Part shown: positions 1 through 43,407 of the stretch, piece after piece
Numbering within the stretch: the stretch's first letter is position 1
Layout: every line of letters begins with the position of its first letter
DNA from: Candidatus Peregrinibacteria bacterium
GTDB taxonomy: Bacteria > Patescibacteriota > Gracilibacteria > Peribacterales > Peribacteraceae
DNA length: 43,407 nucleotides
Assembly: GCA_018662075.1 (NCBI GenBank)
Contig: JABJGX010000011.1
Coordinates: forward strand, 1-43,407
Direction: 5' to 3'
Notes under the pieces: model-generated
Told to the model about the DNA's origin: nothing
The model's database searches: none
What the model saw: the letters and a program-made list of their open reading frames with translations, nothing else
Made by a program: the position numbers and the translations under genes

Positions 1-96
1 ATCAATAACCTCTTTCGCTGCCTGCATAGGTGCACGACGCAACGATTCGAGAGTACTGTCTGCAAGCCGAGCGTTTTTATTTGGTAGAGGTGCCAT
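1..96 (-). CDS. hypothetical protein, N-terminal fragment running off the window edge
   Basis: ATG (reverse complement of cat at 94..96) opens a minus-strand frame, MAPLPNKNARLADSTLESLRRAPMQAAKEVID..., that continues to position 1. It is co-directional with the two upstream minus-strand ORFs. Confidence 0.3.
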   Translation of the reverse strand, partial: MAPLPNKNARLADSTLESLRRAPMQAAKEVID

Positions 97-123
97 AAAT
101 GAAATGTGTGTATGTATATATTT

Positions 124-369
124 TTATCTCTTTGCTTTTCCCGTGATAGCGCCAATAGCGTATCGAATAGGTGCTGCGATCGTATGATGTGTAATCTTCC
201 CAAGAGGTCGTGCTGCCTTAGCAGCTTCCTCAGAAAGATCTGCCGTTCCATGAAGGACAAAATCGAACGCTCGTGCAAAGCGAGAACGCTCTGCCTCTAC
301 AGAGTTTTGCTGAGGATTCGAGAACCCTTCAGTAGTAATCGGCCGTTCAGAATGGTTTGGATTTGCCAT
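124..369 (-). CDS. hypothetical small protein (81 aa)
   Basis: ORF-track entry. Its ATG at 369 lies 2 nt after the stop (372..374) of the upstream 363-aa ORF, an operon-like arrangement. I recognised no family. Confidence 0.4.
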   Translation of the reverse strand: MANPNHSERPITTEGFSNPQQNSVEAERSRFARAFDFVLHGTADLSEEAAKAARPLGKITHHTIAAPIRYAIGAITGKAKR

Positions 370-371
370 AT

Positions 372-1463
372 CTATACAGTTTCAAAAGTAAGATCGACGT
401 CTTCTCCTGCTGCATTCTGCAATGTAATTTTTGCAGTAGCAGGAACAACTTGACGCCTCACGATGTCGAGTACAGTTTCTGATGGAACTTTTCCTTTTAG
501 CTGTCCTCCAGAGTAGTTCACGACAATATCCATTTCTTTGGTATCTCGAATAACAGATTGTTTGATTCTAAGGTCCAAAAGACCTTCTGCCTTCAGCTTG
601 TACGACTTTGACGTACCATCCTCGAAAGAAGATGTGAATCCTGCAGGTGACTTCTTTGCACTAAGAACATTTCCATCAATCTTTACGGGAGCACTTTCAT
701 TAAGAAGATCTCCATGTGTAAGGAAAGTTTCAGGTGTAGCTTCAGCCTTCTCTGCAGGCTTCTTAGCTTCTACATCAGAGAAGTCTGCACCATTAGCGAC
801 AGCTGTAAGCAATGCGAAGTCTACAGTTGCACTTCCTTCTATACCCTGATCCTTCAACGCCTTACGTGCATTTTCAGATACACGCAAGAAGAACGTTTCC
901 AATGGAACTTTAGAGAACTTTTGCTTATGAACAGCCATCAAGCTCTTCATATTAGACTTACCTTTCTCGGTAACACCTTCAAAACCATGAACCTTCATAG
1001 CCTCTGCGAGCTGAGCTCTATCTGCACCAATAAATGCAGAAATAGTATCGAGCATCTTTGTATTCTTAAAGATTCCCAATTCCTTTATCTGTGAAATAAG
1101 TGAACCTGCCATAAATGCGAGCTTGTTTCTAAATTCACCCAATTTCTTCACCATTCCCTTCAGGTCGAGCTTACTAAAGAATCGTGCAGCAATAGTTTCA
1201 TTTTTCACATCAGTCACCTCTCCAGGCACTACCTCGTTTGGCGGTACTTCATTTCTAGGACTGCCTGCACCATCAATTTGTTTCTCCAGGTTTTCCGCCT
1301 TCAAGTCATCTAAATCAGCTGATGTCTCAGTTGTACTATCTGTACGCTCTTTTTTCTCTTCCATTGATTCAGTATTTTCAGGAGCATTATTAGTAGGCTC
1401 CTCAGCAGGTTCTATCTTATCATTTAAGCGCTCAGGATTTTGTGGTGGTAGCCTTTCTGTCAT
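372..1463 (-). CDS. hypothetical protein (363 aa) with an acidic, probably disordered N-terminus
   Basis: Longest ORF in the region; the overlapping plus-strand ORFs are low-complexity antisense artefacts. No recognisable domain. Confidence 0.6.
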   Translation of the reverse strand: MTERLPPQNPERLNDKIEPAEEPTNNAPENTESMEEKKERTDSTTETSADLDDLKAENLEKQIDGAGSPRNEVPPNEVVPGEVTDVKNETIAARFFSKLDLKGMVKKLGEFRNKLAFMAGSLISQIKELGIFKNTKMLDTISAFIGADRAQLAEAMKVHGFEGVTEKGKSNMKSLMAVHKQKFSKVPLETFFLRVSENARKALKDQGIEGSATVDFALLTAVANGADFSDVEAKKPAEKAEATPETFLTHGDLLNESAPVKIDGNVLSAKKSPAGFTSSFEDGTSKSYKLKAEGLLDLRIKQSVIRDTKEMDIVVNYSGGQLKGKVPSETVLDIVRRQVVPATAKITLQNAAGEDVDLTFETV

Positions 1464-1584
1464 ATGTGTTTGAGTAAATATTTCTAACTATTATAGCACA
1501 AATAAGGCCTTTGGCACAATTGATGTCTACAGAGCTAAAACATGGTATCCTTTATATGAATTTAGCTCATTCCCCCCTTACTTT

Positions 1585-1905
1585 ATGAATATCCAGCACT
1601 TCGAAAAAGGATTTCACTACAGCGATAAGGAATTGATAAAAATCGCTAAGAAAATAGGAAAATTGGCTACGTACTGCAAAAAGATCAAAGATGACGGTTC
1701 GTTTATCCGCATAGATGCAGAGCACAGGGAAACCGAAAAGAAAGAGGATGCCATGAAAGTAGCGATGACGATAAAGCTTCCAAATAAGGTTCTGCGTGCA
1801 GAATCTCGTAAGACAGACTCTATGGAAGCTGTCGATCGTTGTGTTGCAAAGCTAAAATCACAAGTACTCAAGTATAAAGAGACTCATTCATCGCATAAAC
1901 GTTAG
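1585..1905 (+). CDS. hpf: ribosome hibernation promoting factor / RaiA family (short form)
   Basis: 106-aa basic protein whose layout and C-terminal helix (AVDRCVAKLKSQVLKYKE) resemble the sigma-54 modulation protein / HPF family. Confidence 0.75.
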   Translation: MNIQHFEKGFHYSDKELIKIAKKIGKLATYCKKIKDDGSFIRIDAEHRETEKKEDAMKVAMTIKLPNKVLRAESRKTDSMEAVDRCVAKLKSQVLKYKETHSSHKR

Positions 1906-1923
1906 ACTTCTTCTTCCCTTCTT

Positions 1924-3432
1924 ATGAAACGCTCCATCCCAGCAGCACTTCTCTTTCTTGCAATACCACTTACGGTATTCGCACAAGAGGTTCCAAGTAT
2001 CGAACTCGATACGCCAACCGTCATTATTACAGGACCTGAAGAGGTAGAAGTTGGTCGAACCATTGTTCTTGATGCATCTGCAAGCCGAGGTGTCGGTACA
2101 GACCCCGAGTACAAATGGTTTAAAGGAGAAAGCACATACCCAATTAGCAGATCTGTCGAAGCTGTATTCACTCCAGAGTCCACAGGACTCGTTGACCTCC
2201 GTGTTGAAATTACAACAAAAGTCGATGGAGTAACATCAATATTTGAAGCAGCAAGAACTATCACCGTGTACGAACGAAAAATTGTCCTTCTTGCAGACAG
2301 TTCTATTCCGAAGGAAAAGCTACAGCTCCATCTGCAGTCAGCTGCTGAAGCAGGTGTATTCCTTCGCGTTCTGCAGCCAAAAGAGTCCGCTATTCCACTT
2401 GGAACAGAAGAGTCTATGTTCACGATGATCAACGAAGAAAGTGCAACGCTGAATGGTGCAGAGGCAGTCGTTTTATGGACAGAGGGAATCAAAGGGCTAC
2501 AGGCACTCATGCGTGCAGTAGAGAACAATGGTGAAAAATTTGAGTCCATTCATAATCAAACAATAGTTCTTATCACAGACCGCAGCCTTTCAACACTGGC
2601 ACGTACTGCAGGAGGCCCTTTTACGGTCATTCGGCCCGACCAGATACTGGTAACACGTAAAGAGGCAATTAATCCCCTTATCTCTGCAGAGAGCATTGAA
2701 GCTTTCCAGGAGGCTCTACAGCAAAGAGATATCGACTCTATTATCGTCGATGAAAGCACAACGGGGATTCGCCCATGGAACCTCCTTTCATCTCTGGTAA
2801 ACTACATGCTGACACATGGGGTCTCTAGCCAAACGGTCATCCTGCTATTGATGCTACCGATTATTGCGACCATTCTTGCCTTCTTTAAACAGGTTATCGG
2901 AATTACAACATTTGGACTCTACACCCCGTCTATTGTTGCACTCAGCTTTTTGGCTCTAGGATGGCAAATTGGCCTCCTATTCCTTCTCTTCATCCTGATT
3001 ACAGGATATGCAACCCGTTCACTTATGCGTAAATGGAGACTGTTATACATTCCAAAAGTAGCCATTATCCTGACAGTCGTCAGCCTTACTGTACTCGTTC
3101 TTCTGGGCATTGGCGCATACGTAGGAATCACACTATCAGGTGATACCATCTTCGTACTTCTGATTATGTCCACATTGGCAGAAAGCTTCCTTACGGTGAA
3201 ATCTGAAGAAGGATGGAAAGCTGCATCATTTGGTATCGGAGAAACAGTACTCGCAGCACTTGTCTGTGTGTTCATTGTGCAGTGGTCATTCCTGCAGTCA
3301 CTTATACTTGCCTACCCAGAACTCATCTTACTCACCGTTGGTGTGAACGTCTTCCTTGGTAGATGGACAGGACTCAGGCTCGTTGAGTATTTCCGTTTTA
3401 GGGAAGTCTTTAAACACATTCAAGAAGAATAG
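1924..3432 (+). CDS. secreted PKD/Ig-like plus alpha/beta domain protein with a C-terminal 7TM module of the type that accompanies RimK-like ATP-grasp genes
   Basis: Signal peptide MKRSIPAALLFLAIPLTVFAQE. PKD-like stretch VLDASASRGVGTDPEYKWF. About 7 hydrophobic helices over aa ~290-490, ending GRWTGLRLVEYFRFREVFKHIQEE. The stop lies 2 nt before the ATG of the ATP-grasp gene. Confidence 0.7.
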   Translation: MKRSIPAALLFLAIPLTVFAQEVPSIELDTPTVIITGPEEVEVGRTIVLDASASRGVGTDPEYKWFKGESTYPISRSVEAVFTPESTGLVDLRVEITTKVDGVTSIFEAARTITVYERKIVLLADSSIPKEKLQLHLQSAAEAGVFLRVLQPKESAIPLGTEESMFTMINEESATLNGAEAVVLWTEGIKGLQALMRAVENNGEKFESIHNQTIVLITDRSLSTLARTAGGPFTVIRPDQILVTRKEAINPLISAESIEAFQEALQQRDIDSIIVDESTTGIRPWNLLSSLVNYMLTHGVSSQTVILLLMLPIIATILAFFKQVIGITTFGLYTPSIVALSFLALGWQIGLLFLLFILITGYATRSLMRKWRLLYIPKVAIILTVVSLTVLVLLGIGAYVGITLSGDTIFVLLIMSTLAESFLTVKSEEGWKAASFGIGETVLAALVCVFIVQWSFLQSLILAYPELILLTVGVNVFLGRWTGLRLVEYFRFREVFKHIQEE

Positions 3433-3434
3433 GC

Positions 3435-5810
3435 ATGTTTCCTTTTTTCTCCAATCACGGCGTTTTAGGGTTAAATGCTCGAAGTCTCTTGTACATCAAA
3501 CCCTTCAATCCTAAAAAAGCTACTGCCTTTGCAGACAGCAAGCTGAAGAGTAAAGCGTATCTTGCAGCCCGTGGCATACCTGTTGCAAAACTCTATGGAC
3601 GTATAGATACGCGCGATCAATTGTTGCAGTTCGACTTCTCGCACCTTCCAAACGAATGTGTACTAAAGCCTAATTATGGGTATGGAGGAGAAGGAATTAT
3701 TGTTCTTCGTGGAAGGGATAAACAAGGACGGTTTTTACGCAATGGAAAGGTAGCTATGACAGACCAGGAACTCCGTGAACATATAGAAGATATCTTGGAT
3801 GGTAAATTCTCACTAAAAGGACGATTAGACACTGCATTCTTCGAGCAGATCTTGCACAGTCATCCCTGCTTCGCAAAATTCCGACCAGCAGGACTTCCAG
3901 ACCTAAGAATCATTGTATTTAACCTAGTGCCGGTCATGGCAATGGCACGTATTCCAACGGCCAATAGCGACGGAAAGGCGAACATTCACCTTGGTGGACT
4001 CGGTATCGGAATAGACATTGCAAAGGGGACAACCACCTACGCAGCCCAATACCACGGCATGATAGAAGAGCTACCACACGGAGGCTCTCCTGCGGGTCAT
4101 CAAATCCCCTACTGGGATGAAATCCTCCTCATCTGTTCCCAGATTCAGCAAATTACAAATATTGGATACCTAGCGGTAGACATTGCCCTTGACGAACTTA
4201 TGGGGCCCGTACTCCTAGAGGTAAATGCAAGAGCAGGGCTCATGGTACAGGTCGCAAATCTAGCACCTCTAAGGGCACGACTAAAGCGTGTCACTGGCCT
4301 AAAGGTAGACTCTCCAGAAAAGGGAGTGCGCCTCGGGCAAGACCTCTTTGGAAGCAAAACGAAAAAGTCGAACAGCAGTGATCAAAACGGGAAGCCAACC
4401 CTAGGTGTGCAAGAAAATATCTCTATCACCCTTGGTGATGGATCGACCATAGAGCTCAACGCAAAAATCGCCAGCGACCAAGAGCGCACCGTGTTTAGCA
4501 AAAAACTCATCACTGAACTACAAGAGAAAAAAGGTGCAGAACCAGATAAAGATACCGAAGGATTATATCGTGTGAAGTTCACACTAGAAGGAAAGAAGAT
4601 CCAAACCCTTGTGCAGTCAGAAGACCTCGGAGGAACGGATAGAGCAATTATTGGGTCTCGTGACTTAAGTGGATTCCTTATCGACCCATCCAAGAAAGCG
4701 CTGCCTGTCTCTACGCAAAAAGCCGTGCAGAAAACAGACCTCCGTGCTGTAGACCGCCTCCTTGGTCAAATAGATAAAGATCTACTTCTTCTAAAACACA
4801 TCAAACCTATCAACCTCGATGAAGAAATGGACAGACTAAAAGAGGATGCACTCTACAACCCAACCTTCCTCTACTCCGAAATGGGTAGCAGCCTAGAAGA
4901 TGCGAAGAAGAGAATAAAAGACACCGTTAAGGATGACTCTTCACTGGGAGTACTTCTAGAGAAAAAACGAAAAGAGCTCGTCAATCGCATTACCTTACTC
5001 GAGGCACGAGGAAAGAATGCAGAGTTTACAAAAGCCTCTGAAAAGCTCTTTGGTCGTCCGACAAAAGCACTTATCACTAGCGCAGAAAAAGAGATTGCTG
5101 CGCAGATAGCATGCGATTTAAAGCCACAAGACAAAGACATGATTAATGCTGAAAATGCACAAAAGAAATTCAGAGAAGCTATAGAACAATACTCACTCCA
5201 CGAGTGGAGTGTAGATATAAGGACTAAACTTGTATCTCGTGTAACCGTTGGAGGTAATAAAGTATACATACGTGAAGATGCAATGTTTTCAGAACAAGAC
5301 ATTGCTGCACTTATCGCCCATGAAATAGAGACGCACGTATTAACATCTGAGAATGGTAGCCACCAACCATATGCGATTCTTCGTCGTGGGTGTGCTAATT
5401 ATTTAGATACACAAGAAGGGCTCGCTATTTACAACGAAAGAGGTGTGCTCAGCTCACATGCCGAAAAGAGGTACAACTCTGCGCGGAACATTATTGGACT
5501 CGAATACAGTTTGCATCACAGCCTTGCCCAAACACGAACATTTCTTCAAATAGAACTCGGCTATTCATCAGACAAAGCGCTGCAACAGTGTATTTCTATG
5601 AAACGTGGCCTGGGTGACACATCAGAACCTGGCGGATTTACCAAAAGCATGGCGTACTTCAGGGGCCTCAAAGCCATTGAAGCATTCGTGGAAAAAGGGG
5701 GAGACCTAAAGCGGTTATATATAGGAAAAATTTCTATCGAGGACCTGGAAATAATTGAAAAACTACCAGAGCTAACACCACCTCTTATTCTTCCAGACTT
5801 CCTTCGTTAG
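3435..5810 (+). CDS. fusion protein: RimK-related alpha-L-glutamate-ligase-like ATP-grasp (N-terminal) plus DUF1704/MATCAP-like QEGLA-motif zinc carboxypeptidase (C-terminal)
   Basis: N-terminal ~290 aa carry ATP-grasp motifs (VLKPNYGYGGEGIIV, DLRIIVFNLVPVMAMARIP, GPVLLEVNARAGL). The C-terminal part has HEIETH (5319..5336) and, ~30 aa later, TQEGLAIYNE (QEGLA at 5412..5426), a gluzincin-like spacing. The ~190-aa linker is unassigned. Confidence 0.8.
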   Translation: MFPFFSNHGVLGLNARSLLYIKPFNPKKATAFADSKLKSKAYLAARGIPVAKLYGRIDTRDQLLQFDFSHLPNECVLKPNYGYGGEGIIVLRGRDKQGRFLRNGKVAMTDQELREHIEDILDGKFSLKGRLDTAFFEQILHSHPCFAKFRPAGLPDLRIIVFNLVPVMAMARIPTANSDGKANIHLGGLGIGIDIAKGTTTYAAQYHGMIEELPHGGSPAGHQIPYWDEILLICSQIQQITNIGYLAVDIALDELMGPVLLEVNARAGLMVQVANLAPLRARLKRVTGLKVDSPEKGVRLGQDLFGSKTKKSNSSDQNGKPTLGVQENISITLGDGSTIELNAKIASDQERTVFSKKLITELQEKKGAEPDKDTEGLYRVKFTLEGKKIQTLVQSEDLGGTDRAIIGSRDLSGFLIDPSKKALPVSTQKAVQKTDLRAVDRLLGQIDKDLLLLKHIKPINLDEEMDRLKEDALYNPTFLYSEMGSSLEDAKKRIKDTVKDDSSLGVLLEKKRKELVNRITLLEARGKNAEFTKASEKLFGRPTKALITSAEKEIAAQIACDLKPQDKDMINAENAQKKFREAIEQYSLHEWSVDIRTKLVSRVTVGGNKVYIREDAMFSEQDIAALIAHEIETHVLTSENGSHQPYAILRRGCANYLDTQEGLAIYNERGVLSSHAEKRYNSARNIIGLEYSLHHSLAQTRTFLQIELGYSSDKALQQCISMKRGLGDTSEPGGFTKSMAYFRGLKAIEAFVEKGGDLKRLYIGKISIEDLEIIEKLPELTPPLILPDFLR

Positions 5811-5813
5811 TAC

Positions 5814-5859
5814 CAACCTAACCCTACCCCCTACTCCCTAACCCTAATTCCTACTCCCA
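5814..5859 (-). repeat. G-tract-rich 3'-end element, copy A (second copy at 37091..37133)
   Basis: On the minus strand it reads TGGGAGTAGGAATTAGGGTTAGGGAGTAGGGGGTAGGGTTAGGTTG. It aligns by eye at ~85% with the copy at 37091..37133. Its first 9 nt are Trp-Glu-stop of the DUF3048 gene. Confidence 0.6.
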
Positions 5860-6777
5860 GCTAACGCGTTCTAGTGTTGGAAGTACCGTCATCCATACTT
5901 GCCCCTCGGCAAATGGAATGTCTTGCCCTGCTGCATCTGTAATGCGGAATGGCTCTTTAAAACTTGAACGACTCCAGCGCGCATCCCACATCTTTCCACT
6001 GTGAAACACCTGCGCCTTACCACCACCATTCAGCGTCATGAATAACCTACCGTAAGCGCCAATCTCATCTATTGGAACTTCCATAATAACCACCGTACTA
6101 GGCCTTGCTGCGCTAATTGTCTCACCATTTGTTCTCTCGTATTTCTGTGACAGAGGCTGGAAATCAAAAGATACATTGTGCAGTACATTGAAAAAATTCA
6201 CGCGTATAGACTCTGCAGTCTCCCCTGCCTCAGGCATTCCTTTTTTAAAAGGAGGCCACAACACCGGACGCAAAAGACTTTCTGGAACCTCTGCAAGGAA
6301 AGATTTAATCAAGTCCTTATTCAGAAACAAATCATGAGGAGCAGCTGGTCCAACTTTACGCAGGGAGCCATGCTCATCATCGAAGTAGAGTAAGTTACGT
6401 GCAAAGAAATTTTTCCCATTGGTCACTCTTTCTAGAGCTTCAGGACTTCCCCCAGCATGGAATACCGTTCGAGACCACGGAGCAATACTATCAAGGAAAT
6501 ACGGACGTAAAGAACGCACTGGTCCAATCTCTCTTGGAATAGCTCGTGCATCAAATGTTGCTACAAAGCGGGAGATAAACCCTTCAACCAAGAACTCCTG
6601 CACCATCACTGCATCCTCTATTCCTGCATGATAAGGCCTCGCATCCTCATGATTTTCAATAACAACCGAGAAGAATGTTTGCTCGGTATTAAAATACCCA
6701 TTCACATATGCAAAAAGAACCGCTGCGCTTAATACTGTAAGTACGATAATAACAAATGGCAGAAACCGAGAAATCAT
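5851..6777 (-). CDS. DUF3048 (YerB-like) family protein with an N-terminal membrane anchor
   Basis: N-terminal TM segment FLPFVIIVLTVLSAAVLFAYV, and the motif VVIENHEDARPYHAGIEDAVMVQEFLVEGFISRFVATF, which is typical of DUF3048. Confidence 0.7.
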   Translation of the reverse strand: MISRFLPFVIIVLTVLSAAVLFAYVNGYFNTEQTFFSVVIENHEDARPYHAGIEDAVMVQEFLVEGFISRFVATFDARAIPREIGPVRSLRPYFLDSIAPWSRTVFHAGGSPEALERVTNGKNFFARNLLYFDDEHGSLRKVGPAAPHDLFLNKDLIKSFLAEVPESLLRPVLWPPFKKGMPEAGETAESIRVNFFNVLHNVSFDFQPLSQKYERTNGETISAARPSTVVIMEVPIDEIGAYGRLFMTLNGGGKAQVFHSGKMWDARWSRSSFKEPFRITDAAGQDIPFAEGQVWMTVLPTLERVSWE

Positions 6778-6788
6778 AGGAAGTGTGT

Positions 6789-7451
6789 TTATTCAGATTT
6801 TGCTTCTTCACCTTCTTTTTTGTCGCCTTCTTCACCTTCTTTCTTTTCTCCTTCTTCATCTTCAGTAGCAGCTGCTTCTTCCTGAACTTCTTCTACAGCA
6901 GCACGTGGCTCCTGAACAGTGGCGATCATCGTGTCGGGCTCGTCCATAATCTGTACACCATCCATAGGGAGAATGTCTGATGCATGAAGTGCATCTCCGA
7001 ACTCCTTAAGACTTGAAAGACTAATATGAAGTGCGTGTGGAAGGTTTGCTGGCAAGCAATGCACAGTAACGTGATCGTTTGTCGTGATAAGTACTCCGTT
7101 AAGAGTCTTTACCGCTTCAGACTCGTCGATGAATTCGAGTGGGATCTGTGCTTCGATCTCCTTCTTCATGTTCACAGCGTAGAAATCAACATGAATAATT
7201 CTGTCACTAACAGGATCAAATGAGAGATCATGGAAGAGAGAAGGAACCTTCTTACCGTCAATATCAAGGTCTACAATTGTACTTCCTCCAGCCTGAACGT
7301 ATGCCTTATAGATCTCGCTATAATCACACTGAATAGACGTATTCTCTGCCTCGTTGCCATAAACAACACCAGGAACGATGCTCTCCCTGCGAAGAACTTT
7401 TGCAGGTGTGTCTGCCAAGCGGGCCTTTGCTTTGAGTGAAATCATTTCCAT
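6789..7451 (-). CDS. rplY: 50S ribosomal protein L25 / general stress protein Ctc, with an acidic E/K/G-rich C-terminal tail
   Basis: LRRESIVPGVVYGNEAENTSIQ...HDLSFDPVSDRIIHVDFYAV matches the L25/Ctc N- and C-domains. Confidence 0.85.
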   Translation of the reverse strand: MEMISLKAKARLADTPAKVLRRESIVPGVVYGNEAENTSIQCDYSEIYKAYVQAGGSTIVDLDIDGKKVPSLFHDLSFDPVSDRIIHVDFYAVNMKKEIEAQIPLEFIDESEAVKTLNGVLITTNDHVTVHCLPANLPHALHISLSSLKEFGDALHASDILPMDGVQIMDEPDTMIATVQEPRAAVEEVQEEAAATEDEEGEKKEGEEGDKKEGEEAKSE

Positions 7452-7509
7452 AAGAAAGCCGTCAAAGGCTACGGGAGAGGCATTGCAGCGTCAACAAAAA
7501 AACGGACAA

Positions 7510-8310
7510 CTACGAATGTTTCCCTTTCCACTTCCAAAAGTACTTAAATGCGCTAGAAACGTGAATTCTTCCAGTTTTTTTAAATAATAGGTCCCAAAAA
7601 CTCTCTCCACTAAGTCGATTTTTTCTATCTGAAGCACTTACAGAAGGGAGGTATATCACTTTTTTCCCAACTTCATGACACCGACGACAAAGATCTGTAT
7701 CTTCAAAGAAGAGGAAAAACCGCTCATCAAACCCGCCAAGCTTCTGAAAAAGATCCCGTCGCATCATGAAGCAACCACCAATAGCCCAGTCTACCTCCTG
7801 CTCTTCATCCAAATTCGTATCCTTCATCAAATACCCATCTAAATACGATGGGAACATGTTCCCAAAAAAGCTTCGTCGAGACACGATATCGGATATGTGT
7901 GGGTAGCGACGAATAGAAAGGCGCTGTGTACCATCATTATGAATAAGACGTGGGGCAACAATGCCAGCATCATCATTCTTCTGAAGGTACGCAACCATCT
8001 TCTCTATCCCCTGTGGCTCTAAGACCTTATCAGGGTTATTCACCACTACAAACTCCCCTACGGCATACGTTATGCCTGCGTTATACCCAGACCCAAACCC
8101 TTCATTGGAAGGAGTCTCTATAAACCGAACATTATGAAACTTCCGTAACTGCGTACGCAAAATTCCAATAGAGTCATCATCTGAATGATTATCAATAACT
8201 AAAATCTCTATTTGAGAGACCAGAGTTTGCTCCTGCAATGCCTTCACACAACGCACTGTGGCATTTGCGTTACGGAAGTTTAGAATAAGAACAGAAACGA
8301 GAGGTTGCAT
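7510..8310 (-). CDS. family 2 glycosyltransferase
   Basis: N-terminal VSVLILNFRN...EILVIDNHSDDDS and a later DxD-like FFEDTDL; typical GT-A/GT2 layout. Confidence 0.85.
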   Translation of the reverse strand: MQPLVSVLILNFRNANATVRCVKALQEQTLVSQIEILVIDNHSDDDSIGILRTQLRKFHNVRFIETPSNEGFGSGYNAGITYAVGEFVVVNNPDKVLEPQGIEKMVAYLQKNDDAGIVAPRLIHNDGTQRLSIRRYPHISDIVSRRSFFGNMFPSYLDGYLMKDTNLDEEQEVDWAIGGCFMMRRDLFQKLGGFDERFFLFFEDTDLCRRCHEVGKKVIYLPSVSASDRKNRLSGESFWDLLFKKTGRIHVSSAFKYFWKWKGKHS

Positions 8311-8349
8311 ACTAGCTCAGAGTAACGCTCTGTGAGAAGATAGCAACCA

Positions 8350-10602
8350 ATGAGTCAGGAATTAGATGAATTGCGCAAGCGGGTACTATCAGCTCCTATG
8401 GAGCCTGGGGTTTATCGATGGCTCAATGCAAAAGGAGACATTATCTACGTTGGTAAAGCAAAAAATCTAAAAAACAGAATGCTATCATATGTACAATCGG
8501 GCTTGTCCGCCGAAGCCTCGGCGAAGGCGGGACCCTGGAAACTATCACTCATAAAAAACATTGCAGACTTCGATGTCACCATCACAACATCAGAGCTCGA
8601 GGCACTGATCCTCGAGACGAATCTGATTAAAGAAATCCAACCAAAATATAATGTGTTGATGAAAGATGGCAAGAGCTACGTCTATGTTCGCATCTCGACC
8701 AAAGACCAGTACCCAAGTATTTCGATTGTCCGAAAAATGGAAGACGATAAAGCTGCTTACTTTGGTCCGTACTTAACAGCATACAATATCAAGAGAACAC
8801 TCGACATGCTGCACGATGTTTTTCGGTACCGTGCATGCGAGGGGTCTGTTCTTGCGCTGAACAAAGAAAAGAAAGTAGGTCGTGCATGTCTGGAATACCA
8901 AATCGGAAAATGTAACGGACTCTGCGTCGGTGATGTAACCAAAAAACAATACCGCGAAGGCATAGAAGAAGTCATGCGATTCCTAAAAGGAGACTACGCA
9001 ACAACGGTACTGTCTCTAAAAGATATGATGGAAGTAGCAGCAACCGAAAAGAAGTTTGAGCGCGCAGGAAAGCTTCGTGACACCCTGAAATACATTGCCA
9101 CTCTTAATGAACAACAAACCGTATCAGACACATCCCGAGAAGACACAGATGCAATTGGAATGGCAGTACAAAACGGTAAAGTGCAAGTAGTAGTCTTACA
9201 CGAACGCAATGGAAGAGTCGTAGACGAGCGAAGCTTCGCTGTCTCTGGAGAATCGGACTCGGTAAGTGATGCCCTCTCGCAGCTGATCCCCCAGCTCTAT
9301 AGTTCTGCACCAGAAATCCCAGACTTAGTCGTGATTCCAGAGGAGCCAGAAGACATCGCCGTGCTGGAAGAGTGGCTCACACAAATGCGCGGGAAAAAGG
9401 TAGAGCTCAGAGCTGCCGAGCGCGGTAAGAAATCGAAACTCTTGGCCCTTGCACAAAGTAATGCCACGCAAAAGATATCCCAGCAGTTTGCAAAGTGGGA
9501 AGCTGCTTCAAAAAACATTGCAGACGCATTAGAAGACCTTAAAGACACACTAAAACTTCCAGGTATTCCGAGTCGCATCGAAGGCTACGACATTTCACAC
9601 CTCGGTGGAACAGAAACTGTCGGGTCTATGGTCGTCATCAAGAACGGAAAACCTGCAAACCCTGAATATCGGTCATTCACAATAAGAACAATGCAGAGCG
9701 GTGAAATAGATGATTACAAAGCACTAAAAGAAGTACTTAGGCGTAGGCTGCACTATCTAGTAGAAGAAAATACAGAGATCGTAATAACAAAACTGAAAAA
9801 GAAAGAGCGAGAAGAGTGGTCCGCAGATAAAAAGAAGAGGCTAGAGGTCCCTAAAGATTGGAAAGAAGAAGTACTCGTTGTACGCGAAAACGAAACAGAG
9901 CTTCTGACACTTGACCTTAGAAAATCTGCAAAAGACAAAATAATCTACGGGACAATAGATATACAGACAAAAGATGATGCACTATTACACAGCGCACTCG
10001 ATACGCTAGAAAAAGAAATTGGAAAGCGCGAGTGGTATCTCTGCTGTCAGACTGATGTTGATACCGATATGTTTGCACTACACGGGCTCATGGATTCAGT
10101 GAAAAAAATGCCTGACCATTTCAAGTCTAACTGCGCACATATGTTCCATCGTCGGAAGACAATTAGTGATGCATCGTTAAATTCTACACCAGACCTTTTG
10201 GTTATAGATGGCGGAAAAGGACAGCTGAGCAGTGTAAAAGAAGTACTCGACGAACTGAAAATGACGATCCCTGTTATCGGCCTCGCAAAACGAGAGGAGG
10301 AAGTATTTTTACCAGGACAGTCTTTACCGGAAGACCTTCCAAAGAATTCCCAAGCTAGTTTTTTGCTGCAAAGACTCCGGAACGAAGCACACAGGTTTGC
10401 AAACTCTCACAGAGAAAAACGTATCGCAAAAGGACTGATAGGTTCTGCACTCGACTCGGTCCCAGGTATTGGTGACATTACGAAAAAAGAATTGCTTCAA
10501 AAGTTCGGCTCTGTAGCAGGGATTATCGCAGCTCCAGATGCAGAGATACTAAAAATAGTGAATACTCAAAAGCTCGAAGATCTACGAAAGCACCTTACGT
10601 AG
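8350..10602 (+). CDS. uvrC: excinuclease ABC subunit C, with a ~144-aa lineage-specific insert
   Basis: GIY-YIG N-domain (GVYRWLNAKGDIIYVGKAKNLKNR), Cys-rich region, UVR motif (FERAGKLRDTL), endonuclease domain (IEGYDISHLGG, LLVIDGGKGQL, GLAKREEE) and C-terminal HhH. It is 750 aa, versus the ~600 aa I recall for typical UvrC. Confidence 0.9.
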   Translation: MSQELDELRKRVLSAPMEPGVYRWLNAKGDIIYVGKAKNLKNRMLSYVQSGLSAEASAKAGPWKLSLIKNIADFDVTITTSELEALILETNLIKEIQPKYNVLMKDGKSYVYVRISTKDQYPSISIVRKMEDDKAAYFGPYLTAYNIKRTLDMLHDVFRYRACEGSVLALNKEKKVGRACLEYQIGKCNGLCVGDVTKKQYREGIEEVMRFLKGDYATTVLSLKDMMEVAATEKKFERAGKLRDTLKYIATLNEQQTVSDTSREDTDAIGMAVQNGKVQVVVLHERNGRVVDERSFAVSGESDSVSDALSQLIPQLYSSAPEIPDLVVIPEEPEDIAVLEEWLTQMRGKKVELRAAERGKKSKLLALAQSNATQKISQQFAKWEAASKNIADALEDLKDTLKLPGIPSRIEGYDISHLGGTETVGSMVVIKNGKPANPEYRSFTIRTMQSGEIDDYKALKEVLRRRLHYLVEENTEIVITKLKKKEREEWSADKKKRLEVPKDWKEEVLVVRENETELLTLDLRKSAKDKIIYGTIDIQTKDDALLHSALDTLEKEIGKREWYLCCQTDVDTDMFALHGLMDSVKKMPDHFKSNCAHMFHRRKTISDASLNSTPDLLVIDGGKGQLSSVKEVLDELKMTIPVIGLAKREEEVFLPGQSLPEDLPKNSQASFLLQRLRNEAHRFANSHREKRIAKGLIGSALDSVPGIGDITKKELLQKFGSVAGIIAAPDAEILKIVNTQKLEDLRKHLT

Positions 10603-11173
10603 ACTGAGACCCTGAACGAATTGGACCGTTTCCATCAACGTATCGCTGGTAGTACGTCACCGTGCTAGAGATCTTTGCTGCCACCTGATCTGCATTGGGA
10701 ACAAATTTGAGAGCAATCACACCACCCCCCTCTCCCTCTTTTAGGTTTATAATAATCTTTCCAAAGCCAAAGATATTTCCATACTGCGTTTCGGATGCAA
10801 TGCTTCCGATATTTTCGAGATGAATCGGATTAACCTTCTGACGAATAAGGGAAGTCTGATCAACAAGAACTAGCTTATCTGTAGTAACCAAAATAAAATC
10901 GTACCGCCAGTCTATCCACGCTGACAAGAAGTTGAAGAATATGAAGAAGAACCACACTGTAAAAAGCACCCCACTCACCCAAAGCATAGGGACCTCTAGG
11001 AACCAAAGTCCTATTCCTATAGAAAATATGAACATTGTCACAAATACCTCTCGAACCGTGGCAAAGAAGAAGCTGAGAGCATGGTAATACGTCATAAGAA
11101 CTACCTCCTCCCCATTAGATAGGCATTGGTTCTTTATAACCTCCGGATCGGTCTCAAGGGCAAGAATACGCAT
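10595..11173 (-). CDS. membrane protein with a bacterial PH (bPH_2 / YdbS-like) domain
   Basis: Two to three TM helices are followed by DFILVTTDKLVLVDQTSLIRQKVNPIHLENIGSI...FGFGKIIINLKEG, resembling bPH domains. There is an 8-nt convergent overlap with uvrC. Confidence 0.55.
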   Translation of the reverse strand: MRILALETDPEVIKNQCLSNGEEVVLMTYYHALSFFFATVREVFVTMFIFSIGIGLWFLEVPMLWVSGVLFTVWFFFIFFNFLSAWIDWRYDFILVTTDKLVLVDQTSLIRQKVNPIHLENIGSIASETQYGNIFGFGKIIINLKEGEGGGVIALKFVPNADQVAAKISSTVTYYQRYVDGNGPIRSGSQST

Positions 11174-11225
11174 AGAAGCTATACTACCGTAATCAGTCAG
11201 CTTTGGGAATTTCTCCAGAGATCTT

Positions 11226-11253
11226 TTGCGTTTAGCCTCTATATGCGTAGAAT
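11226..11253 (+). promoter_or_regulatory. candidate sigma-70-type promoter for tRNA-Glu (TTGCGT-16 nt-TAGAAT)
   Basis: The hexamers lie at 11226..11231 and 11248..11253. The -10 ends 9 nt before the first tRNA base. Confidence 0.4.
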
Positions 11254-11262
11254 TCCCCAGTT

Positions 11263-11337
11263 GGCCCGTTCATCTAATGGTTAGGATACCAGGTTCTCAT
11301 CCTGGAAATAGGGGTTCGATTCCCCTACGGGCTACCA
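11263..11337 (+). tRNA. tRNA-Glu (anticodon CUC), genomically encoded CCA
   Basis: Hand-folded cloverleaf:
- Acceptor stem GGCCCGT/ACGGGCT, with G1-U72.
- D arm ATCT-AATGGTTA-GGAT.
- Anticodon arm CCAGG-TTCTCAT-CCTGG, anticodon at 11296..11298.
- Variable region AAAT.
- T arm AGGGG-TTCGATT-CCCCT.
- Discriminator A followed by CCA.
The total is 75 nt. Confidence 0.85.
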
Positions 11338-11338
11338 A
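11323..11338 (+). repeat. direct repeat copy 1 (attL-like): 3' end of tRNA-Glu, CCCTACGGGCTACCAA
   Basis: Exact 16-nt match to 16322..16337. Confidence 0.8.
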
Positions 11339-11372
11339 CTCATAAATCATATATTGACAGAATGTATTATTA

Positions 11373-11423
11373 AACTTCTATACTACTGTAGAAGTTGTTA
11401 AAAGTGCTGTTTTATGGTAAAAT
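11373..11423 (+). promoter_or_regulatory. candidate promoter (TTGTTA-17 nt-TGgTAAAAT) with an 8-bp inverted repeat overlapping the -35
   Basis: The inverted repeat is AACTTCTA (11373..11380) / TAGAAGTT (11389..11396). The -35 lies at 11395..11400. The extended -10, TGGTAAAAT, lies at 11415..11423 and ends 9 nt before the ATG at 11433. Confidence 0.4.
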
Positions 11424-11432
11424 AGTAAGATT

Positions 11433-11774
11433 ATGCAAAAACAAAAACTCATTGAGGAGCTAACACTTCTAACAGGGCGATCTGCGATACTTACACCACA
11501 TCATAAAAAGGCAATTCTTAAAGCTTTGCCGACAATGAAACAAGAAAAGATACTAGAGCTTCAAGAAATTCTTGGAGAAGAAAGATCTGTGATTGCAGTA
11601 TTTGCAGAACAGACTATTTCACAAGCAATACAGCACGGTGATACAAAAATATTCAAAAAAATGGATTCATTGCTTGTAAAAACGAATAAGAAATTACTAA
11701 AGACGGATGAAGTTACAAGCACATCCATAGAACAAGGACAGCTAGAACACTTCTTTGATGACATAACTACATGA
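11433..11774 (+). CDS. hypothetical protein (113 aa), translationally coupled to the giant gene
   Basis: ORF track. The stop TGA overlaps the next ATG (ATGA) and is followed in frame by TAA. No recognisable family. Confidence 0.5.
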   Translation: MQKQKLIEELTLLTGRSAILTPHHKKAILKALPTMKQEKILELQEILGEERSVIAVFAEQTISQAIQHGDTKIFKKMDSLLVKTNKKLLKTDEVTSTSIEQGQLEHFFDDITT

Positions 11775-14700
11775 TAAATCAAAGTCCAGATCGGCAATCC
11801 TATAACAAGCGCATCCAAGAAACGCAAAATGATATCGATAAAACGGATTCAAAACTCGATAGCAGAATTGATATAGATGGTATGGACCCAGAAGAGCAAG
11901 AAGCTCTGAAAGAGGCGTACATAGATAAGGTAAATTTGATGCAGGGAAAAGTACATCGATCATTTGAGAATATTGATATCCAACGAAACCTTCGCTCTCC
12001 TCAGTGGAGAAAATGGGAGAAAGAAATCATCACAGTTGAAGCGAACCTTTTAATGATTCTTAGAAAAGAGAGTTCTAGACTAAATCGTTCAAATAAAGAA
12101 GCTAATGCAACATCAGGCCTCGATGATTTTAATAAAAAAATAGATTCATTTCTTCATGAAATTGATGCAATTGATGAAGTGCATAACACGCCTGCTCCAG
12201 CGGAAAAACTTAATGAAAAAGAGCCAGAGAAGCTCCGCTCTGCAGATGCCATATTCCATGAATGGAATGTCCCAGGGACAGACGAGGAGATCACAGAGAA
12301 GGCGCAGAAAGCAAACGAACGATACGGAGAAGAAACCTTACGCAATCTCGATGCAACTCTCTCATTGTATGATGCTCTAGATCCAGAATTAAGAAAGAAG
12401 CTCTTTAAACAAAGTACTACTGTAAGGCTTCCACAAGTAGCTGGGCAATTAGCAAATGGAACATTTGAGTCCTCCCCTCTTGGGTTCCTTCTTACAGAAG
12501 ATATTGAAACCATTGAAGGTCAACTATTGATAGAACGAGAAGAAATAATAGATGTCATCGGAAGAAAGACCTCAGAAGTACAATCTCTTAAAGAGGCAAC
12601 CACCGAGACTATTACAAGACTATGTAAAGTGGCTGGTATAGACGTAGGAAAAGAGAACGTTCTCAGCGATATCTATTCATGGATGGCCAATACCAATGGT
12701 AAACCTGAACTACAAAAAAAGATTGTGGGAGAAATTAGAGATATGGCTAAAAAAGTTACAGAACTGCAAAAAGAGTCACAGGATTTGTATCCTCAAGTGA
12801 CTACGATAGAACGTGCATTTAATGTATTTGACACAAATAACGCTCGTAATGTGGGCAATGCAAAAGAGGAAGCACAGTTACGCTACCGAGGAGCGCTGGA
12901 ATATGGCATCCCATTCCCAGGTGATGCTGAATTACAAAAACTACTTCGACCAACACAAATGAATCTATTAAAAGGAGAGCCCGAAAAGGCTTTGCACGTA
13001 TCTATAGATGAGCTCAATACATTCATGGAACAAAATCCAAACCTAGATACTCTTCATCGTGTTGATGTTCTATCTTTACATAGTGTACGAAAACGCAAAG
13101 TTACTAAAGCTACATTCCAGACGTTCACAGTGGCTAGTAATCCTCTTGATGCCTTTAGGCGTTCCAAAAATGCAGCGTTCGATATAGGAGGAAGCCTAGA
13201 TACCAAACAAAAAACATATACGGTACTAACAGAACTGGGGACAATAGCGAATGGGGATGAGATTATTGCTATAAAGCTTCCACCTTACAATGGAAGACCA
13301 AGCGAAAAGGTAATCGCCATACGTAATACAAATGGCATTGTTCAGCTGCAGGATGGAACTGTTATTGAAAAGCCAGATAAATTGCAGCCTATGATTATTA
13401 ACTCTATGAATGGCGATGGAGAAACAACCTACGTCTCTAAGGAGACATCAAAATACTTACAAGAAAATGTAAATATTGGGAGTAAAAACAGGGTGATACT
13501 CAGAAATCGTGATGCCATAAATTCTAAAGAGTCTTTTACTGGAGGAACATCGATAAGGATGCTCGATACATCGCAGCTGCAACTTGCATCACGTGATGGA
13601 AAAGGGATGCTAATTATCAAAGGTGCAGATGGCAAACAAGAAGAGTCAATCAACGAAGAGTTCCTACTAAAAGGAAGTGCAGAGCATGGAGGCGATGTCC
13701 TACAAAGCATCGATAAAAACCCAATTGTTCAAGGTATCACAAAGCGAGCAGGTGGACTCCAAGAGAACATGCAGAATATGCAAACAATGTTAGAAACTGC
13801 AATGGACAGCAAGGCAACAACCCAAGGAGCTTTTGTAGATCAGATGCGAAGTTATGCTAGACCGATGCTGGCAACCATGGAAGACCCTGCAACTCGTCAA
13901 AATATCGTACAAGCAAAAAACCTTCTCCAGTCAGAGCTCAGTCGTGTGAAGCTAGGAAGCTATGTTGGAAGTGGAATAGAAAGTGAGATACAAGATCGTA
14001 TCGATGCACTAGACGGCTACATTACGGTGCTCAATGATAACCAGCTAAAGAATGCACTGCAAAATGCAATGGAGCTAAAACCCGAAGAATGGGCTGAATG
14101 GTTGAGCACTGATGGCCTCATCATGCTTGGTGCTATTGCCCTAGCGATAGTGGCCATTGTTGCATTAACAGTGCTTACAGGAGGAGCAGGACTTATTGCT
14201 ATCTCTGCAGTAGGTGCAGCAGGTGGACTAATTGGCGGAGAGCTAACAAAAGAAGGGCTGCACCATGCTTATAATACTTGGGGTGGAGCTGCTTCGGGTG
14301 AATATCGATATAATGATAGATCACGATTCGGTGCGTACCTTGAAGGACAAAAACTATACGACCCAAAGACAAAAGAGTTTGTAGATATGAGCTTTCTAGA
14401 AAACGTAGCTGCGCCATATGCACGAGACTTTGCAGTTAGCTTTGCAACAACAGCCCTTGCGCTTGGTGCAGGGCAGGCTGTCGGGAATAGTCTGAGTAAA
14501 CTAGCGCAGAATTCTAAATGGATACAGGCTCTCTCAAAGAATAACAAAGTTGCAAATAGCATTATGAAAAAGTTATCTGGCCTTGCAGATGATGCAGCAA
14601 CAATTCCAAAGAACATGAAGGAATTTGCTGGAAAATCCCTAAAAGAAATTGCTGATGAGCTCGGGGATGAACTCGTACTAGAAAAGAGTGCAGAAGGTGT

Positions 14701-16282
14701 TCTTAATCGTATTGACAGTCGATTAGGTTCGCTTGCGACATTCTTCGTCGCTGCTGGAAAAGGGTTTAAGCCAATGGCTGGAGGAAAGCTTAGCTACGGA
14801 GCAGAAAAGAAAAGTGCTGATGTGCGAGTAGACATAGAAAGCCAAGGTCACACTATTGTTTCTGAGATAAATGGTGTCTTTGACGTGAAAACATACGATG
14901 GAAAAACCCTTATTATAGAACCAGAAACAGTAACGGAAGCCACCAGTAATACTGAAGCCTTAGACCTTGCTACGCAACATGACCTTGCAGCACTAAAAGA
15001 ATATGTAAAAGCGCATGATATAGATGACTCCACTCGTATCACTCTTGCAGAAACTGTACTCGACCGCACACTGAGCCCAGCAGATCGCAAAGCTTTGATC
15101 ACTGCGCACAACAAACCTGGAACTATCGATGAACTCACACCAAGTGAACTTAAAGTAAAAGCTACAGAACTCCGGGATAACGCAACATTTACAAAGACAG
15201 AACGAAGAATGCTCATAGAAGCAGGTCTAGCAGGACGGCCACCAGTAATAGGTACGAGAAAAGGTCCGCCGCCGCCTCCTCCAATGAGAAATAAGAAGAG
15301 GCCACCGCCAGCAATAGGTGTTATGAAAAGCTCTCCTGAAAGTAAAAAAGATCCTCTTCTGCCATCTATACAATTAAGTGACATCAATGTACTTACTGGA
15401 GATCAGCGAAAAGCATACATTAAATCTAAGATGAACAATCCATTATGGATAAGGTCATTAGGTGCCGCGCAACGAAGAATGACTGTGTTCCCATCAAAAG
15501 AAAATACTCACCACATACTTTGGGTAAAAGATAATAGCGGTCCAACAAATACTGTTGGAGCTAAAACTCTTTCGTATAAATATCTAATGAGCCCTGAAGG
15601 ATCATTAGAGCATTCAATATTTTTAGAAGGTGAGAAGATGATGATGAAAGCATTTGCAGATGCTCAATCAATGTTTCCAAAAAATGTAAAAGTAGCTACT
15701 GGTTTTACAGTAGAAAGCATGAGTGCAGATACCGGAATGAGCCATGGTAATCTATTGGGCTACAAAGTGAATACTGATAACACCAATAGGCTATTTACAT
15801 TAATAGCAGAGGCAAGAAAGACCGGAGATTACTCAAAAGTAGAAAGTCATATTGATTGGATAAAATCTGCCTTTGCACATGAAACAACTCATGCCGCACG
15901 TAATGACCTTGATAATCTTCCAGGACTTAATGCAAACGAAGTTCCATCACATGCAGTCCAATTCTTAACAATATGGGATAAGCCTGACAGGTTCTTCTCC
16001 CAAAGAATAAGCTCACTAAAGAATAAGCCGCTAAGTAGTTTCGGTAGAATCCATGGAGAACTTGGAGGCCTTAAGGTGGTACAAGAGAAACTTATTGCCT
16101 GTAGCGACTGTTCCTATAAGCCAAAAGATCTGACACCTGTGGAGCTAAAGAAGGCTATTGAATCTATTCCAGAGGCAAAGCGTGGTTCTGTAATCGATAC
16201 AATGGTCGCGGAGTTAGTAACAACACCAGTAGCTGATTTTCAGGCTAATGTTCGCACTGTATTTGATGAATCTCAAAAGTAG
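11771..16282 (+). CDS. giant (1503 aa) effector-like protein with four parts: a hydrophilic helical N-region, a central hydrophobic hairpin, a polyproline tract, and a C-terminal HExxH domain
   Basis: Uninterrupted 4.5-kb ORF with no signal peptide. Hydrophobic hairpin LIMLGAIALAIVAIVALTVLTGGAGLIAISAVGAAGGLIGG (14114..14239). GPPPPPPMRNKKRPPPA (15263..15310). AFAHETTHAARN (HETTH at 15878..15892). Confidence 0.8.
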   Translation: MINQSPDRQSYNKRIQETQNDIDKTDSKLDSRIDIDGMDPEEQEALKEAYIDKVNLMQGKVHRSFENIDIQRNLRSPQWRKWEKEIITVEANLLMILRKESSRLNRSNKEANATSGLDDFNKKIDSFLHEIDAIDEVHNTPAPAEKLNEKEPEKLRSADAIFHEWNVPGTDEEITEKAQKANERYGEETLRNLDATLSLYDALDPELRKKLFKQSTTVRLPQVAGQLANGTFESSPLGFLLTEDIETIEGQLLIEREEIIDVIGRKTSEVQSLKEATTETITRLCKVAGIDVGKENVLSDIYSWMANTNGKPELQKKIVGEIRDMAKKVTELQKESQDLYPQVTTIERAFNVFDTNNARNVGNAKEEAQLRYRGALEYGIPFPGDAELQKLLRPTQMNLLKGEPEKALHVSIDELNTFMEQNPNLDTLHRVDVLSLHSVRKRKVTKATFQTFTVASNPLDAFRRSKNAAFDIGGSLDTKQKTYTVLTELGTIANGDEIIAIKLPPYNGRPSEKVIAIRNTNGIVQLQDGTVIEKPDKLQPMIINSMNGDGETTYVSKETSKYLQENVNIGSKNRVILRNRDAINSKESFTGGTSIRMLDTSQLQLASRDGKGMLIIKGADGKQEESINEEFLLKGSAEHGGDVLQSIDKNPIVQGITKRAGGLQENMQNMQTMLETAMDSKATTQGAFVDQMRSYARPMLATMEDPATRQNIVQAKNLLQSELSRVKLGSYVGSGIESEIQDRIDALDGYITVLNDNQLKNALQNAMELKPEEWAEWLSTDGLIMLGAIALAIVAIVALTVLTGGAGLIAISAVGAAGGLIGGELTKEGLHHAYNTWGGAASGEYRYNDRSRFGAYLEGQKLYDPKTKEFVDMSFLENVAAPYARDFAVSFATTALALGAGQAVGNSLSKLAQNSKWIQALSKNNKVANSIMKKLSGLADDAATIPKNMKEFAGKSLKEIADELGDELVLEKSAEGVLNRIDSRLGSLATFFVAAGKGFKPMAGGKLSYGAEKKSADVRVDIESQGHTIVSEINGVFDVKTYDGKTLIIEPETVTEATSNTEALDLATQHDLAALKEYVKAHDIDDSTRITLAETVLDRTLSPADRKALITAHNKPGTIDELTPSELKVKATELRDNATFTKTERRMLIEAGLAGRPPVIGTRKGPPPPPPMRNKKRPPPAIGVMKSSPESKKDPLLPSIQLSDINVLTGDQRKAYIKSKMNNPLWIRSLGAAQRRMTVFPSKENTHHILWVKDNSGPTNTVGAKTLSYKYLMSPEGSLEHSIFLEGEKMMMKAFADAQSMFPKNVKVATGFTVESMSADTGMSHGNLLGYKVNTDNTNRLFTLIAEARKTGDYSKVESHIDWIKSAFAHETTHAARNDLDNLPGLNANEVPSHAVQFLTIWDKPDRFFSQRISSLKNKPLSSFGRIHGELGGLKVVQEKLIACSDCSYKPKDLTPVELKKAIESIPEAKRGSVIDTMVAELVTTPVADFQANVRTVFDESQK

Positions 16283-16321
16283 TAAAATATTTTGCACCCA
16301 CAGCCCCATCCACCAGTCTTT

Positions 16322-16337
16322 CCCTACGGGCTACCAA
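16322..16337 (+). repeat. direct repeat copy 2 (attR-like): orphan copy of the tRNA-Glu 3' end
   Basis: Exact 16-nt match, CCCTACGGGCTACCAA, to 11323..11338. There is no tRNA body upstream of it. Confidence 0.8.
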
Positions 16338-16338
16338 T

Positions 16339-16363
16339 TTCCTCTTGCAGGAGGGATTTTTTT
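16339..16363 (+). terminator. intrinsic terminator directly after the orphan tRNA 3' fragment
   Basis: The stem TTCCTCT/GGAGGGA has 7 bp including 2 G-U pairs. The loop is TGCA and a run of 7 T follows. Confidence 0.65.
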
Positions 16364-16372
16364 CGATATGAT
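16345..16372 (+). promoter_or_regulatory. candidate promoter for the SET gene (TTGCAG-16 nt-TATGAT)
   Basis: The -10 lies at 16367..16372 and ends 9 nt before the ATG at 16382. Confidence 0.3.
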
Positions 16373-16381
16373 CTTGCGGTT

Positions 16382-16774
16382 ATGAAACTCTGGTTTGGAA
16401 AATATAGGCCACGACATGAACTCATCGTAAAGAAAGGACTCGCAGGTCTTGGGCTTTTTGCCACAGATGATATCCTGAAAGATGACTTTATCATTGAATA
16501 CACAGGCCCACTACTCACAGAAGAGCAATCAGAAGAAAAAGCAGGCTTATATTTATTTGCAGTCACCGATACCAAGTGGACCATCGATGGCAGTGGCCGC
16601 GAAAACATTGCCAGATATATAAACCATAGCTGCAAACCAAATTGCACCCCGTATGCAGATGGCAAACGTATCGTTATTCATGCGAAACGAAATATTAAAG
16701 CAGGTGAGGAGCTGACCTATAACTATGGCAAAGAATATATGGATGACCTCAACTGCAGGTGTCCGCACTGCTAG
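16382..16774 (+). CDS. SET-domain protein (putative protein lysine methyltransferase)
   Basis: GLGLFATDDILKDDFIIEYTGPLL, ARYINHSCKPNC, EELTYNYG and a C-terminal post-SET-like CRCPHC. I moved the start from the TTG at 16292 to the ATG at 16382, because the extension would read through the att repeat and the terminator. Confidence 0.85.
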   Translation: MKLWFGKYRPRHELIVKKGLAGLGLFATDDILKDDFIIEYTGPLLTEEQSEEKAGLYLFAVTDTKWTIDGSGRENIARYINHSCKPNCTPYADGKRIVIHAKRNIKAGEELTYNYGKEYMDDLNCRCPHC

Positions 16775-16789
16775 TGGTATACTTCGCGT

Positions 16790-17041
16790 ATGCCTCACTA
16801 CTTCTATCTTGCCCGCTGTAAAGACGATTCGCTGTACAGTGGAACATGTATCAACCTAGAGCAGCGCGAAGCCACGCATAACGCAGGAAAAGGTGCCAAG
16901 TACACACGGGCAAAAGGCCCCGTGAAGTTTGTGTACCACGAAACATTTGAAACCCTCAGCGAAGCCCGCAAACGTGAAGCCGAAGTAAAAAAAATGTCTA
17001 AGACAGAAAAGGAGAAGCTAGCATCAGAAATATCCCCTTAA
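16790..17041 (+). CDS. GIY-YIG nuclease superfamily protein (UPF0213/YhbQ-like, 83 aa)
   Basis: YFYLARCKDDSLYSGTCINLEQREATHNAGKGAKYTR...ARKREAEVKKMSK is the typical stand-alone GIY-YIG pattern. Confidence 0.8.
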   Translation: MPHYFYLARCKDDSLYSGTCINLEQREATHNAGKGAKYTRAKGPVKFVYHETFETLSEARKREAEVKKMSKTEKEKLASEISP

Positions 17042-17051
17042 TACCTAATAC

Positions 17052-17504
17052 TTAATGATGGTACCCCGTCCCCTTTTGTATTTGATGTGCTCTATAAAGT
17101 TGTTCTAGGAACACTACTCTGCAGAGTTCGTGCGGCAATACCATGTCGCTCAGTCGAAGCAATTTTTCACCACGACTGCGTACTTCATCTGTCAGTCCGA
17201 ATGCACCACCAAGAACGAAGATCAGTGGAACACTACAGTCTCGGCACTGTTCAAGCGTCTTTGCAAATGTAAGAGATGTCATCTGCGTACCAGTTTCATC
17301 GAGCACCCAAACTTCTCCTTTCATCTTTTCAAGCTTCTTCAAAAGAGCATCGCTATCTTCCTGCTTCTGCTTAACCTCATCTTTCTGCTTACTCGCAGGT
17401 ACTTCTATCACATCGATGTCGATACGACCGAGATACTGCTCGCACCCTTCTTTCGCCCAAGCAGTCTTCACGGAGCCGACTGCAAGGAGGGTAATCTTGT
17501 TCAT
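17052..17504 (-). CDS. rlmH: 23S rRNA (pseudouridine1915-N3)-methyltransferase RlmH (SPOUT)
   Basis: The length and the C-terminal block FVLGGAFGLTDEV...LSDMVLPHELCRVVFLEQLYRA fit RlmH. Confidence 0.9.
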   Translation of the reverse strand: MNKITLLAVGSVKTAWAKEGCEQYLGRIDIDVIEVPASKQKDEVKQKQEDSDALLKKLEKMKGEVWVLDETGTQMTSLTFAKTLEQCRDCSVPLIFVLGGAFGLTDEVRSRGEKLLRLSDMVLPHELCRVVFLEQLYRAHQIQKGTGYHH

Positions 17505-18973
17505 TATTTCTTTTGAAGGACTGCAACAGTTTCAATGTGCGCTGTGTGTGGGAAGAGGTCTACTGGTTGCACCGAACGAAGCTCGTATCCTCCCTTCAGG
17601 AAATCTCCAAGGTCACGGGCAAATGTTGATGTATTACATGACACATAAATAATCTTCTGCGGACTATGTTCTAGGATTGCTTCACGTGCCTTTGGATGAA
17701 GACCCGGCCTTGGTGGATCTACAACAATAGCATCAAACGTATATTTTCCTCCGTGCTTCAACTGGTTATGGAGCACCTGTTCTGTTCGTCCTTTATAAAA
17801 AGTAATGTTGCTAATGCGATTCTTTCCTGCACTTTTTAGTGCATCTTCAATGGCAGTCGGATGGCTCTCGACTCCAATAACTTTATCGCAATACCGAGAA
17901 AGATACTGACCAATTGTTCCCATGCCACAGTATGCGTCGAGGATGGTGTCACGAGGAGAAAGGTCTGCGCCATCTGCAATTGCCTTATATAACTTCTCGG
18001 CTGCCAGCGTATTTGTCTGGAAGAATGAAAACGGTGAGATTTCAAACTCAAGGTCAAAGAGCCTCTCTGTTACTGTCGGCTTTCCAACTAGTGTATGAAC
18101 GACTGGGTCTTCTGGCCTATCGTTGACACTGTGGTTTTCAATAACCTGCAATGAAGCAAGTCCGCTACGACCAGCAAAGCGCATAAAATGCTGGAACAAT
18201 GGTTCAAGCTCTTTCTTCCGTGCTTTTACCACAAACCCAATCATATGCTCTCCTGTCTGTACTCCGCGCCGCAACAGAAGACTACGAAGCATTCCTTTAT
18301 GTGTCTTCGGGTTGTAGACAGGAAGCTTTGTATCCTGCATGAACCGATTCACATCCTGCAGAAGCACCCCAATCTGCTCATCATACAAATGGCACTCAGT
18401 AACAGGAAGTACTGTTTCCCAGTTTCCAGACTGATGAAACCCAATAGAAGGGTTCTCATCAAAGTAGATCCTTTTCCCATTCTTCTCCTCTGCCCTCATA
18501 TTCTGATATCCAAAGCTCAGTTCTAGCTTATTACGATAATGAAAGACCTGTGGGCTTGGAATGATACTTAAGACACGTCCAGGAAGCTGCTTTCGAAGCT
18601 CTTCGTCTACAGGGGTCAAATGCTCGAGGGTTTCTCGTACAATGTTCTCTTTATAGTCAATCTGCTTGTTATAAGGCAAGTTCTGCCACGTACAACCGCC
18701 ACAATCGTAAAAATGGCTACAACGAGGTTGAATCTCTTCCATTGCCCTCTGGAGGACCTTCACAACCTTTGCCTCTAAGTAACTGCCCTTATTCTTCAAT
18801 ATGCGTACTAAAACCTTCTGCCCAGGGATAGCACCTGGAACAAACACCTTTTGACCATCAATATTGCCCAAACCCGCCCCACCAAAAGTAAGCTTCTCTA
18901 TGAGGACATCGTGGTCCTGGCCTGGTTTAACAGCTGATATAGCCTCCAGAGACTCATTATTGGGTATTGACAT
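17504..18973 (-). CDS. rlmD: 23S rRNA (uracil-5-)-methyltransferase, RumA/RlmD family (TRAM + Fe-S cysteines + SAM MTase)
   Basis: TRAM-like N-terminus (IEKLTFGGAGLGNIDGQKVFVPGAIPGQKV), CSHFYDCGGCTWQNL, SAM motif LDAYCGMGTIG, and catalytic YVSCN. There is a 1-nt stop/start overlap with rlmH. Confidence 0.85.
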   Translation of the reverse strand: MSIPNNESLEAISAVKPGQDHDVLIEKLTFGGAGLGNIDGQKVFVPGAIPGQKVLVRILKNKGSYLEAKVVKVLQRAMEEIQPRCSHFYDCGGCTWQNLPYNKQIDYKENIVRETLEHLTPVDEELRKQLPGRVLSIIPSPQVFHYRNKLELSFGYQNMRAEEKNGKRIYFDENPSIGFHQSGNWETVLPVTECHLYDEQIGVLLQDVNRFMQDTKLPVYNPKTHKGMLRSLLLRRGVQTGEHMIGFVVKARKKELEPLFQHFMRFAGRSGLASLQVIENHSVNDRPEDPVVHTLVGKPTVTERLFDLEFEISPFSFFQTNTLAAEKLYKAIADGADLSPRDTILDAYCGMGTIGQYLSRYCDKVIGVESHPTAIEDALKSAGKNRISNITFYKGRTEQVLHNQLKHGGKYTFDAIVVDPPRPGLHPKAREAILEHSPQKIIYVSCNTSTFARDLGDFLKGGYELRSVQPVDLFPHTAHIETVAVLQKK

Positions 18974-18995
18974 ATATTAATAATTATAGTATAAA
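18967..18995 (+). promoter_or_regulatory. near-consensus sigma-70 promoter TTGACA-17 nt-TATAAA
   Basis: The hexamers lie at 18967..18972 and 18990..18995, upstream of the ATG at 19018. The promoter overlaps the start of the divergent rlmD-like gene. Confidence 0.5.
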
Positions 18996-19017
18996 TATCT
19001 CCCTCTTTTCCACGCAT

Positions 19018-19947
19018 ATGAGAATCAAACCTTTTCTTTTCATCGGCACAGCTCTTCTCGGATTAATGGTCTCCCTCAGCATGCAGGGGCAAAGCGTACC
19101 AGATCTCGATGGAACCGCAAGCAGTATTGGAGTGCAAACTGCAACCATGCTTAGTGTATATGCCGAAAGAGCAGTAGAGGTAGAGCATAATCATGCAGAA
19201 GAAGAGCTCGCTATTCAGGAGGCAGCAGACGAATCTCAATTACGTGCTACAACAAGATCTATAGAAACTGCAAAGACTGCAGCACCAGAACAAAAGCTTC
19301 TTGCAGTCCTCGACCAGCCAAGCATTGAAATGAACCACAAGCTTATTGCAAACGATGTCCTTATGGCTCTACCAGAAACATGCCGTAACACCCTCAAGAA
19401 GTTCTACGTACGATACGAGAAGCCAGAACATAGAGGCCTTGCTGGTAAAAGTGTCATGATCCTTGATGGGACAGTGCCAGATACTGAATTCCGCGCATTG
19501 TTCGTTCATGAGAGTGGTCACAACTGGGACCTTGGTTGTTTAACCGGAACCAAGGACAGTGGAAAGAGCGCATTTAGTGACGGAGACGAAGCTATCTACA
19601 AAAACGACCCGAGCCTTGGTTTCTACCAGATCTCTTGGCTGACATCTGAAGTACAGAGAAGTTCTACTCGAAGTGAAGACTTTGTATCTGGATACGCTTC
19701 ATACAACATCTTCGAAGACTTTGCAGAGAGCTTTGCATACTTCGTACTACAGAACGAGCAGTTCGCAGCACGTGCACTAGAAAATGACGCGCTAGCAAGG
19801 AAGTATGTCTTCATTCGCGATACAATCTTTAACGGTCAGATCCCGCGTCTTGCAACAGGAAAATCTATCTACAAAGGGAAAGCTCCATGGGATAGCACAA
19901 AGCTCGCCTACAGTTGGCACCCAGACAATACTGTTGCACAAAGGTAG
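19018..19947 (+). CDS. secreted protein with an HExxH zinc-peptidase-like motif
   Basis: Start moved from the TTG at 18967 to the ATG at 19018, giving a signal peptide MRIKPFLFIGTALLGLMVSLSMQG. Motif FVHESGHNWD with a downstream acidic segment FEDFAESFAYF. Confidence 0.6.
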   Translation: MRIKPFLFIGTALLGLMVSLSMQGQSVPDLDGTASSIGVQTATMLSVYAERAVEVEHNHAEEELAIQEAADESQLRATTRSIETAKTAAPEQKLLAVLDQPSIEMNHKLIANDVLMALPETCRNTLKKFYVRYEKPEHRGLAGKSVMILDGTVPDTEFRALFVHESGHNWDLGCLTGTKDSGKSAFSDGDEAIYKNDPSLGFYQISWLTSEVQRSSTRSEDFVSGYASYNIFEDFAESFAYFVLQNEQFAARALENDALARKYVFIRDTIFNGQIPRLATGKSIYKGKAPWDSTKLAYSWHPDNTVAQR

Positions 19948-19979
19948 AAGACCATGAAAAAACAGGGTAAGCTGCAGCT

Positions 19980-20777
19980 ATGCGACATAGAATCTTACTC
20001 ACTATCTGGCTACTAACAGACCTCGTTGTATTCGTCGGCTCTTATGCCCTCGCATACTTTGCACGAGTCGGATTCATCATGTCCTCTGACTTTCCTTTCG
20101 ACTTATTCATTAAAGCAGCAGCGCTAACAGCGCCCCTATGGCTCATCGTTCTGATGACCACGCGAACATTTGCACTGACTAGGCGACAACGAACATTACG
20201 GAATGCTGCATACATCAGCTACTGCGCGCTTGTTGGTGTCGCCCTCTTTACACTTCTCTACTATTTCCAATACAACGCATTCTTTAGCAGACTCTTGCTT
20301 GTCACTGCCTTTGTACTATCAACAGTACTGACATGGGCGTGGCATATAGCGTTTGAATTCTTCCTTCGCCACCAGCTCTACTCATCAACAGAGTTCCCTA
20401 CTCTTATCGTAGGAGTAACAAGAGAGTCCAGAGAGCTTATTGCAAAGCTTAACCGTGAAAAGAACCCTATAAAGCCTGTTGCAATTCTGGACGGTCGCGG
20501 CTGTAAAGATACAGAGATCGACGGTGTTCCTGTGCGAGGAAAACTAAACAAGCTAGATGACGTTCTCAGCGAAGGCATCACGCACCTTATTCAGTGTAAT
20601 GACCTAGAGCAATCGCTAAACCTTCTGAGCGCGTGCAGGCAGAAGAAGATAACCTACATGGTACTTCCTTCTGTCTTTGGTATTGTCGAACGTGATGAAA
20701 AGATTGAAACACTTGAAGGGCAACCAGTCACCATGGTCAGTCCAAAAGAAAATCCATTGATGTGGTTCTTCAAATAG
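19980..20777 (+). CDS. N-terminal (TM + CoA-binding-like) portion of a polyprenyl glycosylphosphotransferase, lacking the catalytic sugar-transferase domain
   Basis: Four TM helices are followed by PTLIVGVTRESRELIAKL...VAILD...IDGVPVRGKL. This matches the N-terminal two thirds of WcaJ/EpsB-type enzymes. The ORF stops (TAG) where the catalytic domain normally begins. Confidence 0.55.
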   Translation: MRHRILLTIWLLTDLVVFVGSYALAYFARVGFIMSSDFPFDLFIKAAALTAPLWLIVLMTTRTFALTRRQRTLRNAAYISYCALVGVALFTLLYYFQYNAFFSRLLLVTAFVLSTVLTWAWHIAFEFFLRHQLYSSTEFPTLIVGVTRESRELIAKLNREKNPIKPVAILDGRGCKDTEIDGVPVRGKLNKLDDVLSEGITHLIQCNDLEQSLNLLSACRQKKITYMVLPSVFGIVERDEKIETLEGQPVTMVSPKENPLMWFFK

Positions 20778-20778
20778 T

Positions 20779-21729
20779 ATGCATGCTTTCATTCTCGCCG
20801 GCGGCTTTGCAACACGGCTTTGGCCTTTAACAGAAAAGAGAGCAAAACCACTACTCCCCGTTGCAGGTGTGCCACTGGTGGAATATTTGGTACGCGATAT
20901 CCCAAAAGATGTACCGATTACTGTTAGTACAAATGCATTTTTTAAAGAACCTTTCGAGGAGTGGGCGAAAACTACTGGAAGAGGGAACATTACTATCCTT
21001 ATTGAAGAGACTAAAAGTGACGACCAAAAACTTGGAGCACTCGGTGCAACTGCGCAATGGATAACTGAAGCAAAAATTCAAGAAGATGTTCTCCTACTTA
21101 CAGGGGACAACTACTGTGGATTCTCTTTTGATACATTTCTTGCAGCGGCCAAGCCAGGCACCACTCTTATCGCTGTACATGACATCGGGTCGCTCGATCT
21201 TGCGAAAGCATTTGGAACTGTTATTGCGGAAGACTCTGTCGTCAAAGCCTTCGAAGAAAAACCAAAAGAACCGAAAACTACACTGGTGAATACAGGATGC
21301 TCACTACTACCAGCATCAACACTCAGCGTTCTTGTGGAACATGCAAAAGAGCACCCGGACAATGTTGGTGGCGTCTTTGAAGAGCTACTCAAAAGAGATT
21401 TTCCCATAGAGTGTTTCTCTTTTTCCGAACCATGGTTCGACATTGGCTCCTTCGATGCCTACATAGAAGCAACAAAAGCACTAGTCGGGCACGCTGTTAT
21501 AGAAGAGGAAGGAGTGTCTCTTGATCGAACGAAATGCGAGGGAAGTGTTGTTATTGGGGAAAATAGCACCGTTATAGACTCCGAACTAACAGATACAGTA
21601 CTCTTCGAGGATTGCGTGATAGAAGACTGTGTACTCGACAATTGTGTGCTCGACAGAGGGTGTCACCTCAAAGGGATCGATCTCACGGGTAAAATGCTCC
21701 GGGAAGGGACGAATTTAGAGAAGAAATAA
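20779..21729 (+). CDS. sugar-1-phosphate nucleotidyltransferase with a C-terminal left-handed beta-helix
   Basis: MHAFILAGGFATRLWPLTEKRAKPLLPVAG is the NTP-transferase signature. The C-terminus has hexapeptide-like repeats (VIEDCVLDNCVLDRGCHL). Confidence 0.8.
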   Translation: MHAFILAGGFATRLWPLTEKRAKPLLPVAGVPLVEYLVRDIPKDVPITVSTNAFFKEPFEEWAKTTGRGNITILIEETKSDDQKLGALGATAQWITEAKIQEDVLLLTGDNYCGFSFDTFLAAAKPGTTLIAVHDIGSLDLAKAFGTVIAEDSVVKAFEEKPKEPKTTLVNTGCSLLPASTLSVLVEHAKEHPDNVGGVFEELLKRDFPIECFSFSEPWFDIGSFDAYIEATKALVGHAVIEEEGVSLDRTKCEGSVVIGENSTVIDSELTDTVLFEDCVIEDCVLDNCVLDRGCHLKGIDLTGKMLREGTNLEKK

Positions 21730-21779
21730 CCAGAAATTTCGATTCTCTTCAGGCAATAACTCCCCTACACTGCGTATCA

Positions 21780-22454
21780 ATGAAGAAATTACTACTTCCT
21801 ACGCTTTTTGCGCTGGTTCTCAGCGGTTGCGGCAGCTCTACAAGCATCTCTATGGATGTAGAGTTTACGACAAGTGGAAACGATGACAGAGCAGAGCTTG
21901 TCCTTGCAACAAAGCACATTGCGGAACGGCGTCTAGAACAGCTCGGATCAGAGCTTTCTGACTTCGACGTAACCTACGGAGAAGATGCAACAGCCGTCAT
22001 TGCAATCTCTGGATCTAACCCAGATGCAATGGAAGAGCTTCTTGCCCAGATGACAGAGCCTTTCGCAGTTGAAATTCGCCTAATGGCAGAGGTGCACGAG
22101 GAAGGTGACATTGCAGTAGAAGGACTTGGCAGCTTCCGCGACATCGACATTCATAAAAAGGATATGAAATGGGTTTTGAGCCGAGCTATGGAAGCAAATC
22201 CACTCAACCGCGGAGAAATAATGATCCAGTTTACAGAAGAAGGAACAGAAAAAATGGATGCACTCTTCAGTGAGCATTCAGGAGAGGACATCGGACTCTT
22301 TATCCGTAACCAACTCGCAGCAAACTTCGCTATTAATCAGGACTCATTTGGTGGTGCCATCACTATTCCAAATGTTCCATCTGCAGAACTTGCCCAAATT
22401 TTCGCTGACGATATGAACGTCGGTATTAATATGACATTTACTCAATCTCAATAA
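21780..22454 (+). CDS. lipoprotein that is a stand-alone paralog of the SecD periplasmic P1 domain
   Basis: Lipobox LVLSGC. Two blocks align by eye with the downstream SecD:
- IAERRLEQLGSE... against LERRINAMGVSE...
- IGLFIRNQLAANFAINQDSFGGAITIP against LAIFVGGQLVSAPTVQSEIIGGTAVITG.
The stop TAA overlaps the secD ATG by 1 nt. Confidence 0.65.
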   Translation: MKKLLLPTLFALVLSGCGSSTSISMDVEFTTSGNDDRAELVLATKHIAERRLEQLGSELSDFDVTYGEDATAVIAISGSNPDAMEELLAQMTEPFAVEIRLMAEVHEEGDIAVEGLGSFRDIDIHKKDMKWVLSRAMEANPLNRGEIMIQFTEEGTEKMDALFSEHSGEDIGLFIRNQLAANFAINQDSFGGAITIPNVPSAELAQIFADDMNVGINMTFTQSQ

Positions 22455-24865
22455 TGACGAACTCCCGACCATACACATGGCCAACTATTACAGCTGTAAT
22501 CGCAATTGCTATTACTATTATTGCGTTGCCACAAAGTGCAAAGCAATGGGCTCCAAGCTTCTTGCAAGCTCCGTCGCTCCACTTTGGATTAGATCTCGCT
22601 GGAGGGACGCAATTGGACTTCCGAATTTCAGAAATTGAAATGGAGGACCAGATCGCAACTCTTAAAAGAGAAATTGCCGAACTAGAAGCAAAGGGATCAA
22701 GTCCAGATAAGATTATCGTTGCACAAAACCAACTGTTCAGTGTAGAACAGCAAAAAGAAGGTGTTGTAGAAGCAATCCGTACAGTGCTTGAGCGTCGTAT
22801 TAATGCAATGGGTGTCAGTGAAGCCGTTATCACTCCTTCATATATCGGAAACGAAAAGCACCTCCTTGTAGAGTGCCCTGGTGTTGTCAATACACAAGTG
22901 TGTATCTCGACCGTTGGAAAAACTATTCAACTCGAGTTTAAAGAAGAGCTTACAGAACCATCAGATGAATACGAATCTGAAATCCGAGCACATGTAAAAG
23001 AGGTGCGCGAAAGACTCAAGGACCCAGAAGTAACACTTGATGTCGTAGGTCAAGATCTAAGCTCAGACATTACCGTGTCGTATCAGCCACGTACTGAATA
23101 CTTCAAAGATTCTCTTCCAGATGGACTAGAAGGAGTATGGAACAAGAGCCCTGCAAGCGGGATCATGCAGTACGATGGAACTGTGACAGTAAATGCAACA
23201 GACAGCGCTGGTCAGCCAGCAACAACAGAAGTTCCAGGAGTGTTCATTACAGAAGTTCTTCGCGCAAAAACGCAAACTGGAAGACTCGTAAACGATGCAT
23301 CACGAGCATTCGAGATTCTTGCTCGGCAGGAAAGCACGCTCACACACAACACATACGACGACGTCTTGCTTGGAAGTAAGATCGAAGAATCTGTGACAAA
23401 GATCCTCGGCTCTATGCAGCCAGGAGAATTGCGTACAGTGATCATCGATGATAACTCTTCTGCAGTTGTCTTCCTTCGAAAATTCGTCCCAGGTCTTACA
23501 GATATGAGTGCTAGTCATATTCTTATCGCTTACGAGGGTGCAGCATCAGCAAGTAAAGATATTACTCGTTCAAAGGCTGAAGCAATGGAGCTTGCTCTAG
23601 AGGTAAAGGCAAAACTAGATAACGGATCTCGTTTTGAAACAATTGCAAAGCAGTACAGTGATGGCCCATCCGGAAAAGACGGAGGAGACCTTGGTACATT
23701 TGGTGTTGGAACAATGGTTCCTGCATTTGAACAGGTAGTGGTAAGCCAGACAAAGGGTCAGGTCTCTGCACCAACAGAAACGCAGTTTGGTTTCCACATC
23801 ATTCGTACAGATAAAATACCAACGTTAAACTCTAGCACTTCAAGCTTCGAACAGCTCACAGTACGCGGAGAAGATGCAAGTAACAGAGCAACAGAGATCA
23901 TCGGAAAGCTGCAGCGTGGTGAAGTGGAAAGCATCGAAGGAATGATCACACTTCGTTCACTCTTCTTCTCATTGCAACCAACGGGTTGGGCAGACACGCT
24001 CCTCGACGGTAAGCACTTCCGTACAGCGACTGTAACACTCGACTCTACAACAAATATTCCGATCGTTCAGATCGCATTTGATAGTGAGGGGGCACGTCTC
24101 TTCCAAGAGCTTACAAAAGAAAACATTGGAAAGAGGCTCGCAATCTTCGTAGGAGGACAGCTGGTTTCTGCCCCAACAGTACAATCAGAAATTATCGGAG
24201 GAACAGCAGTTATCACTGGTACACAAAACTTCGATGAAGCGAACCGTCTCGCAACAGACCTTAATACTGGTGCTATTCCTGCTCCTATCTATCTTGCAGG
24301 TCAGCGAACAGTAGAAGCGACTCTTGGTGCCGAGGCACTTAGAACATCACTTCAGGCAGCATTAATCGGTGTACTCATCCTTATGGTCTATATGGTTCTT
24401 GTCTACCGAATGCTAGGACTCATTGCAGACGTTGCCCTTAGTGCATACGCACTCATCTTCTTTGCCATCTTAAAGCTTCCACTCTTCCTCTTCAGCAGTA
24501 ACCACATTGTGCTGACACTCGCTGGAATGGCTGGAATCATCCTGAGTCTTGGTATGGCTGTGGATGCAAACGTGTTAATCTTCGAACGCATGAAAGAAGA
24601 GCTCCGAAAAGGAAAGATGCTCAAGACTGCAGCAGACACTGGCTTCCAGCGTGCATGGCCGAGTATCCGTGACGGTAACATGTCTACATTCATTACTTGT
24701 ACTATCCTCTTCATCATTGGAACATCAATAGTGAAAGGATTCGCCGTAACACTTGGAATGGGAGTATTGATCTCTATGTTCTCAGCTATTGTGATCACTC
24801 GCTTCTTGCTTCATAAAGTTGCACAAACAAAGCTTGCAGAGAACAAAGCATTATTCTGTGGTTAG
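22454..24865 (+). CDS. secD: protein translocase subunit SecD with an inserted PrsA/SurA-like chaperone plus parvulin PPIase module
   Basis: N-terminal TM, GLDLAGGTQL, the P1 region, and a C-terminal 6-TM bundle (ADVALSAYALIFF...FERMKEELRKG). The parvulin block SASHILIAYEG...GGDLGTFGVGTMVPAFEQ...FGFHIIRTDK lies at 23504..23815. Confidence 0.85.
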   Translation: MTNSRPYTWPTITAVIAIAITIIALPQSAKQWAPSFLQAPSLHFGLDLAGGTQLDFRISEIEMEDQIATLKREIAELEAKGSSPDKIIVAQNQLFSVEQQKEGVVEAIRTVLERRINAMGVSEAVITPSYIGNEKHLLVECPGVVNTQVCISTVGKTIQLEFKEELTEPSDEYESEIRAHVKEVRERLKDPEVTLDVVGQDLSSDITVSYQPRTEYFKDSLPDGLEGVWNKSPASGIMQYDGTVTVNATDSAGQPATTEVPGVFITEVLRAKTQTGRLVNDASRAFEILARQESTLTHNTYDDVLLGSKIEESVTKILGSMQPGELRTVIIDDNSSAVVFLRKFVPGLTDMSASHILIAYEGAASASKDITRSKAEAMELALEVKAKLDNGSRFETIAKQYSDGPSGKDGGDLGTFGVGTMVPAFEQVVVSQTKGQVSAPTETQFGFHIIRTDKIPTLNSSTSSFEQLTVRGEDASNRATEIIGKLQRGEVESIEGMITLRSLFFSLQPTGWADTLLDGKHFRTATVTLDSTTNIPIVQIAFDSEGARLFQELTKENIGKRLAIFVGGQLVSAPTVQSEIIGGTAVITGTQNFDEANRLATDLNTGAIPAPIYLAGQRTVEATLGAEALRTSLQAALIGVLILMVYMVLVYRMLGLIADVALSAYALIFFAILKLPLFLFSSNHIVLTLAGMAGIILSLGMAVDANVLIFERMKEELRKGKMLKTAADTGFQRAWPSIRDGNMSTFITCTILFIIGTSIVKGFAVTLGMGVLISMFSAIVITRFLLHKVAQTKLAENKALFCG

Positions 24866-24868
24866 ACT

Positions 24869-25210
24869 ATGGATACCATCCTCATTCAGGACCTTAAAGT
24901 TTCAACTCATATCGGTATTACCGAAGAAGAACGTGCAGACAAGCAAGAGCTAAAAGTATCAGTGTGGATACGAACTGATATACAAGCGATTGCAAAATCT
25001 GATGATATCAACGATGCAATTGATTACGCAGAAGTAGCCCTAAAAATACAAGAGCTGGGAGAAACAGAACGAAAAACGTTAGAACGATTCGTCGAAGACA
25101 TTGCACAAATGATTCTTGATACATTCTGCACAGAAGATGTATCTGTATCCGTTGATAAATTTGCCCTGCCTGATGCAGAGCGTGTTGCCATTACTATTAA
25201 CCGACCATAG
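24869..25210 (+). CDS. folB: dihydroneopterin aldolase
   Basis: DTILIQDLKVSTHIGITEEERADKQELKVSVWI...DDINDAIDYAEV matches the FolB family. Confidence 0.85.
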   Translation: MDTILIQDLKVSTHIGITEEERADKQELKVSVWIRTDIQAIAKSDDINDAIDYAEVALKIQELGETERKTLERFVEDIAQMILDTFCTEDVSVSVDKFALPDAERVAITINRP

Positions 25211-25668
25211 CATCTGTTTTTATTGCTATTGGCAGTAATATTGATGCAGAACAGAACATGAAAACCTGTGCAGAGATGTTACGAACACAGTTTCCAGACA
25301 TTGTATTTTCTGGTGTATACCAAACTGCTGCCAGGGACGTCGAAGACCAGGACGATTTCTTAAACTGTGTAACACAATGTAACACACAGAAAAGTCCGGA
25401 AGAGGTACACAGCATTCTTCTGCACATAGAAAAGACATTGCAGAAAAGCGTACCGTACCTCAAAGGTCCACGGACAATCGACTTAGATATTCTTCTCTAT
25501 GATGATCTGCACATAGATACTGAAACCCTAGAAATCCCACATCCTCGCATGCAAGACCGTCGTTTTGTACTAGAGCCCCTGTGCGAACTATCTGGTGACC
25601 GTACATGGAAACACGCACTCAAAAAAACTCTCGATCAATCCTGCCAGAAGACAGATTTAAGCCTATAG
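25207..25668 (+). CDS. folK: 6-hydroxymethyl-7,8-dihydropterin pyrophosphokinase (HPPK); start codon unresolved
   Basis: The conserved N-terminal strand [14 protein letters not shown] lies at 25216..25257, upstream of the first ATG (25258). The frame opens only at 25201 and contains no ATG, GTG or TTG before 25258. [12 protein letters not shown] and [11 protein letters not shown] confirm the family. Confidence 0.65.
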
Positions 25669-25679
25669 TAAGCCTCTCT

Positions 25680-26219
25680 ATGGAAGATTCCTACCGACAA
25701 ATACTACAAGGCATTAATGAAGATCCTACTCGTGAAGGGCTCCTAAAAACCCCTGCTCGTGCTGCTGCATCTATGAAAGAGCTGACGAGTGGTTACGACC
25801 AGGATCTAGAAACCGTAATCAATGGTGCCCTATTTAAAGCAGAGACGGACGGAATGGTTATCGTCAAAGACATTGAATGCTACAGCCTCTGTGAGCATCA
25901 TCTGCTTCCGTTTACAGGCAAGGTCCACGTTGCTTATGTCCCAGATAAGCACATTTTAGGGCTTTCTAAGGTAGCACGAGTCGTCGAGATGTATGCAAGG
26001 CGCCTACAGACACAAGAACGTCTTACACAACAGATCTGTGATGCACTAGAGGAAGTATTACAGCCAAAGGGTATTGGCGTGATTATCGAAGCGAATCACT
26101 TCTGCATGATGATGCGCGGAGTCCAGAAGCAGCACAGCATTGCGATCACCTCTTCTGTGAAGGGTCTTATCAAGAAAGACCCAAAGACCCGTGAAGAATT
26201 CTTAAAGCTTATTTCTTAG
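25680..26219 (+). CDS. folE: GTP cyclohydrolase I
   Basis: [23 protein letters not shown] and the RLQTQERLT motifs. The start is set at the ATG at 25680 to avoid overlap with folK. Confidence 0.85.
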
Positions 26220-26878
26220 GCAGCAAGTGTAGCAGGAGCACTGGCGTTCTTCTTTCTTTCTAGGCCTTCAAAGTCTCCTTCGCGAACAAGTGATCTATCA
26301 GCCTCGCTCATTGGTAGTGCCGCTGTAATTTGCTTGTACTCCGCAGAAAGAAAATCTGTTTCTCTTTGCACACTTATTGCTGCAGCCTCTCGTACCTCTC
26401 GTGCATCGAACTCCTTACCGTTTATGGTTACCTCCTCCTGGTTTGCATCAGCTGACTGACGTGTGTGCTCCTCTTCATGATCCGCAATGTCGGCAGCAAC
26501 AGTTGTATCAATAATAGAGTCTCCACTTGTCGCTCGAATAGACTGGCTATCTATCCACACTTTGTCTGTTCCAAGTTGCGCTTGTCCCGCGACACCTGCG
26601 TCTAACTCTTTCATAGTTACAGCATTGCCAATAGAAGACCTGATATCTTTCGCTGCCTCATCTAAGTAAGTAGCAACATCCTCAGGTGCAATGTTTTCCA
26701 AAGCGTCGGTTAACTCATCTCGAACGTCATCTGAAATGTCTGCTGTAGCCTCCGCAGAAGTTGCCTCACGTACTTCGCGAGCCTTCTTTTCAAGGTCTGC
26801 TGCAAGTGCTGCAGAACTTTGTTCATTACCATCTACTACGTCTTCGTAAAGTGCCGATGCTGTATCAAGTGATGTCAT
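26216..26878 (-). CDS. acidic hypothetical protein (220 aa) containing an HEEEH string
   Basis: Clean ORF between folE and folA on the opposite strand from folBKE. No recognisable family. Confidence 0.5.
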
Positions 26879-26969
26879 GACCCATAGTTAAAAGCATCCA
26901 GAGTAGAGACGCGACCCCTGCAATACCTGAAGTATAAAAAGTACTGTTTTTTAGCTTAAATAAGCCATT

Positions 26970-27476
26970 TTATAAGTGCAGGCGATCTGCCTTTTTGTAC
27001 GTAAAGAACGTACATGCCATCTTATGTTCTGCATCGACTGGGTGGTCTGCCCTTGTCACCTCTTCCCATTCAGGGCCAATAGTCGGAAACTCTTTATCCC
27101 CCTTAATCCACGCATGAACACGAGTGAAATACAGATAATTTGCTATCGGAATAGCATGTTTATAGATCTCTGCTCCACCGATTATAAATATTTCTTCTTT
27201 CTCATCTTTTTGTGCATACATAATGGCCTCCTCTAGTGTCGACGCAACCTGCGCACCCTCTGCCTTATAGCTTCCATCCCTACTCACCACAATATTCGTA
27301 CGCTTTGGTAGAGCACCACTCGGTAGCGACTCAAAAGTTTTACGACCCATAATAATTGGATGCCCGGAAGTCTTTTTTCGAAAATGTTTCAAGTCATCAG
27401 GAAGATGCCATGGGATATCGTTCTCACGACCAATAACATTATTCTCCGACGCCGCAACAATTATTGAAATACGCAT
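26970..27476 (-). CDS. folA: dihydrofolate reductase
   Basis: ISIIVAASENNVIGRENDIPWHLPDDLKHFRKKTSGHPIIMGRKTFESL. An alternative GTG start lies at 27482. Confidence 0.85.
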   Translation of the reverse strand: MRISIIVAASENNVIGRENDIPWHLPDDLKHFRKKTSGHPIIMGRKTFESLPSGALPKRTNIVVSRDGSYKAEGAQVASTLEEAIMYAQKDEKEEIFIIGGAEIYKHAIPIANYLYFTRVHAWIKGDKEFPTIGPEWEEVTRADHPVDAEHKMACTFFTYKKADRLHL

Positions 27477-27483
27477 GCGCACA

Positions 27484-28314
27484 CTATACAGCGATTGGCG
27501 CTTTAATCCCAGGGTATGGATCGTACTCAGTTACTTCTATGTCGTCGTAGGTAAAGTCGAACAAGTTTTTCACATCAGGATTAAGTTTGAGCTGTGGAAG
27601 CGCGCGAGGCTCTCTTTCCAGTTGTGTAAGCGCTTGTTGCATATGATTACTATACAAATGCACATCACCAAACGTATGCACAAAGTCTCCGACCTGAAGT
27701 CCACACTCCTGTGCCACCATGTGTGTCAGCAATGCGTACGATGCAATATTAAAAGGAACACCAAGGAAGATGTCTGCAGACCGCTGATACAACTGGCAGC
27801 TTAACTTTCCATTAAGAACATAAAACTGAAAGAAGCAATGGCACGGAGGAAGTGCCATCTTTCCATTTGCAGCATTCTCGCTAGGACTTATAGATGTATC
27901 TGGTAAAAACTCCGGGTTCCATGCACTGACTATCATTCTTCTCGATGTCGGGTTCGTCTTAATCTCATTTAAAACCCACTTCACTTGGTCAACACCATTA
28001 AAGTCTCTCCACTGCTTTCCATACACAGGCCCCAAGTCTCCATCTGGCGTCGCCCATTCATCCCAGATCTTCACACCATTCTCTTGTAAGTATGCGATAT
28101 TGGTATCTCCTTTTAAAAACCATAGAAGCTCGTGTGTAATAGAGCGCATGTGCACTTTTTTCGTTGTAAGAAGGGGGAAACCTTCTGACAGATTAAACCG
28201 CATCTGTGCACCAAAGAGGCTTACTGTTCCTGTTCCTGTCCGGTCACCCTTCTGGGTACCAGTATCCATAACTTGTTTTAATAGCTGAAGATATTGCTGA
28301 TCTGCATTGTTCAT
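27484..28314 (-). CDS. thyA: thymidylate synthase (ThyA type)
   Basis: [31 protein letters not shown] and [12 protein letters not shown]. The start is moved to the ATG at 28314; the 80-codon upstream extension is hydrophobic junk that overlaps a divergent gene. Confidence 0.9.
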
Positions 28315-28355
28315 AGGAAAGAAGCATAGCAGATCAATTTGGGAGAAAAACCTTT

Positions 28356-28384
28356 TTGCTGAGAATAGGAAAGTAAGGTATAAT
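28356..28384 (+). promoter_or_regulatory. candidate promoter TTGCTG-17 nt-TATAAT
   Basis: The hexamers lie at 28356..28361 and 28379..28384, 16 nt upstream of the ATG at 28401. Confidence 0.45.
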
Positions 28385-28400
28385 ATACATACAAACACAC

Positions 28401-28940
28401 ATGGATCACGAACAGCACGCACCACAGTTAGAATCTGAGCCAGCTCCGAATGAGCCAGGGGATAACGTCGTAGAAAAATTAACAGAATCCACTGCAGATA
28501 ACATTCGAAACGTTGAAGGTCAAACAGAGGTACCGGTATATGTCTATGCGACAATGGATACAGCAGGAAACAAAATTATTCAAATCACCGATGAAGATGC
28601 AGATTTTCAATTGCAATTTTCCGGTGAGCTTTCGGATGAAGACGCTGCAGCTCTCGATTCTACACTGCATTTTGAGGGAAAACTCACTGCTATTGAGCCG
28701 CAGAGTCAGTCTCAATCTTTCAATGAAAGCTTTGGCCTTACAGAGAGCTGGGGAAACTGGGGTGACGCATTCATGGACAATAGGTTTGATTACTTTGGCC
28801 AAGCGACGCTTAGGCTCTCAGAAGACTTTACACTACCACCGACGCTGGAAAAATATCTTGTAACAGATGCAGATCAAGAACACCCTATAGACAGAGAGTT
28901 CTTACAAGACTCAATAGAGTTTCAAAAGATGCAAGAGTAA
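28401..28940 (+). CDS. acidic hypothetical protein (179 aa)
   Basis: ORF with its own promoter-like signal. No recognisable family. Confidence 0.5.
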
Positions 28941-28941
28941 T

Positions 28942-29802
28942 CTACTGACTTGGAACAGAGACCTCATCCCCAAATAGCTTTGTTTCAAGCTCTACTCCAA
29001 TATTACCAAAGCTTGTATTACTCACCAAGAAAGACTCTATACTGCGTAGCCATCCATAGTTTAGCGCGAGCGCTGTGACAATAAGAATGGCACCAGACAC
29101 CTGTTTAATGCGTCCTGAATACTGGGAGATCTTCCGAGAGCTTTGCACTGCTGCCTGTCCACCGTATCCAATAATAGTCAGTGGAATTGCCGTTCCAATA
29201 CCATAAGCAAGTAAGAGAAGCGCTGACTGAATGCCTGGCTGGTCTTGTACCAGTGTCAGTGCAAAACCAAGAGCAGGCCCTGCACACGGAACCCATACAA
29301 GCCCCATCGTAAGTCCGATGATGAATGCAGTGATGGGATTGTCTTGTCCTAGTTCTCCACTCGCTTTTTGTTGTACGTTTGTACCAAGCTGTTGAATGCG
29401 CGTTGCAACCCATCCACCAACCTCCATAAGAGTAGCCCCTATGGTCTGCGCAATTGTCATAACTATCCAGCCATCGCTATAGTAGAAAAATCCTCCAAGC
29501 ACTGCTCCGGTTAATTGCAATTGCTTATTGTGAGTAAGAAAACCAAGTCCAAATAACAATAGAATATAGTACGTCGTAACACGAATGTAATCCGTGAGAC
29601 CAACAAACTGCTGAAGCAGTGTTGCAAGCAAGAACGTAAACCCAACAAAACTAATAAGCATACCAACAATGGTATACAAAGGACGCAACTTACTCTTTCC
29701 AGCAATAGAGACCCCAAGAACGATTGGAACCAAAGGGAGAATGCACGGCAGAAGAATGGTTAACATTCCTGCCACAAACATGGTGATATATAAACTCGTC
29801 AC
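28942..29802 (-). CDS. ccdA: CcdA/DsbD-family thiol-disulfide electron transporter (membrane)
   Basis: LLPCILPLVP and WVPCAGPALG, the paired Cys-Pro motifs, sit in a polytopic membrane protein. Confidence 0.8.
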   Translation of the reverse strand: MTSLYITMFVAGMLTILLPCILPLVPIVLGVSIAGKSKLRPLYTIVGMLISFVGFTFLLATLLQQFVGLTDYIRVTTYYILLLFGLGFLTHNKQLQLTGAVLGGFFYYSDGWIVMTIAQTIGATLMEVGGWVATRIQQLGTNVQQKASGELGQDNPITAFIIGLTMGLVWVPCAGPALGFALTLVQDQPGIQSALLLLAYGIGTAIPLTIIGYGGQAAVQSSRKISQYSGRIKQVSGAILIVTALALNYGWLRSIESFLVSNTSFGNIGVELETKLFGDEVSVPSQ

Positions 29803-29820
29803 AGAATTATAATACGGTAA

Positions 29821-30399
29821 TTAACCAAGGAGTGCACGTAGCGCAGACTGTGCAGGGAATGACACACGTTCGATTTCTTTTCCACTACCATCAATCAACA
29901 CAAATGTGTCTTGCCCATTCACACCGTACTGCTTACGAAGCTCAGTTGCTGTATCAAAATCAATCTTGTACACAGTACGTGGAAACTTCTCAGCGTTGTA
30001 CCATGACTCTAGTAGTCCGTTATTTTTCTTACATGCAGGACACCACGTTGCATGAAAGAAAAGAACAGATGTCTTTCCGTTACCAATAACACCGTCTGTA
30101 TATGCAGTGTAGCTGCCTTCAGCTGCTACCTCTGTATCCATTTCTTTGTGATCCTCCATTGGCTCTTCTTTCTTCATTTCTTCTTCTTTCATTTCCTCTT
30201 TTTCATCTGCCTTTTCCATTTCTTTTTCCTTTTCGATATCAGCTTCTACTTTAGCCTTTGCCTGCATCTTCTGACGCTCTTCTATAGCATTCACTTGGTC
30301 ACGCGGAGGAGTATCTTCATCTGGCTGAAGTTCTGTTGGAACTTTACAAGCAGTCAAAGTCATCGTAAGGACGAGGAGTGCAAAAAGTGAGTGACGCAT
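29821..30399 (-). CDS. thioredoxin-fold lipoprotein (ResA/TlpA-like) with an E/K/M-rich linker
   Basis: Lipobox LTLTAC, a low-complexity EKEKEMEKADEKEEMKEEEMKKEE stretch, and the active site FFHATWCPACKKN. Confidence 0.8.
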   Translation of the reverse strand: MRHSLFALLVLTMTLTACKVPTELQPDEDTPPRDQVNAIEERQKMQAKAKVEADIEKEKEMEKADEKEEMKEEEMKKEEPMEDHKEMDTEVAAEGSYTAYTDGVIGNGKTSVLFFHATWCPACKKNNGLLESWYNAEKFPRTVYKIDFDTATELRKQYGVNGQDTFVLIDGSGKEIERVSFPAQSALRALLG

Positions 30400-30482
30400 A
30401 AGAATGTGTGGGAAAATACAAGTCTATTCTACGAAGAACCATCCAAACTACAAGGGCTATTCAGTACAAAAGGTAATCTGTC

Positions 30483-31145
30483 TTACGAAAGTAATTTTGA
30501 TAGGTCGTTTCTCTTATATACAAGCGAAGAAGGACAATCTTCTTTCAGAGGACAACCAGCACAATTACGGTTAAATGCAGAGCAAACAGCTCTTCCATGA
30601 GCGACCATAAGATGCGAAAGAATGGGCCAATCCTTATGCGGAGTTGCATCCATCATTTCAAGCTCTATGCGATGCTGGTTCTTAGACGCAACAAGTCCCA
30701 TTCTATTGAGCAGTCGTATGTTATGCGTATCAATAGGAATTCCTTCAATGACACCAAATGCAGTCGCAAGTACTACCGCTGCGGTCTTACGCCCCACACC
30801 TCTTAATGTCAGCATACCTTCCATGGTACGAGGAACTTCTCCATTAAAATCTGTGATAATAGTCGCGCATGTTTCCTGAATGGCTCTGGCTTTCACATGA
30901 AATGTTCCGCAACTACGAATGTCATTTTCGAGCTCCTCTGGAGGAACGTTTAAATAATCCTGTGGTACTCGGTATTTTACAAACAATGTTTTGGTGACAA
31001 CATTCACCCGAGCATCTGTGCATTGTGCAGCAAGAATAGTTGCAACAAGGAGCTGCAATGGGTCTTCAAAGTCCAACGTACACTTTGCCTTAGGGTAAAG
31101 CTTTTTCAACTCTTTCAGTACAACATCAACAGTAAGCTTTTTCAT
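30483..31145 (-). CDS. nth: endonuclease III
   Basis: LVATILAAQCTDARVN, the HhH-GPD segment LRGVGRKTA, and the C-terminal 4Fe-4S cysteines CSAFNRNCAGCPLKEDC. Confidence 0.9.
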   Translation of the reverse strand: MKKLTVDVVLKELKKLYPKAKCTLDFEDPLQLLVATILAAQCTDARVNVVTKTLFVKYRVPQDYLNVPPEELENDIRSCGTFHVKARAIQETCATIITDFNGEVPRTMEGMLTLRGVGRKTAAVVLATAFGVIEGIPIDTHNIRLLNRMGLVASKNQHRIELEMMDATPHKDWPILSHLMVAHGRAVCSAFNRNCAGCPLKEDCPSSLVYKRNDLSKLLS

Positions 31146-31154
31146 AAAACTAGT

Positions 31155-31775
31155 ATGGCACTAGTGCTTCTTGATCGCTATAGTCAGTCACCCATGTCGA
31201 CCTTCCCAACATTCACCGTTTTCGATACAGAGACCACCGGTCTCGACCCTCGAAAAGGTGATAAAATTATCGAAATTGCAGGACTAAAGATTGTCGACGG
31301 AGAGATTCGTGAAGACTTAAGTTTTGTAAAACTCGTCAATCCTGAACGCACCATTCCATGGGAGGCAAAGCAGGTAAACAAAATATCAGATGAGGCTGTT
31401 GCATCAGAACCGACTATTGACCATATCCTTCCCGAGTTTTTTGAATTTGCAAAAGACACGATCCTCATCGCCCATAATGCAAACTTCGACCTAGGTTTTC
31501 TAGAGGTAGAGAAAGAGCATTGCTGGGGGTATATAGAAGTACCAGAATGCCTCTGTACGATGAGACTTAGCCAGACGCTCTACCCAAGTGAGTTCAGACA
31601 TAACCTCGATGCAGTATCAGCTCGCCTCGGCATAACTATGCCTACGGACCGTCACAGAGCCCTTCCAGACGTTATCATGACTGCTCAAGTTCTACTCAAG
31701 ATGATAGAGCAAGGTAATATTTCTGACATAGAACAGTTGCGAAGAATGGCTGGAAAGAAGAAACTGGTGGCATAA
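31155..31775 (+). CDS. DnaQ-like 3'-5' exonuclease (DNA polymerase III epsilon family)
   Basis: Exo motifs FTVFDTETTGLDP, LIAHNANFDLGFL and HRALPDV. An alternative ATG lies at 31194. Confidence 0.8.
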   Translation: MALVLLDRYSQSPMSTFPTFTVFDTETTGLDPRKGDKIIEIAGLKIVDGEIREDLSFVKLVNPERTIPWEAKQVNKISDEAVASEPTIDHILPEFFEFAKDTILIAHNANFDLGFLEVEKEHCWGYIEVPECLCTMRLSQTLYPSEFRHNLDAVSARLGITMPTDRHRALPDVIMTAQVLLKMIEQGNISDIEQLRRMAGKKKLVA

Positions 31776-32215
31776 TGACCGTCCTTCCAATCATCAAAGG
31801 CGAAGAAACAGAAGTACTGCGAACAAAAGCAGCAACTGTTCTTCAGGTCACAAAAGAAATCCTGAAGCTTATTAAAAATATGGAAGAAACTGTAAAGAAG
31901 GCAGAAGGCCTAGGTCTCGCTGCACCACAGATCGGACAGTCCGTCAGAGTATGCCTAGTTATGCTTCACGGAAAAATGACACCGATGATCAATCCAGAAA
32001 TTACGTGGAGATCAGAAGAGGCTACTGTCATGACCGAAGGATGTCTCAGTCTTCCAAAGATAGAAGTAGAGGTAACACGTCCTGTCGAAGTCATTGTAAA
32101 ATACACAAATAAAAAAGGTCAGGAGCAAGAGAGGCGTTTACATGATCTCGATGCAAAAGTTATGCAACACGAGTTTGACCATTTGAATGGGGTTCTGATT
32201 GTGGATTATCAATAG
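31775..32215 (+). CDS. def: peptide deformylase
   Basis: GLGLAAPQIG, EGCLS and HEFDHLNG. The ATG overlaps the upstream stop (TAATG). Confidence 0.9.
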   Translation: MTVLPIIKGEETEVLRTKAATVLQVTKEILKLIKNMEETVKKAEGLGLAAPQIGQSVRVCLVMLHGKMTPMINPEITWRSEEATVMTEGCLSLPKIEVEVTRPVEVIVKYTNKKGQEQERRLHDLDAKVMQHEFDHLNGVLIVDYQ

Positions 32216-32264
32216 AAATCAGACTATTTATATATTAGTTATATCGTATAATATTTATACGTTT

Positions 32265-32300
32265 CAGCCTGCCTCCCTCACCGGAAGCAGGCTGTTTTTT
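32265..32300 (+). terminator. intrinsic terminator after def
   Basis: CAGCCTGC (32265..32272) pairs with GCAGGCTG (32287..32294) as an 8-bp GC-rich stem. The loop is 14 nt and a run of 6 T follows. Confidence 0.7.
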
Positions 32301-32320
32301 CATGCAATTTATAGAAGTTT

Positions 32321-32329
32321 TGGTACAAT
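32321..32329 (+). promoter_or_regulatory. extended -10 element TGGTACAAT
   Basis: It has the same TGgTAnAAT form as the element at 11415..11423, and likewise ends exactly 9 nt before an ATG (32339). Confidence 0.4.
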
Positions 32330-32338
32330 CATTATGAA

Positions 32339-32431
32339 ATGACTCCAGACTTAGAAGTAATTACCAGCCTTCGCCTCTGGGCTACGGCCGGCAAGTCGGC
32401 CTCACTCACCCAACTATTATGCCAGAATTAG
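32339..32431 (+). CDS. 30-codon upstream ORF whose first codons duplicate the gatB N-terminus
   Basis: It encodes MTPDLEVITSLRLWATAGKSASLTQLLCQN. It is in a different frame from gatB, and its stop TAG (32429..32431) lies 8 nt past the gatB ATG. CCAGACTTAGAAGTAATTACC compares with CCAGAATTAGAAGTAATCATC at the gatB start. Confidence 0.25.
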   Translation: MTPDLEVITSLRLWATAGKSASLTQLLCQN

Positions 32432-33861
32432 AAGTAATCATCGGATTGGAGGTTCATGCTCAAATGAGCACCAAGACCAAGATGTTTTGCGGATGTGATA
32501 ACGATGCATTTGGTAAAGCACCAAATACCACTGTCTGTCCTATTTGTATGGGACACCCAGGAACTCTGCCTACCCCTAACGCAGTCGCAATTGATAAAGC
32601 AGTACTCGCATCACTAGCGCTTGAGTGCACTATTAACAAAGAGAATCACTTCGATAGAAAACACTACTTCTATCCAGACCTTCCAATGGGATTCCAGATC
32701 TCTCAGTTCGACTTCCCTCTCTCTGAAAAAGGAACCGTTACGTACGACATTATCGACGATTCCGGAAAAGTATCTGACACCAAAGTATGTGGCATCACAC
32801 GTTTGCACATGGAAAACGATGCAGGAAAGCTCACCCACAAAGGCACAACAACACTCTGCGACTACAACCGTGCCGGTACCCCACTTATGGAAATTGTGAC
32901 AGAGCCAGATCTTCGTAGCGAACAAGAGGCAGTCGCATTTGCGCAGGAGTTGCGCCGCATTCTTATTGCAGTGAATGCATCGCAGGCCGATATGTTCAAA
33001 GGAATGATGCGGTTCGATGCATCTATTTCTCTGCGAGAAAAAGGAACCGAAAAATTAAACCCTCGTAGCGAGATCAAAAACTTAAACTCCTTCAAGGCAC
33101 TCGAACGAGCGCTGCAGTACGAAGAGAAGCGACTCCGAAAAGAATGGGAGGATAACGATGGTCCGCGAAAAGGAGACATCACCGTTGGGTGGCAGGACGA
33201 CATTGGTAAGACTCGCCTACTGAGGGAGAAAGAAACAGCAGACGACTACCGTTACTTCCCCGAACCAGACATTCCACCGCTTACCTTTACACAAGAAGAT
33301 ATAGACGCAGTACATGCGACACTCCCAAAACTCCCACGTGCACAAAAAGAAGATTACATGGACATGGGTATCGACGAAAAACAAGCACTACAACTTGTAG
33401 ATCAAAGCGATCTACGGTCTATCTTCGACGCTGTCTATGCCACAACAAAAGATGCAAAGAGGACATCTAGCTTGGTACTCATGCAGCTTCTCGGATTCCT
33501 TAATGCAGAAGAAAAAGAAGTGAATGATGGCCCAGATCCAACTAAAATCTTAGAACTTGTCGCAAAGATCGACGATGGAACCATTTCTGCTAATACAGGG
33601 AAAGACGTACTGCAGAAGATGGTAGAAACCGGAAAGTCTGCATCCGAGATTATCGAAGCAGAAGGCATGCAACAGATTAGTGATGACGGTGCCATTGAAG
33701 AAATGGTACAAAAAGCCATTGATAGCAATCCAAAAGCAATCGAAGACTTTAAAAACGGAAATGAGAAAGCACTCGGTGCCATTGTCGGGTTCGTTATGAA
33801 AGAATCTAAAGGGCAAGCAAACCCTGGAAAGGTAAACGAGATTTTGAAGAAGAAACTATAA
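32419..33861 (+). CDS. gatB: Asp-tRNA(Asn)/Glu-tRNA(Gln) amidotransferase subunit B
   Basis: EVIIGLEVHAQMSTKTKMFCGC...CPICMGHPGTLP, and a C-terminal YqeY-like domain. Confidence 0.9.
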   Translation: MPELEVIIGLEVHAQMSTKTKMFCGCDNDAFGKAPNTTVCPICMGHPGTLPTPNAVAIDKAVLASLALECTINKENHFDRKHYFYPDLPMGFQISQFDFPLSEKGTVTYDIIDDSGKVSDTKVCGITRLHMENDAGKLTHKGTTTLCDYNRAGTPLMEIVTEPDLRSEQEAVAFAQELRRILIAVNASQADMFKGMMRFDASISLREKGTEKLNPRSEIKNLNSFKALERALQYEEKRLRKEWEDNDGPRKGDITVGWQDDIGKTRLLREKETADDYRYFPEPDIPPLTFTQEDIDAVHATLPKLPRAQKEDYMDMGIDEKQALQLVDQSDLRSIFDAVYATTKDAKRTSSLVLMQLLGFLNAEEKEVNDGPDPTKILELVAKIDDGTISANTGKDVLQKMVETGKSASEIIEAEGMQQISDDGAIEEMVQKAIDSNPKAIEDFKNGNEKALGAIVGFVMKESKGQANPGKVNEILKKKL

Positions 33862-33862
33862 A

Positions 33863-34423
33863 CTACTCAACCCTACTCATATACTCACCAGACTCTGTAT
33901 TGATTTTTAGCTTATCTCCTTCATTAATAAAGAGAGGGACGTTAACTGTTGCACCACTTTCGAGTGTTGCAGGCTTTGTACCACCAGTTGCAGTGTCTCC
34001 TTTAACACCTGGGATAGTTTCTACAACCAAGACATCAATAGTTGCCGGAAGATTAATACCAATCGGCTGGTCATCAAACACCATAGCGTTTAATTCCTGT
34101 CCTTCAGATAAGAACTTAGCATCATCACCTATTGTATCTGCTGTTAGTTCAAACTGGTCGTACGATGTAAGGTCCATAAAAGTAAACGTTGAGCCATCAC
34201 CGTATAGGTACTGCACATTTCGGTAGCCAACATCAGCTGGTTCTAGCTTATCGTTCCCTTGAAAAGTCTTTTGAATAACCGATCCTGTTTTGAGATTCTT
34301 CATTTTTGTAGCCATACAACCACCTTGCCTAGCAGCCTTTGAAAACTGATTCCATGTAATCAGGTACGGGTCTCCATCGATAACCACTGCCTTGCCTTTC
34401 TTTAATTCTGCAATAACGTACAT
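33863..34423 (-). CDS. efp: elongation factor P (Arg32 type)
   Basis: Full-length EF-P, ending GVKGDTATGGTKPATLESGATVNVPLFI...SGEYMSRV. The loop reads FSKAARQGG, with Arg at position 32. Confidence 0.9.
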   Translation of the reverse strand: MYVIAELKKGKAVVIDGDPYLITWNQFSKAARQGGCMATKMKNLKTGSVIQKTFQGNDKLEPADVGYRNVQYLYGDGSTFTFMDLTSYDQFELTADTIGDDAKFLSEGQELNAMVFDDQPIGINLPATIDVLVVETIPGVKGDTATGGTKPATLESGATVNVPLFINEGDKLKINTESGEYMSRVE

Positions 34424-34470
34424 ACCTCCAGTGTATGCAAAAACTATTCTGATTCAAAACCGAATTCTAC

Positions 34471-36378
34471 TTAAATAGTAGATCCTACGTTCTCCCATCG
34501 AAGCTTTACGATCTCTTTATATACCTTATCTGGAAAGCTTTCTGGTCCATCAGGCAATGTCATAGCAAGTCTTCGAAGAATACGTCCCTGGTCTGGATGT
34601 CCATCAAGTGCTTTCATCTCTGCAATAAACTGATTGATACGAGAGTGTGTCAGGTTATAGAGGAAAATCTTTTTCTTGATACCCATAACAATTTCCATAA
34701 CTTCTTCCTCTGAAAGCACAACAGTTGTTGTGTCTGTTGGGGGTGGAAGATACGAAGCGATATCGCTGAGAAGTTCAGCATCGATATCTACTCCTCTATT
34801 ACTTGCAACATGAAGTGACGTCGCTAAGAACGCAAGAAGTGTCTTTGCCTCTTTATACATCAGAGGATGCATTGCAATATCCTCTTCTTCTAGAGTCAAA
34901 AGATACGGCTGTAAGTCCAACCATACAGAGCGAACAATGTTACTGTCTCCTTCATCAACTGCTCGAACAAGCATAGCGAGTCCATCAAGAAGCAGTGTTC
35001 CTTTTGCGGTTTCTTCTCCACTAGCTTCAAGCACTGTCTTTGTAATGACATACGATTCATCTCCAGGCTGCACTGCACTATACTGTGCTGCACTCTCTGA
35101 AATTGCTTGCTGTATAAGGAGCTGCGCAAGACTTCCCTGTTCAAAGTCCTCTGCAAGAAGCTTCACGGTCTCTGTATACGCACTCAGTGCAACGTCTGCG
35201 TTCTCACCTTCGTAAATAAGGGCTGCAGCTTCGTTCAAACGAGTTTCTGCAACTTGCAATCGCTTCTGTACACGGATTTCGGTATCAAATGTCATCATAA
35301 CATCCATCAACTCTGCAAAACGCTTTACAGGATAGAGCCTAGACGTTGGAAGGATTCCCGCCTGAGCAATGCGACGCTCATGTTGCTGCTGTGCAATACC
35401 ATGCCTGTGAACCGCATCACGCTGCAAATTTTGATCTGCCCATGTGTACTGATACCATTTATTTGGAAGCTTTTTTACAAGGAAGATAGGATTATCTTCA
35501 ACAAGCTGCGTGCGCTCTCCTGCGGTTAAGTATGTCTCTTCACCATTCCTTATAACCATTGCGCTGCGATCATAGACTTCAATGTCGACATAATCATCCT
35601 CAGCAATAGAGACACTTCCTTTATTAACAGTGATAGTGCCAAAACTACTTGCAACAGTAATACCTGGAAGCTGGGAAGGAACGAGTCCCTGTAACCAAAT
35701 CTTTCCAGTAAACACCGTTAAAATTGGATCTAATGCAGATGCAACACTCGAACGATCACGAAGATCTTCTAGTTTAATTGTTGTTTTTTCTGCCATACGG
35801 ATCACTCCGTCATCATGAAGAATAATACTCGCTTCTCCGTCATGCGTCCTAAGCATCATACCTGGCTCAAGGACAAGTTCATGTTCAACTTTCTGCCACA
35901 TTCCTCCAATAGACACAGATACTTCCCCACGAGTAGGAAGTAGCAACACTTCTGTTTTCGCCACAGTAGAAGAGGCAATGAAGAGCATCGGACTGGTCTG
36001 TATCAAGAGAGCAACCAATGCAAATGATGCAACCCACTTCAGCATAACCGGTCCTGCAGCCTCTGGCTGGACTGGCTCTAGTGACTGGAAACTGCGTAAC
36101 ATTCGTGCCCGAAGAACTTCCTTAAAACTCGCTGTTGGCTGCAATGAATCTTTAATATTCTTGAAGGTTTCGTCAACTGGCATTTCAATAGATGGAGCAA
36201 TACGCTTCCAAATAGTCTTTTGTAATTGTGACTGAGGTGCAATGTCTTTTCGTAGATCGGCAAACATATTTTCGCCAGGTGACATACGACTTTGCACACG
36301 CTTGTGAATACGATCTTTTATCTCTGCATCTGGTGAGAGATCTTTGCGGAGGCCGGAGAAGAAAGATTCAGGGTTCAT
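34471..36378 (-). CDS. anti-sigma-like membrane protein with four parts: an N-terminal triple repeat, a TM segment, a FecR-like domain, and a DUF5667-like helical domain
   Basis: It lies immediately downstream of the ECF sigma gene. TM segment VMLKWVASFALVALLIQTSPMLFIA. FecR-like beta region GEVSVSIGGMWQKVEHELVLEPGMMLRTHDGEASI. Confidence 0.6.
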   Translation of the reverse strand: MNPESFFSGLRKDLSPDAEIKDRIHKRVQSRMSPGENMFADLRKDIAPQSQLQKTIWKRIAPSIEMPVDETFKNIKDSLQPTASFKEVLRARMLRSFQSLEPVQPEAAGPVMLKWVASFALVALLIQTSPMLFIASSTVAKTEVLLLPTRGEVSVSIGGMWQKVEHELVLEPGMMLRTHDGEASIILHDDGVIRMAEKTTIKLEDLRDRSSVASALDPILTVFTGKIWLQGLVPSQLPGITVASSFGTITVNKGSVSIAEDDYVDIEVYDRSAMVIRNGEETYLTAGERTQLVEDNPIFLVKKLPNKWYQYTWADQNLQRDAVHRHGIAQQQHERRIAQAGILPTSRLYPVKRFAELMDVMMTFDTEIRVQKRLQVAETRLNEAAALIYEGENADVALSAYTETVKLLAEDFEQGSLAQLLIQQAISESAAQYSAVQPGDESYVITKTVLEASGEETAKGTLLLDGLAMLVRAVDEGDSNIVRSVWLDLQPYLLTLEEEDIAMHPLMYKEAKTLLAFLATSLHVASNRGVDIDAELLSDIASYLPPPTDTTTVVLSEEEVMEIVMGIKKKIFLYNLTHSRINQFIAEMKALDGHPDQGRILRRLAMTLPDGPESFPDKVYKEIVKLRWENVGSTI

Positions 36379-36417
36379 TCAGTAGTTATAACGACTAATA
36401 ATGGCTTCTGTTACGCA

Positions 36418-37026
36418 TTAAACAGAATAAGCGGTACGATATTCTTTAATATTGTCAGGAAGAACGGTTTCAAGCTTCTTTAGTGCTCTATGCTTCAAGA
36501 TACGAACAGCACCTTCAGTCATTCGTAGTACACGTGCAATCTCGCTATGAGGCAACTCTGCCATATACGACAAGAGTAATATTTCTCTATATCGTTCTGG
36601 TAAATCATCAAGTCCACTATTTACAATTTTTAACATATCGTCTCTTTCAAGTTTCGTATTGGCCTTATTAAAGATGTCCATATCAACAATAGTTTCAGGA
36701 AGCTCCTCAAAGCCACGATGTGTTCTATATGAATCTATCACTGTATGTCTGGCAATACGAAAGAGCCATGCAGCAAATGGAACATTCTTGCGAGACTTGT
36801 AGGTATGAAGCTTCTCCCATGCTTTGACAAAAATATCTGCGACCAAGTCTTCTGCAGCTTCTGATGGAACTCTAAATGCTGTGTAACGATAAACTTGCAA
36901 GAAATACATGTCGTATACCTTTGCAAACGATTCGCTATCACCTTCCTGAGCACGACGAATGTACTCCGGAAGTGCCAATAATGCAGCGGTAGATTTTGAG
37001 TCCATAAACTGTGGCGATTCTATCAT
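36418..37026 (-). CDS. ECF-type RNA polymerase sigma-70 family factor
   Basis: Region 2 (FAKVYDMYFLQVYRYTAFRV...DLVADIFVKAWEKL) and region 4 (LPERYREILLLSYMAELPHSEIARVLRMTEGAVRILKHRALKKL). Confidence 0.85.
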   Translation of the reverse strand: MIESPQFMDSKSTAALLALPEYIRRAQEGDSESFAKVYDMYFLQVYRYTAFRVPSEAAEDLVADIFVKAWEKLHTYKSRKNVPFAAWLFRIARHTVIDSYRTHRGFEELPETIVDMDIFNKANTKLERDDMLKIVNSGLDDLPERYREILLLSYMAELPHSEIARVLRMTEGAVRILKHRALKKLETVLPDNIKEYRTAYSV

Positions 37027-37090
37027 ATAAACGACAAAATCTAGCGATTGTTACTCTTTGGATGAAACTTACTGAACAAATTTTGTATTC

Positions 37091-37133
37091 AAACCTACCC
37101 CTACCCCCTAATCCTAGCCCATTCCTATTCCCA
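37091..37133 (-). repeat. G-tract-rich 3'-end element, copy B
   Basis: On the minus strand it reads TGGGAATAGGAATGGGCTAGGATTAGGGGGTAGGGGTAGGTTT. Its first 9 nt are Trp-Glu-stop of guaA. It is homologous to 5814..5859. Confidence 0.6.
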
Positions 37134-38906
37134 CTCAATAGTACCAGGTGGCTTATGAGTAAGATCTTGAAATACCATGTCTATTCCGTCAAGAGAAAGC
37201 AATTCTTTGGTCATCTGCTTTAAAGCAAGTTCTGGGATGACTGCCGCGTTCGCTGTCATTGCTTCTTGGCTTTCTACTGGGCGAAGGACAATAGATTGTC
37301 CTCCTTCAGACGTACCAAATGGAAGTAATACAACAGGAAACTGCCAAATATCTGCATAAAACCCTGCATCGTACATAATACGATGCACCAAAGCGTCTGC
37401 CTCTCTCAAAAGGTCTGACCGCTTCATCGTGACATATCCGGGGGTGAATACAAACTCCGGAACCTCCGCATGGGACGTGCACATAAGGACCCTGTTAAAT
37501 GCACTCGACTGGTTCGGGATAGATGTTGCCAAATTCCAACACTGCTCGTTTGGATACTGCTCGTGTGTGAAAAGCGACACCGCATGTCGGTAACTCCGCC
37601 CGTCTCCTTGAACACCAACAGACTGCACAGGAAGTCCTGCATGTGTAATAGCAATATCTAGATCCTCTTCAATAGTCGATGCAGACTGCGCACAAAGAAT
37701 ACGCACACCGAGTCCTGGTCCTGGGAATGGATGACGCCATACAAGGTCGTGTGGGAGACCAAGCTCAACGCCTAGCTCTCGTACTTCGTCCTTATACAAA
37801 TCACGCAGTGGCTCTATCACAAAACCTTCTTCCATCATCTTTTGGATTTCTGGAATACGATTGTGATGTGTTTTAATCTTATCTGCATTCTTCGTCTCTC
37901 CTGTTTCAATAGTATCTGGATAAATAGTTCCCTGCCCAAGCATCCATCCATCATCCATCGTCAGCCCCATCTCTTCACTCACTCTGCGTTGTACACTTAG
38001 GAATGCATCTCCAATAATCCACCTCTTGTCTTCCGGCTCATACACTTCAACAAGTTTTTTCAAAAAATACTGCGATGCATCTTCAATGCGCAAGTTATCT
38101 ATTCCAAGCTCTTCAAATGCACGACCAACGAGAAGCACTTCATCTTTACGCATCATTCCCGTATCTACCAAGAGTCCTTGCACACGGTCTGTTCCAAGGA
38201 TTTTATTAATCAACACAAAGGCGACAGTGCTATCAACACCGCCTGATACCATCATAAATATTTTACGATCACCCACTTCCTCTTTAATTGCATCGCCTAT
38301 ATTTTTTACATAGCTTCCAATATTCCAAGGCTCTGCATTGCACAAGCTTACAAAATTCTTAATAAGATCTTGTCCATACTCTGTATGAACAACCTCCGGA
38401 TGAAACTGTACTCCGTATAAATCTTTTTCTGTCTGAGCGACAAATGCAAACTCGCAATCATCCGACTTTCCAATGCGCATAAACCCTTCAGGTAACGCAG
38501 AGACAGCATCACCATGACTCATCCACACTGTCATTTCCTCCGGTAAATCACTCAAAACCTTTACATCAGTATGTTCAAGTTGCAGCTTTGCCTTTCCGTA
38601 CTCTTTTACTGTGCCAGGGCTTACCGTACCGCCGAGAGCCTGCACCATCCACTGGAGCCCATAACAAATACCAAACACAGGAATGGCGAGATCAAAAATA
38701 CCAGGATCACCCTGAGGACTCTCACTGTCATACACACTCTGAGGACCACCAGAAAGAATAATACCAGCAGCATTCTTTAGCTCTTCTGCTGGGGTATCTG
38801 CATCCATAATTTCACTATATACACCACATTGCCGCACTCTACGGGCAATTAGATGGGCGTATTGCCCCCCGAAATCGAGTACGATAATTGATTTCTGATG
38901 TTCCAT
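37125..38906 (-). CDS. guaA: GMP synthase (glutamine-hydrolysing), long form (593 aa)
   Basis: GATase domain (IIVLDFGGQYAHLIARR, GICYGLQ), ATP-PPase P-loop (MMVSGGVDSTV), and a C-terminal dimerisation domain ending GTIEWE. Confidence 0.9.
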   Translation of the reverse strand: MEHQKSIIVLDFGGQYAHLIARRVRQCGVYSEIMDADTPAEELKNAAGIILSGGPQSVYDSESPQGDPGIFDLAIPVFGICYGLQWMVQALGGTVSPGTVKEYGKAKLQLEHTDVKVLSDLPEEMTVWMSHGDAVSALPEGFMRIGKSDDCEFAFVAQTEKDLYGVQFHPEVVHTEYGQDLIKNFVSLCNAEPWNIGSYVKNIGDAIKEEVGDRKIFMMVSGGVDSTVAFVLINKILGTDRVQGLLVDTGMMRKDEVLLVGRAFEELGIDNLRIEDASQYFLKKLVEVYEPEDKRWIIGDAFLSVQRRVSEEMGLTMDDGWMLGQGTIYPDTIETGETKNADKIKTHHNRIPEIQKMMEEGFVIEPLRDLYKDEVRELGVELGLPHDLVWRHPFPGPGLGVRILCAQSASTIEEDLDIAITHAGLPVQSVGVQGDGRSYRHAVSLFTHEQYPNEQCWNLATSIPNQSSAFNRVLMCTSHAEVPEFVFTPGYVTMKRSDLLREADALVHRIMYDAGFYADIWQFPVVLLPFGTSEGGQSIVLRPVESQEAMTANAAVIPELALKQMTKELLSLDGIDMVFQDLTHKPPGTIEWE

Positions 38907-38982
38907 GAACGCAGTGTACTAATTCTGAAGCATGAATGCGAGTTCTTGACTTTCTATTCTCAAAAGAGTCAAATGCAATACT

Positions 38983-39369
38983 ATGACCATACCAACTGCT
39001 GAAGAAGTTCGAAGTAAATCCTCAAACGTAGACAATGTTTTTTTAAGAGCAGTAGAAAGCTATCGTTATGGGACACCTCAGCCAGATGTAATACGAACTA
39101 TTGCTGACTATAAATCAGAGGCACTTTTACTCATTGCAGACATCATCGAAATAGCACGTGCGGAAGATCCTGAAAAGAACAGCCATAAATCTGTAGAACA
39201 ACTTTTGGCAGATCCTGAATCAGCAAAAAGATTCCACGACCGGTTTATGGATGTACTTGGGCGAAAGATTAATCGCCCTATAAATGCTGTCGAAGAAGGA
39301 AGAATGGTAGACCCTATGGCAAACACAAAAGCGATTTTGCTAGGTGCTACAAAGTACGCTACTCAGTAA
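38983..39369 (+). CDS. hypothetical protein (128 aa)
   Basis: ORF track; divergent from guaA. No recognisable family. Confidence 0.45.
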   Translation: MTIPTAEEVRSKSSNVDNVFLRAVESYRYGTPQPDVIRTIADYKSEALLLIADIIEIARAEDPEKNSHKSVEQLLADPESAKRFHDRFMDVLGRKINRPINAVEEGRMVDPMANTKAILLGATKYATQ

Positions 39370-39374
39370 AAACT

Positions 39375-39941
39375 ATGTCTATCCTCGACCGCATCACCGA
39401 AATAACTGCATCATCGAAAGGTGATGAAATAATCAAGATTTGTGATGCAATCATAGCGGAATACGCAGATGACTTTCGTGAACAACTCGGAAAACTTCTC
39501 AAAAAAAAGAAAACTGATCGCGAAGCAATTGTCGAAACTGTATTACAAAGTAGGAACATGGCAGATGGAAGAGCTGAGCATTTCAAAGTAAGTACATTAG
39601 ATAGAAAAAAGGCAGACGAGCAATTGCGGAGCGTCTACGTACGCATAATTACTACACTTATTCAAAAGGGTAAGCTTAAAAATCCAACAGGTAAAGAGGT
39701 GGAAGCGAAAGCATTATCCAGAGCTCACCACCAGTGCATGATAAGCCTTCATGCTATTCGGTCTACTTTTTCAGATGAGTTCGATATAACTTCTGACGAC
39801 AGCATTGCCGACTTCCTGACGACTCTCAACGAAGACGATCCTCCACCAGTAAAAGCACATCTGGATATCCCTCAAGAGCAACGGTCCGATACCCCTCCTC
39901 CTACTCCTTCTCCAAAGACACCGCCGCCAGAATCCACGTAG
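39375..39941 (+). CDS. hypothetical protein (188 aa) with a proline-rich C-terminal tail
   Basis: ORF track. The tail reads DDPPPVKAHLDIPQEQRSDTPPPTPSPKTPPPEST. The last 41 nt overlap the convergent O-antigen-ligase-like gene. Confidence 0.45.
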   Translation: MSILDRITEITASSKGDEIIKICDAIIAEYADDFREQLGKLLKKKKTDREAIVETVLQSRNMADGRAEHFKVSTLDRKKADEQLRSVYVRIITTLIQKGKLKNPTGKEVEAKALSRAHHQCMISLHAIRSTFSDEFDITSDDSIADFLTTLNEDDPPPVKAHLDIPQEQRSDTPPPTPSPKTPPPEST

Positions 39942-41205
39942 TATACGCCACTGCGCTTCCCTCCCATGCATGTAAGAAGAGTGCCGCGATACTTATACCA
40001 ACAAATGGAAGTAATGCATACGGACTACTGCGAAGCCGAAGCAACACAAAAATTATTAATGTTATAAACAAGACAAACCCAAGGATCCCCATTTCGACAC
40101 CCATTTGCAGGTACCAGTTTTCTGGTAGAAGTGGGCAGTTGCATACTCTGCCGTGTGGCTGAACTTGAATGTCTCCTGTAAACACACACAGGTCAGGCCT
40201 ATCGGATGCCCACGACGCATCACTCCCTTCTGGGAGGTGTACACATGCATCACTTACCCTGTTGCTTGCAGGACCTGCTGTTCCGAGCCCAAGCCCGAGA
40301 GGATTCTCTTTCATCACTTCAATAGCTTCTAACGGCCGAGCAAGGTGATTACTATTCGATGCACTTCGCATTACTATGTCCGGTGCAAAGGAATACAAAA
40401 CCATGAATGCCAAAAGTGATGCACTAAAAAGTCCACCAAGGGCGTAAAAAAATACTTTTCTCGGGACACTCTTGAAGAGCACTATCAAAAAGATCACACC
40501 AGATGCTATCCACGCACTCCGTGAAAACGTCAGAAGAATTGCAATCGCAATGAGAATAAGAAACATGTATCGACGTCGAAGCAGTGCAATACTCCAAGGA
40601 AGAAGCAGCCACAGTCCCAACTGATTCGGTCCACTCATTGTTGACTGAATGCGCCGAACCCCAAGCGACTCTATCTGCTGGAATGCAGCAAGTGGACCAT
40701 TTGGAACATAGAGCGAATGCAAATCACTATAACCAAAAAGAGAAAAGAATGATGAAGGGAATGCAAGAGTAGCAATACCAAAAGCTGCAACGACGCTTCC
40801 AACAATAAGTAGTACAGATATGAGCCTCTTTCGAAATGCATCCGACCACTGCACACGTCGAAGAATGACAAACGCAGCAAGTGGAATGAAATCGTATTTA
40901 AATCCGAAAAGATAGAGCTTCCAATCCCCATCTGTCATCGCAGTAACCATAACCGAAAGAATGAGCATGGTAAGAATCAACCAATCAAACATATCGAGCC
41001 TTGGCATTTTTGCCTTCTGCACTATCTCTTTGCAGGCGAGAGCAAGAATAAGAAGAAGCACAGCCTCTTTCCAGAGCGACAAGCTCACCATTGGCGCATT
41101 ACCTGAACCCTGTAACGCCTTCGTACCAACCGTTACCAAAAACGCATGAAGCGGCAGGAGAACCAGCAAGAAGAGAGTCAAACGTTGGCGAAGGGATTGA
41201 AGCAT
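39901..41205 (-). CDS. O-antigen ligase / polymerase family (Wzy_C-like) polytopic membrane protein
   Basis: About 10-12 TM helices and the typical LTFSRSAWIASGVIFL segment. The start is set at the ATG at 41205 rather than the TTG at 41241. Confidence 0.75.
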   Translation of the reverse strand: MLQSLRQRLTLFLLVLLPLHAFLVTVGTKALQGSGNAPMVSLSLWKEAVLLLILALACKEIVQKAKMPRLDMFDWLILTMLILSVMVTAMTDGDWKLYLFGFKYDFIPLAAFVILRRVQWSDAFRKRLISVLLIVGSVVAAFGIATLAFPSSFFSLFGYSDLHSLYVPNGPLAAFQQIESLGVRRIQSTMSGPNQLGLWLLLPWSIALLRRRYMFLILIAIAILLTFSRSAWIASGVIFLIVLFKSVPRKVFFYALGGLFSASLLAFMVLYSFAPDIVMRSASNSNHLARPLEAIEVMKENPLGLGLGTAGPASNRVSDACVHLPEGSDASWASDRPDLCVFTGDIQVQPHGRVCNCPLLPENWYLQMGVEMGILGFVLFITLIIFVLLRLRSSPYALLPFVGISIAALFLHAWEGSAVAYTTWILAAVSLEKE

Positions 41206-41212
41206 CGTACGT

Positions 41213-41267
41213 AGTATTAAGGGATACGTATTACGGGGCAAGGGATAATCCCTTATCCCTTAATACT
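41213..41267. promoter_or_regulatory. nested palindromes built from AAGGGATA units
   Basis: A 14-bp perfect inverted repeat, AGTATTAAGGGATA (41213..41226) / TATCCCTTAATACT (41254..41267), encloses the 15-bp palindrome AAGGGATAATCCCTT (41240..41254). Confidence 0.5.
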
Positions 41268-41273
41268 TTCCCC

Positions 41274-42599
41274 TTACCCCAACCCAATCCGTTCTTCCTC
41301 TGCTCTAAATATTTCGCCCTTTGAAAGGACATCCTCCACGGCATCGATACACTTACTACTGACATTTTCTCCGTAGATCTTTGGCTTCGCTCTCATATCT
41401 GCATTGTCCCAAGCGTACTCAACCATCTGCTTAATAAGGTTTCCATCGATAGGTGGAGCAATAAGGTTTCCACCGTTAATACCAGACTCTGGCCTATCGG
41501 AACCGAAGCGAAGTGTGACACATGGAACACCCATCACATTCATCTCCTCTTGCATAGACCCACTATCTGTCGCACACACTGCAGCCTTATTCATCGCAGC
41601 AATAACATCGACGTACTCTGCCCACACTGGGCTATACACAAAGTTGTCGTAGTCCTTATTCATCTGGTCGACTTCATCTTTTAGGCCAAAGTTCTTCAGT
41701 GCTGATTCTGTTTTAAATAGTGAGATTAAAAGAACTTTACGACCATCTTCAATGAGCATTTTCATTGCCTCGTAAATGGCACGGAAGCGCTTTTCGTTTG
41801 TACAGTTTTCACCGCGGTGAATACAAAAACGAACGAAGTTTCCGTCAGCAAGCTCTGGATGCTTTTCAAAAATTGTTGAATCTTTTGATCTGTCGAGTGC
41901 ATCATGCGTTGCATCTGCAACACTATTTCCAACAACAAAAATACGATCATCACAGTATCCTTCATCCAGTAAGAACTGCCTGTCGAGTTCTACAGGAGCA
42001 AGGTGCACACCGGTTCCAGCTTCTGCACTACGAGTATTGAACTGTTCTGGGAATGGCTCTTGTGATCCTCGTTCCCAGTTGTTGCGGTCCTGCAGAAATG
42101 CATGCCATGCTTTGCAGTCGAACCCTTCATCGCTCAGTCCAAACTCTTTAAACTTCGGTGTCAGTGTTCTGATCCCTGCTTCAACGTGTACAGATGCAAA
42201 CTTGTGGCAATACCCTGCATTCGCAGCTGCCATACATGTCGTAGTGTCTCCGTGCACATATGGAATAACGATCTTTCCTTTTTCTTTAAGCTCTCCAATA
42301 ACATGTCCGAGTCTTCCAATAATAAGGCTTACCACTTCATGAGCAGCGCCACGAACATTCAAATTGAAATCTGGCTGCACACCAAACTCCTTAAGCATAC
42401 CTCCGGACAAATTCTCATCGTAATGCTGGCCAGTGTGACCAAGAACAACCAGGTGTCCTCTATTCTTTAGCTCTCTATACAGTGGAATTTGTTTAATAAT
42501 ATCTGGCTTTGTTGCAATCATGATCAGATGAACATTCTTATCATCGCTCGCCGCAATGTCATCGTAAAACGCCTCTGATAGATATTCGATCTCTTGCAT
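41274..42599 (-). CDS. UDP-N-acetylglucosamine 2-epimerase family protein
   Basis: IMIATKPDIIKQIPLYREL...LGHTGQHYD...YVHGDTTTCMAAANAGY...VHVEAGIRT is the typical Epimerase_2 pattern. Confidence 0.8.
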   Translation of the reverse strand: MQEIEYLSEAFYDDIAASDDKNVHLIMIATKPDIIKQIPLYRELKNRGHLVVLGHTGQHYDENLSGGMLKEFGVQPDFNLNVRGAAHEVVSLIIGRLGHVIGELKEKGKIVIPYVHGDTTTCMAAANAGYCHKFASVHVEAGIRTLTPKFKEFGLSDEGFDCKAWHAFLQDRNNWERGSQEPFPEQFNTRSAEAGTGVHLAPVELDRQFLLDEGYCDDRIFVVGNSVADATHDALDRSKDSTIFEKHPELADGNFVRFCIHRGENCTNEKRFRAIYEAMKMLIEDGRKVLLISLFKTESALKNFGLKDEVDQMNKDYDNFVYSPVWAEYVDVIAAMNKAAVCATDSGSMQEEMNVMGVPCVTLRFGSDRPESGINGGNLIAPPIDGNLIKQMVEYAWDNADMRAKPKIYGENVSSKCIDAVEDVLSKGEIFRAEEERIGLG

Positions 42600-42653
42600 A
42601 CGTATGACAAGGATAGCGAAAAAATACGCTATGACTAGTAAGAATACTGCTTT

Positions 42654-43319
42654 CTACACAGTTCCTTCTTCCACTTTAGACTCTTTCAGAGATGCTCCTT
42701 TGGTGACTATTCCTTCAACATGCATAATCTCGTGACTGATCATCTTCTCGCCATCAAATTTGTAGATATATGGTGTACACAGTCCAATTTCTAATGCTGC
42801 TGTAACATCTGGTGTCAGCCCTTCAAGGTTTTTTACAATTGGACGGAGGCTATTGCCGTGAGCAGCAACGATAACTGTCTTACCCGCAGCAAGGTGTGGC
42901 AAAATATACTGCTGAAAGAACGGCCATGTGCGCTCTTCACAATCCTGCATACTTTCTCCATTCGGAGGACGCGTTGCGAAGCTCCTGCGCCACAGTTGCA
43001 CCTGCTCTTTTCCATGCTTTTCGACAGTTTCCGCCTTGTTTAACCCCTGCAAGTCTCCGTAATGACGCTCGTTTAATGCAGAATCATGAATAACTTCCGG
43101 AGTCTGCCCAAGTTCTTTTAAGATAATATCAAGCGTACCAGTTGCACGCTCAAGACGAGACGTGAATGCGATATCAAACGTAAAATTCTTTAGTGCTGCA
43201 GCTGCTAGTGCAGCGTCAGCTCCTCCACGCTCTGTCAGTGGGACATCTGTCCAACCAGTAAACCTGTTTTCTAAGTTCCATTGAGATTGGCCGTGTCTGA
43301 TAGCAATAAGTGTTCCCAT
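42654..43319 (-). CDS. gpmA: 2,3-bisphosphoglycerate-dependent phosphoglycerate mutase
   Basis: LIAIRHGQSQWNLENRFTGWTDVPLTERG, ERHYGDLQGLNK and AAHGNSLR. The start is set at the ATG at 43319 rather than the TTG at 43355. Confidence 0.9.
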   Translation of the reverse strand: MGTLIAIRHGQSQWNLENRFTGWTDVPLTERGGADAALAAAALKNFTFDIAFTSRLERATGTLDIILKELGQTPEVIHDSALNERHYGDLQGLNKAETVEKHGKEQVQLWRRSFATRPPNGESMQDCEERTWPFFQQYILPHLAAGKTVIVAAHGNSLRPIVKNLEGLTPDVTAALEIGLCTPYIYKFDGEKMISHEIMHVEGIVTKGASLKESKVEEGTV

Positions 43320-43407
43320 GGACAGAAGGTTACCTTTATTTCTTCTTCTATCCAAATTTTGCTATACTTCAAGCCTGATGGACATCAAAAGACTATCTCG
43401 TCGGCGC

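What the first reader, a model, noticed from the sequence alone, without database searches (positions are those of the whole stretch)
3435..5810. One polypeptide fuses a RimK/TTL-type ATP-grasp ligase to a DUF1704/MATCAP-type carboxypeptidase
Residues ~1-290 carry the motifs of the RimK-related alpha-L-glutamate-ligase-like ATP-grasp family.

Residues ~480-791 carry HEIETH (5319..5336) and, about 30 residues later, the QEGLA motif (5412..5426). This combination defines the DUF1704 family ('QEGLA motif protein'). To my knowledge the eukaryotic tubulin detyrosinase MATCAP belongs to this family.

Established knowledge supports both halves. ATP-grasp enzymes (RimK, TTL, TTLLs) add amino acids to protein C-termini. 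MATCAP-type gluzincins remove C-terminal residues.

Finding both activities in one chain, translationally coupled to a 7TM protein that ends in -QEE, suggests a self-contained reversible C-terminal tailing module attached to a membrane sensor. It would be a bacterial analogue of the tubulin tyrosination/glutamylation cycle. The ~190-aa linker (aa ~290-480) is unassigned. I cannot tell from here whether this exact fusion is already catalogued.
Basis: partly seen in the sequence, partly recalled or inferred. Interest (0 to 1): 0.78.

Follow-up and report, generated by a model that had tools for sequence, protein, structure and literature searches.

The report
Fused tail-adding and tail-trimming enzyme
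One 791-residue protein of a Peregrinibacteria (candidate phyla radiation) genome joins an ATP-dependent amino-acid ligase, a catalytically dead retroviral-type protease domain and a MATCAP-type zinc carboxypeptidase, and is paired with a seven-helix membrane protein whose cytoplasmic tail always ends in Glu-Glu; it is a compact, unstudied variant of the bacterial RimK/RimB and RloABC systems and of the same enzyme pairing that edits tubulin tails in eukaryotes.

Summary
ORF 3435..5810 encodes 791 aa with ATPgrasp_ST (E 1e-56) and MATCAP/DUF1704 (E 3e-51). Catalytic residues of both halves are conserved in at least 311 of 313 full-length relatives.

The fusion is not an assembly error. It recurs in at least 80 species-level Peribacteria genomes and in dozens of 50%-identity clusters down to about 28% identity, including UGA=Gly lineages. 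Databases already list the two-domain architecture, but I found no paper on it.

New here: the "unassigned linker" is a third domain. Residues 320-424 have a retropepsin (RimB/RloA-like) fold (hhalign 99%; Foldseek hits Ddi1, HIV protease, RloA). The catalytic Asp-Thr-Gly is replaced by Ala-Ser-Asp, so it is probably a pseudo-protease.

A 7TM_transglut gene followed by an ATPgrasp_ST gene is a near-universal pair. The partner's cytoplasmic tail ends in Glu in 77 of 77 Peribacteria species. Family-wide, -EE tails occur in 7/10 partners of MATCAP-bearing enzymes against 1/34 others.

Most likely this is a ligase-plus-peptidase module that extends and trims a C-terminal, probably glutamate-rich, tail. 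The acceptor is unproven. It is a new variant of a known kind, of moderate interest.

The parts
1924..3432 (+). Partner gene: 502-aa membrane protein with signal peptide, 279-aa ectodomain, seven TM helices and a 28-aa cytoplasmic tail
   Evidence: ORF. PF14402 7TM_transglut at aa 299-495, E 2e-27. Hydropathy and positive-inside topology. A homologue lies immediately upstream of the fusion in every Peribacteria locus with enough DNA.
1987..2817 (+). Ectodomain of the partner (aa 22-298); no inactive-transglutaminase signature; first module probably PKD/Ig-like
   Evidence: No significant Pfam match. The equivalent region of the distant partner in L087 is a clear PKD domain, E 5e-20. It evolves faster than the 7TM part: median identity 46% against 73%.
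2818..3408 (+). 7TM_transglut domain of the partner
   Evidence: PF14402 at aa 299-495. NF052267 RloB matches only this part.
3421..3429 (+). Codons for the C-terminal Gln-Glu-Glu of the partner
   Evidence: Tail ...YFRFREVFKHIQEE. The last two residues are EE in 72 and QE in 5 of 77 species-level loci, while L25 and HPF-like tails in the same loci vary.
3430..3437 (+). Gene junction: TAG stop, 2-nt spacer, ATG start
   Evidence: Sequence read. Spacings of -4 to +6 nt are common in related loci.
3435..5810 (+). Three-domain fusion ORF, 791 aa
3456..4352 (+). ATP-grasp amidoligase domain (aa 8-306), ATPgrasp_ST family
   Evidence: PF14397 E 1e-56. K78, D132, E137, R158, R172, N183, D249, E262 and N264 each conserved in at least 311/313. 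Model pLDDT mostly 85-95. Foldseek best matches are ArgX/LysX and RimK.
4218..4226 (+). Glu262-Val-Asn264, the E-x-N metal-binding motif typical of ATP-grasp enzymes
   Evidence: E262 and N264 are each conserved in 312/313. The role is assigned from general knowledge of ATP-grasp enzymes.
4353..4388 (+). Disordered Lys/Ser-rich hinge 1 (aa 307-318)
   Evidence: pLDDT below 50. Variable and gapped in the alignments. The naturally split version in L096 breaks here.
4392..4706 (+). Retropepsin-fold (RimB/RloA-like) domain, aa 320-424, predicted catalytically inactive
   Evidence: hhalign against canonical KxDTGA domains: probability 99.0, E 6e-18. Foldseek of the domain model hits only retropepsins: Ddi1, RloA 9g58, HIV protease. 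PF05618 is detected in the same position in relatives.
4464..4481 (+). KIASDQ: degenerate remnant of the K-I-D-T-G-A catalytic motif (Ala346 replaces the catalytic Asp)
   Evidence: hhalign register. Canonical K[IV]D[TS]GA sits at the same position in relatives. Census at this position: D 155, A 68, S 42, N 27 of 313.
4650..4667 (+). IGSRDL: retained Gly-Arg-Asp hallmark motif of retropepsins
   Evidence: G407 in 291/313, R409 in 257/313, D410 in 267/313. It aligns with IIGRRDL of the canonical domains.
4707..4733 (+). Disordered hinge 2 (aa 425-433)
   Evidence: pLDDT below 50.
4734..5807 (+). MATCAP/DUF1704-type gluzincin carboxypeptidase domain (aa 434-791)
   Evidence: PF08014 E 3e-51. TIGR02421 at aa 443-790. 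Sequence hit to human MATCAP 7z5g. Foldseek 7z5g E 5e-11, TM 0.63-0.65.
5319..5336 (+). HEIETH: HExxxH metal-binding and catalytic motif
   Evidence: It aligns with HEIGTH of MATCAP; the microtubule-bound structure 7z6s carries HQIGTH at this position. H629 in 312, E630 in 311 and H634 in 312 of 313. The HExxxH motif and the E281A dead mutant are described in PMC10499314.
5412..5426 (+). QEGLA motif; Glu661 is the presumed third metal ligand
   Evidence: E661 in 312/313. It aligns with EEGLA of MATCAP.

Best explanation
The gene encodes a cytoplasmic three-domain enzyme that works together with the 7TM membrane protein encoded immediately upstream.

- Domain 1 (aa 8-306) is an active ATP-grasp amidoligase of the ATPgrasp_ST / TIGR02291-like group. 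It is predicted to add amino acids, most likely glutamate, to a C-terminal carboxylate of a protein or peptide.
- Domain 3 (aa 434-791) is an active MATCAP-type HExxxH metallocarboxypeptidase. It is predicted to remove residues from the same kind of C-terminus, so that the length of the added tail is set by the balance of ligation and trimming.
- Domain 2 (aa 320-424) descends from a RimB/RloA-type retropepsin that has lost its catalytic aspartate in this lineage. It probably survives as a dimerisation and/or acidic-peptide-binding module linking the two catalytic domains.

The whole is a compacted relative of the RimK/RimB and RloABC ligase-plus-peptidase systems. By analogy with those systems, it probably tunes a stress or envelope-related response.

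Shown here: domain identities, intact active sites, loss of the retropepsin catalytic motif, the gene pairing, and the cytoplasmic -EE tail.

Inferred: the amino acid added, the acceptor, the antagonistic relationship of the two activities, and the physiological role.
For: Domain identities and scores. Active-site conservation in 313 full-length relatives: ATP-grasp residues at least 311/313, HExxxH plus Glu at least 311/313. Three confidently folded modules with disordered hinges, pLDDT 88.

The C-terminal module matches human MATCAP by sequence and by fold. MATCAP/TMCP enzymes remove C-terminal Tyr and Glu and shorten polyglutamate chains (PMC10499314). The ATP-grasp module's nearest structures are ArgX/LysX and RimK, including the RimK-RpsF complex, all of which ligate onto protein C-terminal Glu.

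The middle domain has a retropepsin fold: hhalign 99%, E 6e-18; Foldseek hits Ddi1, RloA and HIV protease; PF05618/RimB-like is recognised at the same place in relatives. Its DTG is replaced by ASD while GRD is kept. RimB removes Glu from polyglutamylated RpsF and stimulates RimK, and natural RimB-RimK hybrids exist (PMC11957791). RloA cleaves runs of 8 or more Glu, and deleting rloB or rloC suppresses the rloA1-3 mutant phenotype (PMC12239564).

The gene pair 7TM_transglut then ATPgrasp_ST is found in about 80 of 87 unbiased family members and in every Peribacteria locus with enough DNA. A QEGLA gene and the gene at the neighbouring locus tag, annotated as glutathione synthase (an ATP-grasp family), are induced 27- to 38-fold by low salinity in Photobacterium (PMC10308900).
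Against: No biochemical data exist for any member of the fused family. The acceptor and the amino acid are unknown. Pfam named the ligase family 'sugar-transfer associated', which suggests its curators expected a role in cell-surface polymer synthesis rather than protein tailing. Stand-alone DUF1704 genes in Cellulophaga and on an archaeal-looking contig have no ligase or 7TM neighbour. One fused gene (L092) has no 7TM gene within 6 kb. The inter-domain arrangement is not determined (pTM 0.54), so nothing shows that the two active sites share a substrate. The two activities could act in sequence rather than in opposition.
Confidence: 0.5

Rival explanations
1. Polymer or peptide synthesis for export. 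The ATP-grasp domain makes a free peptide or polymer (for example poly-alpha-glutamate, as RimK does in vitro) or decorates a cell-surface polymer. The 7TM protein exports or anchors the product. The peptidase domain limits chain length or recycles the product.
For: [quoted passage not shown] In Pseudomonas the protease RloA is periplasmic while RloC is cytoplasmic, and loss of RloB or RloC rescues the protease-less mutant; that fits a product crossing the membrane through or with RloB. The Pfam family name is 'sugar-transfer associated ATP-grasp'. Cyanophycin synthetase is among the structural neighbours. Most 7TM partners family-wide are bare 7TM proteins of about 220-240 aa without ectodomains, which looks more like a transporter than a sensor.
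Against: In the window protein both peptidase-type domains are cytoplasmic and fused to the ligase. That fits worse with processing an exported product. There are no glycosyltransferase or polymer-export genes in the operon; the GT2 gene at 7510-8310 is on the other strand, beyond L25. This rival does not explain the invariant -EE tail.
Confidence: 0.22
2. Sequential maturation rather than a reversible cycle. The MATCAP domain first removes C-terminal residue(s) from a precursor to expose an acceptor carboxylate, and the ligase then adds a residue or residues. The enzyme would be a one-way processing machine.
For: Fusing two enzymes often reflects consecutive steps on one substrate. TMCP/MATCAP enzymes generate defined truncated tails, delta-1, delta-2 and delta-3. 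The expanded cluster in L087 adds three further ATP-grasp genes and a second MATCAP gene, which suggests multi-step tail building.
Against: The characterised relatives (RimK/RimB, TTL or TTLL with MATCAP or CCP) are antagonistic pairs. The partner's genome-encoded tail already ends in -EE with no extra residue to remove.
Confidence: 0.12
3. Ribosome-directed modification as in RimK. The acceptor is a ribosomal or ribosome-associated protein, for example S6, the acidic-tailed L25, or the HPF-like protein encoded next door. The 7TM protein only regulates the enzyme.
For: RimK is among the closest structural neighbours. An S30AE/HPF-like gene precedes the 7TM gene in 57 of 86 loci, and L25 with a long acidic tail lies 1 kb downstream.
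Against: HPF and L25 C-termini are variable across the same loci, unlike the 7TM tail. The HPF and L25 neighbours are absent from distant systems (L087, L089, L095, L096), whereas the 7TM gene is retained. That pattern looks like lineage synteny rather than functional linkage.
Confidence: 0.06
4. The fusion is an assembly or frameshift artefact joining separate genes.
For: A split arrangement does exist in one metagenome contig: L096 has a 317-aa ATP-grasp ORF followed by a 468-aa ORF.
Against: The identical 791-aa protein was read on 24 contigs from independent assemblies. Hundreds of full-length homologues exist in independent samples, with a conserved middle domain.
Confidence: 0.01

Closest known systems
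RimK / RimB, and the RimBK hybrid (Pseudomonas, Desulfotalea)
   Same: It pairs an ATP-grasp ligase with a retropepsin-like domain, both cytoplasmic. The ligase adds residues to a protein C-terminus ending in Glu, and a peptidase removes them. Fusion of the two domain types has a precedent (PMC11957791). RimK is among the nearest structures.
   Different: The ligase is ATPgrasp_ST, not RimK family (TIGR00768 scores 37.5 bits against a cut-off of 143.4). The domain order is reversed: ligase first here, RimB first in RimBK. The retropepsin domain has lost its catalytic Asp. A third domain (MATCAP) supplies the peptidase activity. The partner is a 7TM protein, and there is no evidence for RpsF as target.
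RloABC operon of Pseudomonas aeruginosa (mBio 2025)
   Same: It has a 7TM_transglut membrane protein next to a cytoplasmic ATP-grasp (RloC-like) and a retropepsin-type module. The genetics there show that ligase and membrane protein act upstream of the protease. The RloA structure 9g58 is among the fold matches of the middle domain.
   Different: RloA is a separate, secreted, active protease, whereas here the homologous domain is internal, cytoplasmic and inactive. RloB has an inactive-transglutaminase ectodomain, whereas the window partner does not (NF052267 matched only over the 7TM part, 62 bits against a cut-off of 900). Rlo has no MATCAP domain. According to that paper, 96% of RloB hits are from Proteobacteria.
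Eukaryotic tubulin-tail enzymes: MATCAP/TMCP1-2 with TTL/TTLL ligases
   Same: The peptidase family is the same: PF08014, HExxxH plus Glu, fold match to 7z5g. An ATP-grasp ligase is opposed by a carboxypeptidase acting on acidic C-terminal tails ending ...EE(Y). TMCPs also shorten polyglutamate chains.
   Different: In eukaryotes ligase and peptidase are separate proteins. The ligase here is not a TTL-family member (no PF03133 match). The substrate is not tubulin. About 21% identity to MATCAP in the Foldseek structural alignment.
TIGR02291 'alpha-L-glutamate ligase-like' and TIGR02421 'flavohemoglobin expression-modulating QEGLA motif' proteins
   Same: These are the nearest named families for the two halves. 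JGI already names the fusion by concatenating both names. A QEGLA gene and the gene at the neighbouring locus tag, annotated as glutathione synthase (an ATP-grasp family), are co-induced by low salinity in Photobacterium.
   Different: Both matches fall below the equivalog cut-offs (233 against 314; 195 against 339). Those families are separate proteins. Stand-alone QEGLA genes in Cellulophaga and on an archaeal-looking contig lack ligase or 7TM neighbours.
LysX/ArgX acting on the LysW carrier protein
   Same: These are the best structural matches of the ATP-grasp half (3vpb, 3vpd, 5k2m). They ligate an amino acid to the C-terminal Glu of a protein.
   Different: They belong to amino-acid biosynthesis operons. 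There is no LysW-like carrier, no peptidase and no membrane partner here. Sequence similarity is only about 14-17%.

Membership tests
Pfam ATPgrasp_ST (PF14397) | Full-length match above the gathering score | tested here: met
   192.6 bits against 31.4, profile positions 2-277 of 278.
ATP-grasp superfamily (active enzyme) | Conserved Lys in the Gly-rich KPxxGxGGxG loop, and acidic/Asn metal ligands (D...E-x-N) | tested here: met
   K78 312/313, G82/G85/G87 conserved, E137 313/313, D249, E262 and N264 each 312/313. The Gly-rich loop aligns with biotin carboxylases. The functional roles are assigned from general knowledge.
RimK family (TIGR00768) | Whole-protein score above the curated cut-off | tested here: not met
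   37.5 bits against 143.4; only aa 19-99 matched. Related to the family, not a member.
TIGR02291 rimK_rel_E_lig (hypothetical equivalog) | Score above the curated cut-off | tested here: not met
   233.1 bits against 314.2, although nearly the whole profile is covered, 9-315 of 317.
Tubulin-tyrosine ligase family (PF03133) | Any significant match | tested here: not met
   No hit for the window protein at E 0.01. Two relatives give only weak hits: E 0.004 (P0188) and E 0.09 (L096 ORF).
MATCAP / DUF1704 (PF08014) | Match above the gathering score | tested here: met
   174.9 bits against 27.
MATCAP / DUF1704 (PF08014) | HExxxH motif plus a downstream Glu (gluzincin metal site) | tested here: met
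   H629-E630-x3-H634 and E661 align with HEIGTH and EEGLA of human MATCAP. Each is conserved in at least 311/313. The motif definition is from PMC10499314.
MATCAP / DUF1704 (PF08014) | Fold similarity to the solved MATCAP structure | tested here: met
   Foldseek 7z5g: E 5e-11, probability 1.00, target TM 0.63-0.65.
MATCAP / DUF1704 (PF08014) | Carboxypeptidase activity on acidic C-terminal tails | not testable with these tools
   Requires enzymology.
TIGR02421 QEGLA (hypothetical equivalog) | Score above the curated cut-off | tested here: not met
   195.3 bits against 338.65.
RimB/RloA retropepsin-like (PF05618) | Direct Pfam match | tested here: not met
   No Pfam hit for the window middle region even at E 10. 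Relatives do match: P0176 38.1 bits, P0172 34.7 bits, cut-off 27.
RimB/RloA retropepsin-like (PF05618) | Homology by profile-profile comparison, and retropepsin fold | tested here: met
   hhalign probability 99.0, E 6e-18. The Foldseek top 50 are all aspartic-protease folds, mostly retropepsins, including RloA 9g58. The domain-only model is moderate (pLDDT 74.6, core 80-90); in the full model this region scores about 75-91.
RimB/RloA retropepsin-like (PF05618) | Catalytic Asp-Thr/Ser-Gly motif | tested here: not met
   Ala346-Ser347-Asp348 occupy those positions. Asp is kept in only 155 of 313 fused relatives. The Gly-Arg-Asp motif is retained.
RloB (NF052267) | Full-length match including the inactive-transglutaminase ectodomain | tested here: not met
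   62 bits against a cut-off of 900; only profile positions 310-507 matched. No transglutaminase family hit in the ectodomain. A structural test of the ectodomain could not be run.
Pfam 7TM_transglut (PF14402), partner protein | Match above the gathering score | tested here: met
   96.7 bits against 25.
RloABC-type operon | Separate secreted retropepsin gene in the operon | tested here: not met
   No PF05618-bearing gene among the called neighbours in L001-L006. The only retropepsin-like sequence is internal to the cytoplasmic fusion.
Known anti-phage defence systems (PADLOC) | Any match | tested here: not met
   No families for either protein.

The most novel reading that the evidence does not exclude
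The acceptor is the 7TM partner itself. Its cytoplasmic C-terminal ...QEE tail is extended (polyglutamylated or capped) by the ATP-grasp domain and trimmed back to -EE by the MATCAP domain. The dead retropepsin domain holds the acidic tail. Tail length would then report or set the state of a membrane receptor or transporter. That would be a prokaryotic 'tail code' on a membrane protein and a direct antecedent of the tubulin tyrosination/glutamylation cycle.
Probability: 0.18. Interest if true: 0.8.

Novelty: new variant of a known kind. Interest (0 to 1): 0.52.

Why it matters
1. It shows that the MATCAP peptidase family, characterised so far only on tubulin tails in the papers read here (PMC10499314; only one held paper mentions the bacterial QEGLA family), is physically fused in many bacteria to an ATP-grasp ligase. 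The ligase-and-trimmer logic of the tubulin code therefore has a prokaryotic counterpart.

2. It links three bacterial systems (RimK/RimB, RloABC and the QEGLA proteins) into one family of modules. The modules share a core of 7TM protein plus ATPgrasp_ST ligase and swap their peptidase component.

3. The physiological substrate of the Rlo-type systems is unknown. The invariant cytoplasmic -EE tail, and its co-occurrence with MATCAP-bearing enzymes, offers a concrete, testable candidate.

4. The system is found in at least 80 species-level genomes of the Peribacteria/Peregrinibacteria, bacteria with very small genomes. That suggests a function they cannot dispense with.

Tried and rejected
- A Pfam scan of the linker alone, even at E 10, found nothing. 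Homology emerged only through relatives, profile-profile comparison and structure.
- A sequence search of the PDB with the ATP-grasp half gave only marginal biotin-carboxylase hits. The structural search was needed.
- Iyer et al. 2009 (the source of these Pfam families) could not be read under either identifier. What that paper says about this gene neighbourhood is therefore not verified here.
- A genome scan with a very divergent alignment failed for lack of conserved stretches. The retry returned only the 80 most similar loci, all from the Peribacteria lineage, so taxonomy of distant fused forms rests on source names and on the UGA=Gly signature.
- The promoter and terminator scan was uninformative, at or near what shuffled sequence gives.
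- HPF and L25 were rejected as likely acceptors because their C-termini vary and they are lost from distant systems.
- Assembly artefact was rejected.
- Membership of a known defence system was rejected.
- Searches for 'DUF1704', 'QEGLA' and 'TIGR02421' found no paper describing the fusion.


Full report
**1. The observation**

The window contains an ATG-initiated ORF at 3435..5810 (+) of 791 aa, exactly as reported. Pfam assigns aa 16-287 to ATPgrasp_ST (PF14397, E 1.1e-56) and aa 471-779 to MATCAP/DUF1704 (PF08014, E 3.2e-51). Both are far above their curated cut-offs. NCBIfam gives TIGR02291 (alpha-L-glutamate ligase-like, aa 7-307) and TIGR02421 (QEGLA motif protein, aa 443-790), both below the equivalog cut-offs. 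HEIETH lies at 5319-5336 and QEGLA at 5412-5426. The upstream ORF 1924..3432 is a 502-aa 7TM_transglut protein ending KHIQEE. Its TAG stop is 2 nt from the ATG of the fusion.

**2. Real and recurrent**

The identical protein was read on 24 contigs from independent assemblies. A word-indexed search returned at least 120 full-length homologues at 57-100% identity, all carrying both Pfam domains. They are labelled Candidatus Peregrinibacteria, Peribacteraceae or Patescibacteria, and are already named 'alpha-L-glutamate ligase-like protein/uncharacterized protein (TIGR02421 family)' by JGI or 'tyrosine/phenylalanine carboxypeptidase domain-containing protein' by NCBI.

An exhaustive search of 50%-identity representatives found 3457 relatives (592 at E<=1e-30). 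They include dozens of full-length fused representatives down to about 28% identity. A scan of species-representative genomes confirmed 491 relatives. The best 80 are all full-length fusions in Peribacteria/Peregrinibacteria-labelled MAGs. A distant fused clade (P0145, 38% identity) is labelled Patescibacteria or 'uncultured bacterium', plus one Nitrospirota-labelled MAG.

Twenty-two fused proteins have Trp at invariant Gly columns and 2-6% Trp overall. In L092 the gene has 27 in-frame TGA codons, and 16 of the 23 alignable ones fall on Gly columns of the window protein. These are therefore UGA=Gly lineages translated with the wrong code, and the family reaches them too.

**3. The 'linker' is a third domain**

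In an alignment of 20 fused proteins, the region between the two known domains is conserved. Pfam sees nothing in it. In more distant relatives, however, the same position is recognised as PF05618 (Zn_protease, renamed RimB-like), above the cut-off. Many relatives carry a canonical K[IV]D[TS]GA motif exactly where the window has KIASDQ.

A profile of the window family's linker (35 sequences) aligns with 21 canonical domains taken from two-domain proteins at hhalign probability 99.0, E 6e-18. This places Ala346-Ser347-Asp348 on the Asp-Thr-Gly triad. An AlphaFold model of the linker (core pLDDT 80-90) matches only aspartic-protease folds in the PDB: Ddi1 RVP domains, HIV-1 protease and Pseudomonas fluorescens RloA 9g58.

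The full-length model (pLDDT 88.1) shows three folded modules: aa 8-306, 320-424 and 434-791. They are separated by disordered hinges at aa 307-318 and 425-433.

**4. Which sites are alive**

In 313 full-length relatives, the ATP-grasp residues K78, D132, E137, R158, R172, N183, D249, E262 and N264 are conserved in at least 311. The metallopeptidase residues H629, E630, H634 and E661 are also conserved in at least 311.

The retropepsin catalytic position is Asp in only 155 (Ala 68, Ser 42, Asn 27), while the Gly-Arg-Asp hallmark is largely kept. The window's clade therefore has two active enzymes flanking a pseudo-protease. A minority of fused relatives (P0145, P0159, P0164, P0176) may have three active sites.

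**5. Structural neighbours**

The C-terminal module matches human MATCAP (7z5g, E 5e-11, TM 0.63-0.65). The ATP-grasp module is closest to ArgX/LysX, which ligate onto the C-terminal Glu of LysW, and to RimK, including the RimK-RpsF complex. PsnB and cyanophycin synthetase follow.

MATCAP/TMCP enzymes are HExxxH gluzincins. They remove C-terminal Tyr, then Glu, and shorten polyglutamate chains (PMC10499314).

**6. The partner and its tail**

In 80 species-level Peribacteria loci, plus six loci from metagenome and MAG contigs that encode the window protein or close homologues, a homologous 7TM gene lies immediately upstream on the same strand wherever there is enough DNA, often with -4 to +6 nt spacing. 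Its last 14 residues are almost invariant: (E)YFRFREVF[KR]HLQEE. The last two residues are EE in 72 and QE in 5 of 77 loci. The C-termini of the neighbouring L25 and HPF-like proteins vary freely. Hydropathy and the positive-inside rule place the 28-aa tail in the cytoplasm, on the same side as the enzyme.

The ectodomain has no transglutaminase signature. It evolves faster than the 7TM part (46% against 73% median identity) and corresponds in a distant partner to a PKD domain.

Outside the lineage the picture is mixed. Tails read ...KKHRA (L087)...NVDAD (L089)...PPNH (L090)...KTEE (L095) and ...NNQE (L096). One fused gene has no 7TM neighbour.

An unbiased metagenome scan used the conserved G[RK]WTGLR[LVI]xE motif. 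It gave 119 loci, of which 87 were confirmed as 7TM_transglut homologues. An ATPgrasp_ST homologue lies directly downstream in about 80 of them, and most of the misses lack enough downstream DNA. Among 44 unique-tail loci that could be classified, -EE tails occur in 7/10 partners of MATCAP-bearing enzymes against 1/34 others (Fisher p 2e-5, not corrected for phylogeny). The one exception, L111, has no enzyme gene anywhere on its 10.5-kb stretch. Partners of plain ATP-grasp genes are short 7TM-only proteins with basic tails.

**7. Known relatives**

RimK adds Glu to the C-terminus of RpsF. RimB, a retropepsin-like endopeptidase, removes these residues and stimulates RimK. A natural RimB-RimK hybrid is proteolytically active (PMC11957791).

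In P. aeruginosa, secreted RloA retropepsins cleave runs of 8 or more Glu. Loss of RloB (inactive transglutaminase plus 7TM) or RloC (ATP-grasp) suppresses the hypo-osmotic lethality of the protease-less mutant (PMC12239564).

In Photobacterium damselae, low salinity induces a QEGLA-motif gene (27-fold), the gene at the neighbouring locus tag annotated 'GshB' (38-fold) and RimK (52-fold) (PMC10308900).

The window system shares parts with all of these and is identical to none. Its domain order is reversed relative to RimBK. Its retropepsin domain is internal and dead. It has an added MATCAP domain, and its partner has a different ectodomain.

**8. Mechanism**

The best-supported reading is a cytoplasmic ligase-plus-carboxypeptidase that sets the length of a C-terminal, probably glutamate-rich, tail. 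It works with the 7TM protein, and the dead retropepsin domain acts as a dimerisation or acidic-peptide-binding scaffold.

Domain identities, intact sites, pairing and topology are shown. The residue added, the acceptor, the antagonism of the two activities and the physiology are inferred.

The rivals are synthesis of an exported peptide polymer, one-way sequential maturation, and a ribosomal acceptor. The first is the strongest, because in the Rlo system the protease acts in the periplasm and most 7TM partners look like bare membrane channels.

**9. Novelty and score**

The two-domain architecture is already present in public annotation. The gene neighbourhood belongs to a known class of ligase-peptidase modules. 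This is therefore not categorically new.

What appears new is the recognition of the third, degenerate retropepsin domain, the breadth of the fusion across candidate phyla radiation bacteria, the near-universal pairing of 7TM_transglut with ATPgrasp_ST, and the association of an invariant cytoplasmic -EE tail with MATCAP-bearing enzymes.

I found no paper describing the fusion, but I could not read Iyer et al. 2009. I rate it a new variant of a known kind, with interest about 0.5.

Noticed in passing
L092:6001-8463 (protein P0233) and 21 other fused proteins: The database proteins carry Trp at invariant Gly columns and 2-6% Trp overall. The L092 gene has 27 in-frame TGA codons, and 16 of 23 alignable ones fall on Gly columns. 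These are UGA=Gly (code 25) organisms whose genes were translated with UGA=Trp in the public collection.
   Followed up: yes
L087:5906-10678: Downstream of a fused gene that keeps a canonical KIDTGA motif lie three further ATP-grasp genes and a second, 575-aa MATCAP-domain gene. This expanded cluster suggests multi-step building and trimming of a peptide tail.
   Followed up: no
window 1585-1905 (+): A short (106 aa) S30AE/HPF-like ribosome hibernation factor gene sits 18 nt upstream of the 7TM gene. It is syntenic in 57 of 86 related loci but absent from distant systems.
   Followed up: partly
window 6789-7451 (-): Ribosomal protein L25/Ctc carries a long low-complexity acidic C-terminal extension (...EDEEGEKKEGEEGDKKEGEEAKSE). 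Such extensions are present but variable in sequence and end residue across Peribacteria.
   Followed up: partly
window 11771-16282 (+): A 1503-aa ORF with no called Pfam family in the equivalent loci. It contains a hydrophobic Gly/Ala-rich segment, a proline-rich stretch (PPPPPPM) and an HExxH-like motif (FAHETTHAARN) near the C-terminus, so it could be a large membrane-associated metalloprotease-like protein.
   Followed up: no
L004:11111-13477 and L005 (UvrC homologue of window 8350-10602): In related Peregrinibacteria the UvrC gene product (788-826 aa) also hits GNAT acetyltransferase families between UvrC domains. The window UvrC is itself long (750 aa) and may hold an insertion.
   Followed up: no
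L006/L014 (JAIPIN010000005.1) and L009 (CAVOCY010000027.1): Contigs labelled Kiritimatiellales and Gracilibacteria show the same gene order as Peribacteria (S30AE, 7TM, fusion, DUF3048, L25, GT2, UvrC) at 63-75% identity. The bins or labels are probably wrong.
   Followed up: no
P0145 (NCBI record from AMFJ01 contigs): A three-domain fused protein is named 'ketopantoate hydroxymethyltransferase' in its NCBI record, an evident misannotation.
   Followed up: no
P0188 and P0209: Other architectures are built on the same ATPgrasp_ST plus RimB-like core: one with a C-terminal YdjC-like domain (688 aa) and one with a second ATP-grasp domain (926 aa). The third position of the fusion seems to be interchangeable.
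   Followed up: no
L111:7715-7786: A 529-aa 7TM_transglut protein with a ...KHMEE tail has no ATP-grasp or MATCAP gene anywhere on its 10.5-kb stretch under either genetic code. It is the only -EE tail found without the enzyme nearby.
   Followed up: partly
window 5851-6777 (-): A DUF3048 protein (N- and C-terminal domains) converges on the fusion gene with a 40-nt gap. It is syntenic in the Peribacteria loci examined (L001-L006), and its function is unknown.
   Followed up: no

Follow-up and report, generated by a model that had tools for sequence, protein, structure and literature searches.

A compact, recombinase-free islet with effector-like cargo at the 3' end of a tRNA-Glu gene in a Peregrinibacteria bacterium, probably inserted by site-specific recombination

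Introduction

In the Candidatus Peregrinibacteria bacterium assembly GCA_018662075.1, an intact tRNA-Glu gene and an orphaned copy of its 3' end lie 5 kb apart and enclose only two genes. How did this arrangement arise without a recombinase of its own, and what does the enclosed DNA encode? The stretch analyzed here, hereafter referred to as the window, comprises positions 1-43,407 of the forward strand of contig JABJGX010000011.1. An initial sequence-only reading had interpreted the arrangement as an attL/attR footprint, in which integration into the tRNA 3' end cut the tRNA off from its own terminator. For Candidate Phyla Radiation bacteria, few good descriptions of mobile elements exist. 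We have examined the boundaries, the cargo, and the equivalent loci of related genomes.

Results

The left boundary is a tRNA gene, as had been proposed, with both ARAGORN and Rfam placing it at 11263-11337. Identical copies of this tRNA-Glu(CTC) are found in the related loci L058, L063/L079, and L070. The exact 16-mer CCCTACGGGCTACCAA occurs twice in the window, at 11323 and 16322, both on the plus strand, and no third copy is present in the window even when up to 3 mismatches are permitted. The match extends to 18/19 identity (11320-11338 vs 16319-16337) and begins with the TT of the T-loop at position 11320, such that the left copy spans the T-loop end, the T-stem 3' strand, the acceptor 3' strand, the discriminator, the CCA, and one further base. 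The features that make up the two boundaries are as follows.

11263-11337, plus strand: complete tRNA-Glu gene (anticodon CTC) that encodes its CCA and forms the attL side of the scar (ARAGORN; Rfam RF00005, 62 bits)
11320-11338, plus strand: direct repeat, left copy, TTCCCCTACGGGCTACCAA
16283-16318, plus strand: spacer of 36 nt from the stop codon of the large gene to the orphan repeat; putative left arm of a former attP, as read from the sequence
16319-16337, plus strand: orphan copy of the tRNA 3' end, TTTCCCTACGGGCTACCAA; attR core
16339-16363, plus strand: intrinsic terminator with a 7-bp stem and T7; presumably the original terminator of the tRNA, with the hairpin also found in L070
16382-16774, plus strand: SET-domain gene (Pfam SET, 5e-27); the conserved chromosomal gene nearest to the scar on its right

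Directly 3' of the orphan copy is a terminator-like hairpin (16339-16356) followed by T7, whereas no terminator is found between the intact tRNA-Glu and the first gene of the cassette, just as the sequence-only reading had it. The hairpin is conserved in L070, where it is likewise located 5' of the SET gene, and in several relatives a terminator directly follows tRNA-Glu. The SET gene itself is 78-83% identical in L008 and L070. By itself, the repeat is weak evidence of an insertion, since the window contains 3 exact same-strand 16-mer pairs vs 0.4 expected from an order-2 Markov model; this weakness had been conceded from the outset. It is the position of the repeat that makes the match non-random, as the expectation for a recurrence of this specific tRNA-Glu 3' end is ~1e-5 (43 kb x 4^-16), and the repeat of CCCTACGGGCTACCAA appeared in 0 of 100 shuffles.

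When examining the same tRNA site in related genomes, it is evident that the flanks are conserved and that the DNA between them is not. Both L008 and L070 retain UvrC, the bPH gene, tRNA-Glu, SET, GIY-YIG, RlmH, and TRAM, and they carry unrelated inserts of 0.9 and 0.7 kb, respectively, between the flanks of the window. Different DNA follows the same tRNA in L008/L057/L059, L070, L071, and L063/L079. The homology of L070 to the right flank begins at 16337, which is precisely the last base of the orphan copy. Orphan tRNA-Glu 3' ends are also encountered in L067 (a 28-nt repeat beginning at the first T-loop base), L052 (13 nt), and L065 (degenerate). Together with the recombinase genes described below, the variable site, the L070 boundary, and these orphan ends support the attL/attR interpretation. 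Relatives with the same flanks do carry other DNA at the site, but neither a strictly empty site (the tRNA followed directly by TTTCCTCTTGCAGG) nor a circular junction was seen in any collection, in a metagenome scan that was incomplete, as it missed L006, the JGI contig of the window's own strain, which contains the scanned pattern.

The DNA between the repeats is a discrete unit, in which a promoter precedes the genes for the 113-aa partner and for a membrane protein of 1503 aa. It is divided as follows.

11339-11432, plus strand: cassette leader, with the 15-nt junction CTCATAAATCATATA, a TTGACA box, an inverted repeat, and a promoter
11433-11774, plus strand: gene for the 113-aa partner, which lacks known domains; the TGA stop shares the sequence ATGA with the start codon of the large gene
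11771-14941, plus strand: 1503-aa gene, conserved N-terminal module (aa 1-1057), with a hydrophobic hairpin and no signal peptide
14942-16282, plus strand: 1503-aa gene, variable C-terminal part, consisting of a linker and a 323-aa domain

The repeats flank this unit tightly, with 15 nt to the TTGACA box on the left and 36 nt from the stop codon on the right. Within the leader, the operator-like inverted repeat (11373-11382/11387-11396) and a promoter with a TG-extended -10 element (TTGTTA-17-TGgTAAAAT, 11395-11423) were recovered as originally described, together with the TTGACA box at 11354-11359. An Rfam search of the leader returned the tRNA as the sole match. Over the first 66 nt of the leader, L058 is 98% identical. 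At a non-tRNA locus in L074, the cassette is preceded in the same layout by a TTGACA box, a palindrome, and AAAAGTG...TTTTGTGCTAAAAT, indicating that the leader belongs to the cassette. Similarly, the motif GCCCCATCC of the right-hand spacer is common to the 3' trailer of the L074 cassette. The two genes (ORFs 11433-11774 and 11771-16282) are coupled through their ATGA overlap, in agreement with the sequence-only reading, and a partner of 104-113 aa is located 5' of every full-length homologue examined (L007, L058, L074, L075, and L078). The ATGA overlap recurs in L007, and 4-nt gene overlaps are present in L074, L075, and L078. This bears upon the one TGA stop codon among the 41 window genes, which does lie inside the cassette, as had been noticed, and belongs to the 113-aa gene. 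We have rejected it as a marker of foreign origin, because it arises from a start/stop overlap that is a conserved feature of the gene pair.

The 1503-aa protein is 53% identical to P0002 over aa 5-1057 and has no similarity to it beyond this point; P0001 and P0002 have unrelated C-termini. An exhaustive homologue search yielded 125 representatives, approximately 10 of which are full-length (1616-3016 aa), and the C-terminal domains among the homologues include AvrRxo1/zeta toxin, RelA_SpoT, protein kinase (Pkinase), and calpain. A hydropathy scan placed the hydrophobic hairpin at aa 782-826 (nt 14114-14248), and the linker contains a proline-rich run at aa ~1156-1180. The 323-aa C-terminal domain (nt 15311-16279) contains a conserved HExxH motif, HETTH, at nt ~15878-15892, and its sole homologue is the free-standing 370-aa protein P0003, which is 47% identical and conserves AHE.TH. 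The AlphaFold model of this domain was unusable (pLDDT 42), being derived from a 2-sequence alignment. Searches of the cargo against Pfam, NCBIfam, PDB sequences, and PADLOC returned no domain, and aa 1-1058 contain no Pfam or NCBIfam domain, including any known trafficking or secretion domain. No immunity-like ORF follows the large gene in the mere 36 nt before the orphan repeat; a downstream gene is present in L007 (HD_4) and in L075 (202 aa). Relatives of the 1503-aa protein were not found in viral contigs, and the Pfam search detected no phage structural, replication, or packaging domains in the cassette. As members of the family conserve the first 1057 residues but exchange the enzyme domains at the C-terminus, their sequences suggest that the 1503-aa protein may be a polymorphic effector or toxin, with the 113-aa partner as its helper.

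Whether the cassette is a recent arrival can be judged in part from its composition, for which the comparison with the host had a mixed outcome. GC3 of the two cargo genes is lowish (0.25 and 0.31 vs ~0.40), as is GC over 11-13.5 kb (0.38-0.40 vs 0.44), but synonymous codon usage is mid-range for the host. Composition was accordingly rejected as an argument for recent acquisition, the codon usage being host-like. Six of the 24 strain contigs read were fetched, and the five of these that were comparable across the island had 0 mismatches in 5150 nt, hence there is no polymorphism for excision among them. The insertion is old rather than recent and compositionally adapted to its host, given the host-like codon usage and the diverged cassette of L058, which occupies the identical junction with 43-53% protein identity. 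The L058 cassette could reflect long residence and differential loss rather than mobility. However, the closest cassette homologue is not the same-locus L058 (only 53%), but L074 (61%), which resides at an unrelated locus, as would be expected of a unit that has been relocated or transferred. The leader, partner, and large gene also occur together at the non-tRNA loci of L075/L078 and L007; like that of L074, these cassettes have neither tRNAs nor flanking repeats (no direct repeats of at least 9 nt).

The Pfam scan of the cassette and of 40 of the 41 window genes (all except 42654-43355) revealed no recombinase domain, and in keeping with the sequence-only reading no integrase, excisionase, or phage domain was found there either. 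Candidate enzymes are instead encoded by the relatives. Genes for large serine recombinases (LSRs; Resolvase + Recombinase + Zn_ribbon_recom) are located antisense and directly 3' of tRNA-Glu(CTC) in L061, L063/L079, and L080, of which L079 is syntenic with the window. L081 has an LSR gene in the same antisense position directly 3' of tRNA-Glu(TTC), and L065 has an LSR remnant at tRNA-Glu; in all, LSRs or a remnant are found at tRNA-Glu in five lineages. Conversely, a tyrosine recombinase adjoined tRNA-Glu in 0 of the 24 related loci with downstream ORFs listed or scanned. The phage-like contig L083 carries an LSR, seemingly in unintegrated form, with a ~14-nt mimic of the tRNA-Glu 3' end (attP) at the end of the LSR ORF. 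Such an attP would yield repeats of the length seen in the window. The 10 kb around the LSRs of L080 and L081 contained no orphan repeats, and there the elements are probably larger than the retrieved DNA; the repeat length of the LSR family is consequently drawn from L083 and L065 only. To the left of the orphan copy in the window, the spacer has no coding for an LSR-type C-terminal tail of the kind found in L065 and in homologues that do not end in a tRNA, and this attR left arm showed no convincing LSR-tail remnant or dyad symmetry. A search of viral contigs with the L063 LSR returned only a 27% relative. We also considered viral-contig matches to the 16-mer (n=24) as possible evidence of attP and rejected them, 16 being ordinary phage-encoded tRNA-Glu genes.

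Discussion

The most probable account of this locus, and one that we hold with reasonable though far from complete confidence, is that 11339-16318 is an old, compact islet with effector-like cargo, resembling a cis-mobilizable element (CIME), and that site-specific recombination, most likely through an LSR, inserted it at the tRNA-Glu(CTC) 3' end. The comparison with a CIME follows from the fact that the islet encodes no recombinase. Recombination would have taken place between the tRNA-Glu(CTC) 3' end, serving as attB, and a 16-19-nt mimic on the incoming DNA, serving as attP, which upon reconstruction would contain ...CCAGTCTTTCCCTACGGGCTACCAACTCATAAATC... Integration would have rebuilt the tRNA at attL, and the original 3' end, together with the terminator, would have come to lie 5 kb farther downstream as attR. 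As the islet would retain both attL and attR, any present-day mobility would depend upon an integrase that is supplied from elsewhere or has since been lost. The most likely enzyme belongs to the phage-borne LSR family that occupies the same tRNA in related genomes, and it probably acted in trans or has since disappeared.

Several other explanations merit consideration. Were the 16-nt repeat a chance match with no insertion having occurred, the excess of exact direct 16-mer pairs in the window would be in its favor, but the minute expectation for this particular tRNA end, the placement of the orphan in an intergenic gap directly 5' of a terminator, the onset of L070 homology at its last base, and the same phenomenon in independent relatives all speak against it. 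We consider a chance match extremely improbable, and the comparative data effectively refute it. A less easily dismissed, although still rather improbable, proposal is that the cassette was not itself the inserted DNA but has been inherited vertically as an old locus that evolves fast, with the orphan repeat being the attR of another, deleted element and the absences in relatives being due to loss or replacement at a hotspot. The host-like codon usage, the lack of polymorphism within the strain, and the diverged L058 cassette at the same junction, itself 98% identical, are all in favor of this proposal, as is another locus at which L075 and L078 carry the gene pair in synteny, suggesting that descent was vertical in that case. 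It is harder to reconcile with repeats that bracket the cassette almost exactly, leaving 15 nt and 36 nt to spare, with a leader beside the tRNA that is the cassette's own, or with the greater similarity of L074 relative to L058.

It is also conceivable, but unlikely, that the scar is real and was generated by a tyrosine integrase, in which case the islet would be a small island or satellite that has lost its integrase gene or is served by one located elsewhere, and the LSRs of the relatives would be unrelated users of the same hotspot. Tyrosine integrases are the classical enzymes of tRNA 3'-end integration, and direct repeats of 13-28 nt over the tRNA 3' end are typical of their islands. The repeats observed here cover the tRNA 3' end over that same range of lengths, the attR left arm of the window has no remnant of LSR-tail coding, and an attR was recovered for no integrated LSR element. 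Nevertheless, the 24 related tRNA-Glu loci yielded LSRs or a remnant and not a single tyrosine recombinase, and the tRNA 3'-end mimic in L083 belongs to the attP of an LSR. Recombination by an LSR therefore remains our preferred reading of the scar. One could extend it further and envision tRNA-Glu as an integron-like platform for cassette exchange, at which LSRs acting in trans insert and remove integrase-less single-operon cassettes and thereby swap polymorphic effectors. There would then be ~70 bp of att DNA between the stop codon of a cassette and its promoter. We regard this extension as speculative and improbable.

The inferred islet has clear parallels among known systems. CIMEs, as well as tandem accretion at att sites, are exemplified by the ICESt1/ICESt3-related islands of Streptococcus thermophilus (reviewed in PMC5704250, from which the CIME definition is taken). 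Like these, the islet is bounded by attL and attR (a target-gene 3' end and a direct repeat), lacks integration and transfer genes, and shares its site with integrase-bearing elements in related hosts, possibly in tandem in L065. Unlike CIMEs, which were defined in Firmicutes with tyrosine integrases, the window islet has no accompanying conjugative element, its cargo is a single operon, and its excision or mobilization would be putative. To our knowledge, no conjugative elements have been described in these bacteria.

A further match in sequence organization can be found in the ssrA islands of Dehalococcoides, which have a 20-bp repeat from the T-loop, a serine recombinase beside attL, and 15 islands without an integrase (McMurdie et al. 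2011, PMC3146451). Both systems have a repeat of ~20 bp that begins in the T-loop and copies the 3' end of a tRNA-like gene, a hypervariable region 3' of the RNA gene, many islands without an integration module, and a serine recombinase of ~500-540 aa encoded on the reverse strand beside attL, although here the latter is present in the relatives and absent from the window. The target in this case is tRNA-Glu rather than tmRNA, the window islet is entirely devoid of an integration module, the window shows no array of multiple islands, and the cargo is effector-like rather than encoding reductive dehalogenases.

SCCmec-type islands likewise use LSRs to insert where a conserved gene ends; their Ccr LSRs recognize an attB at the rlmH 3' end, and integrase-less SCC-like remnants are found between direct repeats. 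In this clade, the variable interval in fact extends as far as the 3' end of an rlmH homologue (17052-17504). However, the repeat described here copies a tRNA end and a repeat of the rlmH end was not found; the proximity to rlmH may be coincidental.

With regard to the cargo, polymorphic toxins combine a conserved N-terminal delivery part with a swapped C-terminal toxin domain. The homologues of the 1503-aa protein similarly share aa 1-1057 before diverging completely, a small gene is tightly coupled upstream, and the C-terminal domain encoded in the window also exists as the free-standing P0003. The differences are the lack of LXG, RHS, MafB, PT-TG, or similar domains, of a signal peptide, and of a downstream immunity gene in the window. 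The central hydrophobic hairpin of the protein is reminiscent of membrane-inserted effectors.

Thus, the type of islet is familiar, while its effector-like cargo is unfamiliar. Current understanding is not overturned by these results; rather, they extend known island biology to a new lineage and supply its att sequences. In Peregrinibacteria, the tRNA-Glu gene is a recurrent integration hotspot tied to a phage-borne LSR family, and very small recombinase-free islets persist there. The cargo also reveals a protein family that had not been annotated before, whose large members have a membrane hairpin, differ by exchange of their enzymatic C-termini, and are accompanied by a small, conserved partner. 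These proteins are candidates for mediating interactions with hosts or competitors in organisms that are thought to be symbionts.

Results

DNA integration into the 3' end of the window's tRNA-Glu had been proposed from an apparent attL/attR footprint. Our analysis supports this interpretation: the tRNA-Glu scar is real and delimits a small recombinase-free islet, bounded by attL (tRNA side) and attR (orphan side) at a tRNA-Glu integration hotspot, with a new effector-like two-gene module as its cargo. The principal landmarks are as follows.

11263-11337, + strand: tRNA-Glu(CTC), the sole tRNA in the window
16339-16363: terminator (7-bp hairpin plus T7), directly after the orphan copy of the tRNA 3' end
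17052-17504, minus strand: rlmH homologue, right limit of a hypervariable interval

The 16-mer CCCTACGGGCTACCAA occurs twice on the same strand of the whole window, at 11323 and 16322, exactly as the sequence-only reading had described; no further copy is present in the window even with ≤3 mismatches, and 100 shuffles yielded no second copy. With one mismatch, the repeat extends to 19 nt (11320-11338 vs 16319-16337) and therefore begins with the last two T-loop bases. The claim that a terminator follows the orphan copy and none follows the intact tRNA in the window also held. The same reading had cautioned that a 16-nt repeat taken alone is weak evidence, and we agree, as the window contains three exact same-strand 16-mer pairs vs ~0.4 expected. 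The two additional pairs, AAAAAACATTGCAGAC within uvrC (8553/9510) and CTTCTTCACCTTCTTT (6803/6827, 24 nt apart), show that such repeats are not rare here by themselves. It is the position at the tRNA 3' end together with the terminator that is improbable, with a chance expectation of ~1e-5 for a pair that copies the tRNA's own 3' end and lies intergenically before a terminator.

Both flanks consist of ordinary chromosomal genes. Those for L25, a GT2 glycosyltransferase, UvrC and a bPH-domain protein lie left of the tRNA, and those for a SET-domain protein, a small GIY-YIG protein, RlmH and a TRAM methyltransferase lie right of the orphan repeat. A hypothetical protein from a Candidatus Peregrinibacteria MAG has exactly the sequence of the 1503-aa protein, which is on record in 24 contigs of the strain; samples containing the strain include ERZ27237646, ERZ27250184, ERZ4201034, SRR7265439 and JGI 3300025676. 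All six contigs fetched share the gene arrangement, and the five comparable ones have 0 mismatches over 5150 nt. Elsewhere in the window (1924-5810), a 7TM_transglut membrane protein precedes a fusion of a sugar-transfer-type ATP-grasp with a tubulin tyrosine carboxypeptidase-like MATCAP domain, a pair also kept in relatives L001 and L079. Directly right of the scar (16382-17041) are a 130-aa SET protein with a eukaryote-like lysine methyltransferase fold and an 83-aa stand-alone GIY-YIG protein; both genes are kept in L008 and L070 and are missing in more distant relatives, where genes for a small membrane protein and a zinc-ribbon protein occupy this position.

The tRNA-Glu site was compared among loci of related genomes.

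Content of the tRNA-Glu site in relatives
L008 (= L057, L059-like): UvrC 77% identical, fully syntenic; one 295-aa minus-strand gene (0.9 kb) after tRNA-Glu
L070: SET 83% identical, tRNA identical; 0.73-kb GC-rich insert with a 173-aa gene, then window homology from 16337, hairpin included
L058: bPH 76% identical; identical junction (11139-11404 at 90-100%), then a diverged cassette (partner 43%, large protein 53%)
More distant relatives: UvrC about 66% identical; tRNA-Glu to rlmH interval of 1.1 to 5.9 kb, content differing

With homology that starts at 16337, where the orphan copy ends, L070 places the boundary precisely. L058 has its diverged cassette at this same junction, which implies that the cassette has resided there for long or that the site has been targeted repeatedly. 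In several relatives, a terminator lies directly 3' of tRNA-Glu, which fits the hairpin at 16339 as the tRNA's own former terminator. The content of the site thus varies among relatives; a strictly empty site, which the sequence-only reading had proposed to look for, was not found among them, the metagenome scan for it being incomplete. L008 has no orphan repeat. The L070 insert (288-1018 in tRNA-sense orientation; 730 bp) has its own promoter, a gene stopping at TGA and a strong terminator; the lack of a tRNA-derived repeat means that this insert came in, or was remodelled, in a different way. Between its bPH gene and tRNA-Glu (12931-13493), L008 encodes a MazE/MazF-like pair that the window lacks, judged from sequence only to be an AbrB-type antitoxin and a PemK-like toxin; therefore, the 5' side of the tRNA is variable as well. 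Clade-wide, the hypervariable interval extends from the tRNA-Glu 3' end to the 3' end of the homologue of rlmH, a SPOUT methyltransferase gene (11338-17051 in the window). In staphylococci, SCCmec, likewise moved by large serine recombinases (LSRs), has its attB at the rlmH 3' end; no repeat of the rlmH 3' end was seen here.

Between the two repeat copies lie only a leader, a 113-aa ORF and a 1503-aa ORF, with the ORFs overlapping by ATGA. The description of this cargo as two coupled genes devoid of integrase or phage genes was upheld, and a scan of 40 of the 41 picked window genes (42654-43355 left out) detected no recombinase. The closest cassette found (L074, 61% identical) has the same leader layout, consisting of a TTGACA box, a palindrome and AAAAGTG...TTTTGTGCTAAAAT; therefore, the window leader abutting the tRNA is part of the cassette. 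As the left repeat is 15 nt from the TTGACA box and the right repeat 36 nt from the stop codon, the repeats bracket the cassette almost exactly. A circularised cassette would hold ~70 bp of non-coding DNA at the join, with room for one att site; the predicted sequences are GGTTCGATTCCCCTACGGGCTACCAATTTCCTCTTGCAGGAGGGA for the empty site and CATCCACCAGTCTTTCCCTACGGGCTACCAACTCATAAATCATATATTGACA for the junction of the excised circle.

For the N-terminal 1058 residues, an exhaustive search identified 125 representative homologues, of which about ten are full-length (1616-3016 aa). A 104-113-aa partner gene lies upstream of the large gene in every full-length homologue examined, with a 4-nt overlap in L007, L074, L075 and L078, and none of these four cassettes has an adjacent tRNA, an orphan repeat or flanking direct repeats. 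The cargo is thus a discrete, relocatable unit. In L007 (6101-6928), an HD_4 phosphohydrolase gene follows and overlaps the AvrRxo1/zeta-toxin version of the large gene, and in L075 (11889-12497) a 202-aa gene follows it; both are possible immunity or antidote genes. No small gene follows the large gene in the window copy.

Identity between the window protein (P0001) and a homologue (P0002) is 53% over aa 5-1057; past this stretch, the two are unrelated. Homologue C-terminal domains include AvrRxo1/zeta toxin, RelA_SpoT and protein kinase, and kinase plus calpain. The C-terminal 323 residues of the window protein (aa 1181-1503) have a sole match, the free-standing 370-aa P0003, with AHExTH conserved in both; no other family or structural match was found, and no usable AlphaFold model of this domain was obtained. 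The protein has a central hydrophobic hairpin (aa 782-826), a proline-rich run ahead of the C-terminal domain and no signal peptide. In its architecture, the pair resembles a polymorphic toxin or modular effector accompanied by a small helper; the window cassette has neither of two polymorphic toxin hallmarks, a known trafficking domain and a downstream immunity gene.

A compositional contrast between cargo and flanks was seen only in part: GC3 is low, but synonymous codon usage is typical for the host. The sole TGA stop of the window is indeed inside the cassette (1/41 genes), and host genes almost never use TGA; this stop is the conserved ATGA overlap of the gene pair, and TGA was accordingly rejected as a foreign signature. 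TGA terminates 0/15 long ORFs in the close relative L008 and is used freely in the more distant L065, L079, L080 and L081. As genes are not interrupted by in-frame TGA, the codon seems to be avoided and not reassigned. This is of note given that TGA encodes glycine in lineages neighbouring the Peregrinibacteria.

Discussion

Which enzyme produced the scar can be approached through the genes found at this tRNA in relatives. Directly 3' of tRNA-Glu(CTC) in L061, L063/L079 and L080, and at tRNA-Glu(TTC) in L081, is an LSR gene (Resolvase, Recombinase and Zn_ribbon_recom), always on the strand opposite to the tRNA; L079 is syntenic with the window.

L063/L079 340-1866; L080 10001-11521; L081 10001-11527; also L061: LSR ORFs (proteins P0128-P0152, ~500 aa)
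L083 7880-7990: candidate attP mimic CGTTGGGGCTGCCA, ~14 nt of the tRNA-Glu 3' end, at the end of an LSR ORF

The tRNA-adjacent ORFs continue past attL into the tRNA sequence, and their products end in antisense-tRNA peptides, e.g. ...VARRGIEPLFPG. Lacking a stop before attL, they have translated tRNA T-arms as C-termini (..RGIEPLFPG, ..GFEPTTSRL, ..GLEPTTKSLRG); homologues without such endings have a different tail in common (..RTSWNSLLAFMESI..). The LSR homologue of L083, a 16-kb phage-like contig that also encodes a terminase small subunit, HNH, a DNA methylase, a LexA-like repressor and a second resolvase, has a different tail and appears unintegrated; its mimic could be the attP of a temperate phage that these bacteria host. 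Integration by L083-type LSRs would yield direct repeats as long as those of the window. The window scar is linked to the LSR family circumstantially, through the shared tRNA, a repeat whose length and position are compatible, and a brief similarity just past CCA (window ACTCATAAATC vs L080 LSR 3' end ACTCAGAATCC); less probably, a tyrosine integrase made the scar.

Other orphan tRNA-Glu 3' ends were also encountered. In L067 (1575-1880, tRNA-sense orientation), a perfect 28-nt repeat, TTCGATTCCCCTACGGGCTACCAAAGAG, recurs 190 nt downstream, with a terminator at each copy and a gene-less 190-bp segment within, which looks like a minimal scar or nearly emptied island. In L052, the repeat measures 13 nt and lies 1.5 kb downstream. 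In L065 (7547-9014, tRNA-sense orientation), an integrase-less 318-aa gene separates the intact tRNA from a degenerate copy ~1.2 kb downstream, which is fused to an LSR C-terminal remnant with a tail of the non-tRNA type; two elements seem to have accreted here in tandem.

The islet is best compared with cis-mobilizable elements and the integrase-less ssrA islands of Dehalococcoides. In that genus, ssrA islands insert in the T-loop, have a 20-bp repeat and encode a 540-aa serine recombinase beside attL in antisense orientation; 15 such islands that lack an integration module were read as cis-mobilizable elements (PMC3146451). The significance of the islet lies mainly in the biology of mobile elements of the Candidate Phyla Radiation and in an unannotated protein family.

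Follow-up and report, generated by a model that had tools for sequence, protein, structure and literature searches.

The polymorphic toxins (CdiA, Rhs, LXG, and colicin-type proteins), the comparative genomics of which is reportedly due to Zhang, Aravind, and colleagues, pair a conserved delivery part at the N-terminus with C-terminal domains that are swapped at a defined junction. In the prePAAR type VI effectors and the LXG type VII toxins, a small upstream helical protein (Eag and Lap, respectively) is needed for the hydrophobic or targeting N-terminal part of the toxin. Bacteria of the candidate phyla radiation are presumed to live on other cells, and to our knowledge the proteins that they use on their hosts are almost entirely uncharacterized. 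Here, we analyzed a 43,407-nucleotide stretch of DNA from a Candidatus Peregrinibacteria bacterium (GCA_018662075.1 JABJGX010000011.1:1-43407; referred to as the window) and found that it encodes a 1503-aa protein, P0001, which probably represents a novel type of delivered effector or toxin. The explanation that we favor, with moderate confidence, is that P0001 is a modular polymorphic effector or toxin which, together with a dedicated partner, is carried on a 5-kb tRNA-Glu islet.

P0001 and its relatives resemble the polymorphic toxins in the conserved N-terminal part and the exchange of C-terminal domains at a defined junction, in the presence of a known toxin domain (Zeta_toxin) among the cargos of the relatives, in a small downstream gene that in the relatives changes with the cargo, and in a patchy, island-borne occurrence. 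Unlike those toxins, P0001 has a carrier that matches no known trafficking domain (Pfam, NCBIfam, and PDB) and that comes with its own hydrophobic hairpin and a dedicated upstream partner. Its junction is a new helical module of ~85 aa rather than PT-VENN, PT-TG, or PT-HINT, and its zincin cargo lacks an immunity candidate. The arrangement has in common with the prePAAR/Eag and LXG/Lap systems the small gene just upstream, the C-terminal cargo, and, in relatives of P0001, a candidate immunity gene downstream. It differs from them in that no PAAR, type VI, or WXG100/type VII components were found, in that the partner resembles none of DUF1795, DUF3130, and DUF3958, and in that the hairpin of P0001 lies in the middle of the carrier and not at the N-terminus.

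The open reading frame of P0001 is uninterrupted (Table 1), and the protein was present with identical sequence in 24 contigs from ENA, NCBI, and Logan assemblies. Searches of Pfam, NCBIfam, and PDB sequences with the whole protein produced zero or chance-level matches. When P0001 was cut into pieces and analyzed by BLAST, residues 1 to 1050 were found to be common to eight homologs, the joint module was found in only some of these eight, and the last 340 residues were found in none. The order of parts is a carrier (residues 1 to 1050), the joint module (1072 to 1157), a polyproline linker, and a C-terminal cargo. An earlier, sequence-only reading of this DNA had recognized no homolog; this did not hold, as carrier, partner, and cargo all have homologs. 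The features that it listed for the protein (the open reading frame, the hydrophobic hairpin, the Gly/Ala-rich segment, the polyproline tract, and the HExxH motif) were all confirmed. The N-terminus is strongly hydrophilic, and the protein is therefore without a signal peptide, as had been stated. The N-terminal part had been described as hydrophilic and heptad-rich, of which the former was correct; the latter required correction, since in the AlphaFold model the long helices were accompanied by a beta-rich domain (residues ~435 to 630).

Table 1. Features of the P0001 locus, numbered from the first nucleotide of the window
Feature	Position	Strand	Basis
tRNA-Glu(CTC), integration target	11263..11337	+	ARAGORN
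Left 19-nt direct repeat TTCCCCTACGGGCTACCAA (3' end of tRNA-Glu), attL-like	11320..11338	+	Repeat search, family D2
Promoter-like site (TTGTTA-17-TAAAAT, with TG) shortly before the partner gene	11395..11423	+	Consensus scan, pattern match only
113-aa partner gene, candidate chaperone/adaptor of the carrier	11433..11774	+	Homologous start-overlapping genes in relatives
1503-aa modular effector gene (P0001)	11771..16282	+	Open reading frame, translation
Carrier (N-core), residues 1-1050	11771..14920	+	Common to P0002-P0009, P0041, P0042, and genome loci
Gly/Ala-rich bilobed hydrophobic hairpin, residues 782-823	14114..14239	+	Kyte-Doolittle scan
Helical joint module of ~85 aa, residues 1072-1157, ending ...LIEAGLAG	14984..15241	+	HMM
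Polyproline linker GPPPPPPMRNKKRPPPA, residues 1165-1181	15263..15313	+	Translation
Gluzincin-like cargo domain, residues ~1208-1503	15392..16279	+	Family search, AlphaFold, weak DUF5700 and fold matches
HETTH (H1370, E1371, H1374), putative catalytic and metal-binding motif	15878..15892	+	Invariant in alignment A1
E1390, candidate third metal ligand, in motif NEVPSHA	15938..15940	+	Invariant in alignment A1
Right direct repeat (18/19), attR-like	16319..16337	+	Repeat family D2, spacing 4999 nt
Terminator-like hairpin and T-run, straight after the right repeat	16339..16364	+	Consensus scan

The carrier was shared with the homologs (P0002 to P0009, P0041, P0042, and the genome loci) at 24 to 62% identity and comprised helical regions, the beta-rich domain, the hairpin, and an amphipathic Gly/Ala-rich region, in which the Gly plus Ala content was 22% (residues 831 to 1050) versus 12% in residues 1 to 780. 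The Kyte-Doolittle scan of P0001 detected exactly one hydrophobic stretch, at residues 775 to 826, enclosing the hairpin. Four of the eight invariant columns of a 15-member family alignment fell in this stretch, with I789, A792, and G819 inside the hairpin and W777 just ahead of it, and the most widely conserved part of the carrier family (residues ~600 to 1030) likewise contained the hairpin. No known secretion or trafficking domain was matched by the carrier in Pfam, NCBIfam, PHROGs, or PDB, and a profile search of PDB with the carrier alignment returned nothing. The AlphaFold model of the carrier had a mean pLDDT of 64, with low confidence in the hairpin region, and Foldseek gave no meaningful match to it (the top match was TcdA1, with a TM of 0.06). 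The carrier was distributed patchily, occurring in 11 of 61 relatives and, class-wide, in 17 of 401 genomes (~4%), and the searches revealed no similar protein from outside GTDB Gracilibacteria, the class that includes Peregrinibacteria.

The TGA of the 113-aa partner gene overlaps the ATG of the P0001 gene (ATGA), and the two genes are translationally coupled. A homologous partner overlapping the carrier start was observed in seven loci, and the homologs, of ~112 to 120 aa, overlap the carrier start in L019, L020, L022, L023, L024, and L035. The partner family consisted of only 10 clusters among 5.8 billion proteins and had no match in Pfam. The partner had been suggested to be either a chaperone or an immunity protein. 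It was found to track the carrier and not the cargo, and it is therefore a candidate chaperone or adaptor; the immunity alternative was dropped.

An HMM of the joint module, built in this analysis, detected 16 instances in 11 proteins. P0041 (3326 aa) and P0042 (3016 aa) contained three joint modules each, separating several cargo blocks strung behind one carrier, and a further copy (54 to 60% identity) was present in a 1783-aa open frame of G001 which is 5' truncated at the contig end. By architectural analogy, P0041 and P0042 may be likened to the MARTX toxins, with cargo blocks behind a membrane-interacting carrier and a repeated element between them. Unlike in MARTX, Pfam detected no RTX-type repeats or cysteine protease domain, the repeat is a folded module of ~85 aa, and the lineage is unrelated. 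The polyproline tract follows the joint module in P0001, where its presence was verified, and Pro-rich tracts were also observed between the joint module, or another carrier, and the same cargo in P0010, P0013, P0014, P0015, P0016, and P0017. The tract recurs as a module-to-cargo linker on several unrelated carriers, and it may be a spacer, a role that would fit this recurrence at least as well as that of a ligand for profilin, EVH1, or SH3 domains.

Across the relatives, the cargo types were a Zeta-toxin kinase, an M48 peptidase with an ABC1 kinase, an HD-like block, and the zincin of P0001. The exchange was clearest between P0007 and a G007 protein, which were 88% identical over residues 1 to 972 and unrelated beyond. 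Zeta_toxin (PF06414)/AAA_33 cargo was found in P0002, P0043, and the L024 protein, with Zeta_toxin scoring above the Pfam cut-off; Zeta toxins act on a peptidoglycan precursor. Pfam identified the cargo of the L021 protein as Peptidase_M48 plus ABC1 kinase. The HD-like block of ~840 aa was present in the proteins of L019, L020 (the same as P0003), L022, L023, and L026 and in P0005; P0006 contained a shortened form of it. The ABC1, M48, and HD cargo families also occur as ordinary cellular enzymes.

In the relatives, the genes downstream of the Zeta and HD-like cargos changed with the cargo. At two loci the Zeta cargo was followed by an overlapping HD_4 gene, and the two HD_4 proteins were 46% identical to each other versus only ~26% for their carriers. 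At all five of the five loci, the HD-like cargo was followed by an overlapping gene for a protein of ~206 aa. From this gene order, the HD_4 and 206-aa genes are candidates for cognate immunity genes. The survey of homologs and their neighbors that the sequence-only reading had proposed thus uncovered cargo-matched downstream genes in the relatives and none for the zincin of P0001, which has no downstream partner gene, its stop codon lying 37 nt from the right repeat of the islet; the other zincin-cargo loci had no consistent downstream partner either. An effector or toxin delivered by secretion or contact had been proposed for the 1503-aa protein, and this continues to be the best reading because the carrier-cargo architecture is polymorphic and the downstream genes of the relatives covary with the cargo, rather than because of the motifs from which it was originally argued.

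The zincin-like cargo of P0001 belongs to a family with 28 relatives (clusters) among 1.84 billion cluster representatives. P0001 has a single HExxH (residues 1370 to 1374), the motif that had been taken as the mark of a zincin, and it was retained in all 28 aligned copies of the cargo domain. In the 21-member alignment A1, with identities to the query of 19 to 46%, the sole invariant columns were H1370, E1371, H1374, and E1390. The AlphaFold model of the cargo (pLDDT of 86.8 and pTM of 0.86) placed HExxH inside a helix spanning residues 174 to 200 of the cargo piece, with a beta-sheet and a backing helix ahead of this active-site helix and with E1390 opening the next helix (209 to 219). The zincin reading had been made to depend on a third metal ligand, and a candidate is present, since the invariant E1390 stands at the start of that next helix. 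The layout is like that of the gluzincins (thermolysin/M1), the HExxH helix being followed by an invariant Glu, 16 residues on in the cargo, that opens the next helix, and the NExxSH motif of the cargo resembles the NExxSD of thermolysin. Unlike the gluzincins, the cargo carries at the C-terminal side a conserved helical part of its own, in which a CxYKPK...SIPE motif occurs, and its matches to known families were below significance or curated cut-offs. The Pfam family DUF5700 (a putative Zn peptidase) was matched weakly by 5 of the 21 members, with a best E value of 2.8e-4 that is under the curated cut-off. Foldseek found no significant match in PDB (best E value, ~0.5), the highest-probability weak matches being M1-type gluzincins, with ERAP1 the best of these (E value of 0.6, probability of 0.57, and TM of 0.37); the weak matches were enriched in gluzincins of the M1 and M2 families (ERAP1, EryP, LTA4H, ACE, and ACE2). 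A profile search of PDB with the cargo alignment gave nothing, and Foldseek against BFVD gave just weak matches to uncharacterized giant-virus and phage proteins. On the alignment and the model, we suggest that the cargo represents a small, previously undescribed, putative zinc-protease-like family with an invariant HExxH...E and a gluzincin-type helix layout.

The limits of this family were also explored. A second HExxH cargo, that of P0007, aligned in register with the zincin family, but with an hhalign E value of 0.007 and a probability of 5%, and the HEERH of P0009 was not aligned with the family by hhalign. Distant stand-alone homologs of the cargo, without signal peptides, were found in Melainabacteria in conserved core or housekeeping synteny, which makes it harder to argue that the domain is a toxin by nature.

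The islet measures 5.0 kb, with two genes between the repeats and no integrase, capsid, tail, or conjugation genes among them. Its GC content was 0.406 versus 0.442 +/- 0.014 for the genome, placing it in the lowest 1.4% of 5-kb windows. The same tRNA-Glu was found at the syntenic site in three genomes of the same genus. In the sister species G002, the flanks were shared and the cassette was absent, a different 295-aa gene being present at the site, and synteny resumed at position 16355. The terminator-like hairpin beyond the right repeat is inferred to be the displaced terminator of the tRNA. With the 18/19 repeat, the low GC content, and the absence from G002, the suggestion of a tRNA-linked islet was upheld. 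Five homologous cassettes adjoin the 3' ends of tRNA-Ser or tRNA-Arg genes; in the tRNA-adjacent cassettes of other genomes there were no att-like repeats of at least 14 nt with at most one mismatch, apart from a 16-nt match in L025 that we read as the T-arm of a second tRNA gene (tRNA-Pro). The neighboring SET gene belongs to the core flank and not to the cassette because it is conserved in G002, which lacks the cassette. The SET and GIY-YIG genes had both been considered as immunity or partner genes and were discarded, both being conserved in that species.

A survey of homologs and their neighbors for secretion systems had also been proposed, and no dedicated system was found. The FHIPEP (SctV/FlhA) type III export gate was absent from the P0001 genome and 20 relatives, in a search in which the positive controls were detected, and WXG100 proteins (PF06013) were absent from all 61 genomes searched. 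A VirB4/TraG-like ATPase gene stood solitary among housekeeping genes. Such VirB4-like ATPases occurred in 5 of the 9 carrier-positive genomes versus 12 of the 52 others, a weak correlation, and a link between them and the carrier family was dropped, given the weak co-occurrence and the solitary gene. The absence of a signal peptide, of a recognized trafficking domain, and of any detected dedicated secretion apparatus counts against the effector reading, as do the missing downstream partner of the zincin cargo, the core synteny of the Melainabacteria homologs, and the occurrence of several cargo families as ordinary cellular enzymes.

These same absences would suit a resident, membrane-anchored scaffold for cytoplasmic enzymes, with both parts of P0001 facing the cytoplasm of the producer and with housekeeping or regulatory enzymes at the C-termini. 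A single hairpin would put both ends of the protein on the same side of the membrane, the protein has no signal peptide, and no secretion system could be tied to P0001; the stand-alone cargo homologs of Melainabacteria in core synteny and the common cellular nature of ABC1 kinases, M48 peptidases, and HD hydrolases point in the same direction. We nevertheless consider such a scaffold unlikely. The cassette is a low-GC tRNA islet absent from the sister species, the family is found in only ~4% of the genomes of the class, and near-identical carriers bear unrelated C-termini. Moreover, the association of the Zeta cargo, at two divergent loci, with an HD_4 gene that overlaps it, and of the HD-like cargo, at five of five, with a small gene of its own is a pairing typical of conflict systems and not of housekeeping.

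The remaining alternatives concern where the protein might act or come from. The hairpin had been compared with those of the chlamydial Inc proteins, and an Inc-like effector translocated into a eukaryotic host would place the hairpin in the host membrane and use the polyproline tract to recruit profilin or SH3 or EVH1 proteins. The bilobed hydrophobic hairpin of ~40 residues and the lack of a signal peptide are indeed Inc-like, polyproline tracts adjoin the cargo in several relatives, and a SET-domain gene lies next door. Unlike in the Inc proteins, 780 residues separate the hairpin from the N-terminus, the carrier was seen in these searches only in one bacterial class, and the 21 genomes yielded no type III export gate. 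With neither this gate nor a WXG100 protein, P0001 is therefore not regarded as an Inc protein. The Zeta-type cargo of relatives, given what is established about Zeta toxins, points instead to bacterial targets, the SET gene is part of the conserved flank, and the polyproline tract acts as a module-to-cargo linker on unrelated carriers. In addition, the one characterized member of the Absconditabacteria-Gracilibacteria-Peregrinibacteria clade preys on bacteria (PMC8080830), and overall a eukaryote-directed effector appears very improbable. Little more can be said for a transfer or entry protein left behind by a mobile element, of the phage tape-measure/ejection or conjugative-channel type with a C-terminal metallopeptidase that opens the wall. 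Its long helices, hydrophobic segment, and HExxH would by analogy recall the established features of phage T5 Pb2, and the islet lies at a tRNA with att-like repeats. An islet of two genes lacking integrase, capsid, tail, and conjugation genes speaks against this origin, as do kinase and HD cargos with matched downstream genes, which misfit a wall-opening role, and we judge it highly unlikely. PHROGs produced no meaningful match for P0001 or the partner, and as it gave only noise the phage-protein idea was abandoned. The chance is slimmer still that P0001 serves an epibiotic cell as an adhesin or surface tether, anchored by the hairpin with its large domains displayed outside. Related epibionts commonly have giant membrane proteins (PMC8080830), and the modeled beta-rich domain of the carrier could bind a receptor. 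Against such a tether, a protein that lacks a signal peptide and has 780 hydrophilic residues ahead of its only hydrophobic segment offers no obvious route for displaying either end, Pfam found no adhesin-type domains, and the pairing of enzymatic cargo with matched downstream genes does not resemble an adhesin.

Returning to the modular effector or toxin, we propose that the 113-aa partner would bind the carrier and act as its escort, whether by maintaining the hairpin in soluble form or by delivering the protein to an export route. Together with its flanking amphipathic helices, the hairpin would then insert into the membrane of a host or target cell, with the joint module serving as the recombination point and possibly as the point of cargo release. 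The putative zinc peptidase cargo may cleave a target-cell substrate that is absent from the producer, which would explain why the zincin cargo has no immunity gene. A more tentative extension, which we think possible though doubtful, is that Peregrinibacteria and their kin possess a toxin platform that works without a dedicated secretion system, in which the partner-solubilized carrier translocates itself across the host cell membrane by means of the glycine-rich hairpin and frees its cargo or cargos at the GLAG end of the module.

The analysis defines four testable pieces, namely, a carrier seen in these searches only in GTDB Gracilibacteria, its small partner, a junction module, and a catalogue of cargos with matched downstream genes. 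It adds a small, structurally distinct, putative zincin family common to Melainabacteria and the Peregrinibacteria clade, and it indicates that tRNA-linked, integrase-less islets move such cassettes within genomes of ~1 Mb. Should the self-translocating platform prove real, this part of the candidate phyla radiation would have its first described effector-delivery system, and one of the payloads of that system would be a new family of metalloproteases.

The coordinates that a sequence-only reading had quoted for the parts of P0001, the 1503-residue protein of the window, were all correct, and the observation was confirmed. A hydropathy scan revealed a single hydrophobic stretch at residues 775 to 826, enclosing the hairpin at residues 782 to 823, and no signal peptide, since the N terminus is strongly hydrophilic. 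Gly and Ala together account for 22% of residues 831 to 1050, the polyproline tract covers residues 1165 to 1181, and the only HExxH motif lies at residues 1370 to 1374. For the polyproline tract, which had been likened to ligands of profilin and of EVH1 and SH3 domains, a role as a linker is a simpler alternative.

Locations of the features and cargo types discussed in the text
Feature	Location	Strand	Remark
UvrC, 750 aa	window 8350-10602		
Left repeat	window 11320-11338		3' end of tRNA-Glu
Partner ORF, 113 aa	window 11433-11774		TGA overlaps ATG of P0001 ORF
P0001 (putative effector) ORF	window 11771-16282	+	open frame, 1503 residues
Right repeat	window 16319-16337		18/19 match to left repeat, 4999 nt away
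SET-domain methyltransferase and GIY-YIG genes	window 16382-17041		
ORF of sister species, 295 aa	L028 (G002:C48) 3890-4777	minus	
VirB4/TraG-like P-loop ATPase, 762 aa	L036 (G000:C89) 3652-5937	minus	TraG P-loop, AAA_10, TraC_F_IV
HD_4 protein	L035 6101-6928		
HD_4 protein	L024 5299-6147		
P0014 locus	L038 2571-3269		
Melainabacteria zincin loci	L031, L033, L034, about 6000-8800 each		
Zeta_toxin/AAA_33 cargo	P0002, P0043, L024		
Peptidase_M48 + ABC1 kinase cargo	L021		
HD-like block as cargo, ~840 aa	proteins of L019, L020 (=P0003), L022, L023, L026; P0005		
HD-like block as cargo, shorter version	P0006		

Eight homologs of P0001 (1323 to 2038 aa) were found in a word-seeded search; two more, larger (3016 and 3326 aa) and closer, with 61 to 62% identity across residues 1 to 1160, came from a profile search. 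When P0001 was searched by BLAST in pieces, residues 1 to 1050, here named the carrier, were common to all homologs, residues ~1072 to 1157, named the joint module, were common to some, and the final 340 residues were common to none. The part of the carrier conserved furthest comprises residues ~600 to 1030, surrounding the hairpin, and the invariant columns of the alignment include W777, I789, A792, and G819. The carrier had no match in Pfam, NCBIfam, PHROGs, or the PDB. Helices dominate its AlphaFold model (mean pLDDT 64), which also contains a beta-rich domain at ~435 to 630; the hairpin and the region after it are poorly defined. A Foldseek search with this model returned nothing meaningful.

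With an HMM built in this analysis, the ~85-aa helical joint module was found in 16 copies in 11 proteins, with the consensus ...RIxLAExLLGRxLTxxExxALIxAHxKPGxIDELSPxELxxKxxEL...ERRxLIExGLAG; Pfam gave no match among the module-bearing proteins scanned. The module is also present on the unrelated carriers P0010, P0014, and P0019 and is the final element of P0004. In each of the two giant relatives, P0041 (3326 aa) and P0042 (3016 aa), three joint modules part several successive unannotated cargo blocks, and these proteins look like multi-payload versions of the P0001 platform. The joint module is interpreted as the recombination junction and could possibly also serve as a site of cargo release.

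The domain behind the carrier differs among the relatives, being Zeta-toxin-like, M48 peptidase plus kinase, or HD-like in some and a domain of unknown type in the remainder. The exchange was seen most directly in P0007 and a G007 protein, which are 88% identical up to residue 972 and unrelated beyond it. The gene overlapping the stop codon of the carrier gene varies along with the cargo: HD-like cargo was followed by a protein of ~206 aa at all five loci examined, and Zeta cargo by an HD_4 protein at two loci, where the HD_4 pair is 46% identical and the carriers only ~26%. A cargo with a covarying downstream gene is, judged from sequence, the pattern of polymorphic toxin-immunity systems, which are the closest known kind to P0001. 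HD_4 proteins are RelA/SpoT-type hydrolases, and their pairing with Zeta-toxin-like cargo suggests that a putative antidote would work as an enzyme, by reversing what the kinase produces, and not as an inhibitor that binds.

The cargo of P0001 itself was characterized through residues 1182 to 1503, which were matched by 28 cluster representatives in an exhaustive HMMER search of 1.84 billion such representatives. Only H1370, E1371, H1374, and E1390 are invariant in this family, with R1377 almost invariant. The motif at the glutamate, (N/Q)E(V/I)(P/A)SH, is similar to NExxSD, a motif of thermolysin-type enzymes. In the AlphaFold model (pLDDT 86.8, pTM 0.86), the HExxH helix comes after a sheet of five strands and its backing helix and is followed by a helix starting at E1390. 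Comparison with solved structures gave nothing significant; the weak matches of highest probability were M1-type gluzincins (ERAP1, EryP, and LTA4 hydrolase), together with ACE and ACE2, and 5 of 21 family members weakly matched DUF5700, a putative Zn peptidase. We conclude that the cargo represents a new, small gluzincin-like family of putative peptidases.

The zincin domain is C-terminal, behind proline-rich tracts, in P0010, P0013, P0014, P0016, and P0017, all large proteins with Gly/Ala-rich hydrophobic segments, and it also occurs as a stand-alone protein of 330 to 370 aa. The stand-alone members belong to low-GC Melainabacteria MAGs, lack signal peptides, and lie in conserved synteny with Exo_endo_phos upstream, an epimerase/DUF1731 gene intervening at two of the three loci (L031 and L033). 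One such MAG carries two zincin paralogs 16 kb apart. Because of these stand-alone members, the domain is not a toxin in itself and was recruited as cargo in the clade of the window. No consistent downstream partner of the zincin cargo was found in the window or at other zincin-cargo loci, which fits a substrate that would be absent from the producer.

The 113-aa protein encoded upstream had been read as a chaperone or an immunity partner. At seven loci, a homolog of 112 to 120 aa overlaps the carrier gene at its start. Only ten clusters were recovered when 5.8 billion proteins were searched with a profile; their members all have this length, and none carries an annotation. Since it is the carrier, rather than the cargo, that the partner tracks, the immunity role was set aside and it is retained as a candidate chaperone or adaptor. 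P0014, with a different carrier and the same zincin cargo, has two small upstream genes (113 and 92 aa), the 92-aa gene overlapping its start; neither resembles the partner of the window.

The interval between the two repeats contains nothing beyond the two genes, a promoter-like site, and 37 nt; a terminator-like hairpin was matched by pattern 3' of the right repeat. The GC content of this islet is 0.406, versus 0.442 +/- 0.014 for the genome. In G002, the nearest species, the flanking proteins are 77 to 93% identical and the gene order is the same (UvrC, bPH-like protein, tRNA-Glu, SET, GIY-YIG, RlmH, and RumA). Its tRNA-Glu/SET interval holds an unrelated 295-aa ORF on the opposite strand, with an N-terminal hydrophobic signal-like segment and no flanking copy of the tRNA 3' end, which suggests that the site is a variable hotspot. 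In other genomes, five homologous cassettes lie directly against the 3' end of a tRNA-Ser or tRNA-Arg gene, and no repeats were found there; chance adjacency to a tRNA was estimated at ~1% per locus from 33 tRNAs in 879 kb. The compact SET gene, which encodes 130 aa when read from its ATG at 16382, and the GIY-YIG gene directly adjoin the islet; they are part of the core genome, since both are kept at 78 to 84% identity in the cassette-less sister species. UvrC showed a weak C-terminal match to the 5'-3' exonuclease C-terminal SAM fold (E 0.0023, below the cut-off).

The genome that contains the window, as its contig C39, comprises 879 kb and is 86% complete. An identical P0001 gene is present in the NCBI MAG GCA_018672015.1 and in many ENA/Logan assemblies. 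The carrier family occurs patchily, in 11 of 61 relatives and, across the class, in 17 of 401 genomes (13 of 229 genera). Carrier matches in G381 and G410, from a different family of the same class, contain 5 to 9 in-frame TGA codons, consistent with recoded Gracilibacteria/Absconditabacteria. In the window's genome, TGA is a rare but real stop: among the 624 ORFs that reach 150 residues, 41 end in it. Given this, the recoded class relatives, and the NCBI label "Candidatus Peregrinibacteria bacterium" of a partner homolog from genome G034, which belongs to the same GTDB family, the organism was taken to be a Peregrinibacterium using the standard code.

How P0001 might leave the cell was considered from the secretion genes. 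The likeness of its hairpin to Inc proteins was not borne out: a membership test was negative, and FHIPEP, the type III/flagellar gate, was absent from 21 genomes. WXG100 proteins were absent from 61 genomes. A VirB4/TraG-like ATPase is present and co-occurs weakly with the carrier family; it is solitary amid housekeeping genes, with no further type IV components adjoining it. Its gene adjoins an unannotated 277-aa gene, and an SLH-domain protein gene is nearby. No export route emerged from these searches, and P0001 would therefore exit by an unrecognised route or by lysis, for which the lysis release of colicins is one possible parallel, or, as the main rival explanation holds, would not be exported at all. 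On balance we lean modestly toward P0001 being a delivered effector. The earlier interpretation is thus supported in part: its proposal of an effector or toxin, encoded together with a helper protein on a tRNA-linked islet, now has a much firmer comparative basis. In a lineage with, to our knowledge, essentially no known effectors, the carrier, the partner, the joint module, and the zincin cargo family are each without a description in the libraries searched.
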